Made by a program: the position numbers and the translations under genes. Of a stretch of 64,000 nt of DNA, positions 1-64,000 are shown piece after piece. Each line of letters opens with the position of its first letter. Position 1 is the stretch's first letter. The stretch comes from Vitrella brassicaformis CCMP3155 (lineage: Eukaryota; Protista; Chromerida), in the NCBI GenBank assembly GCA_001179505.1, contig CDMY01000377.1, positions 1 to 64,000 on the forward strand. Direction: 5' to 3'. The notes under the pieces were generated by a model, which saw only the letters and a program-made list of their open reading frames with translations, was not told the origin of the DNA and did no database searches.

Positions 1-9
1 GGTCCGTAT

Positions 10-200
10 GAGTGGCTGTGTGGCTGACTGTGTGGCTGACCGTGTGGCTGACTGTGTGGTGGGCCGTCTGTCTGTCTGTCTGTCTCTGGATGGATGGATG
101 GATGGATGCATAGCCGCAGACACGACATATGAATGGATGGATGGATGGATGCACGTGTGTGTGGGGGTATCTGTCTGTCTGTCTGTCTGTGTGTCTGTGA
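10..200. repeat. 12-bp minisatellite (GTGTGGCTGACT-like, about 4 copies) followed by (TCTG)n and (GGAT)n microsatellites
   Basis: Direct reading of 10-200. Confidence 0.9.
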
Positions 201-489
201 CTTGTTGATAGTCGTAGTGTTGATAGCAGCTGGGAGGGAAGACTCACAATCGCATACGATTCAACGCACTGCTTCAAGAACACATGTCTCGCGTCCCCCA
301 AATCCAGAGGACTACCCAGACAGGTACATCGGCACTCACGAGGCTATCTACAATCATACTTGAAAAGTGGATCGAAATCGAAAGGCTTCGGTAGGGATGG
401 AGGATGATAGTAAGAGATCGATCGAATCGAAAGGCTCACAGACATATCATATGATACCTCTTTCGATTCCTCTCTATGTCCCCCGCCGT

Positions 490-1010
490 GCCATCCCTAT
501 GCTGACGGCTACAAGCGGACCGACCCCGTCATCCTCTGGGGCTTATGGCTCTTCCGCTCATTCTCGGCATTCCTGCTGGCCACGCTGCTCTCCCAATGGT
601 GGGATGGACAAGGGGTGGATAACAAGGCGGTCCTCACTGCAAATATCGGCCGTGGTGACCACCCTCGCTGTGACCGTCTGCTGACAGATGACATCACAGA
701 CGATTTGGGCATCGCTGTCGACTATCGCTACGATGGGGACAATCTCAACAATGCTGCTGATGCAATTGACTGTCGTTATGTCTTTGTGAGCGGCTGGCGA
801 GCCGAGGAAAGCGTGGCTGCTTATCTGCATGTGGCTTGGCATGTGGGTTTGGGGTACGGTTACATCAATCTGTGGACAACCGAGGCACCTGCTGCTGATC
901 GGCCTGCATCACTCGCTGTCCGCTTCCCCATTTCGGAGCCCCTGTGACGCCGTGTGCTGCGGCGGTACAATCTGGAGAGTGACGTCATCGACAGGGGGAC
1001 GGTGGTGGGT
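490..1010 (+). pseudogene. Family A pseudogene, 5'-truncated, with premature stop
   Basis: Frame from 498 reads YADGYKRTDPVILWG...SFSAFLLATLL...DDITDDLGI...RFPISEPL*, matching the intact copy at 53157-54194. TGA at 945-947 replaces the W of EPLWRRLL, and homologous codons (RRVLRRYNLESDVIDRG) continue after it. Confidence 0.85.
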
Positions 1011-1865
1011 TTGGTCCTGACTGCCGAGTAGGTGGTGTTGCTGTATGCTGGCCGGGCGGCAGTGTGTGAGGAGTGGAGGGGGGCGAAGTAGAGCCCGTCA
1101 AGAGGTACATAAAATCTGTTTGAAGGGACTCAGGGGTGAGTGTGAGTGTGTGTGTGTGTGTGCGTGTTGAAAGACTACTTCCACACATCCATGTGTGTGT
1201 CTGTGTGGTAGACCCTCCCTTCTGCCTTGGTTTGAATTTTCCTGTTCAAGCCGACCGCAAACCCACCAAGTCACATTGTTCACACCAACAGCCAATTCCT
1301 GTCCGCAGCTCTGTCCCCTCCACTGGCAAACCACAACACATACTCCTTCTCTCGCACACAGTGTGACCCCCCCCTCCCCCCCTCCCCGCCCCCCACTCAC
1401 TGTGCGGATACAAGACCCAAAAATGCAAACACAATACTTTTGAAACTGGAGCTTCTGTCGAAGTAAGTCCAACAAAGTGTCTTGTCTGTCTCACGAACGA
1501 GTGTGAGTATGTGTGTTGGAGAAGGTGGGCTCTGGCGGTCTCTGGGTTTTGTGTGGAGCGGTCAGCGAAGGATTTTATAAGTTGATAGCATGTGCATGTG
1601 TTTGACTTCCAAATGGACTGACTCATGGCCTGGCTGCAGAGATGTGCGTGTTTCATTCGCGGCCATGAACGAGTACGAGCACTTAATTTTGCGCCTTTCC
1701 AATCCCTTCTGTCTCTATGCGATGGCCACACACAACCAGCCCTCATTCTTGATAAAAGAAGGTACGTAAAAACATCACTCCGTGAGTAGACAACCATGCA
1801 CTCACGCCAGTCACGAGCATCACACTCTTGGCCTATCTGGTTGGCCAATGGCCATCTGCCTTTGC

Positions 1866-3042
1866 CTATATGACAAGGCATCCACCCTCACTCTCCATCC
1901 GCCACACCTTGCCCCCCAGCTGCCGCCCTAGCACTCTCATCACGGCATTGCGCGTCCTATCGTGGGGGGCAGACTCCGTCGTGTACACATCGACAGTCTG
2001 AGAACGGTCAGCTCCCCAATCCGCCAGTCGAATGACCGCCGTGTGCCCCTCACTGACCGCCTCACTGCCCAACACACCAGCCGCAAATGCCATCGACAAT
2101 TATACTTCTGGTCGAACACGGCCACTCCGTTCCCCCACTGTGCCGCATCGCTGGGAGGGGCCGCCCGCAGCTGACACACACGTAGAGATGCCGCAGAAGC
2201 CGGACACCAAGACGACCAGTCTCTGGAGAAAGTGATGTAGCGGCCGTCACGAAGCCAATTAAAGACGCTGAATGCCACCAAAGAAGCGTAATTGCGGTAC
2301 GTCCAGCCGTCCAGCTGTGTGGGCGGGTTGGCGGGGTCGACTGTGTCACGAGGGAAGAGGGGGCTGGCAGAGGTGAGGAGGGCGGGGAGACGGTAGCCCG
2401 AGGCAGTGTGGAGGATCCAGTCGCCGTCCATCAGCTGTCTTTGCTGGCCTCTATCATGGACAGTCACCCCTCGGCTGAGTATCTTCCACTGGCGGACCGC
2501 CTCGGTCTCGCCGATGAAGCCCCGGCCCGTCTGGCTGCCGAACACCTCGAAATGCCCATCACCCAGCACCACTGGCCGCTTGCCGCGTAGGTGATACAGC
2601 AGCTCCAAATGAGGCCGCCACCTCGCCAAGTCGCGGCCATCCTCGAGCATCATTAGCCGTCGTGTGATGGCCACAATGACGGCCGCGTCCTGGCTCAGCT
2701 TGGGGATGGCCACCTGCACGAAAGCACCAAATATGTCTTCCACCACGGCGGGCAGCAGTCGTGTGAGGATGGGCAGCAAGACGGCGGTTGTGAATTGTGT
2801 GGGATGGGCGTCGATGAGGGCCTCCAGCTGTGAGTAGCTCCTGACATACTCGGCGATGATGACCGCTGCCTCCTCAGGCACATCAGAGGCACTGATGGGG
2901 TCGTCATGCTGCTGAGGGGGGGAGGTGCTGCGGTGACAAGTAGCCAATGTCTGCAACACAAACCCGCCGACCAACAGGCATAGTGAATGAATGTTTACTG
3001 GCGCTCCCCTCTTTCTTCACCGTGAGTAAGGCCTTCAGCCAT
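1866..3042 (-). pseudogene. Family B gene, frameshifted
   Basis: Homologous to 60599-61840 (MAEGL.HGE, VPEEAAVIIAEYV, RWRPHLELLY, EAVRQWKILSRG, YTTESAPHDRTRN). A 1-bp deletion near 2072 turns WHLRLVVLGS into WHLRLVCWA. There is a 5' frame disruption with TAA at about 2995-2997. Confidence 0.8.
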
Positions 3043-3824
3043 CGCCACGGGTTTAACATGTCGACGTCCTGATCGGGTCACAACCGCCTGTGAGTCGCAG
3101 GTCTGCCACACACGCACACGCGCGCGCACACAGAGAGAGAAAGATCACATTTCCCTGTCATCCTCCATGCCCTCGGTCCTTCTTGTCCTCCCTTCTCACC
3201 TAACAATACGCCCAGATCAGCTGCAGCCAGAGCGATGATGCCGACATCTGTGCCGATTGATATCATCACAGCGCGTCTTTGTGTATATGTCACACAGACC
3301 CAACACCGCCCTGTTGTACCGGAGAGAAGAAAGGGGGGAGATCTGCACGCCACAAGCTCACAGACCGATCGGCGGTGGCCTTTGGAGCATTTGGAGCCTT
3401 TGCAGCTCACTGGAGGGTGAGATGGCAGCCAGAGAGGCAGAAGAATCCAAAAGAAGCTTCAAATAGCGGCTGCTGCTTCGTTTTTGGTGGCCGGCCTGCA
3501 GACCTCACCCGTCCCGCCTCAGTGCCGGGAGGTGACGACGTCCGCACAGCGAACTCATTTCATCGCTTTGTCTGCGCTTCTGTGACGGCCTCGTCGTCGC
3601 ACGGCTCTCGTGACTGACTGACATCGGTGAGGCTGTGCGGTGATCATGGCGCTGCGTGCGTGCGCCCCAGATGTGTGTGCTGCTGTGTGTCTGCAGAGTC
3701 ACCGCGGTTCGTGACGATTGCTGCCATCTCGCCCAGCTTTGACGGTGAGCATCCTGCCGTCCAATTCACTCGGTCTGATTCCCATGTGTGTGTCCCTCTT
3801 CATCCAGACCACTCCCTGGTGGCG
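3043..3824. promoter_or_regulatory. Divergent spacer (putative bidirectional promoter plus 5' UTRs) between B(-) and A(+)
   Basis: 3043-3425 aligns with 61841-62230 and 63249-63650, including a near-invariant 73-nt block at about 3215-3290. It contains a probable 5'-UTR intron of B (gtgaga...tggcag on - strand, about 3104-3199). Confidence 0.6.
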
Positions 3825-4904
3825 ATGTCGTCCCGGCCTGCCAACGGCCGGCCCCCCACCGCCCCTCGGGCAGTCCCCCCGCTGCGCAGCGCGGCCATCA
3901 GCAAGGCCGCCGACATGGCCATGTCCGTTGACCCCAACAGACGCGCCGCACTCCACTCACAAATCAATGGCAGCAATGCCGGCGAAGTGGCCGGGATCCT
4001 ATTGCTCGTCGAGCAGCACATTGGCAAGGCCATCAGTCGTCTCGGCCTGGCGGACGTGTTGGCCTTCGACAGTGGCGGTGATGTGGAGGCCGGCTTGAAG
4101 GTGGTCTATGTGCTGGAGCGGGGCAGTGGCGAGGAGTGGCGGGCAATCGGGCGGTTCCTTCGGCTGGCCTTCATCTACCGGCTCACCCCTGCTAATACGA
4201 CGCGGCCCCTCCGTCTGTCGGCCGACTCGCTGCCCACAGCCGCGGCCTTCTACCAGCTGCCACTGACCATTGCCCTCTACAAGATCATCGGACAGCAGCT
4301 CAGAAACAGGGTGACCAGCCTGGTGCTGCAGCAAGCCGAGGACGGACACTATCGAATCGGCGGCATGGCGCCGTTTCGTGTAGTGCCGTTGGGCGAGCTG
4401 CGCGGCGACCATCGCTATACTGAGGGCTACAAGCGGAGCGACCCCGTCATCCGCTCGGGCCCTGATTTGTATTCCTCATTCTCGGCATTCCTGCTGGACA
4501 GGCTGCTCACCTGGTGGCGCTATGTAGAGGGAGTGGACGTGAAATGTGTGGGGTCTGCACGACGCGGCGGTGACGACGGTCGTTATCGCCGTCTGCATAC
4601 GGCCGACGACATCACAGAGGATTTGGGCATCGTTGTGGACCGGCGCTTCGATGGGGGCGATCTGAATGCTGATGTGGGAGACTACCGCTGTGTGATTGTG
4701 AGCGGCTTCCGGCCAAACGATACCGTCGCTGCCCATCTGATGGGGTCGGGCTCCATCAACCTGTGGACGACCGACGCACCTACTGCTGATCGGCCTGCAT
4801 CACTCGCTATGCGCTTCCCCACTTCGGAGCCCCTGTGGCGCCGTCTGCTGCAGCGGTTCAATCCCGAGACCGACGTCATCGACAGGGGGAGGGTGGTGGG
4901 GTGA
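3825..4904 (+). CDS. Family A protein (subtype A2, different N-terminus), 359 aa, intronless CDS
   Basis: Open ORF with ATG at 3825. Core motifs YVLERGSGEEW, RLAFIYRL, YKRSDPVI, DDITEDLGI and EPLWRRLLQRF...DVIDRGRVVG are shared with the other A copies. Confidence 0.8.
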   Translation: MSSRPANGRPPTAPRAVPPLRSAAISKAADMAMSVDPNRRAALHSQINGSNAGEVAGILLLVEQHIGKAISRLGLADVLAFDSGGDVEAGLKVVYVLERGSGEEWRAIGRFLRLAFIYRLTPANTTRPLRLSADSLPTAAAFYQLPLTIALYKIIGQQLRNRVTSLVLQQAEDGHYRIGGMAPFRVVPLGELRGDHRYTEGYKRSDPVIRSGPDLYSSFSAFLLDRLLTWWRYVEGVDVKCVGSARRGGDDGRYRRLHTADDITEDLGIVVDRRFDGGDLNADVGDYRCVIVSGFRPNDTVAAHLMGSGSINLWTTDAPTADRPASLAMRFPTSEPLWRRLLQRFNPETDVIDRGRVVG

Positions 4905-5340
4905 GGGGTGTTGCCATATCCTGGCCGGGCAGTGTGTGAGTTTTGGAGGGGGGCGGAGTGGCTTTAAATGGCTGACGTGACTGAGAATGAGTGGATGAAG
5001 GTCGAGCTCGAGAGTTACGTCATCGACAGGAAGACGGTAATTGGGTGAGGGGTGCTGACTGGCGAGTGGGTGTTGTGATGCTCTATGAAATGGGCGTCGT
5101 GCCTGGTCGAGTGCCTGCTATGGGTCAGCGAGTGTTTATGGCTCGTTTTTGTGCAGACAGACGACCTTCGACTAGTCTCATCGACTCAATGCATCGGAAG
5201 CAAACCAGTGTGAGTAGTGGAGAATGAGTGGATGAAGGGCCCTCTTGCTTTGTTGTCAGACGCAGTGACTGCGTGGCATCGCTTTTGTCAATGACTGAGT
5301 GGCTTGACCAAAGTCGCTTCGTTCCACCAGCCATACCATG
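4905..5340 (+). repeat. Conserved 3' flank of family A, including a second copy of the A C-terminal end (about 5004-5130)
   Basis: gagctcgagagttacgtcatcgacagg...ctctatgaaatgggcgtcgtgcctggtcgagtgc matches 46528-46633. The 5220-5340 segment matches 9420-9520 and 54290-54390. Confidence 0.8.
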
Positions 5341-5705
5341 GGGCGACTGGCTGGGCTGGTTGGGGTTGTTGCTGGGTGTGTTGGCGGCCTCTGTGGCTGG
5401 CGTGGCGCCTTGCGTGTTGGTGCTGGCCATCAATCAGGCCACACACACCATATGGACACAACACAATGGTATACGGCCCGTGACCAACTGAGACAGCAAG
5501 TCTTGTGTGGCTGACTTACCGAAGTCCGGGTGCACCGGCATCAGTTCTCCGACCGTGCCCGGCAGGTCCATACTTATCGTGGCTATCGACATCGTGCCCG
5601 ACCAGCTGACGATTATCAATCTCGCGTGTCAGTGGTGCGCTCTCCTCCTTGATGGTCTCCTTCACTGGCCAGCACCCTCGCGTGTCGCGGGCGCGTCAGT
5701 CACTC

Positions 5706-6260
5706 GCAATACAAGCGACTTGCGCTCCAAAGCTGGCCCTGTGGTCCGAAGGCTGGCATGTCTGCCCATGGGGCCAGCCCTGCAGGTAGATGTCCAGCCC
5801 TGTAGTCACAAGGCCAGCCATGCACTCACAAGGCCAGCCATGCACTCACAAGGCCAGCCCTACAACCACAGGGCCAGCCCTACAACCGTAGGGCCAGCCC
5901 TGCAGCCACAGGGCCAGCCTTGTACTCACAGGGCTAGCCCTGCAGTGAGTCAAAACCCTCCAGAAGCACTTAACTCGTCACGCAGAGGCCAGCCATGTGT
6001 CTGCAAGGCTAGCCCTGTGAGTGCAAGGCTGGCCCTGTGGCTGCAAGGCTGGCCCTGTGGCTGCAGGGCTGGCCCTACGGTTGTAGGGCTGGCCCTGTGG
6101 TTGTAGGGCTGGCCCTGTGAGTACAGGGCCGGCCCTGTGACTACAGGGCTGGCCTTGTGACTACAGGGCTGGACATCTACCCGCAGGGCTGGCCCCATGG
6201 GCAGACATGCCAGCCTTCGGACCACAGGGCCAGCTTTGGAGCGCAAGTCGCTTGTATTGC
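5706..6260. mobile_element. Non-autonomous foldback/MITE-like element, 555 bp, long TIRs made of 20-bp subrepeats
   Basis: Ends GCAATACAAGCGACTTGCGCTCCAAAGCTGG... and ...CCAGCTTTGGAGCGCAAGTCGCTTGTATTGC are exact reverse complements. Arms pair over about 240 bp around a short spacer (about 5946-5984). No coding capacity. Confidence 0.85.
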
Positions 6261-6612
6261 AGTTGTGGCGAGGGCGGAGGAAAGGCGAAAGAATGAAACT
6301 TTTTTTCCTTCTCTCAGAATCGCCGAAATGGAAATTGACTTCCTGGCTGTTGATTTGGCGGGCTGGTCCAGGTCTCGGACGGCCGTGGGTGATTCGTTGC
6401 GTGTCGTGCGTTTGATTGTGCGTGAAAGACACGAATGTTGGGGATCCGAGATGCCTAGGACATTGCGTGAAACTGCTCGCGAATGAGTCGCCATCATTAT
6501 TCCCCCATTGGCTTGTGTGGAGACTCTTTCGGCCATCATCCAATCCGTCATCCCCCCAATCATCTCAGCAATCTCATTCATTACCTGAGTGATTCGCGTC
6601 CCTTCAGCGAGG

Positions 6613-8870
6613 ATGGGAGGCAAAGTGAGTCGTGATGTGATGCTCACCCCCGCCCCCGAGCCCTCCTCGTTCATCGCCATATGCACCAACACAAGCAGAG
6701 GCCTTTGCTTGCTGCACTTCCCGGCCGGGCTGCGCGAGAGAGCCATCGCTGTCGTGAGAACCCATTGGACAGACGGCGGCAACGTCAGTGTGGAGCAGTT
6801 CGGGGGATGCACCAAGTGAGCAAATGGAAGAGAGAGACCTCAAGAGTTGTCATTGCACCGGGTGGACATGGATGAGTGAGTGTCTGTCAGGTTGAAGCTC
6901 GGGAGTGGGATGTTCAGCACCCCGTGGAGAAGCACAAACACGGTCGGTGCGGCAGGGAGGGGTGGTGGCATATGTGTCCCTGTGTCCCTTTCTGTATGTG
7001 TGAGCGTGACGACTGTGTGGGGTGTGGATTAATGCAGGACGGTTGCGGGACTCGTGTGGCGATCGCCCGGATGCTGGCGGCCTTGCTGCACACGCTGGCG
7101 CAGGACGGCTACCTGCCCTACGCATCCACACAGATACACAGATGCAGATCCATTCAGGTGCCCGACGTGATCATCCTGAGAAGACGCGATCCTCCGCCCT
7201 ACGCCCCCCCGATGGACATCAATAAACCGACCGAGGAGGACCAATATCCGTCCCACCAGCAGCATCAGCAGCAGCAGACCGAGCCCTACTTCGCCATCGG
7301 CCTCAACGACGATGACACTTTGCGGCTGATCCAGGCGCCACCCGCCCTTGTGGACGCCATCCCTTCGCTCATCCAGCAGTTCTGGGGGGGATCGTTCAAG
7401 CGCAAAGATCGAAGAGCCAACACCAACAGCCAGGTGAATGTGGTTGAGGGGATAGACAGGACGGGCCTGTTAGCGGGGAGGAGCCAGCCGGCGGATGTGG
7501 TGGACTTCCGTTTCAATGGGTCGCCATGGCATGCGGACGGAGACTCGGCTGTTACTGCACGGCAGGTACGCCCCGCCGAGATGCGGGGCATCTCCATGTA
7601 CCCATCTCTCTGTCTGTCTGTCTGTCCGTGTATGTGTATGTCAGCTGATGTGTGGGCTGTTGACCCATCTGTGGCAGCTCAACTACGACCTGCTGTGTGC
7701 AGTGTCCCTGAACACCAGCTGCGGCCTCTCCACACTCATCATGGGAAAGAGTGAGGGCATCCAGGGCGACGGGCGGGACATCATGGCCCTGGCCATGAGC
7801 CGCAACGACACACTGCGGCTCTTCAATGCGCCCCAGGGCACACCCGCTGTAGGTGAGTGGGCCGACGTGCCACACGCGCGCAGGGAGTGATCAAGAACAT
7901 GAACTTGTTGCTATCCACCAGTGCGTTTGTGCATTGAGCGGCATTGGACGAGAGGCATCAAGTCGACGATGGACAGCGTCAGCGGGGCCACAGCCATTCC
8001 TTGCATGGAGTTCCGGATGAACGGAAACCCTTGGTACGCAACTCCCCCCACCCCCACCCCACCCCGCACACACACACACCCCTCACCCCAACAAGCATGT
8101 GCTCTCTTGTGTGCCTTTCTTTTGTTTTCCAACTCCCACCGTATGCAGGTGGTGTTCCAAGTGGCACATGGCGTCCACCGAGGCGCGCAACATGATGGCG
8201 GCCATCCTGGAGGACCTCATGCAGAAGGGCTGGCTGCCATTGGGCAAGGCCGCCGGCAGCATCAAAATGACCGTCAAAGAGGCCGACACGTCCTTTATGG
8301 TCTTCACACAAAAGACGGACGATGATTACCACGGCAGCCGACGAGCCACTGGTCCGCTGATATGGGTCGGCCTGTTTAACCGACACCTGGTGCGTGTGGG
8401 GGGGCCGGGGAGCGTCGTGCCTCCGCAGCCGGTGCTCGAGGCCATCAGGCGCGCCCTGCAGTACTGGCCCACACAGAAACCCCCATACGAGCAGGTCGAT
8501 CACCGGACCACCACACACACACAGAGAGAGAGAGAAATGTACCCACTCGGCTGCTTTTCCCCTTGTGTGCCTCTGTCTGTGCTGTGTGTATCATCAGGGG
8601 CGTCTGTCATGCTGGGAGTTTCGCCTGTCTGCCGGGTCGCCTTGGCACAGCGGCAACACCGACTGCGTGCATGCCTGTCACGTCGTGATGCGGCTCTTTG
8701 ACGAGATGTATCGGTGCGGGTGGGAGGTCTGTGCGGCCGTCGACATGGCCAAGGCAATCTGGGCAAACGATCAGGGACCGGGGAGTAAGATAGACTGCGA
8801 CACGTGGTTCTTTCGACAGAGATGGGGAGAGGGAGGCTGGGGTGCAGAGATGGTGAGCGGGGCGCAGTGA
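6613..8870 (+). CDS. Multi-exon protein of four tandem ~110-aa repeats (RL..AP...I..HW...EF+.G.PW...), N-terminal MGGKVS
   Basis: Spliced frames give DDTLRLIQAPPALVDAI..FRFNGSPW, NDTLRLFNAP..RHWTRGI..EFRMNGNPW and WEFRLSAGSPW..CGWEV. Donors gtgagc 6817, gtacgc 7565 and gtcgat about 8494. Stop at 8870. Confidence 0.8.
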
Positions 8871-9064
8871 CTGTCTTTTGGTCTCTAGGCTAGTGGACGG
8901 GACAGGGCAATGGATGCTTGCTTGGTTTGCGCGAAAACATTCAAATGAAGACAGAAGGGTCTATACCAAAAACCGTCAACCAAAACCGTCATCCATGCCC
9001 CTATCCAACACACACACGCTGGCCCTCACTCAAACAGAAATTGAAGAGATCCATTTTCGGTCAG

Positions 9065-9590
9065 CAAATCGCCAGCCAGCACCCTCACAACACAACCCTC
9101 CCCCTGTCGATGACATCATTCTCCAGATTGAAGCGGCGCAGCACACGGCGGGGGACATCGATCGACTTGGGGTAGCGGGGCGACCGGCTGAGACCGATCC
9201 GCAAGAGGCCGCTCGGTTGTGTGCAGCTAGATGGAGTCCCTGCCCCTGTGGCGCCGTCTGCTGCGACAATTTGAGCTTGAGAGTGACGTCATCGACAGGG
9301 GGAGGGGGAGGGGGTGAGTGTGGTGCTGGCTGGCGATTTGTGTTGTGTTGTCGTATCCTGGCCTGGCAGTGTGTGAGTAGTGGAGGGGGGCGGAGCGGCT
9401 TGAAATGGCTGACGTAACTGACTGGGTGAAGGGCCCTCTTGCTTCTTTGTCAGACTCACTGACTGCATGGCGTCGCTTTTGTCAGTGACTCATGTCGCTT
9501 CGTTTCACCAGCCATACAAACATGAGCCTCCACGAAACACACAGACACATGTGCACGTGTTGCTACTGTACATGTGATTATCAGAAGGGA
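9065..9590. repeat. Two inverted fragments of the family A 3' end (9065-9150 on -, 9252-9340 on +) followed by the conserved A 3' flank
   Basis: Perfect complementary blocks 9065-9082/9323-9340 (18 bp) and 9096-9114/9288-9306 (19 bp). The flank matches 54195-54450. Confidence 0.85.
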
Positions 9591-10599
9591 ATGCGTGTAT
9601 GTGCGGTGGCTGACTGATTGACTTGTGAATCTTTGGCCACACACGTGGCGTGGCCTATCCCGCCACTTACTGTGCATACGCACAAAGATGGTACTCGGAG
9701 ACCACACAAGAAGACACCCAGCCGCACCATTGCTGGATGTCTTCATGTGTCGGCGGTTGATATTTTGATGGATGGAGAAGTTGTTGTCTCTCGCTTCATC
9801 CATGTCATGTCTGTCTCGAGAGACAGACATGGACACAAACAACTTTGGTTGCCGGGCCGGGGTGTGAGGACATCGTCGTATTCATGGCAAAAAGACACGA
9901 AAGCCGATAGAGTCACCAAACCGCATGAACGAACCAACCAATCCAGCCATGTGGCAGTCCACACAAACCAACAGGCACTTTCAATCAATCAGCATACTCA
10001 GGTGGTGGTACCATCCTACCTACTGGGGTAGTCAGTCAGTCAGTCAGTTGATGGGGTGCGAAGGGTGTGGTGTGTGCGGGCGGGGCGCATCCGTGTGGTG
10101 TGCAGTGGGGGCGGGGCATGCACCGTGCGATCGACCGACGTGCGTGTGAGTTTTCGCGTAGGCACATTGTCTGTCAAGCAGGTGGGCTGGCACGAAACGA
10201 ATGATCACCGCCCCGTTTGTCAGCCAGGTGGACAAATAGAGACAGGAAAAGGCAAAGGTGCGTGTGCGTGACGTCACCACAGATGGTGACGTCTCAGGCA
10301 GAGTGGGGGAGGGGAGGCGCTACGGTAGGTAGACGCATTCACTGACCCGGACAGGCTAACAAACACGGAACATATATGGAAAAAACAGAGATATACATAC
10401 ATTTAGGGGGGGGCCTAAATACATGGAAAAAACAGAGATATACATAAACAGTCGACCGACCTGCATTCCATTCCATTCAGCGCGCACCGCCCCTGCGCAT
10501 TAGATAGACAGACAAATAGATACATATCGATGGGACAGGTCAAGACCCCTGGCTGGCTGGCTGGCTGGCAATTTCAAAAAGCACCCATGTCTACTCTCC

Positions 10600-11560
10600 T
10601 TACTGCCTGCTACAAATATACGTATGTATGCATCGATCGACTACTCACACGCACACACACACACACACACACGCAACACCAACCCACCCCCCACCATTTG
10701 TATGTAGGGGTATGTGTGGGATGGACGGAGGTGTGCGAAAGACCCACTTTGGTGCCTCCCCTGTGCATAGCGACAGACACTGAATGGCACTCAAATGGAT
10801 CGATCAATGGATGAATGGATGGATGGATGGATGATGCACTATATAGTAGATATGCCACCCACACACACACGCACACACACACACGCAAGGCACCCCCCAC
10901 AGGAAAGCATGAAGAGAGCAGAGCAGCACGAATGAATGACACCTACGACACGCAACACAACATGCCACACACACAGCTTTGCATTCACGGCATTCACGGC
11001 AGCACACCACATGACCTGCACAGTTTGGTTGACCCATCCCCTGACGGATACAAACTTCCCCCTGCAACCAACCAGGAACCAGGGAGGGAGGGAGGGAGGG
11101 AGAGAGGGAGGGTGGGAGGGAGGCTCTCACTGCATCCACGCGCACAATGGACACGCACACACGCACACACACACAGACATGAAAAACACACCTTGTGCGC
11201 GAGCGATAAGCTAGGCACCTCTCTCTGTCTCTGTCTGCCTCTCTGCTGCACACAGCACAGCACCGAGGGGCTCGAGGGGGAGGGGGAGGGAGGGACCAGC
11301 CGACAGACACGGGGCGGGCGCATACAAACAAATAGATACCTTACTTGCGAGTAGATAGATAGAATCAGTCCATCAATGGACGTACGGACGTACGAGGAGA
11401 GGACAGTAAATACAGAGAAAAAACACCTGTCTGTCTGTCTCGCTGGCTCACCTGAGTGCAGTCACAGCGTTACCAACACCCACACGCACACGCACACCCA
11501 TCCATCCCATCACGCACAATCACAATCACGCAGCACCTTCCTCCCTCCATCAACCCCCCC
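10600..11560. repeat. Microsatellite-rich intergenic tract ((CA)n, (GGAT)n, (GGGA)n, (GATA)n)
   Basis: Direct reading. Confidence 0.85.
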
Positions 11561-11586
11561 CACCGCCCCCCCATCCACCCCCCGCA

Positions 11587-14500
11587 TCACAGCCGTTTGG
11601 TGCCGAATGCCGGCAGGTGGGGGTCCGCATCAGCGTAGTCCGCCCCACCACGGTTCTGGTCAGCCCCGCCTTCATGCTCGCTGATGTCAGGGTGGTCGTT
11701 GGTGAGGGCCACTCGTGTCTTCTGCTTGCTGAGCCCCTGTGTCTTGCTGTTGTACGAGTAGGGGTGCCTCTGCTCCCTGCGGATCTTGTGCAGCATCTTG
11801 CCGACGTGCCCCATGTGCAGCAGCGACCGCCGCACGCCGTACGAGTTGAGGAGGTAGTACATCTGCAGCTCGCTGCTGTTGAAGAGGTACTTGAGGGCCG
11901 ACCACCCCAGCAACGGGGCCAGACACACCACACCGAGGGCAAAGTGCCATAACCTACCAAAAAAGGCAAGCAAGGCGACACACATGAGGCCTCACAGAGA
12001 GAGAGGGAGAGGCGACATGCCTGATAGTTTCGACGACAACTGGCCACGTAATGACGCCAAAGCACTCGGCGAGTATGTTGGCGAGGCAGAAGAAGGCGAT
12101 GAAGGATGCGGCCATGCCGCCCACGATGGTGCCGAAGGTCAGCCGATGGGTCTCGGCTTGCACCAGCAGATACATGAACAGACCCACCAGGGCCACGCCG
12201 ATGACCCCCGTGAGCATCGACACACCACGAGAAGCCACATTCGACACACACGCACAGAAGCCGTTCACCTGAACCAACACACACACACCCACCCACACAC
12301 ACACACACACAGATGGCTGAGAGAGCCGTTGACCGTGTGTGTGATGTGCCGTGTGCGGTGGGTGTGTACGTTTCTGTCTCCTGGTTTGTAGAATTTGGGG
12401 TGGTGGTCCTTGTTGTGTGTGGAAATGGCCATGGACACCACCAGCAGCGCCATGAAGATGGCGGGGGTCAGCACGGGGCTCCGCTCAATCACACGCCAGG
12501 CATACTCGAGCGAGAAGGACATCCACTCCCCCTCCTTCACCACCTCGTGCCACGGCCTATAGCACAGACACACACACATCAGCCATTGCAACAATGCTGG
12601 ATGTGTGGGTGTCTGTGTGGGTGTCTGCGTGGGTGAGGAAAGAAGGTACCAGTTGGCTGCCTCTGCAAAGCAGAGTGCGAGGAGGAGGAAGCGCAGCTCG
12701 CGGACGAGTATGATGACTTTGTTGAGGGGCGTGGCGCCGTTGCGGAACTCCATCTGCTGCTTCCACCAGGCGTACCAACTCTCGCTCACGTCATGCTTGT
12801 TCTGAGACCACACACACACACACACACACACAACACACTCGTTGGTCGGGTGTGTGGGGTGAGAGGGCGTGGGTACCTTGGATCTGATCCAGTTTTGCCA
12901 AGCGTTGAAGTCCGAGACGAGGTGCCCCCAGGAGAGGCCCATGGGGTTGTAGAGGTGCGGCAGGTACAGGAACGACACCACCACAAACCACAGCCACCAC
13001 ACACGGATCCCAACTATCGGAAACATGTCCTGCAGAAACTGAAACACCGAGACCACACCAGACCCACACACCCACACACAGACCACGTCGTGTGGTGTGC
13101 GATTGATTGCAGCGTGTTGTGTTGTGTTGTGTCCATTCCATTCCCCCCGCCCTCCCTGTGTGTGTACTGACTGTACGTGTAGGTATATGAGCAGCAGCAG
13201 GAGTTCCATGGCGACTTGGAAGTGGGAGTAGAAGTATGCCTTCCACAGGTGGATGAGGTCCTTGTGGTTGATGCTGAACCCGCGACCGGCGCTCAGGTAC
13301 CTCGCGCGACCGAACAGCAACGTCTCATCGAAACCCCCCGTCCAAGTCCCAACTACACACACACACATAAACGGACTGAGATGCGCCGGAGCGTATGTGG
13401 GTGTGGTGGGTGCGTGCAGGTGTAGTCTACCTGAGAATGTGTAGTGCAGGAGTGAGAGGGAGCGGACGTGCTGCCAGAGGTGCTTGATGCCCTCACTCAG
13501 CCCTTCCTCCAACGACATGACCGCAAAGAACCTGCATGCCATGCCATGCAGCCACATATGAATGCATAACACGGATTATATGGACGGTGATCCTCCTTTT
13601 CCCCTTTCCCACTGGCTCCTCTCTCTCTCTCTCTCTCTGACCTGGTGTAGAATAGGGCCAGGAGGATAAGCCAGACTTGGTCCATCAGAGTGATGGCCGC
13701 ACTCTCCCTCCCTATCAACACCGGCTGCAGCGCTGGCGGAATCACAGCTGACCACACACACACACACACACACACATCCCGCAACCATCCCGTCCGATCA
13801 TCCCCGCCGCCCCCACCCACACCCACCGATGAATGCGTGAAGGAAGAGTCGTCCATAGAGGAACAGCCATATGGCGAAGAACACCAGTGGGTTGAGGATG
13901 TTCCACCCGGGGAAGGCGGCGAACAGCGACAAGAGGCGGAAGAAGTCCATCCCGTAGGCCAGCCGGTAGCTGTCGCGGCTGCTCGCCTGGGCCTCGGCGC
14001 TGCCACAGGCGATCTTGCGCATGAACGCCACGACCTGATCGAGGTCATTCGGCCAGCCCTTCGAGCACTGATCGACACACACACACACACACAACACACC
14101 ACACACGCATCAAACGACCATCCAGTGTGGTCTCACAGGTCACTCACTCACCATGATGTAGTCGACCTGCGAGACCGAGTAGCCCCTCTGTGTGTAGTTC
14201 ATGCCGCAGTAGACGTCCTCTGTCACGTTGATCACCGCACTGCCCTTGCTCATCCCGCCCATACTTTGCACCAGGCACCGGTCGATCACGTCGGGGTGGC
14301 CGTAGTGGAACCGCACGCGCATCGGCATGTGGAAGGCTCGGCTGTCGAACGACGTGAAGCACGTCTGTGCGAGGTTGGAGTGGTACGAGGGCGTGATGGC
14401 GGCAGGGAGGAAGGCGTTCTCGCGGAAGCCGAGGATGGCGAGCTTGGAGTCCTTGGCGAACTCCTGCAGGAGGTTGCGGAGCTTCATGGCCTCCTCGAGA

Positions 14501-17292
14501 TACAACTCCTGGTTCATGTCGATCGCCTGTATGTGTGTGTGTGTGCAAGGGACACACAGATGAGATGGAGAAATGAAGCCGTCGGTCGTGTGCTGTGTGT
14601 AGCGGCGTGTGTCCACCTGGACGGTCTCTCCTCGCGTGAAGATGATGGCATGGTTCTGGTTCTCACTCTTGCCCTCACCGATAATCGGATTCCTGACACA
14701 CACACACATCCGTCCATCCACCGATCCACGGATGACGTGCCTCGCCCACCTAGATGCCGGGGCGCCTTCAAGCAGCCCCAGGACGACCCTGTAGACCCTC
14801 ACGAGCTTCTGCTGCACCGAGTCCCACTTGTAAAGCACCGAGCACTTGACGCTCTTGGTCTTGTTCGGACGGGGAGAGGGAGACACCGACCCCCCCTTGC
14901 TGCTGCTGGTCCAGTGGGTGTCCGGCAGGGTGACATCGCAGCTCTCGATCGCCGCCACGCGCATGTTCGGGAAGCGCTTGCACATCTCGGTGATGCAGCG
15001 GACACGCAGGCTGGCCGACCGGCTGTTGGGGGCGTTCTTGAGGTCTTCGCCGAATGTCTGTGCGGTGAGGACGTAGTGGAAGCGGAGAGAGGCGAGCGCC
15101 TTGGCACATGGGTCGTGGTCGTAGGGGCGGTAGTCGAGCAGCTTACGGCGGTCCATCCACTTGTCCCAATACCGCATGAACACTGCACGGCGTGGGTGGA
15201 CAGACAGAAGGAGGGAGGCGTCGAGAGAGAGAGGGGATGGGAGGGGAAGGGCTGGGCTTTGTTGTTTCTCACTGACCTTGCAGCCTGCGTGGTGTTTCTG
15301 GTTGGACAGGTACTTTGTGCCAGTTGAGTCGTTGCTCCTGCTCGAAGGAGAGGAGGTTGCGGTCGTGGCACAGATGCACCGCGTCGCCACGCTGCTCCTG
15401 CAACTCCATCCACGCCTAATATGAATACACACATAACATAGACGATGGACGGTGTGTGTGTGTGGGGGGGGGGCGCGCNNNNNNNNNNNNNNNNNNNNNN
15501 NNNNNNNNNNNNNNNNNNNNNNNNNNNNNNNNNNNNNNNNNNNNNNNNNNNNNNNNNNNNNNNNNNNNNNNNNNNNNNNNNNNNNNNNNNNNNNNNNNNN
15601 NNNNNNNNNNNNNNNNNNNNNNNNNNNNNNNNNNNNNNNNNNNNNNNNNNNNNNNNNNNNNNNNNNNNNNNNNNNNNNNNNNNNNNNNNNNNNNNNNNNN
15701 NNNNNNNNNNNNNNNNNNNNNNNNNNNNNNNNNNNNNNNNNNNNNNNNNNNNNNNNNNNNNNNNNNNNNNNNNNNNNNGGGGGGGCGCGCGAACCAGAAT
15801 CCTGCAGGCCTGTTCGTAGTACATGACGGATCTCAGTGTGCGCCACAGTGTCTGTGTCCTGTTCGAAGCCCACTCCTCGATGTCCTTCTCAAACCTGCAC
15901 ACACACACACATGGACCTCTTTGTCTCCCTCTTGTGTCTATTTGCTTAACTTAACGGCGTTAGTACCTGGCGATCATTTCGTTGGCCGTTTTGCTGAGTC
16001 CGCCCCTCTGTGTGTGGCTGTGTTGGTACCAGTCGTATCGCACCCCCTGTGGGTCCATCCTCTCCAGGAAGTTGGCCCACTCCTGGCTGTACATGGTCCG
16101 GATGAAATCGAACTGACGCGCACCCTCCATCGTCTTCTCATTCAAGATCTGTCAGTCAGGGTCACCACACCACACCACACACAACACAGCACAGCATAGG
16201 GATGCACTGCACCCATGTGTGTGTCTCGTCTCGTCTCGTTTGGCGAGATGGAATCGAATCGCTTCTCACGTTGAAGTCGAGCATGGCTTCCTCAGTGTAT
16301 GCCGGGGTGAGTGTGCACATGGACACCATCCTCTGCACGCTAGGCGCCTCGGGCATCTCCATGAACAGCGAGCTCGAGAAATACTTCAACCTGCATTGCG
16401 CGAGCCCCGTCTTGAGCAGATGCCCAGTCGCCGTCAGCACCCGATGCGCACGCCGGAAGAACGGCCGCACCCCCTCCGCCACACTCAAACCACGACCCGC
16501 ATTCACGCCGTCCTGCAGGTCCTCCAGCCGCCACAGCTTGTCACAGTATGCGATCTCGCTGGCCGCGTCCATGAAGGTCACACCCTCCACCTCGCCGCCC
16601 TGCCAGAGCTGCAGGCCGCCCGCCTTGCCGCCAGAAGGCAATGGGGGCCGCCGGCTGCGGCGCGGGTCACGGATGGACCTTGCCGTCACTTGCGAGAAGT
16701 TGGAGGTTGGTGTGTCATCGTCTGCCACTGTCACGCCGCTGCCCTGTTTGCCGTGGCCGCCGCCAGCTCCCCTGCGCGATATGAGTCGGGGTGTGAGGGG
16801 GCCGCCTGGGGAGACAGGGTCGTCGTCGATGTCGTCTTCGTGGACGTCTCGCTCGGTCAGGACCTCTGACGGAGGACTCGAGTAGGGCTTGGTCACACTG
16901 ACACCCATCCATCCATCGCACAACACACAAACGAGAAATCGTGACACACAGGGGGAGGGAGGGAGAGGGAGTGGGCCGCTCACGATTTGAAGGATTGTCG
17001 CAGTGCGATAGTCTCCCCCGCAGCTTCGATGAAGTCAGCGAGTTCCGGGAAGTGGTTTGCCATGCCCTTCGAGGCCAGCACCGACGAGCCACGTGTCTGC
17101 AGGAGGGCGGGCATTGCGATCTTCTGCAGGCCCTGGAGGAGCTTGAGGCTGTGGTCCTCGACGCGCGCGGTGTTGTCGCCCTGGGCGGCCTCGAAGACAC
17201 TCACCAGAGTGGTCTGCAGGTCCTTGACGGCACTCAGGTTCAGCAGAGACAGACAGAACGGCTGACGACCCACCTGACATGAGGACCACACA

Positions 17293-17326
<34 letters not shown>

Positions 17327-20300
17327 TGTGTCCATCCACGCATCCATCCATCCCTCGCACCCTCCGTATAACGGCGCTGAGCAGTAGTGCCAGTGTGTGT
17401 CCGTCGTCGAAGAACCTCGTCAGGTACAGACACACGGCCTCATACACCTCCAGCAGCGCCAGCCGCAGCAGGAACTGGTGGCTGTCCGACCGTGGGTCGG
17501 CCACAGTGGCGCGGGAGTTGCCAAAGAGTTTGTTGGTGAAGTCGATGCCGGCCTGGTGCAGCTGTGCCTTGGCGGATTGGCTGACGCCCTGGGCCGCCCA
17601 CCGGACGGGCCCGAAGGAGGGCGGCAGGGGCAGACGCAGCACCTCGTGCAGATACTGGTGGGAATCCTTGCTCGAGCGGTAATGGTCCTGATTGATAGGA
17701 TAGACACACAAGGGGTGTCTGTCTATTGTGGTGGTCTCTCTCTTTCCCTCCCCTCTATGTGTGTNNNNNNNNNNNNNNNNNNNNNNNNNNNNNNNNNNNN
17801 NNNNNNNNNNNNNNNNNNNNNNNNNNNNNNNNNNNNNNNNNNNNNNNNNNNNNNNNNNNNNNNNNNNNNNNNNNNNNNNNNNNNNNNNNNNNNNNNNNNN
17901 NNNNNNNNNNNNNNNNNNNNNNNNNNNNNNNNNNNNNNNNNNNNNNNNNNNNNNNNNNNNNNNNNNNNNNNNNNNNNNNNNNNNNNNNNNNNNNNNNNNN
18001 NNNNNNNNNNNNNNNNNNNNNNNNNNNNNNNNNNNNNNNNNNNNNNNNNNNNNNNNNNNNNNNNGGGGGGGGGGGGGGGGGGGGGGGGGGATGTCTGTCT
18101 GTTACCCGCAGCGCTTCCCAGATTTCGTTGATGTGCGTTTGATGCAGCTCGCACTCCCGCGTGAAGCTCTTGAGGACATCGCAGTAGACCCACACCGGGT
18201 GGCGGATGTCGGAGCCGTCCCACGACACCTGCACAGCAGAGCTGCCGTCCTCACTGTCATACGCCATATTCAACTCCTACAAGGTAAGATCACACACACA
18301 CACAGAGGGAGAGGGAGAGAGGGGGTGTGTGTTGATGGGCTGTGGTATGGAGGGAGGGAGGGAGGGAGGGTGGCTGACTCTGAGTTCTTTGAAGTGCAGT
18401 GCTGGGAGTTCGTTGAACTGCAGTTTGCACCGCTCGGCGTTGTCGATGATGTCCTCCTCGCGCCACGACTCAACCACCTCGTTCCACATGAACCCAAACC
18501 TACACACACCCAGAGCAGACAGACAAGGACCACACCCACACTGCTCACATTGCTTGCACAGCGCACCGCGCCCACCTGCGTATTTGGTGCTCGACGACGT
18601 GTGACGGAATGGTGTGGTCGTACACGGCGGCGATCTCACGGATCCACCAGGACACCCACCCGCTGCCGCCCCCACCCTCGTCCACCTTGCCACTGCTGCC
18701 GCGCGAGTCGTTGCGCCCCACAGACACACTGCTGCTCTTGTGCCGGCCAATGCCCACATCCACAGGGGGGAACACCCCAGACCCGCCCCTCCCCTGCTCA
18801 GTGTCGACTGCCCCCGGTGTGAGCGTCTGCCGCATCCCACTGACAGCCTGGGGGTCGCCGCTGCCATTGGTGGGCGAGCCGGGTGCTGTTGAGGGCGAGG
18901 AGGTGTTGGGGGTGGTCTGCGTGTGGAGGAGGGATAGGTTCCGCCGGGGTGCGCTGGAGCTGCCCGGGGTGGTGGCTGCGTGACGTGGTGTGGCGGGGAT
19001 GTATCGGATGAGGATGTGTGCGAGGCTGTCGGGTGCGTCGGGGTGGGTGGCTGCTGAGGACCCCTTTGTTGACGAGAGAGAGGGCCGGTAGGTGGTGGAC
19101 TGCTCTGACGTGCTCCGGCGGCTGCTCTGCCGGGAAGTGGCCCGCATCGGCTGTGCGTAGTGAGGCCGAGAGTGACTCCTGCACACCACCCACCGCACCG
19201 ACACACCCACTCGACTCGACAGACACACCTGCAGGGGGCCATTCTCATTCTGTGTCTCTTTGGTCTGACCTGAAGTATGACTTTGGCTTGACTTTCATCC
19301 TTTGTCGTCTCTTCCAGAGGCCGCAGCAGAGGCAGCAGCTGAGGAGGTTGAGCAGCCACTGGGCGCCGCTGTGGGCCGTGTTGGGCGACGACGACGTGGC
19401 GAGCCGCAGACGACGGATGGAGCTCCCAGCGTCCTCAGACAACACACGGTCATACTGCAAGTGACGCGACGCCACGCAGGCAGACAGACAGAAATGCACA
19501 TACGACACGTGTGTGTGTTGGGAGTTGGCCTAACCTGGACGGGCAGCAGGGGGAAGACCTTCTGGACGACAGACAGATCCGTGATGAAGCCAATCTGCGG
19601 AGCGGACAGACAAGACACACATCATATCATTTTGCTCCTGTGTGTGGAGGGTCTGGTCTCCCTCCCTACTTCCCCTCCTCACTCACCCCTCTGAACCATC
19701 CCACGAGCCAGCTGATGAACGATTGGAACACCGAAAAGTAAAACTGACATAAACAAACCAACACGTCACGCAGCGCAGCAGTGACCACAGAAAGACACAC
19801 GACACGTAGCTGAGCTGAGCTGAGGGCGGGGCAGTCTGTGTGCGTGTGTGTGTCTGTGTGTGCATGAGCTGAGCGTACCATAATGTCGTAGAAGTAGAGT
19901 ACGAGCGAGGGCACGACCCAGAAGAAATATAGCGACGCCTTCAACGCATCCTCAAACCGAAACCACAGAAAGTCATACCTGCACCATACACAGCAAGGGA
20001 GGGAGGGAGGGAGGGAGAGGGACACAGATGCATGCACCGCACCCATGGCCGGCCGGCCGTTTCTCACGTGAGTTCTGCCTGTGGTATGGCGGCTTGTATG
20101 GCCTGCTGGAAGCCCAAGAATCCGTCAACGAACACAAAGTACCCGATGGCCAGCTTGATGGCGATGATCGGCACCCAGAAGAACGTGTAACCCAACTATA
20201 CACCACACCACACAACAAACACAACAGCACACCACCACACCACCACCACCACCAGACATATGAGGGAAACACCATATCTCTCTGTGTGTGAGGGGTCACC

Positions 20301-22528
20301 TCACTCACCATGTGTCTGCATTCGTCGCTGAGCATAGTGGCGTTGCCCTGGTAGGTGGCGTGAGTGCTCCAGGTGGGTGCCCTTCTGCAGCAGGGGAAGG
20401 CCTTCCTCGCCCGCACCAGCAGGTAGGACAGGCCGTGCAGGGTGTAGAAGGCCATGTACCCGCCACCTATCGGACCCGACGGCTGCAGCATGGGGTCGCT
20501 GAACCCCAAAGGACTGGTCTGGCTGACGTACATGGCGCACAGGAAGAAACCCCAACGCACACCGGCCAGACACTGTCGAGCCCACCTGCACACACACAGA
20601 CATGGGTGGATACCAGAGCGTTATTCTGGTGTTTTGTGGCGCGCGACGGACGGACCAGTTGAGTCGTTTCATGCCCTGGAGTGCGTCGAGGAGGCGTTGG
20701 AACAGTGGTATGGGCGCCAGCCAGTAGAAGAAGAGATCCAACAGCTCCCGAACGGCACTGCCTGCTGACGATCCGACAGCTACCAGGCCCCACCAGCCTG
20801 ACGCATCCCAATCTGATTGATGGACACACACACACACACACAGAGGAGTGGAGTGGGATGTTCTTCGTTCTCTTGTCGGTCCAGTGGCTCTTCTCTTGCG
20901 CACCTCTAGCCTTGGCACCGAGTGCCAGGAGCACGAGCAGGCTGATCAGATGGAAGTGGTACACACGCCACCAGATGCGCAAGAACTGTGACAACAAAAC
21001 ACAAACAACACACACAACAGATCAGAGGGAGGGACCATGAGCGTCATCACATCGGCTGGTTGGCTCACGCACTGCACTCACGTGTAGGTAGCTCCTGTGC
21101 TCGATGAAGGTCTTCTTGCGTCCCTTGGGCGGGTGAATGCTGACCAGCTGCCGTGAAGCCGTCTCGACTTTGATGACCTTGATCAGGTTGCCCTTCCAGG
21201 TGCCGCCGCGGCCCCTCCTGCTGGCAGAGCCCAGCCATGAGTGCACCACGGGCGCCTTGTGAAATATTTCGTTGAAGTCCTCGTAGTTCATCTTGACGGG
21301 ATGGTCACCCTGCGGACGCCTGATGGATGGATCGATCCATGGACACACACAGACGTATTGGGCTGTGTGTGGGGGGGTTTGTTGTGTGTGGGTGTTGGAA
21401 TACCGCATTTCCTCCCAGAACTCGTTGATGATGGGTGTGATGGTTTCGATGTAGGAGGGCATGGCAGTGGGGTCGACGTCGTCCCAGCTCTTGACCATCC
21501 AGTGGAACACAAAGAGCAGCAGCTCGGGGCAGTGGCGCAGGTTGGCAGACTCGCCCCACATCAGCTTCCACAGCGCTATCTCGCGAGCCATCATCGCTGA
21601 CACATGCGACACACAACACACACGCATGGACAGAGAAAACACACAGGCACAGGAACGTACCGAGGAGTGACTTTGGGTTTTTCCTGGCCTTGTCGGCGTT
21701 GGCGGCGGCCTTGGGGCCCTTGCTCTCGCCCCATGGGAAGGGCTTGACGTTGACGTACTGACACCATCTGCGGTAGTTCTTGAAGAGCTTCCAGTGGAAC
21801 CGATACAAAGCGAACTCCTCCAGACGACTGAACCCTCGCTCCCGCATCGCACGGGTCGTCTGACATACATAGATTGAAAGAGAGCGATCGGTATGCTGGG
21901 ATGGTTGGCTGGTCTGTATGGTGTGGTTTGTGTGCCACCTGCTCTGCTCTGCTTAGCTTACGTCGTTGGTGAGTGGGTAGTCCCTGAGTGCGATGGAGAG
22001 GAGGGAGAAGACGATGTCCTCGTACTGGTTGAAATAGTTGTCCTCCTGGAACCGAAACTTCAACACCACCTCGTCAAACACCGTACCGCCACCCACACGC
22101 CCGCTCGTGCCGCCAGCAACACCGCCACCACCAGTGCCGCCCCTCCCACTGCCCCTGCCGTGGCCCGCAACGGGCGACGGCTGAGAGGGGGGATTCTGCG
22201 TGCGGAACAGCCGCAGTATGTTGCGGATGATGGTCTCGTACTCCTGGACCCCACCGCGGAGCTCCTCCTTGCTCCTGCTGGCCAGCAGCCCACCCTTGGC
22301 CGCCAGTGCCTCTGCGAGGGGGTCGGGCGCCTCGTCCACCGACGCGTCATCGGGTGTGCCGTCGCGGGTCGGCGGGTCGGCGAGGCCGTCGCTGATGATA
22401 TGGCCCTCGGTGACATCGATGAGGTTCCTCTTGCTGCTCTCGCTCTCAGACCAGGACAGCCACGCTGGCGACTGACGGGGAGAGGCCGAGGAGGCCGAGG
22501 GCGACGCGTGCCGGTGGTGGGCCGCCAT
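11587..22528 (-). CDS. FKS1-like: 1,3-beta-glucan (callose) synthase, GT48 family, many introns
   Basis: Spliced motifs: KLFKNYRRWC, ALWKLMWGESANLRHCPE, NYEDFNEIF, KTFIEHRS, WNEVVESWREEDII, TPAYTEE, YSQEWANFLER, WASNRTQTLWRT, GEGKSENQNHAIIFTRGE..IDMNQELYLEEAMKLRNLLQEF, RVRFHYGHPDV, GGMSKG..INVTEDVYCG, then C-terminal TM helices. ATG 22528 (MAAHHR), stop 11587. Confidence 0.95.
15479..15778. other. Scaffold gap (300 N); identical-size gaps at 17765-18064, 59011-59310, 61473-61772 and 62606-62905
   Basis: All five runs are 300 N, so the size is a placeholder. Confidence 0.95.
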
Positions 22529-23103
22529 GATGACCGTACCGTCACACACGACCGACGCTCTGCTAGCTGGGCTGGGCTGGGCTGGCGAGGGTGCAGGCAG
22601 GCAGGGGTCAAGGAAAGACAGAGGCCGCCATTCGGCAGAAAGGGGCAGGTAGAGAGAGGACAAGGACACGGACAGCGCTGTTGTCCTCGAGCCCTGCTGA
22701 GTGCTGTCGATAGGAAGCTGTCAAGCTGTCTCCGCACTCAGCCCTCGTCAGATCTCTCGCCGCGCCTCGCCGCCTCCTGCAAGCTTAACGGCCGAGATCC
22801 GTTGCCTTTTCAGCTCGCAAATAGAGCTTTCTTGTCCCACGTAGCCGTACTCGCCATGCTCAGCACAAACAAGGATCCGTGGCTGATGTGGACAGCCCTC
22901 CGCAGAAGGGTTCGATCGCCGCTCATTTGCGAGCTCAACCTTGTGATCTCCTGTGCCGGTTTTCCCGCCTGCACCAGTGCCACGGGGCGCAGTCGTAGAC
23001 AGTGATTGAGTCTAGGCAGTTGCTTCTTTTTCCTCTCGCCCCGGACCTCTGGGGGTGTCGCTTGTCGCTTGATCGCATCATTGGCCGAGAGTAGGCAGCG
23101 GGT

Positions 23104-25560
23104 ATGGCGCCCAAGAAGACGACCAAGGCCGACAAGGGCCAGCAGAAGGCGCTGGAGAAGCAGAAGCAGAAAATCATCGAGGACAAGACCTTCGGCCTCA
23201 AGAACAAGAACAAATCCAAGACCGTACAGAAGTGAGCACACCAGCACAACGCACACGGCACACACACTGACACGACAGACACATGCATCCAAAGCTTTGT
23301 GTGTATTGTGTGGATGGCCATCAGGTACATCAAGGGGATCGCATCTCAGGTCAAGGGTGGGAATGTGAGTGAGTCCGCCGTCAAGGCCAAGGAGCTGGCC
23401 CAGAAGGAGGAAAAGAAAAAGTCGGCCCAGCAGGCGGCTCTCCTCAACGCCCTCTTCCGCGGCACCGAGAACATCAAGAAGATCGAGGCCACCGGGCCGG
23501 GCGCTGCTGCCAAGAAGGACCCCAGGAGCATCAAGGAGGTATGTTGGTTGAGTTGATGATGTGGGGACACACACACCGGGCCAGACAGGGAAGGAGGGGC
23601 CTTAGCGACGAGCTCGGTGTGGACGGATGCGTGTGTGTGTGTGTGCAGGAGCAGCAGATCAACTTGTATGTTGACCAAAGGGACCAGCAACAGACGGGCA
23701 AAGGTAGTGACGACACAACCACAGACAAAAGCCAACAGATGCTGATACACACGTGTGTATGGGTATGTGTATCTGTATGCGATGGTTTCAGAGACGATGG
23801 AGAATTGGGACCAGAGCAAACTCGAAGAGGTCAGCACAGACAGCACAGCACACGCAAGCCAGACAAACAGATGGATGCCGAGGCACTCCTGACATGACAC
23901 CCACCCATCCCATCCCTGTCTCTTACTGTCTGTCTGTCTGTCTGTCTGATGGCGTGGTGTGGTGTGCACCCAGGTGATCAAGACCAAGCACACGGCCGAG
24001 AACGCCAACCGACCCACCGAGATCATTTGCAAATACTTCCTCGACGCCGTCGAGAAGAGGGTGGGTATCTCGTGCACTGCACGCGCACCACCCCCAACAC
24101 ACACACCCACCTAGGCCACACAGACGTATGGCACGGTTCATTGTGTGTGTTGCTTTGCAGGTATACGGCTGGTTTTGGCAGTGTCCGAATGGCCAGAGCT
24201 GCAAGTACAGACACTGCCTGCCACCAGGTAGGTACCTACCTGGCGATGAGATAGATCTACGGGTGCCTGCTGACGTGGTGGAGTGGATATGATGGTTCCT
24301 TCGTGTGTGTAGGTTATGTGTTGAAGAAGGACGTGCCAGCTGATGAGGTGGACGAGGAGGACGAGACGCTCATCGAGGAACTCATTGAAGAGGAGGTCAG
24401 TGAGAAAACCACAGCTGCTGCAGCGTAGCCGAGTGCCAGAGTGGATGAATGACACTCTGTGTGTGTGTGTGTGTGTGCAGCGTGCTAGCCTGAAGCGCGA
24501 CGGCCTCACACCAGTGACGCTCGAGACCTTCCAAGCCTGGTCAGCCAGCGATCGATCTCGATCCATCCATCCATCCATCGGTGTGTGTCATTCATCTCAT
24601 GTGTCCCCCCCTCCCCAGGAAGAAGCGCAAGGAGGATGATCGTCTGGCTGCGTTGGAGGAGGAGCGCCAGGCGGAGGCCAAAAAGACCGGCGGCAAGGGG
24701 CTGGGCGTCATGTCCGGCAGGGACCTTTTCACCTACGACCCGACGTACGCAATCAATCAGCTCACACACACACATTCACTTTTCGATGAATCGATGTGAT
24801 CCATCTGTATGTTTGTGTGTGTGTGTGTTCAGTCTGTTTGTGGATGACGACGACGCGGCGGATGCCGACGAATACGATGCCGACGAGGAGTACTGGAACG
24901 AGCAACTTGCAGAGAACGAGCGGATACTCAGGGAAAGGTACACACACATACACACACCAACCGTCATGGAACGTTTATATGTGTGCGTGTGTGTGTGTTT
25001 GATAGGGAGGACGAGCTGCGGGCTGAGCGTGAGATGGAGGCCGAGAATGGCGATGACGCAGACGATGGCGGGGAGGGAGAGGACGATGACGGAGACGAGG
25101 ACGAGCAGCAGGACGGTAGGCGAACAAAGCACTCACTGACCCACCCACAGAGAGACAGACAGACACCACACACGTGCGTGCGTCAATCAATCAATCACTC
25201 AATGAGTGCAGGCGACGACGATGGCGATGAGGGCGCGTGTGAGCATGTCGATGGGGATAACATCGACGAGGACGACGACATGCCCCAGCCATCCAGCTCC
25301 AGCGCGGCCTACCCACCAGACGACGAGCCGTCCTCCTCCAGCGCCGCACCGCCACCCCCCCACCACCAACAGCAGGAGGACGGCAATGTCGTTGAGGAGA
25401 GGGTGGCCAACGGGGTGGCCGTCAGCAAAGAAGAACTCTTCCTTGAAGACGATGTACCGGTAAGCAGACAGGGAGGATGGTCGATTCACAAGTGCGTGTG
25501 GTTGGATACATCCATGTGTTGTGTTGTGTACAGGATGACCTGGATGCGTTGGACGACTGA
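23104..25560 (+). CDS. ZC3H15: ZC3H15/Tma46/DFRP1 (DRG-binding CCCH zinc-finger protein)
   Basis: MAPKK...[120 protein letters not shown]. Canonical splice sites. Confidence 0.95.
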
Positions 25561-26342
25561 CGTCTGTCTGTGTGTCTGTCTATTGCTGGCTAAAACCCCT
25601 CCGTCTCCTCCAGGGCCCCCCTCTCTCCCTACCTGCTGTCCTGTCTGTGTGTGCGCGTCCATCCGTCGGGTCGGCGGTGCGGTGTGGCTGTCTGTGTATT
25701 TTTGCGCCCGGCCAGTTTCGAGCCGAGGTGTCAACACAACACCAACACACTAGGGGCCTAGATGGGTGCATTCGTGGGAGGGTGTGTGGCGAGGGTACAT
25801 GTGTGTGACAGTGGCGGGAGGGCAGGTCTATCGCGGCCGCATGCTCCCTCTCCCTCTCACACTGCACTGCACACTGACTCCTGAGTATTCTGTGTGTCTG
25901 TGTTATCAAATCAATGCCTTCGCTCTTTACAATGCATCGTTGGATGGAACATTGAAGAATCAAGGTCTGTCCACACTTAACTTACACACACATACACACA
26001 CTATAATTAAGTGCCTCCCTTCGCGTCACGCACACACACACACCGAGAGAAAAACTCGCGTGTCACATCCATCCATCCATCCGTCCGTCCATCCGTCCGT
26101 CCATCCACCCACCCACCACATGGCAGCTCAGTCTGTCATACAGGTGTACACTGACTGGTCCGTACACTCGCTGCCCACGGAATGGGGTGGATCGATCGAC
26201 GGCACCGCACCCTCACCGACACAACACACGCAATCTGATCTGCACACACCGAGCACCCGAAAAAGGCGCGGCGCAGCCACAGTAAGCCAACAAGCACTCA
26301 AAAAGCAGTCAGCAGCCCGATCGATCGGATTCATCACATCAA

Positions 26343-29300
26343 TCAAATGGCGCTTCTGCCGGTCTCCCCCTGGCCCCCGCTGTCCTGACTCATCTCGTTG
26401 TTCATATCTGACGACGGCGACATTTCCTCGTCGGCCTCCCGCCCGCTCGACTCACTGCTGCCACTGGGGCCCGCTGGCTGTCTTGTCAATGTCGACGGCT
26501 CGCCGTTGAGGCCGACAGTGCCGTTCATGGCGTGGCCGCGGCTGAGGGGGTTAGATGAGAGGTCTAGAAGGTTGTGGGAGGGGGGTTGCGGGGCGACGGG
26601 GCCTTTCTTGCCGCCCACTGCCGCTGGTGCTGCTGCTGATGGTTCGACGTAGTGCAGCATCCGCCCGGACGGCCGCATCGATGAGCGGTGCTGTCTTGGC
26701 GGGCCGTCGGAGTCGGAGTATGGGGCGGCGTCTGGGAGCCTTTCCAGGTCGACGTGGTCGTCCTTTGGGGTGCGCCTGCCGACCATCTCGGGAGAAATTC
26801 CCGGAGGAGGAGATATGACTGGATGCACGCCTGCATGTTCGAACCACACGCACACATACACACCCACACACAGCCATTAGAATGCGCGTGTACGTCTGCC
26901 CCTCTTGGTGTGGGGGTGGTGTGCTTACTGAGTCTGGCGTCGGCTTGTCTAGGGTCGTAGGATCTGTGTGAAGGTGATGTTTCCATTTCTACGAAGCTGC
27001 CGCGGCCGCCCCGGCCGCTGTTGATGTGGAACGATGAGGACGGAGAGGGACCGCGGGACACACTCCCTGATCGAGATGATGCCAACGCACACACGCACGC
27101 ACAGAGCAGAGAGTTCATGCAGCGCCTGGCTTGTCTCGTTGTGTTTGTGTGCATCTCCCTCCTCCCTACCTCGGCCTGTTGGCGCGTTAGTGAAGATCTT
27201 CCGCATGAACCTGATGTAAAGGCACGTTCGTAGCACGACGATCAGTGGCAACCGACAGCAGCGTGCCTTTGCCTTTCTGGTTGGTTGGTTGGCTCACTCT
27301 CTGTCGACTCTGAATATGGCCCGCTTGAGGCAACCACACTGCCCTGCACACACACACACACACACACACATCCATAGGCCCAACACCCACCCACTCTCAG
27401 GCATAATGCCCTCACCCACCCCACCCCGCCGACCTGAGGTGAGCGACTCGGTCGTCGGCCGGATCAGCTCGTACGCACATGACTCCCTGAAGACAGCCAC
27501 GCACGCACGCAAGCAGTACCGGATGATTGTCATTGTCAGTCCGTCAATCGGCTGGCTGTACTTTTCATTGTACTTTTCAAAGACATCCAGCTTTTCGAAG
27601 ATCGGCACACTCACAGAGCCTGGTTGGCACACACACCACACACACAGTGCGGCCGTGTTTGCTTATTGATTGTGGCTGGGCTGGGCTGTCCGACCGATGC
27701 CGACGATTGTGAAGAGTGCGTAGAAGAGGGTGATGGTGAGCAGGGCGGGGCCGCCCTCCTCCTTGAAGTCATGACGGGCACGCAACGATAGTGCGAACGC
27801 TGAGGAAGGAAGAAGTAAGCGACCACACACACAGACATAGAGGTCGTCAGCAGCACTGACTGCAGTTGATAATTCCTCACCGATGGCGCCGCGAAGACCA
27901 CCAATGACCATTATGTGCTGAAAGAAAGAGAGAAGTCCCACAGTGCGTCAGCTGTTCTCTTTGGTTGTGGTGCACTGACTTGGAAGTTTCTGGGTATCTT
28001 GGTGGATGTCCTGAAGAGGTTGACAAAGAAGGCCGTCGCGTAGACCGATATGATCCTGCCCATCGTGACGTACAACAGAGTGCACACCAGCAACATCGGC
28101 ACACTGCGCACACACCGCACACACAACACAGAACAAATACGATGGATGGATGGATGGATGTGTCTGTGCATCTGTCGGTGGTCATTCATGACAGACTGAC
28201 TCCCAAGTCTGATTGAAGGACCACACGGCCAGCCCAAGGAACACAAACACCACACTCTCGGCCAACAGAGCCAAGGCAGAGAACACACCTGCACAGAGAG
28301 AGAGAGAGAGAGTATTGTGGCACGATGGATGCCTCGGTTGGTTGCCGTAGTTAGTGTATATTCTCTCACTCACTGTGTCCAAGGTTCTGCGCCGAGTCAG
28401 AGAGGTTTGGGTAGGTGTAGTGGGCCATCACGATGCCGCAAAAGAGGATGGCCACAATGCCGGAATGACCGAAACCCTGCAGGCATCGTAAGATGAGATG
28501 GATGGATGGATGTCTTCTGGTTGTCTCTGTGCACCGTACGTCAGCGACAAGGTAGGCGATCCACGGGAAAATGAGGAGCAGCGACGCCTCCAATACCTGC
28601 ACACACATATCCGTCCCAGGCAGGCAGGCAGCATGGGTGTGTGAGTGGGCCTGTCACTCCCTTACTCACCCACCTGGTTCTCCACTTTGTGCAGGTCCAT
28701 GTACTTGTACGTCTGCACCACAGACAGACAGACAGACAGACACACACACAGACAGAGGGAAAATTGGCTGTGTATGGCGCCGTGGCCCTCCCTCCCCCCT
28801 GCCATGAAGACGTACCAGTGCTGATATGAGTCCGACGGCCACCCCAATGACGAATGACGACGCGAACACCACCAGGAACGACACCGTGGCCCTCCAGATG
28901 TCAGTCGAACTCTCAGACACTATCGTCCTGACCAGACCACACACAATAGCCCACACAGGAACGCCCACACAGGAACGCACCGCCGTGTGGGTGGGTGCAA
29001 TAGGCTGCCTGCCTGACTTGGGTGTGTGGGTGCGTTGGCCTCACCTGTATAGGACGATAGCGATGGCATCATTGAGCAGACTCTCACCGAAAATCTGTAT
29101 GTGTGGATTGGATACGCAAGCCACTGTGCGTGGGGGGGTGGGCCGAGCAGGATCTCTGTGCTATGTGATGTGCTATACCAGTGTGTAGAGCACGGCATCG
29201 GCATTCATCTCCTTGAAGATCGCCAACACGGACACTGCAGTCAATCACACACACACACAGACACACACACACGAATCCACCCACATAGAAATGCACGGCA

Positions 29301-30771
29301 CGAGCCCTTCCTTCCACTGACTCACCAGGGTCAGTGGACGAGATCAGCGCCCCGAATGCGAAGCTCTCCTGCAGAGTCAATGCCTGAGCCATCGACACAC
29401 AGACAGACAGACAGATACACACGTCAGCAATCGTTGCCGCAATGGTCAATGGGGTGCGTAGCTATCGGGCCGCCCTGTCACTGCTGACCTTGCAGATGCC
29501 AATCTGCCCCGAGAAGAACATCATGGCCCCGACCCACACAAACGACATCTGAACACACACCCACACACAAAGCACTGATACGTTTGCCCGACAGTCATTT
29601 TCTGACTGGCTGACCAGGGTTGCGAAGAGTGCGAACCATAGGATAGCCCCGAAGTGTTTGAAGAACAGACGGGCGCGGTTGCCGGACATCGAAAAGCCAC
29701 TGAGCCAACAGACGTGAAGGTAGGCAGCACACAACGGGGTGATTGTGCGGCAATCGGCGTGTGAAGGCGTACCTTTCGAAAATGATGGGCGGCAGCAACA
29801 GGATGAAGAACACATCATCGTTGAAGGCCAAGATGTTCTCAAGTATCGTTTCCTGATCCCTCACAGACGGACAGACAGACAGTATGGCCAAACACACAAG
29901 CACTCTCCCTCCCTCCCTCCCCCTTCCACCCACCCACCTGTTTGTAGACGTATTTGAGCATGGCCCCCGTGATAAGCCCCAGGAAGGTGGCCCACACAGG
30001 CAGCTGCAGCCACTTGACCTTCAGCTTCTTCAACACATGCGCACCGAAGAGCGACACCACCAGTATGATCAGCAGCAGCAGCAGCCCTGTCGACACCACC
30101 ACCTCCTTCTCCTCGCTCTTCAATAGCTCAAGCGGCGGGGGCGTATCCTCATCAACCGACTTGGGCGGCGTCGTGGGGGTCGCCGTCGCCCATGCCGGCG
30201 GGTCCAGCGCCTTGATGACCACTATCACGGGCGGCACACCCATGCCCAGAGTGGTGTTGAGGTAAGCCAGGCCGGCGTCATTCATCAGAGGGGCAGTGGA
30301 GTCGTTCAAGTGTTGCAGCACCGACCATGTGGCGTTGGTGGAGAGAGTCTCGTTGAGCTGGCCCAGTGTCTGTGACACCACTGACGCCACGTTGGGTGGG
30401 AGCGTCGGCTGGGGCTGTGCGGCCGCTGCTGCTGTGGTCGTGTTTGTGGCGTCCGTGGCGTTAGACGCGGCTGCATCGGCATCGGCTTCTTCCTGCTGTT
30501 CTTCCTGGTCCTCTGGCGGTTTGTCCTCCCCGCTGTCTTCATCGCCTTCACCGGCGTCCGCTGTGTCAGTTTCGGGCTCTTCATTTTCTGCATCTTCTCG
30601 TCGATTCTCTGGTGCTGCATCTTCTTCGCGTTGTCCACCCATCTGGAATAAGCCCGTATGGTCCTCGGAGCCCAGCAGGTCAGAAACCACCGCAGCCATC
30701 GCATCCACGACACTGGTAGATTTCGCGATTTCTTCAGTTCCTTCGCTCATAAGACGGTCAAAGGGATCCAC
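26343..30771 (-). CDS. CPA1 Na+/H+ exchanger (NHE/NHX type) with long N-terminal extension; true start uncertain (30750-31072)
   Basis: FNDDVFFILLLPPIIFE, FFKHFGAIL, ESFAFGALISSTDPVSVLAIFKE, IFGESLLNDAIAIVLYR, GHSGIVAILFCGIVMAHY, LAESVVFVFLG, GLRGAIAFALS. Confidence 0.93.
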
Positions 30772-31146
30772 AAGGCTGTCGTGCAGAGCTGGTTCGCGTT
30801 CTCCTCACCTGCTCGTCAGCCGATCTAAGCTCGCAGATCTGCTGCACTTCTCCTTTTCTGTTTGTATGCTGTGCCGCACTGGAAGTCTGTAGACGTACCC
30901 TTGTCGGTTTTTGAGTCGGCGCGCTGATTGACTGCGCGCATCTGTCTACTCCTACTGACGCCGAGTGCTGCTCAGGTGAGGCAGAGCAGGTACACAGACG
31001 CAGACACACGAGGAACACACAGGCAGGCGAAGAGGCGCAGAGAGGCCGGTGGAGGAAGGCCAGTCTGTCCATAGATGCGGACAGCCCTGCATTCGTCTGG
31101 GATCTGTGCGTGTCTGTGTGTTCAGGTGAGGTCGTTTGGCTCACCG

Positions 31147-34100
31147 ATGGCGACTCCACTTATCAAGAAGGAGGAGGAGGAACACAAGGAGGGCATCCAG
31201 TCTGGTGCCGGCGACGGCGGTGCGGCTGCTTCCGACCAACCAGCTGCGGCTGCTGCTATTGGTGATGGTGATGCGGCTGCCTCCGAGCAGGCGGCTGCCG
31301 CTGCCGATCCACCGCCCTCCACTGGTCAGCGCGGCAGCAGCCGACATCACAGCAACGGGGGAGGTGATGACGAGGGCAACGATGGCCGCGGTGCCGAGGG
31401 GATGTCGTGTGGCTCAGGAGGTGGGTGAGCTGGGGTGGGCTGCATTGCATTGCATTGCACGTGTGCATTACTATCTTCGCACGTGTGCGTTCCGTTCAGG
31501 TCATGATGTGGCAGTCGATGACGAAGACATGAGTGAGGCGGCCGACAAGGGAGAGCAAGTAAGACAGAGCGCCACATAGTCTGCATGTCCGCCTGCCCTT
31601 CTCTCCACGTGTATCACATCACATCAGGATCCTGACAACGCTGGCGAGCCTCCACGCCACACGCAGAGAGGCCGTAAGTCACCGCAGCACCACCATCACA
31701 GCAGCACCACACAGCCGACCCACCCACTTTCCGTTCTCTGGATGTATGCCGTTGTGTGCAGGCAAGGTCGGCAGTGGCCGGGGGGCTGACGACGCGGACG
31801 AGGAGGACAGCGAGGAGGGCGACACCGGCAGTGACGACCAGGACAATGGCAACAAGGCCTACAATGTGAGCGAGCGAAATGCACCGCACCCGTCACTCAC
31901 TCATCCACTGCTCGCCCATCTTGTCATTTTGCCTGTCAGACCAAAAGGGCTCTGAACGAGTTCTTCGACATCCTGAGGACTAAATGTCTCGACAAGGACG
32001 AGGAACACCCACTGGGCATCAGTGTTCGGATGAGCGGCAGGGACTTCCCAGGCATCCAGGTGCAGCTCAGCCGCTCGGGGGCCAAACCTCTTTCCAAGTA
32101 CGTCTCCATCACGAGGGGTGGCACTCGCCAGGCTGTGACGATTGCAATCGGGATCCGCAATGCTGAGTTCGCCAAGCATGACATCCCGCCGCTCGAGGGC
32201 TGGGAGGAGGTGCTGGAGAAGCATCGCTTTCCAGACGATGAGGTGGGCGAGAGAAAGAGGGCTGGAGAGGGGCGACAAGGACGGGACAGCAACACAGTGT
32301 CATGTGCACGAAATGTGTGTGTGTCATGCCCTCTTCCATGCAGCGCAAGCACCACAAGAAGTCCAAGCGCAACCCGAGTAAGACAGCACCCCACATAGGC
32401 ACGTCATCATGTGTGAATGCGCGCGTGTGCGTCCATCAGGTGCCGCAGCCGCGGCAGCGGGCGGGGGCAACAATCGCCTTAAGCAGAAACGCCGTAAGGC
32501 AGCACAGCAACAGGCAGGTAGCGCATTGGTTGTCCGGTCAAACCTGTGTGTGTCGGTGTGTGCAGACAAGGTCGGCAGTGGTGGCGGGGCTGACGGCTCT
32601 GAGGAGGAGGACAGTGAGGACAGCGAGGAAGGCGACACCGGCCGGCACAATCGCAACAAGGCCTACGTGAGCGAACGAGATGCACCACACCCGTCTCTCA
32701 GTGACTCACTGTTCGTCCATGTTGTCACCAGGCCAAACTCTTCAAGTCTCTGCGAGATTGTGTCGACAAGCTCAGCGGACTTTCAAAGTCCACGATTCAT
32801 ATCTACGTCTACCACAACCAGCCCACGCAGCGACCGTTCGTCAGGGTTGACATGGGCAGTGGAAAAGACAGGGCCTACCGGTCCTTCCACATTGGGGGGT
32901 GCGATGGCGGTGCCCGTGGCGCTGTGAAGGCAGCAATCAAGCTCCGCAATCAGCTGGCCACTCAGTTCGACATCTCGCCGCTCGAGGGCTGGGAGGAGGT
33001 GCTGGACAACCATCTCTTTCCGGACGATGAGGTGCGCGAAAGTGAGAGGGTGGGGGAGGGAGGGGCAACGAGGAAGAGACAGCTGTTTCTGTCAGGGCCA
33101 GGCCGAGCCACCTGCAGCAGCTGCGGCCGCCGCGGCCGGTCCCTCAAATGCTCACAACTACGGCAAGCGGAAGGGGCGGGGCAACACCAAACGGGCCAAG
33201 AGGCGCCGTCGAGGTACGGTGACTATGGCTGACTGACCGACACATTGCGGTCTCCCGTTATGTGGTCCGTTCTCTGGGTGTGTGTTGGTGTGTGCAGGCA
33301 AGGTTGACTCTGAGGGTGAGGACAGCGAGGAGGCTGACACCGACAGTGAGTGCGCCGACGACTCCGAGGAGGGGCGTGACGAGGTGGGCGGGCGAATCCA
33401 CCCATCCATCACACACTCACACACCGTCCGCGCATGTTGTCATTCTGCCTGTCAGGCCAGGGAGTCCATGTCTGCCCTCTTCAAGAAACTGAGGAGACAG
33501 TGTCTCAACGGGCCCCATCCACTGGGCATCATTGTTTCTAGTGGCTTCGAGCAACCGTTGAGCGTCCAAGTAAAGCTTTGCCGCTCGGGGGCCACGTTCA
33601 AGAAGACCATCGGCATCAAGAGGTGCGGCGCTCGCCGCGGTGTGCGGAGGGCCATCGAGTTGCGCAACGCTGAGTTCGCCAAGCACAAGATCCCGCCGCT
33701 CAACTGCTGGGAGGAGGTGCTGGACAAGCATCGCTTCCCAGACGATGAGGTGGGCGAGAGAAAGAGGGCTGGGGGAGGGAGGGGCAACAGGGATGGTGCG
33801 ATGTCAATCAATGGTCTGTCTGTCTGTGTCAGGGCCAGACCGAGCCACCTGCAGCAGCAGCAGCAGCAGCCGCGGCCGCCGCGGCCGGCCCCTCAAGTGC
33901 TGACAACTACGGCAAGCGCAAGGGGCGGGGCGGCAAAGCGGACAGACGCGTCAAAAAACGGCGCCGCACAGGTACACACGGTCGCCAAGAGGGAGGAGGG
34001 GGCTCATACGCGAGTGACATATGCCGGCCATATTCTCTTTCCTCTTTTTTTTCCAACCACTGATGAGCGCCGTTCGCCCTCTCCCTCCCCGCCCAAGCAG

Positions 34101-35254
34101 CACAACAAGCCCAAACTGAGGCCACGTAAGACGGCACCGCACACAAAGAGACCATACCATACAACCGATCGGCGTCTGTTTATGTATGTCTGCACCTACC
34201 AGGCAAGAGCAACACGGAGAGCCACGCAGGTGGCGCTGCTGCTGCTGCTGCTGCTGCTGCGCCCGGCTGCAAAAAGGAGCGCAAGCACAAGGCCAAGGAC
34301 CGTTCCTCCCGAGGCAAGATGACAATTCATGGATCTATCGCACACTCGTCCGTGGCGCTGACTTACTTGTGTTGTGTTGTGTTGTCAGCCCCTCGTGTGC
34401 GTGAGGATTGCCATGATGGCCCGCCAGCTGTCGGCAGCGTCGGCAGCATCAAGCAGGAGGCAGGTGACGGGCAAGGTGGTGGTGATAGCGGTGGTCCGGC
34501 GGGCATTCGGGGCGGCATGGGGGCAGGGTTGGCGCCCGGCAACCAAGGCGGCATTCCTTTCATCGACCTCGAGTCGGACAAAGAAGACAACAACCAAGGG
34601 GCGAACGAGCCACCTGGTAAGGGGAACGGAGAGACCACCGACGGGCGCGTCTGCACAGTGTGAGTGTCAATGCTGTCTGTCTCATAAGGTGGTGCTGGGG
34701 CGGCTGCTGCCGCTGCCGCTGCCGGGGCTGGAGGTCGCGTCAAGAAGGAGGAGAAGGGTCGGTCAGCCAGCACGCACGAAGCACACTGCCACACCTGCAT
34801 ATATCTCTCTCTGTGGACGGAGCAGGCGGCATTTCCACGTACAAGACGGTTGCGCTGTCCCAACTGAGTACCAAGGATATCGTGGCCATATTTCGACAGC
34901 ATAAGGGACTGCGGGACCTGACGAATGTCATCGAGGAGGTGGATGAGCGAATGCGGTGCTGCAAGCACCCATATGTGTGTCTGCCGATGCCGTCTGTGAC
35001 TGCAGGACGAGGTGGATGGCGAGACCCTTGCCCGTTGCGTGGGTCTCAAGGCGAGCGATGCGAGCATGGAGCTCCAGCACCTCTTCAAGAAGGGCAAGGT
35101 GGCGTCCATTGTCAGCTGGATCGAAAGCATCGACACGAATGCGGTCAGCAAGAACACGTCAAAAAGGAGGGAGGGAGGGAGGGGAAGGACCAGCGTGGTT
35201 CATTGTGTCTGTTTGGCTCATCCAAATGTGCAGGTGCGTGTGCCAATCCCGTAG
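31147..35254 (+). CDS. Putative transcription factor: three AP2-like domains plus a C-terminal SAM-like domain
   Basis: Three homologous exons (about 31939-32242, 32732-33031, 33454-33750) each end in P.L..WEEVL..H.FPDDE and carry the pattern K.+.I...G.R.A+..AI.+RN. Terminal exons give LSTKDIVAIF..LTNVIEEDEVDGETL..KKGKVASIVSWI. Gene model is from splice signals; domain names are inferred. Confidence 0.65.
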
Positions 35255-36302
35255 ATCATGTGCAGGCGACAGACGCCCGGGCAATGACAGTACGTGAACG
35301 ATGGATGACTGACGGCCGTTGTTGGATGTTTGTTGTTGCTGTCATCATGCTGCAGGGTGGGTGGCTGCGGTGCTGTCGGTTCGGCGGCTCGATCAGTTGT
35401 CGTTTTTTGACAAGAGGGGCGGAGTGTCATGTGGGTTCACACATACATGTAAAGGTACATGCGTGGATATGCATGACAGGGCGTGGCTGTTTATGCGTGT
35501 GTGTACCCGGATGATTCATCGTAAGTAAGTAGGTTTAAGGTCGTCATGTGAGTTGGTTCTCCATACGTATCCATCGCATTTTTGCCCCTCTCTAGGCATT
35601 CCATTTGCCTCCTTCCTGGTCGACCATCCATCACTATGGGGTTCGTGTGGACGGTCAGCATCTGCATGAGCGTCATTCCACTCGTGTGTATACTGTCTTC
35701 GTACCCGATATGAGTGTATATATACACCGTGTCAATTGCATACCTTCGTTCCTATCTGTTCGTGCATGCCTCGGTGTGGCTGAGTCCGGCTGGCTGGCTG
35801 ACGGTGTGTCTGTCTGTCTGCATTTGTTGGATGCGTGTGCTCTGTCTGGGGGTCCCGGCGGCCTTACAGTGTGCTGACTGGTGCGTTGCTGCCGGCATGT
35901 GCCAATGATGTATGTGTGAGCTGTGTGTATGTGCCTGACGGGATCAGACAGCCAAACAGCCAAGTCCATGTGTTCGTTTGTGTTGTGCCTGCCCATGGCT
36001 GTGAGATACCCTTTTGGCGTCGTTGCAGTGCTCCATGCTTCCCCAGTGCAGCTGAATACGAACTCTTGGCGTCGTTTCGACGTGCGGTGAAAAGATCCAG
36101 TGTCGGTTCGATGTGCCTTCCATAGGCTCCTCCCACTTGGTGGAGGGGATCTGCCCGAAATCCCGATCAAAGCGCGAGCAGCTGCGAGCCTGGCCGCGGC
36201 CCGTGTCGATCCCTCGAAAAAAAAGAAATCTGCCTTTGCAAACAGGTTCTGCGAAGGTTAACGTGAGGACCCATTCTTATTGCTCTCCAATCGTTGCTCT
36301 CA

Positions 36303-39300
36303 ATGCCGACGGGCGCTTTTCATACCGTGGCAGTGCTGGCTGTGCTGTTCGGCGCGCTGGCACTGACACGGTATCACTTCCAGCACGAGAGTGAAATCTC
36401 TCTCAACACGACCGTAAGGCAGATCCCACGCCAGAATGCATCGACATCATATGCATTCCCTGCTCATACGCTTCCATGAATGCAGATCACCCTTAATGAT
36501 AGAAACATGGCTGGCAATTTCGAAGTCCAGAAGTCAGTGCATGCACAGCCACAGCCGTCCAACACAGACGACGGGGCGCGCAGTGCAGCGGATAAGGCGG
36601 GTTCGGGTGATGGAGAAGGTAGCGGGGCAGTGGGGGAGGTGGCGAGGTTTGCGGATGCGGCCGGCCGTTCGGTGGACCCAGGCATCGAGGATGTGTACGT
36701 GCCTCTGGTGCCCATGACCTCCCCAGCAGACGACAGCCATGCCAGCAGCGATCGTGGGGAGCGGCGTGAGGCGAGCGGGCACTACCTGTTCTCCAAGCAG
36801 TACCAGCAAGGCTGCGAGGGCTGCCCGGGGTGCTTCCCAGCACTCGGAGTGGGCCTGGGTGCGGGTGTGGATGTGGGAGCCGCCAACCCCCCCTACTGTC
36901 CATACCCCTCAGTCAACAGCAAGAAGTCCCTCCCGCTGCTCAACCCACTGGTGGCGCATCGGCTGTGGGCGAGGTCGGGGGCCGAGGGCAACGTGAGCTC
37001 ATCCGACGAAGGCCGCAAGGACTCAGACATGCCGCCCCCCAGCTTCCTGCACATCTGCCGCAACTTCCAGCAGCCCTTCCACTCACACGCACTCGCACGG
37101 TGTGCCCCCCGGAAGCACAAGGCTCGTTCCAAGAGCGGCAAGCCGAAGGTCAGGCGCGAGATGGAGCTGGAGGACCCCGTGGAGATCAGTGGCGATCTGA
37201 TCCAGGCCAAGGCGCGTCATGCAGCAGACATGGCGGGGCGGCTGCAGGCGGGGGACCACGACGAGAGTGCCCTTCTGATGGGTGCTGTCAAGGAGGAGGC
37301 AGTGGAGGGGGCGATGGGTGATGGGGGCAGGGCGGAGCAGCGCACACGGCGCAAGAGCAAGAGGGCAGTGGCCGAGGGGGACGAATGGGCGGTGGAGGGA
37401 GGAGGACCAAACGCCATACAGCAGGTCAGCGATCACCCACAGGCAAACGAAAGGAAACACAGCCAGATGGATGCACGCGTGTGTGTGTGTGTTTGTCGCC
37501 TGTTCAGATTGATCATTCCTTGGGTCTGCACCGCAGCGAGACCACAGACACCTCTGCAGACCCCATAGCCGTGGATGGGCGAGTGGAGGGCCAGGAGCAG
37601 CACACGGCCGCATCTCGCGACACTCTCATCCTCAAGTCGGCTTCCTCTTTCGAAGTCCAGATGTCGGTGCATGCACAGCCACAGCCGTCCAACGCTGACG
37701 ACGGGTCGCGCAGTGCAGCGGATAAGGCGGGTGCGGGTGATGGAGAAGGTAGCGGGGCAGCGGGGGAGGTGGCGAGGTTTGCGGATGCGGCCGGCCGTTC
37801 GGTGGACCCGGGCATCGAGGACGTGTACGTGCCTCTGGTGCCCATGACCTCCCCAGCAGACGACAGCCATGCCAACACCGATCGTGGGGAGCGGCGTGAG
37901 GCGAGCGGTGCCAAGGTACGGATGGATGCGATGTCCGTACTCATTTCTCGATGAATTCGTCTTTCTCTGGTTGTGTACCGTGTGGGTGCATCAGTCTATG
38001 AGCTGGCTCGAGAGGCATTTCGGGACATATTTCGGGCCATCAAGAATCTCACTGAAGCGGTAAGCAGGCAGACGGGACTGGATGGGATGAGCACTCACTC
38101 GTGGCACTTCCTCTGTGTTTGTGTCAGGGCCGTGGAGCGTGCCAAGCGATGGGCCAAGGAGGAGATTGTGGTGTTCACGCCGCCTCCTGCAGCAGCTGCA
38201 GTCACCGACCAGACGGCGGACCATTCGCATCTGGCCGACATCGAGGCGACAGCGGGCAACAACAAGCGAGCACGAGCCGAGGGCGAAGCTGCCGAGCCAG
38301 CCAAGAAGGCGAAAGGAGAGCCCCCAGCGGCGGCAGCGCAGCACCTGCTGGCAGCACTGCTGCAGCATCGGCTGCACAGCCATCTCAGCTGAAGCGTGAC
38401 AACTTCGAGCGGCTGATGTACGGCGACAACAACGGCAACAATGGCGGCGAGTCGATGCTGAAGGGCGTGGACGAGGCAAATGTTGCCGAGAGGGATTTGG
38501 AGAGCCGCGCCGCCATGGCTATCTACAGCGGCCCCTCGTGCTCCAGCTGCACATTCCCCAAGAGGCTGCTGTACCTCCTGTTGGTCATCGGCCTCCTGAT
38601 ATGGGGAATGTGCGGCTACATGGCCATAAGGGCGAGCCGCAGCCATGTGACGGCAGAGCTGTCCGTGCGGCCCACCTTTGCGATGTTCGCCGAACACGCC
38701 AACTACTGCCGAAAAGAAACGTAAGAGAGAAAAGGATGGATGCACAGAACGTGCAACACATACGTACGTGTGCCTTGTGTTACGTACCTTAGGAGGCAGC
38801 AGAGGGAGGCCCTCACACAGCAGCAAGAGAGCCAGCAGCAGCAGCAGCAGGTAGGCGTCATTTTATGCAGGCAGTATGCGTGCATCCATCCACCCGTCAC
38901 CCATTCACCCCGTCTCGTTGTGTGATGCATTTTCGCTTCAGGATAAGATCCATGATCTGGAGCGGGAGTCGCTGTAAGCAGCCAAAAATCCATGACGCAA
39001 ATATGTCACTCATCCATTCATGTCTCTCTGTGTCTACTCAGGTACTGGCAGGAGGAGGCGAACAAGTACAAGGCCCTGTGTGAGAGGCTCCAGAGCGAGA
39101 GAGAGGAGCAGCAAAAGCGCGACGGTGCCGTGCCGACGGCCGGCACGATCGTAGAGGGCACCATGCGGGACCGGTACGCAAAGAGGGAGGACTGGAAGGC
39201 ACACACCCATTTGCGGTGTATCTCCCTCCTTCGCTTCGCGCTCTCAGAGTGAGCGTGCGCGCGTATTATTTGGCCGAGGCCAACCCAAGCAGCACACCCG

Positions 39301-39350
39301 AGAGCAACTGGCAGGCGGTAACCAACCGCCTCACACGGAGACACACCTCA
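36303..39350 (+). CDS. Lineage-specific modular membrane protein (family C): signal anchor, internal ~280-bp duplication, TM segment, coiled coil; possible frameshift near 38338
   Basis: MPTGAFHTVAVLAVLFGALAL; intron 36414-36485. Duplicated FEVQ.SVHAQPQPS...GERREASG at 36520-36780 and 37650-37915. TM LLYLLLVIGLLIWGMCGY, then Q-rich and EANKYKALCERLQSE exons. Confidence 0.55.
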
Positions 39351-39676
39351 CAAGGGCGAGACGGATGGATGGATGTGTGTGTGTGTGTGTATGTGTGTGT
39401 CACCCTCCCACCAGGCGTCGATGGTCGAGTTGGATGCTCGCCATTTCTTTTTCTACCCTTCCATGCCCTGATAATCTGTATACTTGATGTAGTTGTAGTT
39501 GATGACACTTACGTGTAGTGTGTTGTGTGTTTAGTTGCTTTATCGGGGTTTGTGCGGTTGCATTTATGCGTGGGTTTATTTTTTGTGTGACCAATCGGCG
39601 AAGCCGTTGGTCGCTGACTGAGTGGTGTGCGTGCGTGGTGCGGCCCCACCGTGCGGGGCGGCTTACGTGTATGAGA

Positions 39677-42600
39677 TTAAGAGCGAATGACGCAGTCACG
39701 CATCAAGTCCAACAGCTCACGTGGCATGAGTTCCACCGACAGAAAATATAAAGTGTAGGCAGCAATGTACTGGACGCGTCTCACGTATCGGGCGTCACGA
39801 TCCGGCACGGGCAATCGTACTCGATGCGCTCGGCCTGCAGAACAGACAGAGAGGAACAGACGAAGTGACACACGATGCATGAATACAGACATGGATAGGT
39901 TCCTCGAGCCAGCATTCATATGGGCTTGTCTTTGTGTGTACCTCGAGCCAGCAGTCCTGTGGGCCCTTATGTCCGTTTGCCTTGCTGAGGTGGTATGAGC
40001 GCTTGCTAACCCTGCATGAACCAGAACCACAGAGAAGGAGAAAGAGAGTAGATGGAGAGTGAGAGAAGGAACGCGTAGATGTCATCGATCCATCCGCTCG
40101 CGGTGGGTCTGTGTGCAGATCTTTCCACTTGCGAGGAGGGACGGGGGCCTGCGCTCTCCAGCTTGGCCTGCAGACATTAATGGCAGCATTGGCGGACTAT
40201 TGGCGCGGGCTGTTCCCTTCTGTCTGTTGTGTGTATCGTACCACTTGCTCTTTCAGCCTGGCGATCTTCTCGTCCTTGATACATAGCTGCTCCTGTGCCG
40301 CAGCCTGAGCGACCGAAAAGGTGTACATGAGTCGATCGATGGATCGACGTGTGTGCATATGTCTTCTGTAGGTACCAGTTGGCGCAGGGCATTGGCGCTG
40401 GCCTTTAAGAGCTCGATGCTCCTCAGGAGCCCGCCCCCGGCAGCCACGGCATAGGTGAGGTACAATTCGGCCTTCCTGCAGGATAGACCGGTGAGACGGG
40501 AGCCAAGGATGGATGGATGGATGGATCAGTCGTGTAAGCAGTCTGTATAGGTTTACTTGTCCTTGGCCTTCATGTCCTCCAGGTACAGCCTTTCTCGCCA
40601 CCTCTTGGTCTCCTCGGCCTGCTTGGCGGATCCAGCCGACGAATGCCACTGCAAGAATAGCCCAAGATACGTAGCAAACCCCATAGTACACCCGCCCCAC
40701 GAAGAGCCAGTCTCGGTCCATCTGGGAGACCGCCGCTGCCCTATGACGATGCGGGGCGTGGCGACCTTGGCCAACGCGTCTCTGGATATGCACACAAATA
40801 ATTCGAACGTCGTTCACTTCCACACCCACCCAGCCATCCACCGTTGTCCTCTTCGTCCAGTGGGCGGCTGCAGGCATACTCGGCGTCACATCCCGACACG
40901 ACGCCCTGGTGCACTAAATGAAGAGAGGGAGAGCACAAAACAACACACAGAACGACACCACACACACATACACATGTTGACTGTTTCATGATCAGACGTG
41001 TCTCCTCTTACCTAGGTCGTCTTTGTGCGCCAGCCTGTCGAAGAGGTGTTGTAGCTCAAACTTGGCCTGCAACGAAGGAATGAATTATGGCAAGACGGCC
41101 TGTTGGGTTCTTGTTTTGTTGTGTAGTTTACCATTTCCTCCTTTAGCCGGGTCTCCTCTTCCTTCTCACGCAGCAGGTTTTGTGCCGCAGCCTGAGTGAC
41201 AAGAGATACCCACATCAGTCGATCGATTGCCGTGTGTCTGTATATCTGCTATAGGTGCTCACGAGTTGGTCCTCAGCAACTCCTTGGCAAAGAGGGATCC
41301 AATGACCTTCGTGCAAAGTGAATGTATATTCTCTGCCTGCCTGTCTGCCTCTGTTGTATGTTTAGGCTTACTTGTCCTTGGCCTTCATATCGGCCGAGTA
41401 ATTTCGCTCCTGCCACCGTTTGTGGTCCTCCGCCTGCCACGCTGACCAAAGGTAGATGTAGGCCAGCCAGAGGATGAATGCCACCACAAATATGCCGCAT
41501 GAGAGATAACAGACGCCGTAAGATACACGCCACACTCTCTCCCACGTCATGGCCCAGCTGGCCGGCCGCCGCTCGATAATGTGTGCAGATGGCGAAGCAC
41601 CCACCGACAGCAGCCGCCTGTACTCCTGCTGCTCGGCAGCACGCCGGAAGCTCTCTCTCATCGCGCTTGCGGCGTCCGTGTGTTTGTCGCTGTGGTGCCT
41701 GCCTGACACACTTACATCCCCCTCTCGCTCACCTGAAGTATTGTTGGTCAGGCTCCCACCAGGGCTTCACCGCCTGCTTGTCGACTGAGTGGATGGACTC
41801 GCAGGGCATTGCGGCACTGCTCTGCTCTCTCCTGTCTGTCTCTCTCAGAGACATGCACGTACGGCCGAGTTTCCACCAACAGCAAATATAAAATGTAGGC
41901 AGCAATTGTTACGCCCAAACGCGCTGCCCCGTCCATCATGTGGTGGTGCTGTATGGTGTGGGGGCGGCGGGTGCCATGGATGTGGTGGCCCTTCGAGTTA
42001 ACCTGGAGCTCGTGAAGTCCCGCGCGCTCGTGAAGTATCGCCGCCCTGCGAGCGGCCCTGACACAAAGAAAGAGGCACTTCCATCAGTGAATGCCCGTTG
42101 TTACATCCATACCTCGTCAGCGATATTTGTGATAGCCCGAAGAGCTTGTACGCCCAACTGATGAGAGAGTCGCGAGATGCGGCTGGGGGAGCGGGCACCA
42201 TGTGGCTCTGGTTGTCGTCCGTGTGCTGCTTCTGGCCCTCCACTCGCCCATCCACCACCATGTCATTATCATTGTCAGCAGGGGTGGTCTGCATTCATGG
42301 AAACGTATGAGCAGGGAATGCATATGATGTCGATGCATTCTGGCCTGGGATCTTCCTTACGGTCGTGTTGAGGGAGATTTCACTCCCGTGCTTGAGGCGA
42401 TACCGTGTCAGTGCCAGCGCGCCGAACAGCACAGCCAGCACTGCCACGGTATGAAAAGCGCCCGTCGGCATTGAGAGCAACGATTGGAGAGCAATAAGAA
42501 TGGATCCTTTCCCCACTACCTCCCCCACTGCCCCGCTACCTTCTCCATCACCCGCACCCGCCTTATCCGCTGCACTGGGCGCCCCGTCGTCGTCCGCGGT

Positions 42601-43207
42601 GGACGGCTGTGGCTGTGCATGGACCGACCTCTGGACTTCGAGGGAGGAAGCCGACTTGAGGATGAGGGAGTCGCGAGATGCGGCCGTGTGCTGCTTCTGG
42701 CCCTCCAGTTGCCCATCCACCACCATTTCACTCCCAGCAGCGGCTGCACCGGCAGGCGCGGGACGGCCGTAGGCTATGACCTGCTGCTGATTGTGGTCGG
42801 CTAGAGGGTCTGCAGATGTGTCGGCTACTCGTCGTTCATTATCATCATCAGGGCGGTCCTCAGCACGGGTGGTCTGCATTCATGGAAACGTATGAGCAGG
42901 GAATGCATATGATGTCGATGCATTCTGGCGTAGGATCTTCGTCAGACCTCTGCTGATGTGGCTGTGCATGCACCGACATCTGGACTTCGAAAGAGCCAGC
43001 CATGTTTCTATCATTAAGGGTGGTCTGCATTCATGGAAACGTATGAGCAGGGAATGCATATGATGTCGATGCATTCTGGCGTGGGATCTTCCTTACGGTC
43101 GTGTTGAGGGAGATTTCACTCCCGTGCTGGAAGTGATACCGTGTCAGTGCCAGCGCGCCGAACAGCACAGCCAGCACTGCCACGGTATGAAAAGCGCCCG
43201 TCGGCAT
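39677..43207 (-). pseudogene. Inverted, internally duplicated and partly frameshifted paralogue(s) of family C
   Basis: MPTGAFHTVAVLAVLF exon at 43207 and 42471, homologous to 36303. Repeated exon1-intron-exon2 modules. Duplicated TM+DMKAKDK exons at 41368-41700 and 40557-40760, the latter with a frameshifting deletion. Confidence 0.55.
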
Positions 43208-43696
43208 TCGCGCGAGGGTGAATGCTGTCAGCAACGGACGAATCGTTCCACCACGACAAAACGAGGAAGATGAGCCCTCCCACGGCGGGCGGCATGCCGA
43301 TGACGCGAGGGGAAAATGAAGTCGCCTGTGGCTTGAAGAATCCGAACAGGACCGAAATTGAAATTTTGCCGTCTCCCAGTCTCAACAATTGAATTCTCGC
43401 CACAATTCAATTTTTGATGGTTTGCCGCATTGCAGAGGCTTTGAACGGACCATTCGCAGACATAACCAAAAGCAAAACACGCATCTCTTTTGCTGGTGTT
43501 GGTGTGTGCCTTTCATTGTCTTTGGTAACCCGCGACTACATCTTCTGTGTTGTCAAAGTGACGCCATTCATTGTGCGAGTCATGTCCACAACGTCAAATT
43601 GAATCGGCTTCAGACAGTTTGCGACAGACAGCCAAAAAGCGAAGGGACGTCTACGTCTCGGGGTGGTTCGTTACTGCCCGCCACTGCCCGATTGGA

Positions 43697-45383
43697 TCAT
43701 GTCTGGATGGCCCATTGTTCCTCCCCGGGCTCAGGCATCCCCTCGACCTTTTGTGGACTGATGCCGGGGGCGACTTTCTTGAGTGTATCGATGAAGTCCT
43801 CCCCGCCGTGTTGGATGGAAGAAAACACGTGCTGGATGAACCCGGCGTCGCTTCTCGAGGCATCCATCAGCGTCTTGCTCGAGAGGCCGAGACCCAGGAC
43901 GATGCACAGGAGGCGACCACCGCCGATGACCTGAACAGATAATGTTATGATCTCTCTCCATTGCGCATCGTGTCGTTTGCGTGTGTTGTTAGTTGGTGTC
44001 TTCGGCTTACCCCTCTGGCGGTGCCTGCGGCCGCAGCCACTCCCTTGGCTTTAAGGCCAAGATCACCCACCAGCTGCAGTGTATTTGCCATTTGTACGCA
44101 TGTCTCATCATCATGCATGATATCGTCACCTTGCTGATCAGGTCTTTCTTCGCGGCTTCCACGGGGGCCTTCGCCATGGCCTGTCGGCCGACGGCTTGAC
44201 GAAGCCCGCCACCTCCAGCCTTGGCAGCGCTCTGCACGAGGGTAGGCAGGACCTCCTTGGCCTCTGCGGCAGTGATGTCCTTGGCGGTTATGAAGATCTT
44301 CGTCTTTCTGCCTCCCGACATGGGTCGCACCTTGCCAGCCCGCCTTCCTGTGCGAGTGATTGTTCTTCGCGCGGCTGGGGCCACCTCTTCAGTCAGCAGA
44401 ACGGCAAATCTGCCAGCCTGCGCGATCTCCGGGCCGGGCTGCCTGAGCTGGGTCAGATTTAGGAAGGCGCTTGCTCCTCTGATGGGTTCTGGAATGATAC
44501 ACATACATGCCGGGCACAGCGAGGCTTAACTGCAGGCATGTATGGGCCGACCGTAATGGGCAATGCATGTGCCGTCGTCGTTGGCTTCGATGCCGATGAG
44601 GCGGATGTCGGTGCCTGGAGACACCACCTCCTGAATGAGCTTGACTCGCACATCCTCAACCGACGTCCTGCCCTTCAGTTCTTCGCCCAATGCCTGTCCA
44701 TTCACGTGTGAATTGACAGGAGACAGGAGTCGCTGTCGCACAATGAATGCAACGGGTTACATACCTCGCACAAACGTCGCTCGTCTTCAAGTTTGCATGG
44801 CTTTTGAAGATCTACGACACCGAGCACATCTGCCTCTTGCAGGGCCTTCTCGATGGCGTCCCCCTTGTAGCAAGCGCTATCCGTCGAAAGGCCGGGGGCG
44901 TCCGTCACGACCAGCTTTGCTCTGCCTTCAGGCCCCTCAGCAAGGTCCTCTGCACGAACAGCGCGTAGACACCATTGCAGAGTGCTGTACATGATGCGTG
45001 TGGCGTGCGTGCGTGGCGGTGATGTGGCTTAGCCTACCAGAAACAGGGACGCCGAGTGCAGCCAGCTGTTTCTCACTCATGCCACTTATGTTTGGGCAGG
45101 TCTGCTGGTCGTCGACGGGCTCGAAGGCACCGCAGATGTGGTCGGCATGGCCTGCAGACAACCAATGTATACAACGCCATGTGTGCAAGACAGGCGCAGG
45201 GCTGCATCTGCAGACACTGCTCCGTCCATTTGAGGGCTCACCGGTCCTGTTCAGGATGAGAACAACCACCAGGCTGAACAAAGATATCATGTCCGCCCGC
45301 ATGACTTCGTTCTCGGTTGATCGTTGCTCCGCAAACTGAACAGTCTGCTCCACAGACTGGCCCTTGTGGCGAGACGCCCCCAT
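43697..45383 (-). CDS. Multi-exon hypothetical protein with weak GTPase-like segment (LVVTDAPGLS..EADVLGVVDL)
   Basis: The last three exons splice in frame (...KDLISK|LVGDLGLKAKG...TARG|VIGGGRLL...EQWAIQT* at 43697). The 5' exons and the start are uncertain. Confidence 0.4.
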
Positions 45384-45520
45384 GACCCCCCCCAATTTGC
45401 GAGCCACGTGGCAAGAAGAGCCACGCGAGTCCACATCGGCCCATCGACGGACTTATCCTCCCTTCCTTTGCGTCCTGCCTGTGTGCTGTCTGGCAGGTGC
45501 TGACTGAGTGAGTCGTCCGA

Positions 45521-46570
45521 ATGTCTGATTCGGTGCCCGACGACCTGTGGCGCCGGCGCATTCTGCCGTCCCTTCTCGTCCATGAGGCGGTCTGTGTCCG
45601 AGCGAGCTGCCGGGCGAAGGCGACTAGGTGACGGCTGCTCTGCTGGTGGAGCGCATCGACGGCTCCCTGGCCCGCCACTCACTCACCGGCCTCATCGACA
45701 TCGACCGCACCGCCCCTCTCCCATTCACCTATGTGCTGCGGGCGGTGTGCTGGAGCAGGGCAGCGACGAGTGGCCTGGGATGGGGCGGTTCATCCGGCTG
45801 GCCGCCATCTATCGGCTGACCCCTGCCAATGGGCTGCCCCTGGTGCTGTCGGCTCAGTGGCTGACAGTCCACCTGCCCAGCAGGACGGCATTCCATCAGC
45901 TGCCATTGGCCATGGCCATCTATCGGCTGTTCGGCCACCTCCTTACACACAATGGACACAGCCTGGCGCTGCAGCGAACGGCCGGCAACGGATACTATCG
46001 CATCGGCAATCAGTCGTTCCGTGTAGTGGCGTTGGGTGAGCTGTGGGGCGGCCATGGCTATGCCGACGGCTATCAGAGGACCGACCCCGTCATCCGCTGG
46101 GGCGGTAACCTCTACCCCTCATTCTCGACATTCCTGCTGCACAGTCTGCTCTCCCAATGGTGGGATGGAGAGGGGGTGGGTCAGAAGTCCGTGCTCACTG
46201 CACAGATCGGCCAGCCGGGTGCAGTCATCGGCCGTGGTGACCCTCGCTTTGACCGTCTGCTGAGGACCGACGACATCACAGAGGATCAGGGCATCGCTGT
46301 CGACTACCGCTGTGATGGGGCCATCTGAATGTTGATGCGACTAATTACCGTCGTGTGATTGTGAGCGGCGTCCGCCAGGGCGAGACCGTGGCTGCATATC
46401 TGTGGATGGGGTATGGCCGCATCGTGCTGCGGACGACCGAGGCACCTGCTGCCGATCGGTCTCAGCCACTCGCTCAGCGCTTTCCGGAGTCCATGCCCGT
46501 ATGGCGCCGTCTGCTGCGGCACTTCGAGCTCGAGACCGACGTCATCGACAGGGGGAGGGTAATAGGGTGA
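45521..46570 (+). pseudogene. Family A pseudogene, full length, at least 3 frameshifts
   Basis: MSDSVPDDLWRRRILPSL start. Frame breaks near 45628, 45745 and 46320 relative to 53157-54194. Ends ...ETDVIDRGRVIG* at 46570. Confidence 0.85.
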
Positions 46571-47035
46571 GTGGTGCTGGATCGATGGGTGTCGTGATGC
46601 TCTATGAAACGGGCGTCGTGCCTGGTCGAGTGCGACGCAACACCGATCGATCGATCCAACATTCGTACACACGGCACAGACGTATATCCAATGAGAGACA
46701 GACATGCATCGTATCTGTCACTGTCTGTCGATTGGCTCTTCGATCCGTCAATCGACCGACTGACACGACACACCAGTGAGTCTGTGGATTGTGGATGAGT
46801 CTCTGTATTGAGCGAAGGGGCCAATACATGTATTGGGCAAGAGTGGGCAAGAGTGGGCAACTATGGGCAAAACTTTGGCTGACTTCATGCATGATACGAT
46901 TGCTTTTGTCAAGACTCGCTGACTGCGTGGCTTCGTTCACCAAATGAATGAATGGATGGTTGAACGATGCATGTCTCAAAGCGCTGCACAAATTGCCACA
47001 CAGCTCTTATTGGTGCAACACACTTGTCTTCTCAC

Positions 47036-49365
47036 TCACACAAGGTCCTCATGAGCCCTCAGCCACAGCGGACAAAACGGACACACATGCGACCATCCAC
47101 TGCTGCCCTCATCAGTCCTCCCCTCCCCACCTTCTGAACTGTGCGAGTAGGCCAGTGCGTGCAGCGCTATACTCATCGACTCGCGCAAGTGATAGTCGAC
47201 AACGAGGGTGTGTTCCCTCCCACTTTCGTCTGCATCATGCTGCCTCGGCACTATCGACACGACGCCCGTCCCACAATGCACACTGGCGTGCAGGTACGAC
47301 GGACCGTCCCCACACACGCTACCCCCGTCAATCAGCTCGTATGGCGCAACTACCCGTGGCTGGCCATCGACAGCTTCAACACCAGCAGTGACAGTAGCCG
47401 CAGCATCGTTCGCTGTGTCCTGACTGCCTTCCCACTCACGAATGCTCTCTGCGGGGCTGACCAGAGGGAACTCGACGCGCACCGAGGAGCCGTCCCATCC
47501 GTCGACTGAGTAGCCGCAGTGGGGCCTGAAGGTCGGCAGGGCAGAGGGGTGTCGCGGGAGCGACACGTCAGTGCCATAGATGGGGTCGTCCGCAATGGGA
47601 TGGCCGAGCAGCTGCAGATGAACACGGATCTGCACATGCGACAGAAAAGGGCAAAGAGGGAGAGCAATCGCCTCCTTGTCTGGTGCATCTGCTGCTGGGC
47701 ACCACCCCCACGCACCTGGTGTGTCCTTCCCGTCACCTGCACGCAGTGCACGCCGACACGGCAACACACATGGATGGATGGATGGACCCAATACAGCAGG
47801 TGCGCTTCATGTCTTCCTTCTCACCGGTCTGCATCGGACAATGCTGTATCCATTACCGCCAGGCGACTCAGAAGGGACGTACGCAAGACGGCGAAAGCAT
47901 GTCACGGCAGCCTTGCCCTGCAGGCATACACACATCAGTCCAGTCCGTGAGACACTTACTTAGTGCCCCATCAGACAGACCCCATATATACAGCCACTCA
48001 TTCACCTCTGGGTGTATCTCGGCCTCCAGTGGCATGCCCGGCAGCAGCTGCAGCAGACGGATGCGAGCACGGACACGAATCTCGTCCTTCCCGGCGACCC
48101 GAGATATCTCCTGAATGAACCAGAAGAGAAACACAAAGGATGAGTAAGCGCCGATTCACTCTCAGCGTTCACATACCGGCTGTGGATTGTTATCGGATGT
48201 GTCTGGGCAGGGCCGTTTCATTCCCACTGAAGGTTCGTCGCGTGCGTTTGTGGCCGTGTCGTCAGCCTCGTGCTGAAAGCGGTCAGCCAAGGGAAACTCA
48301 CCCACAACCTACACGCCCGAGACAAGCTTCTTTGTCTTGGGGCTTGTTTGGCCGTGCTGATTGATGTTGCCTGCTACGTACCTTGGCTATGTATATCTTC
48401 TGGATGCCTGGGGAGTCGCCCTCCTGCTGCAGCTGGGCAGACAGGTGACGCGCACATGCAACTGGCACACACACCACGCCACCCATAACAGTGGCCGACC
48501 AGCCGACCTTCTCCCACATTGAATGCCAGGTCACCCACCGTTTTTGGCGAGTATGACGATGCCTGATGTGACTCTGTCGAGGCGATTGATGACGTGCAGG
48601 TAGGCCTCCGACACACCATCCCTCCTCGCTGAACACATGCGCACACAGAAACACGGCCACAGGAGCACTGCAGGCTTGTGTGTGTGTGCATGTGGTCCAT
48701 TCTGCCCACCCATCCACCGCTGCAGTATCTTGATGAGCGACATCCGGCTGTACCGGCCTTGTGGGTGGCACCTGCTCAACGACATGAAGAGATGAACACA
48801 GACAACAACCATCCAAGTCGGCCAAAGGCAGTCCGTGTGGTCGTCACTCACGGCATGCCGGGCGGCTTGTAGACCACCAAACGATCCGCATCCTCATGCA
48901 CAACGCCGATGCGCTCGCCACTGCCCACGCCCTACTTGAATATGGAACGACATGACAGAATGAATGGGCATCTTCCGGCCATTGGACTCACCTCGATAAA
49001 GTACATGTGGTGGTCGATGACGTCGCCGTTCTTCAGGACCGTGTCAGGGCTGCACCGACGGCCATTCACCCGCAGTTGACCGTTCCGCATCGCCCGCTTG
49101 TAGTAGGCAGCATCACGCATTCGAAACTCGCGGCACATGACCTCCAACGCACTGCACATACACACCAGCCAGTGCCAGCAAAGATGCATGAGATCAAGGA
49201 TGGGAGGCTCTTGCGTGCTGCCTACTTCTGTTCTCTCCATCTCATCTTGACATTGACATGGAATCTCATAAGATAAGGCGGCACACATGCCACACTCTCG
49301 CTGCCATCACTGACCTGCACCCTCACGAAGCCATCCTCCACCTCAGTGTGGTGTTTTTGCTCCAT
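47036..49365 (-). CDS. RPUSD2-like: RluA-family pseudouridine synthase with S4-like N-domain (RPUSD2/Rib2/Pus9 type)
   Basis: [103 protein letters not shown]. Confidence 0.93.
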
Positions 49366-49669
49366 CTTCCCCTCCACTATGTTGAGAAACCAATCAGGCT
49401 ATAGCCGAGGTTATCCATCTGCGGGCCGACACATCATTTCCTCAACACACTAAGCGGTTTCAACACACTAAGCTCGCTGCGAGCTTTGAAAAGGCGCTTT
49501 CCTTGGCGGCGGAAAGGCCTCTTTTTCGATATCTGTGCGTTTCATCCTGCTTCGGCTGTGCTGCAGGGGGCGAAACTATCGATTTGACAGGGGAAGGGGA
49601 GAGAAGGGCCGACTTAACGGCCGGCTCCAAGAAGAAGAGCTGCCCTGTGCTTGACCCTCCCTGCTGCCG

Positions 49670-51480
49670 ATGGGGGAGCGTCAGTCATTTTCGTGGTTCG
49701 AGTACCAGCTGCTGACCTTGTCGCTGGCGGTGTTTATGTGTTTCTGCCTGGGCGTGCTCGAGTACGTGCTGCGGCGGTTCTCCATCCTGCCGCTGATGTT
49801 CACCATGCTCACCATACAGAGGAGGCGGATGTACTGCTTCGAAGTCGACATCTCTCTCACACAAGAGGGCAAACACATCAGGCACGTATCTTTTGGAGGG
49901 GGAGGGAAGTGCACAGCCATGTGACACACACGTGTGTGTGTGGGCTGGTGCGATTGATGCAGGCAGCAGTGCAAGATGATGCTGCGGATTACTTTGATAG
50001 TGGTGCTGAGCTACGTGTGGCAGGGGTGTGTCCTCGAGTCCGTCACCATCACCGGCGGCAGCTTCCCCACTGAGGAGTGCGAACAGGACAAAGGTCAGCT
50101 TACATACCCCCATTTGTGCATTGCGCTAGATATATGTGTGTGTGTGTGTGTGTGTATCTGTGTGTGCGTGCGTCGAGCAGACTGTTTTGCGGCCACTTTG
50201 TCGTTCGACACGCTGTTTCAGCAGAGCCACAAGTCCATCGACTGCGACAAACCTGAAGAGTACGACAGCGAGAAATACATCGTACGTCACCCAGCCATAC
50301 AAACCAACGCCACGGGGGAAGAACTGGTGTGTGTGTGTGTGTGTGCAGGTGGTGAATTGTTTGTCGTTTGTGAATCCGAATGCCGTGCTGTGGATGGAAA
50401 AGGCGGCCATCGCCTACTCGCTGGGCCTGCTGCTGCTCAGGGCTTTCGAAATACTTCTATGGGTCTGCAGGTACGTACCCTTACACCATCCACACACACA
50501 CACACACACACACCAGGGTGTCCACGCCCTGCTCTCTCTTTCTCTGTGTTGGCTGCGCTGCGTGCAGTCGTTCGTTGGCGTGGATGCGCATCGTGCTGTT
50601 TGTGCTTATCACCTACACCATCGCCCTTATCGTGCTCTTCTTCGCCGGCTATATGGCCACTTTCGTGTCCTCGTGGCTGGCCTACGTCATGATGTTCTCA
50701 TTCCCCGGAGTGCTCCTCTTCACACAGAGGGCCGCGCGGTGCCTCCGCGAGTTGAGACGGCAGCTCTATGCGCAGTACCAGCAAGAGGCCACCAAGTAAG
50801 TCAGAGCACCTACCTGACCTGCATGTGTGGAGAGATCGATGTGGCCGACGTTTTGTGTGGTTGGCGGGTTCAGGTCTTTGCAGTCTCAGTTTTCCCCCGA
50901 TGAGGAGATGATTCAGGCGCAGGACATCGACCAGGCCTTTTCGGTCAAATCCGTCACCCCCTCAGAGCCACAAGAAGCACCCATTGACGACGCGACGCTT
51001 TCCCTCCCTGCGGCATCGGCCGCCCGACACACAGTGTCTGGGTACGACACAGTCGCACTCAGTCGGACCTCCCCCGCCCCCCATCACTCGACCCACACGC
51101 ACAACCGAGTCCCTCCGCCACACGCAACGCACACACACATCGACGACGTCCTCGAGTCCCTCGCACTTGGTGGCGGCGATCCCGACCAGCGACCAATGAC
51201 AACCAGCATGACCGAGGCAGATGACCGACCCCACCCACAGCACGGTGGCGCCACATGGACGCCGGGCGGGAGGTGGTGGGGATGGGCCAGGAGTAGCCCC
51301 TTCCAGCAGCAGCATCACCGGCACAGCAGAGGGATCCCCATCCCTTCGCTGCTGGGGTTCTTCCCGACCCGGAGAAGGGCGGGTGAGGACGGTGCGGGTG
51401 AGGACGGTGCGGATGGTTTGGGTGAGCCGCGGTCGTCTGTCTCGGCCCCGCCGGCAGATATGGAGAGGGCTGCTGCATAG
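49670..51480 (+). CDS. Multi-pass membrane protein of unknown family with Cys-containing loop and disordered C-tail
   Basis: Five to six hydrophobic segments across consistently spliced exons (LLTLSLAVFMCFCLGVLEY; MLRITLIVVLSYVWQG; AAIAYSLGLLLLRAFEILLW; IVLFVLITYTIALIVLFFAGY...). Stop at 51480. Confidence 0.7.
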
Positions 51481-52031
51481 TGACAATTGGGGGGATATGG
51501 GGGGGATTCCTTTGGTGGGCAGATTCCGCTGTGTATAGGGGTGGGTGCTTTCAACGCCTTTCGGGACAGCTTGTGGCAATGCACTTTCTGTTTTCGTGTG
51601 GCCCCGTGGGTGGTGAACGCGCCGTATTTTTCCTTGTCGACTCAGTCAGCCGGCCAGTGTGCGACATGACATCACTTGTGTGTGAATCCTTCCACCCATC
51701 GGAAGATTGAGATCGAGGTCATTTATACGACATCCATGCAGCACAGCACGCACACACGCCCAGCCATCTCTATGAAGTCACGGCAGGTCATCAATCCCCA
51801 GCTGTCGAAAGACCATCTCATGCAGCCGGTCCTCCTCAAACCGAGGCAGCAGCGCCAGCCGCCTCCCATCAGCCTCACCGCCACCCATACTACCCATATC
51901 GCCGGAGTGCGCCTGGCCATGCCTATTTCTATGCCTCTTTTGCTGGTTGCTGCTGCCGCCACCAGCCACCGGGAAGGGGAGAGGGGTCAGAGAGGGCGGG
52001 GCGGGGGGAGGCCGGGGCAGCGCCGAACGCC

Positions 52032-52877
52032 TCAGTCCCGCAGTGATCCTCTCCACGCGCGCATCGTTTGTGCGGCGTGTTGGGCTTTCAGACGATCTGC
52101 AGACAGAGAGAAGGTGCAAATAGGCAATCTATCGGTGTGGTCCTTCAGACATACATACTTGTTGACGGTGATTTTGGCCCTGCATGACCTCCTGGCGCCC
52201 GAAGCTCTGCCGACGGGTTCTGGGTCGTCCGTGAGGAGCGGGGGCACTCGAGGGTCCCTCACCACCGCACGGCCAGTCGGAAAACGCTCAACATAATCCC
52301 TGCACACACGGACAGCCACACACATTACGATGAAGAGGAAGTCGTGTGTGTGTTTGTGTTACCCTCGCCCGCTGCGATCATTCCCCTGGCCCTCTATCTC
52401 CTCCAACTCCTGCAAACGGCACATCGCACACACAACACACACGACAGACACGACACACAAGGTCCAGATGGTCGTGTGCGGCGTCGGCCTGCCTGCCTGC
52501 CTGCTGACCTTCATGACTTGCTGCACTTGGGCGTTGAACTCCAGCAGGCTATTGAGGTTGTAATCCACACCCTCCTGCAGTGCGCCCATCTCCCCAATGG
52601 CAGCCTCATCACCCTCATAATTATTATCATCGTCAAGGAAGGCGCTCGTCGAGCCATCAGCCGCCGCATCTCTGTCCACCGGCTCATCCACACGCACAGG
52701 CGGCCGCGGAGGCAGCCTGTGCAGCCCCAGAGCCCGCTGCATGGCTACGAAGGTCCTGCCTACGCCTCTCGGTGCCTCTGCACTGGCGAAGGCGAGTCTG
52801 CAGGGACGCAAATGCGGCAGAGGCGGAATTGAGGCCGTATCTTCGTCAATGCACTGACCCGTTTCGACGGCTCGCAC
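52032..52877 (-). CDS. Hypothetical multi-exon protein with short coiled coil
   Basis: GC3-rich frame (DYNLNSLLEFNAQVQQVMK|RLQELEEIE) with AC/GT introns. Ends are uncertain. Confidence 0.35.
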
Positions 52878-53156
52878 CTTCTTGCGAGCTCAAAAAGAAG
52901 GACCTGACGAGGCAGTCTTCAAACAGTGCAGTTGTTATCGTTTGCCTCTGTTCGTTGCAGGTGGCCCGCTGATCTATGCTGACTATTCATCTCATCCTCA
53001 CCGTCACGAGCGTTCCCTCCCTGCAGGGCCGGTAGCTACTGCGGCGCCGTCAAGGATATGGACCACTCACTGTCCACATCGCCGCCTGAGCTCTGCCACT
53101 GCACCAACTGCCGCAAGGCGATGGTGACCAATGACATCTCGCTTTCACGGTGATTG

Positions 53157-54194
53157 ATGGCGTCTTCGGTGCCCGACGACCTGTGGCGAGGCCGGGTGGT
53201 GAGGTGCCTGCAGCTGCCTGATGTGATATCTCTCCGCAAAACCTCCCGCGCCATCGGCACGTCCATCATCACGGCCGCTCTGCTGGTGGAGCGCATCGAC
53301 GGCTCCCTCGCCCGCCACTCCCTCACCGGCCTCATCGACATCGACCGCACTGCCCCTCTCCCATTCAGCTATGTGCTGCGGGCGGCCTATGTGCTGGAGC
53401 AGGGCAGCGACGAGTGGCCTGGGATGGGGCGGTTCATCCGGCTGGCCGCCATCTATCGGCTGACCCCTGCCAATGGGCTGCCCCTGGTGCTATCGGCTCA
53501 GTGGCTGACAGCCAACCTGCCCAGCAGGACGGCATTCCACCAGCTGCCATTGGCGATGGCGATCTATCGGCTGTTCGGCCACCTGCTCACACACAACGGA
53601 CACAGCCTGGCGCTGCAGCAGGCCGACAATGGGAGCTATAGGATCAGCAATGAGTCGTTTCGTGTGGTGCCGTTGGGTGAGCTGTGGGGCGGCCATGGCT
53701 ATGCTGAGGGCTACAAGCGGGCCGACCCTATCATCCGACACGGCATATGGATCTTCCGCTCATTCTCGGCATTCCTGCTGGCCACGCTGCTCTGCTGGCG
53801 GTGCAATGGAGAGGGAGTGGGTCAGAAGTTGGTGCTCTCTGCACAGTTCGGCCATGGTGACCCTCGCTTTGGCCGTCTGCTGAGGACCGACGACATCAGT
53901 GAGGATTTGGGCATCGTCGCCGACTTTCGCTACGATGGGGGGGATCTGAACCATGCTGATGCGGAAGAGAGGCGTTTTGTGGTAGTCAGAGGCTTCCGCC
54001 AGGGCGAGACCGTCGCTGCCTTCCTCTGGATTGGGTATGGCAGCATCGTGCTGCGGACGACCGAGCCATCCGCTGCGGATGCACCTGCATCACTCGCCCA
54101 CCGCTTCCCAATTTCGGAGCCCCTGTGGCGCCGTCTGCTGCAGCGATTCGGTCTGGAAACCGACGTCATGGACAGGGGTATAGTGGTGGGGTGA
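53157..54194 (+). CDS. Family A protein, intact, 345 aa, intronless CDS, F-box-like N-terminus
   Basis: Open ORF MASSVPDDLWRGRVVRCLQLPDVISLRKTSR...ETDVMDRGIVVG*. Confidence 0.85.
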   Translation: MASSVPDDLWRGRVVRCLQLPDVISLRKTSRAIGTSIITAALLVERIDGSLARHSLTGLIDIDRTAPLPFSYVLRAAYVLEQGSDEWPGMGRFIRLAAIYRLTPANGLPLVLSAQWLTANLPSRTAFHQLPLAMAIYRLFGHLLTHNGHSLALQQADNGSYRISNESFRVVPLGELWGGHGYAEGYKRADPIIRHGIWIFRSFSAFLLATLLCWRCNGEGVGQKLVLSAQFGHGDPRFGRLLRTDDISEDLGIVADFRYDGGDLNHADAEERRFVVVRGFRQGETVAAFLWIGYGSIVLRTTEPSAADAPASLAHRFPISEPLWRRLLQRFGLETDVMDRGIVVG

Positions 54195-54450
54195 GTGTGG
54201 TGCTGGCTGGCGATTTGTGTTGCTGTATGCTGGCCGGGCAGTGTGGGAGTGGTGGAGGGGGGCTGACGTGACTGAGAATGAATGAGTGAAGGTCACGATT
54301 ACTTTTATGTCAGACTCAATGGCTGCATATGGCATCGCTTTTTTCAATGACTGAATGGCTTGACCAAAGTCGCTTCGTTTCCCCAGGCATACAAACATGA
54401 GCCTCCACAAAACAAACACACAGACACGTGTTGCTACATGTGATTATCAG
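54195..54450 (+). repeat. Conserved family A 3' flank
   Basis: Aligns with 9315-9590 up to ...tacatgtgattatcagaag and with 4905-5340. Confidence 0.8.
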
Positions 54451-55076
54451 AAGAGAGACGGGAGTGAAGGAGAACGTGAAGGAGAAAGGCGGCCAGCACG
54501 CGGTATACCCATGGGGGCGTTGCTGGCCTTGACAAGGGAAAGACGGACAAGTGAGGGTGTTGGCGAGAAATCCCGCTTGACACGGGACGATTTCGTCACC
54601 TGACTGCCATGGCCAGGCGCGTTTTTCTTTTGTGTGGGTTTTGGTCGGGTGCTTTGCAAAGAACGAACTGTTCTGTTGGTGACGGCCTGGACTGACAGCC
54701 ACGCGCGCGAAGATGTGCAGTGGAGTAGAGTGGGTGTGTCTGGATGTGCGTCTGATGTGCATCTGACTGATACCTGGACCCATGAGCAGAGCCATGTCTT
54801 TCAGTTATTTCGTCCATCAGACACGGTCTTGATTGTGCACGATGTCATCCCTGTACTAATGCACCACGCCATGCATCATCACACAGACAAACATGTCCAG
54901 CAGTCAGGCAGGCAATGTTCAAAAGGCACAAAACGGAACCGGTATGTACAAGCGGTCACACATGGTAACCTCACCACCCAGGCAGACGGGCAGAGAGAAA
55001 AACCCCGTGGCAATCAATGCGTTAAATCGACGTTCGACGAGCTGTAAGCTATCTGTCTGTTCTGCTATCCATCTGT

Positions 55077-58000
55077 TCACAGCTCGATCTCCTCCGCCCA
55101 CATCTTGCCCCCGAGGTGCTCCCCCAAATTATCCATCACGACACGGCGCGTCTTGTCGTAGGGGGCCGCCTCGGTCGTGCAGATGTCAACATCGCGTCGA
55201 CTCCCCCAATCCTCCACCCGAATCACCGCCATGTGCCCCTCGCCCATCACCTCACTCCCCACCACCACCAGCCGATCATGGCGCACCGCCGCCCCGTCAG
55301 GCCGCTCCTTGTCGAAGACGGCCACGCCCCGTGGCCACCCCCCGACCTGTGCAACATCGCTGGCAGAGATCGCCAGCAGCTGACACACATGCTGAAATGC
55401 AGCAAAGGAAGGGCGGCAAGACCTCCAGGATTTGATCCAACGGATGTGCTCGCCGTAACGAAGCCAGTAGAACAGCTCGAAGGCCACCATACAGGCGTAG
55501 GTGGGATACGTCACGAAGGCCTCCATCTGTGTGGGCGGGCTGGCGGGGTCGAATGCATTGGGGAAGAGGGGGCTTGGGGAGGCCAGGAGGGTCGGCCTGG
55601 AACGGCCAGTGGGGGGGCAAAGAATGCCGTCGTGGTCCATCAGCAGTCTCTGTCGGCCTAGATCATCAGCGACAGTGATCCCCCGGCTGAGGATCTTCCA
55701 CTGGCGGACCGCCTCGGTCCGGCCGACGAAGGCCGCCCGGCTGCCGAACGCGTCGAAATGCTCATCGCCCAACACCACTGGCCTCCTTCCCCTCAGGATG
55801 TAGAGCATCTCCAAGTGAGGTCGCCATCTCCGCCAGTTGCCGCCCCTCTCGAGCATGAACAGCCGACGGGTGAGCTGTTGGATGAGGTAGGCGATGCAGC
55901 AGCCGTGGCTGAGTGCGGCAGGGAGCGGCAGCTGGGGGATGATGCACACCAGAAATGAGCCGAATCCAAGAGTCGGCAGCAGCACGCCCAATACACGCAG
56001 AAGGAGGGGCAGGAGTATGGGGGCGATGTCGTTGCGAAGGGCCTTATCAAAGCGGCTGAGGGCGATCATTCCAGCGTAGCTGCTGCTGCTGAGGCACTGG
56101 GCGATGGTCGGCATCACTTCACGGGGCACGGCAGAGAAGGGCACGCCCTCTTGCCTATCGCCTGTTATGACCGCTACATCACAAACAATGTCATTCAGCA
56201 CGTGTATGTGCCTTTGTGATTGTGTCCTTCTGCACTGGAGCTGTTGGTTACCATCGGCAGCAGACGCGGCAGACGAGGATGGCTCGCTACTAGACGCGCC
56301 AGCTCCATCAGCAGCAGCAGCCGACATCTGCGGACCCGCAACAGACCTAACACGGACACTCCGCGACTGCTCGAGCTGGTCACTGCACACGAGAGGGAGA
56401 AAGGGGGAGACAGAGTGGAGGTGTGGTGTGTTGGCTGTGGGTGTCGGGGGTGTGGTATGACCTCTCCGACAACTGATGGGGATAGTACTCGCTCTCGGAA
56501 CGCATCTGACCAGCCATGCCACACCCCACACACATGCACCCATCCATCGTCTGCCTTTCCCCTCTCCCCCCCGCCCCCGCGTGCCACTGACACTGACCTG
56601 GCCCTCCTCGTAATCCTCGTCCTCGTAAAGGGGCGGGGGCGGCTGGGTGGGCCGCTCCGGCAACAACACACCCACACCCGAGCTAACGCTACCCTTTCCC
56701 CCACCCTCTCCGTCCCCCTCCTCCTCTATGCCCTCCTCTCCCTCACCCACACCCACATCGGGCTTGGCCCCCTTCTCGCCCCGCATAAAATTGCCCATGT
56801 GCTCCCGCAGCTCAGGTGAGATGCCCGCCGAGCGCGTCTTGCCCTTCTGGTGCTGTTTCTTCTTGATCCGAATGTCGCGCGTGGCCTCGCCCTTGAGGAC
56901 CGCCTGTGTGCTGCTGTCCTGGTTGATCTGGAGGGCGTTTATCTCCTGCCGGATGGTGCTGTGGGCGCGGGGGATGCGCGCGAAGCCGCCCTGGGGCGGC
57001 TTGCTGGGGCCGCCCGTGGTGGTGGTGCCGCCCCCGTTCTGCTGCTGCTGCTGTTGGTGGGCGACAAGGTTGCTGAGGGGCGTGACGAGGCCGCCGTTGG
57101 TCATGTTGGTGTCGTCCTGCTCGCCGCCCTCCTCAGGAATGATGGCGCCGACGTTTGGCGTCGGGTAGAATGTCGCGCCCCGGCTGTCATAGGGGGCCTG
57201 GAGGTCGGGCTCGGAACTGTTGGTGTAGATGACCCCCGCGGCCGGCAGCACGTGGTGCTGGTCCCTGACCATCACCGGCGGGCGCTGGGGGTACGGAGCG
57301 GGCGGCAGGTAGCTCCGGTCCGGCAGAATCCCACCATCCATACCCATCCCGCCATCTACTCCCCTGCCCATGTTGCCCGGCATCGCTATCCCTCCGCCCC
57401 CTTGTTTCTTCTGCAGTTGCTGCGGCATCATGGCCGGGAGCGTCCCACGGCCGGTCACCTGCTGGTGCTGATGCATGAGCTGCTGGTACTGGTGCTGCGG
57501 TGGCCGCACCTGATGGCCGCCTCCGCCCCCTCCCCCAACCCACGGCGGCATGAAGGGCACTGGGGTGGTCTCGCCCTGCCCCTGTGTGCCCGGCCCGCTG
57601 CCGAACCCGAGGCCCCTCTTCATGGCCAGCCACGGCGGCTGGAAGAACCCCCTTTGCTGCTGCTGCTGCTGCTGTTGGGGGTGGAAGGGCTTCTGCTTGG
57701 GTCTGAAGTCGTAGGATGCGTGTGCCTCCGGGAGGTTTGCGGGCCCCTGTGGGGTGGCTGCGGTGTTGGTGTACTGGATGATGTTGGGCGGGAGCGTCGA
57801 GTGGGAGCCTGTGGCGGTAAGCTGCGGCCGGGGCGGCGGGCCGGTCCTGGTGGGCTGTGGCGTGCGAGAGGGAGCGGGCATCGTGAGGTTCTGAGCAGAG
57901 CGCGGCGCCATGCCCGACAGATCTTGCGACTGAGAATACGCACCACCTGCACAGACCAACACAACACCGCAACACACAGGGAAAGAAAGATGTACTCCCG

Positions 58001-58350
58001 TGTTGCGCAAAGCGCCGCGCCTTCCTTTCGTGCGTACGGTATGGCTGCAAGTGGGCAGCAGCAGGGCGACCAGCGACGAACCCAGGGGACAGGTTCGCAC
58101 CAGGGCGTCCATAACCTGACCACCCACAACGCAAAACGACGAATGCATCATCAGGTCTGGCGGTTTTCTCGCTTCCTCTCCCCCCTCCCCGTCGCGTGCG
58201 CTCACCACTAGTCGGCGACAGCTGAGGCCTCACCCTAGGGTGCACAGGAGGCGGCTTCTGCGCCGATCCCTCACCAGCACTGCCCGCCATCACGTTAGGT
58301 GTCACCAGCACAGGGCGGGGGGCGAGTGGACGCTGCGGGGGCTGCGACAT
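55077..58350 (-). CDS. Q/P/G-rich N-terminal region joined to an intact family B module (F-box-like VPREVMPTIAQCL)
   Basis: Exon 1 ATG at 58350; intron 57947-58205 splices in frame (PTSG|GAYSQ). Probable intron at about 56376-56597. B motifs: LERGGNWRRWRPHLEMLYILRG, EAVRQWKILSRG, CTTEAAPYDKTR. Could be two genes. Confidence 0.65.
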
Positions 58351-58445
58351 GGCTCACGTCGGTAACAGATAAGAACAGAGGCTTAATCTATGGCGGGAAT
58401 TCCAAAGTCCCTAACAACCCGGAATTCCCTTTACGCCGTCGTAAA

Positions 58446-59526
58446 CTCTCGAAGAAACGGTTTTACAAGCCTTCGAGGGGGGCGGCAACTGGGCCAGATG
58501 GAAGCCTCACCTGGAGATGCTGTACTTGCTGAGGGGCAATAGGCCTGTGGTGCTGGGTGACGACAACTTCGGCGTGTTTGGCAGCCGGCGGCCTTCATCG
58601 GCGAGGCAGAGGCGGTGCGGCAGTGGAAGATACTCAGCTGGGGGGTCATTGTCAGTTTTCGAAACCAGCTACAGCTGATGAACGGCAACACCATCCTTCG
58701 CTTTCACATTTGCCCTTACACCCCCACCCTCTTTGCCAGCCCCGTCTTCCCTCACGTACCATTCGACCCCACCAACCCGCCCACTAAGCTGAGCGGCTTG
58801 ACGTACCCCAACTACACATCAATGGTGGCATTCGTCTTGTTCGGCTGGCTCTATTACGACAGCGACTTCCCTTGCATCAGGTCCTGGGTGTCTTGGCGTC
58901 GTGCCTCTGCTGCACGCCGGCGTGTCGTTGCAGTGCTGGCGGCCTCTCCCAGCGATGAGGCACAGTGGGGGGCGGGGGCGGCCGTGTTCGACAAGCGGCT
59001 CCCGGACGTGNNNNNNNNNNNNNNNNNNNNNNNNNNNNNNNNNNNNNNNNNNNNNNNNNNNNNNNNNNNNNNNNNNNNNNNNNNNNNNNNNNNNNNNNNN
59101 NNNNNNNNNNNNNNNNNNNNNNNNNNNNNNNNNNNNNNNNNNNNNNNNNNNNNNNNNNNNNNNNNNNNNNNNNNNNNNNNNNNNNNNNNNNNNNNNNNNN
59201 NNNNNNNNNNNNNNNNNNNNNNNNNNNNNNNNNNNNNNNNNNNNNNNNNNNNNNNNNNNNNNNNNNNNNNNNNNNNNNNNNNNNNNNNNNNNNNNNNNNN
59301 NNNNNNNNNNAGTGAGGCGGTGGGAAAGGGACGCCTGGCACTTATTTGGCTGAGCGATCACAAATTTCCCTCTGATGTGTCCGTCTACACGACCGAGTGG
59401 TTCCCCCACGACAAGACGCGCAATGCCGTGATGAGAATGCTTGGGGATCAGCTGGGGGGAAAGATGTGGCGGAAGGAGGATGAGGTGAACGAGGACAGGC
59501 AAGTCACGGCCTGCACTGTGATGTGA
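58446..59526 (+). pseudogene. Family B copy, 5'-truncated, 1-bp deletion near 58588, spans an N gap
   Basis: FEGGGNWARWKPHLEMLYLLRGNRPVVLGDD, then a frame change to EAVRQWKILSWG...YTTEWFPHDKTRNAVMRMLGDQLGGKMW. Confidence 0.75.
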
Positions 59527-60598
59527 TCGGGGCTTTGCCGATATGTCGATTTTCCCATGACAGAGGGATGGTTGGCGGTCAATAGGAGCGGAGACAGACA
59601 GACAGACAGACAGACAGGCAGCGGGCTTTTCGTCGCTGCCCGTCTGCTTGCATGGTGCCTCTGTATGCGTTCCCCCGGCTGCATGCTGCGCATGTCTCTC
59701 TGGTGAGGCATGGCGTGGCGTATGTCTGTGTTGATGGAACACGTGAATGAATGCGCCCCTTCGCCAGCTGCTGCCCCTGCCCAGTCGCTGAGGCGCACGC
59801 ATGGCGAGATCTCGCCGCAGGAAGAAGTGTGAGACTTGATCTGTTCCATGCACATATGTGATTAGATCAGCCTTCTGTGTTGTTGCACACGTGGGCAGTG
59901 AGTGAGTGAGGTTGGCTGGCCAGTTGGTTGTCTGCGAGGGGGCGGGTGCCTTGTCATGTGGCCGGATGGATGGATGGATGAATGTGTGGACACGACAATC
60001 GCATGGATGGATGGATGGATGGACACCTGTGGACAGAGGGTGGTGTGGTGGTGTCATCCATCGGTCGACTGAAGCTCTGCGTGTCTTGCGATGAGAAAGC
60101 TGTGATTCAATCCAAGAAGCTGGCAGTCTGGTCAAAGAAGCTGGCACCTGTGTTCAGCTGGCAAACGGCAGGTTTCTGGGTGGGAGAGGCACTGAGATGG
60201 TCAAGCAACATGTGCTGAGGAAGAATCGGTCCTTTGCAATGGAAAAGCTAAGAGTGGATTCGCTGCCTTTGTGCGGATCAGGGATATGCAATGTGTACAG
60301 CCGCTGGACTCGGATAACTTGAAGGCGTGTGCAAGTGTGGGCGTGTTCAGTGTGACTCATGAGCTGGTTGCAGAGATGCACGCATTTCATTCTCGCCCAT
60401 GGACGAGCAGATACGAGCAGTCTTACTTTCCCATCCTACTTCTGTCTCTATGCGATCGCCACGCCACACACAACCAGCCCTCATTCTCGATAAAAGAAGG
60501 TACGCAAAAACATCACTCCCGGAAATGAGTAGACAACCATTCACTCACGCGCCAGTCACGAACATAACACATTTGGCCTATCTGGCCATCTGCCTTGC

Positions 60599-61840
60599 CT
60601 ACATGATAACGCATCCATACTCGCTCTCCTCCCGCCACACCTTGTCCCCCAGCTGCCGCCCTAGTACTCTCATCACGGCATTGCGCGTGCGGTCGTGGGG
60701 GGCAGACTCCGTCGTGTACACATTGACACGACGTTCATCTCCCCAATCCGCCAGCTGAATCCCAGCCGTGTGCCCCTCACCGACCGCCTCACTGCCCAAC
60801 ACCACCAGCCGCAAATGCCATCGATCCTTATACTTTTTGTCGAACACGGCCATACCCTTCCCCCACTGTGCCGCATCGCTGGGAGGGGCCGCCAGCAATT
60901 GATACACTCGCCGGAATGCAGCAGAAGCAGGACACCGAGACGACCAGTCTCTGGAGAAGGTGAGGTAGCCGCCGTCACTAAGCCAATTAAAGACGCTGAA
61001 CGCCACCATAGAAGCGTAAGTGCGGTAGACCCAGCGCACACACAGACCGTCCAGCTGTGTGGGCGGGTCGGCATGGTTCAGCTGTGTGGGCGGGTCGGCA
61101 GGGTTGAATGTGTCGTGAGGGAAGAGGGGGCTGGGTGCGTCGAGGAGGGTGGGGGGGCGCCAGCGATGAAGGCCATAGCCCCAGCCATAGCCCCAGCCAT
61201 GAAGCCATTGCTGGCCTCTACGGTGGAGAGTCAGCCCCCGGCTGAGTATCTTCCATTGGCGGACCGCCTCGGTCTCGCCGATGAAGCCCCGGCCCGTCTG
61301 GCTGCCGAACACCTCGAAATGCTCATCGCCCAGCACCACTGGCCACTTGCCGCATATGTGATAGAGCAGCTCCAAATGAGGCCGCCACCTCGAGAAATCG
61401 CGGCCATACTCCAGCATCATTAGCCGTCGTGTGATGGCCACAACAACGGCCGCGTCCTGGCTCAGCTGAGGGNNNNNNNNNNNNNNNNNNNNNNNNNNNN
61501 NNNNNNNNNNNNNNNNNNNNNNNNNNNNNNNNNNNNNNNNNNNNNNNNNNNNNNNNNNNNNNNNNNNNNNNNNNNNNNNNNNNNNNNNNNNNNNNNNNNN
61601 NNNNNNNNNNNNNNNNNNNNNNNNNNNNNNNNNNNNNNNNNNNNNNNNNNNNNNNNNNNNNNNNNNNNNNNNNNNNNNNNNNNNNNNNNNNNNNNNNNNN
61701 NNNNNNNNNNNNNNNNNNNNNNNNNNNNNNNNNNNNNNNNNNNNNNNNNNNNNNNNNNNNNNNNNNNNNNNNGGCATCACCAATGTATGCATGCTGGCGC
61801 TTTCGTCGCTCGGCTCACCGTGAATAAGGCCTTCAGCCAT
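60599..61840 (-). CDS. Family B protein (middle part in N gap)
   Basis: MAEGLIHGEPSDES..., frame preserved across the 300-N gap, ...RWRPHLELLY...WHLRLVVLGSEAVGEG...YGCVIM*. Confidence 0.75.
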   Translation of the reverse strand: MAEGLIHGEPSDESASMHTLVMXXXXXXXXXXXXXXXXXXXXXXXXXXXXXXXXXXXXXXXXXXXXXXXXXXXXXXXXXXXXXXXXXXXXXXXXXXXXXXXXXXXXXXXXXXXXXXXXXXXXXPQLSQDAAVVVAITRRLMMLEYGRDFSRWRPHLELLYHICGKWPVVLGDEHFEVFGSQTGRGFIGETEAVRQWKILSRGLTLHRRGQQWLHGWGYGWGYGLHRWRPPTLLDAPSPLFPHDTFNPADPPTQLNHADPPTQLDGLCVRWVYRTYASMVAFSVFNWLSDGGYLTFSRDWSSRCPASAAFRRVYQLLAAPPSDAAQWGKGMAVFDKKYKDRWHLRLVVLGSEAVGEGHTAGIQLADWGDERRVNVYTTESAPHDRTRNAVMRVLGRQLGDKVWREESEYGCVIM

Positions 61841-61912
61841 CGCCACGGGTTTAACATGCCGACGTCTTGATCGGGTCAGAACCGCCTGTGAGTCGCAGTT
61901 CTGCCACACACG

Positions 61913-61948
<36 letters not shown>

Positions 61949-62270
61949 TCACATTTCCCTGTCATCCTCCATGCCCTCGGTCCTTCTTGTTCTCCCTTTG
62001 CACCTCAATACGTCCAGATCACTGCAGCCAGAGCGATGATGCCGACATCTGTGCCGATTGATATCATCACAGCGCGTCTTTGTGTATGTCACACAGACCC
62101 ACCATCGCCATGTTGCACCGGAGAAGAGGGGGGGAAAAGGGCTGAAGGGGAAGAATTGGGCCAAGCTCGCAGGCCGATCCGGGCGAGCATGCCTTGGTCC
62201 GCATTTGCAACTCATGGAGGGTGAGATGAGTGTAGTTCGCTTTCACGTGCTGACTGAGTCGTGGTGATTG
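61841..62270. promoter_or_regulatory. Divergent B/A spacer, copy 2
   Basis: Homologous to 3043-3425 and about 99% identical by eye to 63249-63688. Confidence 0.65.
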
Positions 62271-62605
62271 ATGGCGTCTTCGTTGCCCGACGAGCTGTGG
62301 CGAGGCCGGGTGGTGAGGTGCCTGCAGCTGCCTGATGTGATATTTCTCCGCAAAACCTCCCGCGCCATCGGCACGTCCATTATCACGGCCGCTCTGCTAG
62401 TGGAGCGCATCGACGGCTCCCTCGCCCGCCACTCACTCACCGGCCTCATCGACATCGACCGCACTGCCCCTCTCCCATTCAGCTACGTGCTGCGGGCGGC
62501 CTATGTGCTGGAGCAGGGCAACGACGAGTGGCCTGGGATGGGGCGGCTCATCCGGCTGGCCGCCATCTATCGGCTGACACCTGTCAATGGGCTGCCCCTG
62601 GTGCT
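62271..62605 (+). CDS. Family A, 5' part (truncated by gap)
   Basis: MASSLPDELWRGRVVRCLQLPDVIFLRKTSR, nearly identical to 53157. Confidence 0.75.
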
Positions 62606-62905
62606 NNNNNNNNNNNNNNNNNNNNNNNNNNNNNNNNNNNNNNNNNNNNNNNNNNNNNNNNNNNNNNNNNNNNNNNNNNNNNNNNNNNNNNNNNNNNNNN
62701 NNNNNNNNNNNNNNNNNNNNNNNNNNNNNNNNNNNNNNNNNNNNNNNNNNNNNNNNNNNNNNNNNNNNNNNNNNNNNNNNNNNNNNNNNNNNNNNNNNNN
62801 NNNNNNNNNNNNNNNNNNNNNNNNNNNNNNNNNNNNNNNNNNNNNNNNNNNNNNNNNNNNNNNNNNNNNNNNNNNNNNNNNNNNNNNNNNNNNNNNNNNN
62901 NNNNN

Positions 62906-63248
62906 TCCACCACGCTGCCGAAGCTGCCTTCCACGACAACGGGCAGCAGTCGTGTGAGGATGGGCAGCAGGATGCAGGGTTGAACTGTGTGGGGTGGGCG
63001 TCGATGAGGGCCTCCAGCTGCGAATAGCTCTTGACGTACTCGGCGATGATGACCGCTGCCTCCTCAGGCACATTAGCGGCACTGACGGCTGGTTCCACCA
63101 TAGAAGGGACACTAGCTGATGCCTCAGAGCTGGCGCCTCCGTCACGCGCAGCCAATGTCTGCAACCCCCGCCGACCGACAGGCATCACGAATGTATGCAT
63201 GCTGGCGCTTTCGTCGCTCGGCTCACCGTGAATAAGGCCTTCAGCCAT
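62906..63248 (-). CDS. Family B, 5' part (truncated by gap; apparent frameshift near 62985)
   Basis: MAEGLIHGEPSDES...VPEEAAVIIAEYVKSYSQLEALIDAHPTQF. Confidence 0.65.
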
Positions 63249-63688
63249 CGCCACGGGTTTAACATGCCGACGTCTTGATCGGGTCAGAACCGCCTGTGAG
63301 TCGCAGTTCTGCCACACACGCACACACACACACACACACACACAAAGAGAGAGAGAGAGAGAGAGATCACATTTCCCTGTCATCCTCCATGCCCTCGGTC
63401 CTTCTTGTTCTCCCTTTGCACCTCAATACGTCCAGATCACTGCAGCCAGAGCGATGATGCCGACATCTGTGCCGATTGATATCATCACAGCGCGTCTTTG
63501 TGTATGTCACACAGACCCACCATCGCCATGTTGCACCGGAGAAGAGGGGGGGGAAAGGGCTGAAGGGGAAGAATTGCGCCAAGCTCGCAGGCCGATCCGG
63601 GCGAGCATGCCTTGGTCCGCATTTGCAACTCATGGAGGGTGAGATGAGTGTAGTTCGCTTTCACGTGCTGACTGAGTCGTGGTGATTG
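63249..63688. promoter_or_regulatory. Divergent B/A spacer, copy 3
   Basis: Near-identical to 61841-62270. Confidence 0.65.
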
Positions 63689-64000
63689 ATGGCGTCTTCG
63701 TTGCCCGACGAGCTGTGGCGAGGCCGGGTGGTGAGGTGCCTGCAGCTGCCTGATGTGATATTTCTCCGCAAAACCTCCCGCGCCATCGGCACGTCCATTA
63801 TCACGGCCGCTCTGCTAGTGGAGCGCATCGACGGCTCCCTCGCCCGCCACTCACTCACCGGCCTCATCGACATCGACCGCACTGCCCCTCTCCCATTCAG
63901 CTACGTGCTGCGGGCGGCCTATGTGCTGGAGCAGGGCAACGACGAGTGGCCTGTGATGGGGCGGCTCATCCGGCTGGCCGCCATCCATCGGCTGACACCT
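63689..64000 (+). CDS. Family A, 5' part (runs off window)
   Basis: ATG at 63689, MASSLPDELWRGRVVR. Confidence 0.75.
   Translation, partial: MASSLPDELWRGRVVRCLQLPDVIFLRKTSRAIGTSIITAALLVERIDGSLARHSLTGLIDIDRTAPLPFSYVLRAAYVLEQGNDEWPVMGRLIRLAAIHRLTP

What the first reader, a model, noticed from the sequence alone, without database searches (positions are those of the whole stretch)
1866..4904. Recurrent head-to-head B<-->A two-gene cassette (1866-4904, 60599-62605, 62906-64000)
Seen: family B (-) and family A (+) start either side of a conserved spacer of about 0.4 kb. The spacer at 3043-3425 aligns with 61841-62230 about 59 kb away, and includes a 73-nt block with only one indel. Each gene also carries its own conserved 3' flank, and solo A and B copies lie at 0.5, 45.5, 53.2, 55.1 and 58.4 kb. 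Inference: the pair is copied as a unit and co-expressed from a bidirectional promoter. That layout would fit a paired system (toxin/antidote, sensor/executor, or heterodimeric SCF adaptors) or the cargo of an unrecognised mobile element. No function is visible in the sequence.
Basis: partly seen in the sequence, partly recalled or inferred. Interest (0 to 1): 0.8.

Follow-up and report, generated by a model that had tools for sequence, protein, structure and literature searches.

The report
Back-to-back F-box-like gene pairs
In the coral-associated alga Vitrella brassicaformis, two distantly related branches of one alga-only family of probable protein-disposal adaptors (F-box proteins) sit back to back and are copied as a pair; this is a new, expressed example of a known kind of expanding gene family, not a toxin system or a mobile element.

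Summary
The window is Vitrella brassicaformis CCMP3155, contig C377. Family B (- strand) and family A (+ strand) lie head-to-head at 1866-4904 and again near 60.6-64 kb. From the genome-wide hit tables I counted at least 21 such divergent pairs on 9 contigs, 8 convergent A/B neighbours and none on the same strand.

A and B are not unrelated partners. They are deeply diverged paralogues of one Vitrella-only superfamily (hhalign E 2.9e-6). This superfamily has at least 136 clusters at 50% identity.

The A head folds like an F-box. It docks on Vitrella's own Skp1 in silico (score 0.79, best control 0.02). About a third of B proteins end in a prenylation (CaaX) box.

The "spacer" is not an empty promoter. 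RNA contigs show spliced transcripts running both ways, and the first exons meet or overlap on the conserved block (3215-3330). A diverged form of this core, about 200 bp long, aligns in nine older pairs, so the pair is an inherited unit. Partners can still be swapped (cassettes 2 and 3), and B copy 1 carries a frameshift.

Cassettes 2 and 3 are cut by two 300-N gaps and may be a single locus. I found no support for a toxin/antidote pair or a mobile element.

This scan has already met this kind of Vitrella F-box-like family on other DNA (s1-201670, s1-246545).

The parts
1866..2950 (-). Family B copy 1, main coding exon. It ends in a CaaX-like C-L-V-I. A 1-bp deletion near 2076 shifts the frame before the most conserved C-terminal motifs.
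   Evidence: ORFs; split protein match; alignment with two other copies; RNA and DNA contigs with no gaps over the site
2951..3020 (-). Intron of B (GT..AG on the - strand)
   Evidence: Joint 2950|3021 in RNA runs X1, X2 and X7, absent from DNA run X3; agrees with the public gene model P0073
3021..3102 (-). B exon holding the start codon (3059-3057) and 13 codons (M-L-N-P-W-R-W-L...), an N-terminus shared by several B proteins
3103..3199 (-). 5' intron of B containing the (CA)n(GA)n microsatellites. The donor is AG|GTGAGA and the acceptor is pyrimidine-rich then CAG.
   Evidence: X2 contig 2807-2950|3021-3102|3200-3377 with 0 mismatches; intron ends read from the sequence; donor conserved in 9 pairs
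3200..3377 (-). Non-coding 5' exon of B. The contig extent is 3200-3377; at least the first 31 nt upstream of the junction must belong to the - strand RNA. It lies antisense to A exon 1.
   Evidence: record 9
3215..3330 (.). Conserved core block, 91-95% identical in 6 copies. A diverged form is alignable in 9 older pairs. No Rfam match and no convincing RNA fold.
3221..3625 (+). A copy 1, exon 1 (5' untranslated; the annotated donor at 3274 is not used in the RNA contigs)
   Evidence: X7 contig 3221-3625|3696-3743|3807-4000. It carries 5 mismatches, so it may come from the 96%-identical twin on C683.
3626..3806 (+). Two GT..AG introns of A (3626-3695 and 3744-3806) around the small exon 3696-3743
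   Evidence: Joints in X1, X2 and X7, not in X3
3807..4904 (+). A copy 1, main coding exon. The likely start codon is at 3825 and the stop at 4902-4904. This is the long-type N-terminus, a degenerate F-box-like head.
5220..5336 (+). 117-bp element that recurs downstream of A copies (also at 54274-54392 and, off the window, at C377:64832 and 94658)
60599..61927 (-). B of cassette 2, ending G-C-V-I-M, interrupted by a 300-N gap at 61473-61772
62017..62124 (.). Core block of cassette 2
62271..62605 (+). A of cassette 2 (F-box-type head, M-A-S-S-L-P-D-E-L-W...), cut by the gap at 62606-62905; 97% identical to the solo A at 53149
62906..63335 (-). B of cassette 3, N-terminal part only (it starts at the gap)
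63435..63542 (.). Core block of cassette 3
63689..64000 (+). A of cassette 3 (protein P0055), running off the window to C377:64720
492..1010 (+). A fragment (C-terminal third, one stop inside) at the contig start, convergent with B copy 1
45582..46600 (+). Solo A copy
53154..54194 (+). Solo A copy (protein P0036; F-box-type head). This is the protein that was modelled and docked on Skp1.
55083..55892 (-). B-type domain at the end of a 1043-aa open frame, convergent with the A at 53.2 kb
58463..59487 (+). Solo B copy, in pieces

Best explanation
The cassette is a head-to-head pair of two anciently diverged paralogues (A and B) of one superfamily that is so far seen only in Vitrella brassicaformis. 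Members carry a worn F-box-like head and a shared alpha/beta C-terminal domain that has no clear solved relative. They most likely act as substrate receptors of SCF (Skp1-cullin-F-box) ubiquitin ligases. A sizeable branch of B also ends in a CaaX box, so those proteins would be lipid-anchored to membranes. The two genes are transcribed away from each other out of a core of about 200 bp in which their non-coding first exons meet or overlap. That core, together with both genes, has been passed on as one duplication unit by segmental (tandem and inverted) duplication. Later changes include partner swaps by recombination, decay of single members, and many solo copies. Shown: the arrangement, its recurrence, the A/B homology, transcription and splicing of both genes, and inheritance as a unit. 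Inferred: SCF function, prenylation, and any benefit of the shared core (co-regulation or dosage balance).
For: Organism and family size. A has at least 100 genomic matches out of 299 candidates, B has about 60 loci, there are 136 clusters at 50% identity, and every distant hit I looked up is from Vitrella. A/B homology: hhalign probability 88%, E 2.9e-6 over 264 columns. A bridging member, P0192, matches the A profile (E 2.5e-12) and the B profile (probability 95%, E 4.7e-8). The two C-terminal domains have the same order of secondary-structure elements and hit the same solved chains. F-box: residues 1-85 of the A model (pLDDT 88.9, pTM 0.88) align to the F-box plus linker of beta-TrCP1, Cdc4, FBXO31 and Fbs2 at Z 6.0-6.6, rmsd 3.0-3.6 A, over 69-80 residues. 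SLY1, FBXW8, Fbw7, FBXO42 and FBXO3 appear lower in the list. Docking on Vitrella Skp1 (P0233) scored 0.79 against a best control of 0.02; this mark was reached by 51 of 78 solved complexes and 2 of 108 mismatched pairs. The runs agree in at least 92% of contacts, the partner pLDDT is at least 62, and the interface joins Skp1 101-160 to A 3-33. The language-model neighbours are all F-box clusters. Distant members give sub-threshold Pfam F-box-like hits at the right position. Other members carry a BTB head or a ubiquitin tail instead. Skp1, cullins and prenyltransferase genes are present in the genome. CaaX: 11 of 32 aligned B proteins and all three readable B C-termini end in C-x-x-M/L/I. Transcription: spliced joints on both strands appear in three RNA runs and not in the DNA run. 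Unit inheritance. Orientation tally by hand: 21 divergent, 8 convergent, 0 same-strand.
Against: No Pfam F-box model reaches threshold on any A or B protein of the window. The F-box fold matches have Z below 8, a range where chance similarity between helical arrangements occurs. The docking pass may reflect the model's memory of solved Skp1-F-box complexes, and it was run on the F-box-type A (P0036), not on the long-type A of 3627-4904 or on B. The N-terminus of the B model is poorly predicted (pLDDT below 50 for residues 1-71), and its F-box hits are weak (Z 4.1-4.3). The overlap of the two first exons rests mainly on one 404-nt contig, and contigs carry no strand information beyond their splice sites. 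The pair counts are lower bounds made by hand, and the copies are not independent events. Head-to-head spacing under 1 kb is reported as enriched genome-wide in Vitrella (PMC4501334), so the orientation alone is not special.
Confidence: 0.65

Rival explanations
1. The two products work together as an obligate pair. For example, a membrane-anchored B and a soluble A could form a heterodimeric SCF receptor, or a sensor/executor couple like paired plant NLR genes. The shared core would then exist to keep their dosage matched.
For: The B<->A arrangement is kept through many duplications, and the core is conserved more than expected for a spacer. Both genes are expressed in the same runs. Some F-box proteins are known from general knowledge to dimerise (S. 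pombe Pop1/Pop2; beta-TrCP1/2).
Against: Many A and B copies are solo. A<->A head-to-head pairs occur. Partners are swapped in cassettes 2 and 3. In the flagged cassette B is frameshifted while A is intact.
Confidence: 0.15
2. The pairing has no function. It is a by-product of one old inverted duplication followed by segmental duplications, in a genome that favours close head-to-head genes anyway.
For: A and B are paralogues. The clusters are dense, with alternating strands. Head-to-head enrichment is reported genome-wide. Other head-to-head cassettes were noted elsewhere in this genome.
Against: The core block is 91-95% identical between copies whose flanks and coding DNA are only 71-87% identical or no longer alignable. 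A splice donor inside the core is kept in nine pairs. There are no same-strand A/B neighbours among 29 adjacencies.
Confidence: 0.15
3. The pair is the cargo of an unrecognised mobile element.
For: There are many dispersed copies on many contigs, and the unit ends are sharp and recurrent (about 1616 and about 4985).
Against: No transposase, integrase or reverse transcriptase signature is found in A, B or the neighbouring ORFs. No terminal inverted or long terminal repeats bracket the unit. The unit ends coincide with the likely ends of the two 3' UTRs. Most copies sit in local clusters, as expected from segmental duplication.
Confidence: 0.03
4. The pair is a toxin/antidote (selfish) gene pair.
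For: Only the tight linkage of two genes supports this.
Against: The two proteins are homologous to each other. No toxin-like domain is found. One partner is broken while the other is intact and expressed. There are dozens of copies per genome.
Confidence: 0.02

Closest known systems
Lineage-specific F-box gene expansions (for example the C. elegans F-box/FTH families and the Arabidopsis FBA/FBK families; from general knowledge)
   Same: There are a hundred or more species-restricted paralogues in clusters. They have a short, degenerate F-box head and a variable C-terminal domain. Evolution is by birth and death, with broken copies.
   Different: The C-terminal domain has no significant match in the PDB or the ESM Atlas. 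The family is split into two deep branches that are usually arranged head-to-head around a conserved core. The organism is a chromerid alga, whose parasite relative Toxoplasma has only a small set of F-box proteins (PMC11570480).
Prenylated F-box proteins FBXL2/FBXL20 of mammals (from general knowledge)
   Same: They combine an F-box protein with a C-terminal CaaX box, implying a membrane-anchored SCF receptor.
   Different: The substrate domain is different (leucine-rich repeats in FBXL2). Here the box mostly ends in M, which is the farnesyl type. It is present in about a third of B proteins. Lipidation was not tested.
Head-to-head paired plant NLR genes (RPS4/RRS1, RGA4/RGA5; from general knowledge)
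   Same: Two paralogous genes are read divergently from a short shared region and duplicated as a pair within fast-evolving clusters.
   Different: There is no NB-ARC/STAND domain. No evidence shows that the products interact. Partners are exchangeable and often solo.
Close head-to-head gene pairs of chromerid genomes (Woo et al. 2015, PMC4501334)
   Same: Divergent genes less than 1 kb apart are reported as enriched in Vitrella.
   Different: Here the two genes are paralogues, their first exons meet or overlap, and the whole unit recurs at least 21 times.
Earlier scan reports on other pieces of this genome (s1-201670, s1-246545)
   Same: They describe Vitrella-only families with a worn F-box head and an undescribed domain, about 150 members, reshuffled between copies, many of them broken.
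   Different: As far as their summaries show, those reports do not describe the A/B split, the head-to-head unit, the overlapping first exons, the CaaX tail or the Skp1 docking. I did not check by sequence whether it is the same family.

Membership tests
F-box proteins (SCF substrate receptors) | F-box motif recognised by a curated sequence profile (Pfam PF00646/PF12937 above the gathering score) | tested here: not met
   There are 0 Pfam families for the window's A and B proteins and for 72 aligned members. Only sub-threshold hits occur in distant members: P0192 E 0.0037 (residues 33-62) and P0210 E 0.025. UniRef names a few members 'F-box domain-containing'.
F-box proteins (SCF substrate receptors) | N-terminal three-helix F-box fold followed by linker helices | tested here: met
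   For A, model residues 1-85 match beta-TrCP1, Cdc4, FBXO31 and Fbs2 at Z 6.0-6.6, rmsd 3.0-3.6 A, over 69-80 residues, and five more F-box proteins appear lower in the list. Z below 8 is not decisive on its own. For B the result is inconclusive (FBXO42 Z 4.3, Elongin A Z 4.1).
F-box proteins (SCF substrate receptors) | Binds Skp1 through the F-box | tested here: met
   This was tested in silico only. Vitrella Skp1 (P0233) with P0036 residues 1-120 scored 0.79 against a best control of 0.02. The interface joins Skp1 101-160 to A 3-33 and 70-78. It may reflect likeness to solved complexes. The long-type A and B were not tested.
F-box proteins (SCF substrate receptors) | SCF core (Skp1, cullin) encoded in the same genome | tested here: met
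   Skp1 is found at C47 and C278, and cullin exons at C69, C224 and C603.
CaaX-prenylated proteins (family B only) | C-terminal Cys-aliphatic-aliphatic-X, with prenyltransferase present in the genome | tested here: met
   11 of 32 aligned B proteins end in C-x-x-M/L. The window copies end in CVIM and CLVI, and the C683 copy in CLAM. Prenyltransferase beta-subunit genes are present. Actual lipidation cannot be tested here.
Toxin/antidote gene pair | Two unrelated products, one harmful and one neutralising, kept together by selection | tested here: not met
   A and B are homologous. No toxin-like domain is found. B copy 1 is frameshifted while A copy 1 is intact. Toxicity itself cannot be tested here.
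Transposable element with cargo | Terminal repeats or target-site duplications, plus a transposase, integrase or reverse transcriptase | tested here: not met
   No bracketing inverted or direct terminal repeats are found. There are no such Pfam domains in A, B or ten neighbouring ORFs. The homology ends lie just past the two stop codons.
Paired NLR-type sensor/executor genes | NB-ARC/STAND ATPase domain in both partners | tested here: not met
   There is no Pfam match, and the fold searches show no P-loop ATPase.
Bidirectional (divergent) gene pair | Two genes on opposite strands whose transcripts start within 1 kb of each other | tested here: met
   A - strand spliced RNA reaches at least 3200-3230 (the contig runs to 3377). 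A + strand spliced RNA starts at or before 3221. Exact transcription starts were not mapped.

The most novel reading that the evidence does not exclude
The B/A unit is a two-part recognition device. A lipid-anchored B receptor and a soluble A receptor of the same private fold would act together on one SCF ligase. Their dosage would be tied by first exons that overlap in antisense, and the unit would diversify by duplication and partner swapping, like paired immune receptors. It could serve, for example, against viruses, or in self/non-self or symbiosis signalling in this coral-associated alga.
Probability: 0.1. Interest if true: 0.75.

Novelty: new variant of a known kind. Interest (0 to 1): 0.4.

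Why it matters
Chromerids are the free-living, photosynthetic relatives of malaria and Toxoplasma parasites. The parasites have few F-box proteins, whereas Vitrella has built a private repertoire of well over a hundred, with a domain of unknown fold class. That marks a large, fast-changing layer of protein-turnover control that no paper in the searched library describes. The conserved head-to-head unit offers a compact natural case for asking how divergent paralogues are co-regulated and duplicated together. If A and B cooperate, it would be a new kind of paired ubiquitin-ligase receptor. As it stands, it is a solid annotation gain rather than a surprise.

Tried and rejected
- Pfam on A, B and 72 relatives found nothing above threshold.
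- Rfam on 2900-3700 found no match.
- RNA folding of the core block on both strands, in two copies, gave z-scores of +0.4, -1.1, +0.3 and -2.1. This is not convincing evidence of a structured RNA.
- Foldseek of the A model against the PDB gave no match at E <= 0.001.
- The ESM Atlas shape search gave TM <= 0.30.
- The A profile against PDB sequences gave only noise (PsaD, E 0.6).
- The Atlas search for B gave no usable hit.
- The UniRef name 'TLDc domain' for one B protein is not supported. No TLDc chain appears among the fold matches. The only Pfam TLD hit is sub-threshold and lies in a separate part of the fusion protein P0230.
- The annotated A gene model (a start codon inside the core block at 3235 and a splice donor at 3274) is rejected in favour of the RNA contigs, which run unspliced from 3221 to 3625.
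- I planned gene trees and a formal co-phylogeny and orientation test, but the script machine was lost. Only identity rankings could be compared. These show co-descent for the two closest pairs and are uninformative for older ones.
Pairs on those contigs are known only from hit tables.
- The look-up of encoding contigs holds no record for this genome, so 'solo' B loci could not be checked for unscored A neighbours.
- The Skp1 gene is multi-exon.
Full report
WHAT THE WINDOW IS

The best protein matches of both ORF families are 'unnamed protein product' entries of Vitrella brassicaformis CCMP3155. The window is the first 64 kb of a 94.8-kb contig (C377) of a 72.7-Mb assembly. This is an intron-bearing eukaryotic alga, so six-frame ORFs are only a guide to its genes.

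CHECK OF THE OBSERVATION

- ORF listing and repeat finding show family B on the - strand (1866-2974; 60599-61927; 62906-63335). Family A lies on the + strand (3627-4904; from 62271; from 63689). In each case the two sit either side of a shared stretch.
- Window 3043-3425 finds 61841-62228 (82%), 63249-63646 (80%) and C377:81863-82252 on the other strand (85%). It also finds partial matches on contig C683.
- A block of about 105 nt (3215-3330) is 91-95% identical in six copies.
- Cassettes 2 and 3 are each cut by a scaffold gap of exactly 300 N (61473-61772 and 62606-62905). The 0.8 kb they share is 97-99% identical. The left part of cassette 3 is what would fill the first gap of cassette 2. 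They may therefore be one locus laid down twice. I could not settle this.

HOW OFTEN THE PAIR OCCURS

- A protein search of the whole genome gives at least 100 A matches (299 candidates, 99 scored) and 71-78 B matches, about 60 loci.
- I tallied adjacent A/B neighbours by hand from these tables. There are 21 divergent pairs with under 1.5 kb between the matched parts: five on C377, three on C240, four on C350, three on C683, two on C868, and one each on C894, C343, C509 and C649. There are 8 convergent neighbours and none on the same strand.
- By my own arithmetic, zero of 29 on the same strand has probability about 2e-9 if orientation were random. A count of 21 against 8 has a one-sided probability of about 0.012.
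- These counts are lower bounds. The copies are related to one another, so they are not independent events.
- A<->A head-to-head pairs also occur, for example C350:29730(-)/31444(+), which carries a diverged copy of the core block.
- The genome paper states that genes less than 1 kb apart are head-to-head more often than chance in Vitrella (PMC4501334). Other head-to-head cassettes have been noted elsewhere in this genome.

THE PAIR AS AN INHERITED UNIT

- Pair 1 aligns as one continuous 2.85-kb stretch (81% identity; window 2132-4985) with the inverted pair at C377:80260-83202. It aligns in two pieces with C683:1-2594.
- The homology ends recur at about 1616-1619 beyond the B stop and about 4985 beyond the A stop.
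- The closest relatives of A copy 1 (96% on C683, 74% at 80 kb) sit beside the closest full-length relatives of B copy 1 (71% and 72%).
- I aligned the regions between B and A of nine older pairs from seven contigs, whose proteins are only 52-65% identical. A core of about 200 bp still aligns. It includes a - strand splice donor (AG|GTGAGAG) and several short invariant runs. The core and its two genes therefore descend from one ancestral unit.
- The link is not strict. Cassettes 2 and 3 keep B and the core (B 74% identical, DNA about 81%) but carry another A subtype. That A is 53% identical to A copy 1 and 97% identical in DNA to the solo A at 53.2 kb. This points to a partner swap by recombination just right of the core.

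WHAT THE 'SPACER' REALLY IS

I laid the contigs of four public runs on 1700-5100. Three runs (X1, X2, X7) carry spliced forms, so they hold RNA. The fourth (X3) is colinear with the genome and serves as a DNA control.

- On the - strand there is an intron at 2951-3020. It matches the public B model, whose start codon I place at 3059.
- On the + strand there are introns at 3626-3695 and 3744-3806.
- One contig runs 3221-3625, then 3696-3743, then 3807-4000. A's first exon is therefore at least 3221-3625, and the annotated donor at 3274 is not used.
- This A contig carries 5 mismatches. It may come from the 96%-identical twin on C683.
- A 404-nt contig of X2 with no mismatch runs 2807-2950, then 3021-3102, then 3200-3377. 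The skipped 3103-3199 has CT..AC ends, that is GT..AG on the - strand, with a textbook donor and a pyrimidine-rich acceptor.
- B therefore has a further non-coding 5' exon that begins at 3200 and runs rightwards. The microsatellite-rich part of the 'spacer' is its intron.
- Strictly, only about 31 nt beyond the junction must belong to the - strand RNA. The rest of that contig could be shared with A's exon.
- Either way, the two transcription units meet or overlap on the conserved block. No untranscribed spacer is left between them.
- The block has no Rfam match and no convincing fold. Why it is more conserved than the coding DNA beside it remains unexplained. Possible causes are double use by both first exons, promoter elements, or gene conversion.

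WHAT THE PROTEINS ARE

- Pfam finds nothing in A or B.
- A profile-profile comparison shows that A and B are distant homologues (probability 88%, E 2.9e-6, 264 columns).
- The distant member P0192 matches both profiles.
- The AlphaFold model of A (P0036, the copy at 53.2 kb) is confident (pLDDT 88.9, pTM 0.88).
- The B model is confident only in its C-terminal half. That half has the same order of strands and helices as A and hits the same solved chains: adaptin appendage platform, a KICSTOR domain and YgiF.
- Neither model has a significant Foldseek match or Atlas match. The best description of the C-terminal domain is a TBP-like or platform-like alpha/beta domain of unassigned family.
- A profile search of 1.84 billion representative proteins finds 136 clusters. 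All ten distant ones I looked up are from Vitrella.
- Some members swap the head for a BTB domain, which is a cullin-3 adaptor head, or add ubiquitin. This fits a domain used as a target-binding module of cullin ligases.

EVIDENCE FOR AN F-BOX

- Residues 1-85 of the A model align to the F-box plus linker of beta-TrCP1, Cdc4, FBXO31 and Fbs2 at Z 6.0-6.6. Five more F-box proteins appear further down the list.
- Language-model neighbours of P0036 are all F-box clusters, with scores of 0.75-0.84. This is a lead only.
- Distant members give sub-threshold Pfam F-box-like hits at residues 28-71.
- I retrieved Vitrella's own Skp1 (P0233, 163 aa) from the protein database rather than joining its exons. 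Docked with P0036 residues 1-120, it scored 0.79 against a best control of 0.02. That mark was reached by 51 of 78 solved complexes and 2 of 108 mismatched pairs. The runs agree in at least 92% of contacts, and the partner's pLDDT is at least 62. The interface is the canonical one: Skp1 C-terminal helices against A residues 3-33.
- The pass may partly reflect the model's memory of solved Skp1-F-box complexes.
- The long-type head of the flagged A copy, and the B head, are assigned by alignment and motif only.
- Skp1, cullin and prenyltransferase genes are present in the genome.

OTHER FEATURES

- Eleven of 32 aligned B proteins end in a CaaX box, mostly C-x-x-M. So do the three readable B C-termini (CVIM, CLVI, CLAM). 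This predicts farnesylation and membrane anchoring, as in mammalian FBXL2 (from general knowledge).
- B copy 1 lacks one base near 2076 relative to two other copies. The deletion shifts the frame before the most conserved motifs. RNA and DNA contigs cover the site without a gap. The deletion therefore looks real, and the gene is still transcribed.
- Its partner, A copy 1, is intact. This is one case against strict co-dependence of the two genes.

REJECTED READINGS

- The unit has no terminal repeats and no transposase-like gene.
- A toxin/antidote pair is unlikely, because the two proteins are paralogues without any toxin-like domain.

COMPARISON AND VERDICT

- This is a lineage-specific F-box-like expansion, which is a known kind of family.
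- Its new features are an undescribed target-binding domain, two deep branches held head-to-head around a conserved core with abutting first exons, and a prenylated branch.
- I found no paper on it.
- The scan has reported Vitrella-only F-box-like families of this kind on other pieces of the genome (s1-201670, s1-246545).
- Whether A and B cooperate is open and was not tested.

Noticed in passing
window 61473-61772 and 62606-62905: Two scaffold gaps of exactly 300 N bracket an 833-bp piece. That piece is 97-99% identical to the stretch 1418 bp further on, so it may be a scaffolding duplicate rather than a true tandem repeat.
   Followed up: partly
window 5706-6260: A foldback made of 20-bp units (239-nt arms, 94% complementary) lies 0.8 kb downstream of A copy 1.
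   Followed up: no
window 36266-36553 versus 42275-43208, and 37571-37777 versus 42511-42720: Several inverted repeats of 80-250 nt at 92-96% identity, plus direct copies at 42275, 42860 and 43011. They suggest an unrelated repeated element, or a pair of inverted gene copies about 6 kb apart.
   Followed up: no
window 12268-13572 (-): An ORF with a 1,3-beta-glucan synthase domain (Pfam E 9e-17). The middle of the window holds ordinary genes, and the A/B clusters sit at its two ends.
   Followed up: no
window 55077-58208 (-): A 1043-aa open frame carries a B-type domain only at its C-terminal end. The rest lies in a 65% G+C stretch where long ORFs overlap in several frames, so the long N-terminal part may be spurious.
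   Followed up: no
window 5220-5336 and 54274-54392; C377:64832-64950 and 94658-94776: A 117-bp element (82-87% identical) recurs 0.1-0.3 kb downstream of A copies. It could be part of the 3' UTR or a small separate repeat.
   Followed up: partly
window 4499-4610: RNA contigs of three runs skip 110 nt with non-canonical ends (AG..GA) and only 26 nt on the short side. This probably comes from a paralogue with a deletion rather than from splicing.
   Followed up: no
proteins P0020, P0067, P0230, P0198, P0207 (other contigs): Some members of the superfamily carry other modules: a starch-binding CBM_25 domain, a BTB plus a weak TLDc hit, a C-terminal ubiquitin, or a cyclin C-terminal domain. This suggests that heads and tails are shuffled.
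   Followed up: partly
proteins P0076 and P0083 (family B, other contigs): Two B proteins begin M-G-x-x-x-T-K, which is a myristoylation-like start. This adds to the hint of membrane anchoring given by the CaaX tails.
   Followed up: no
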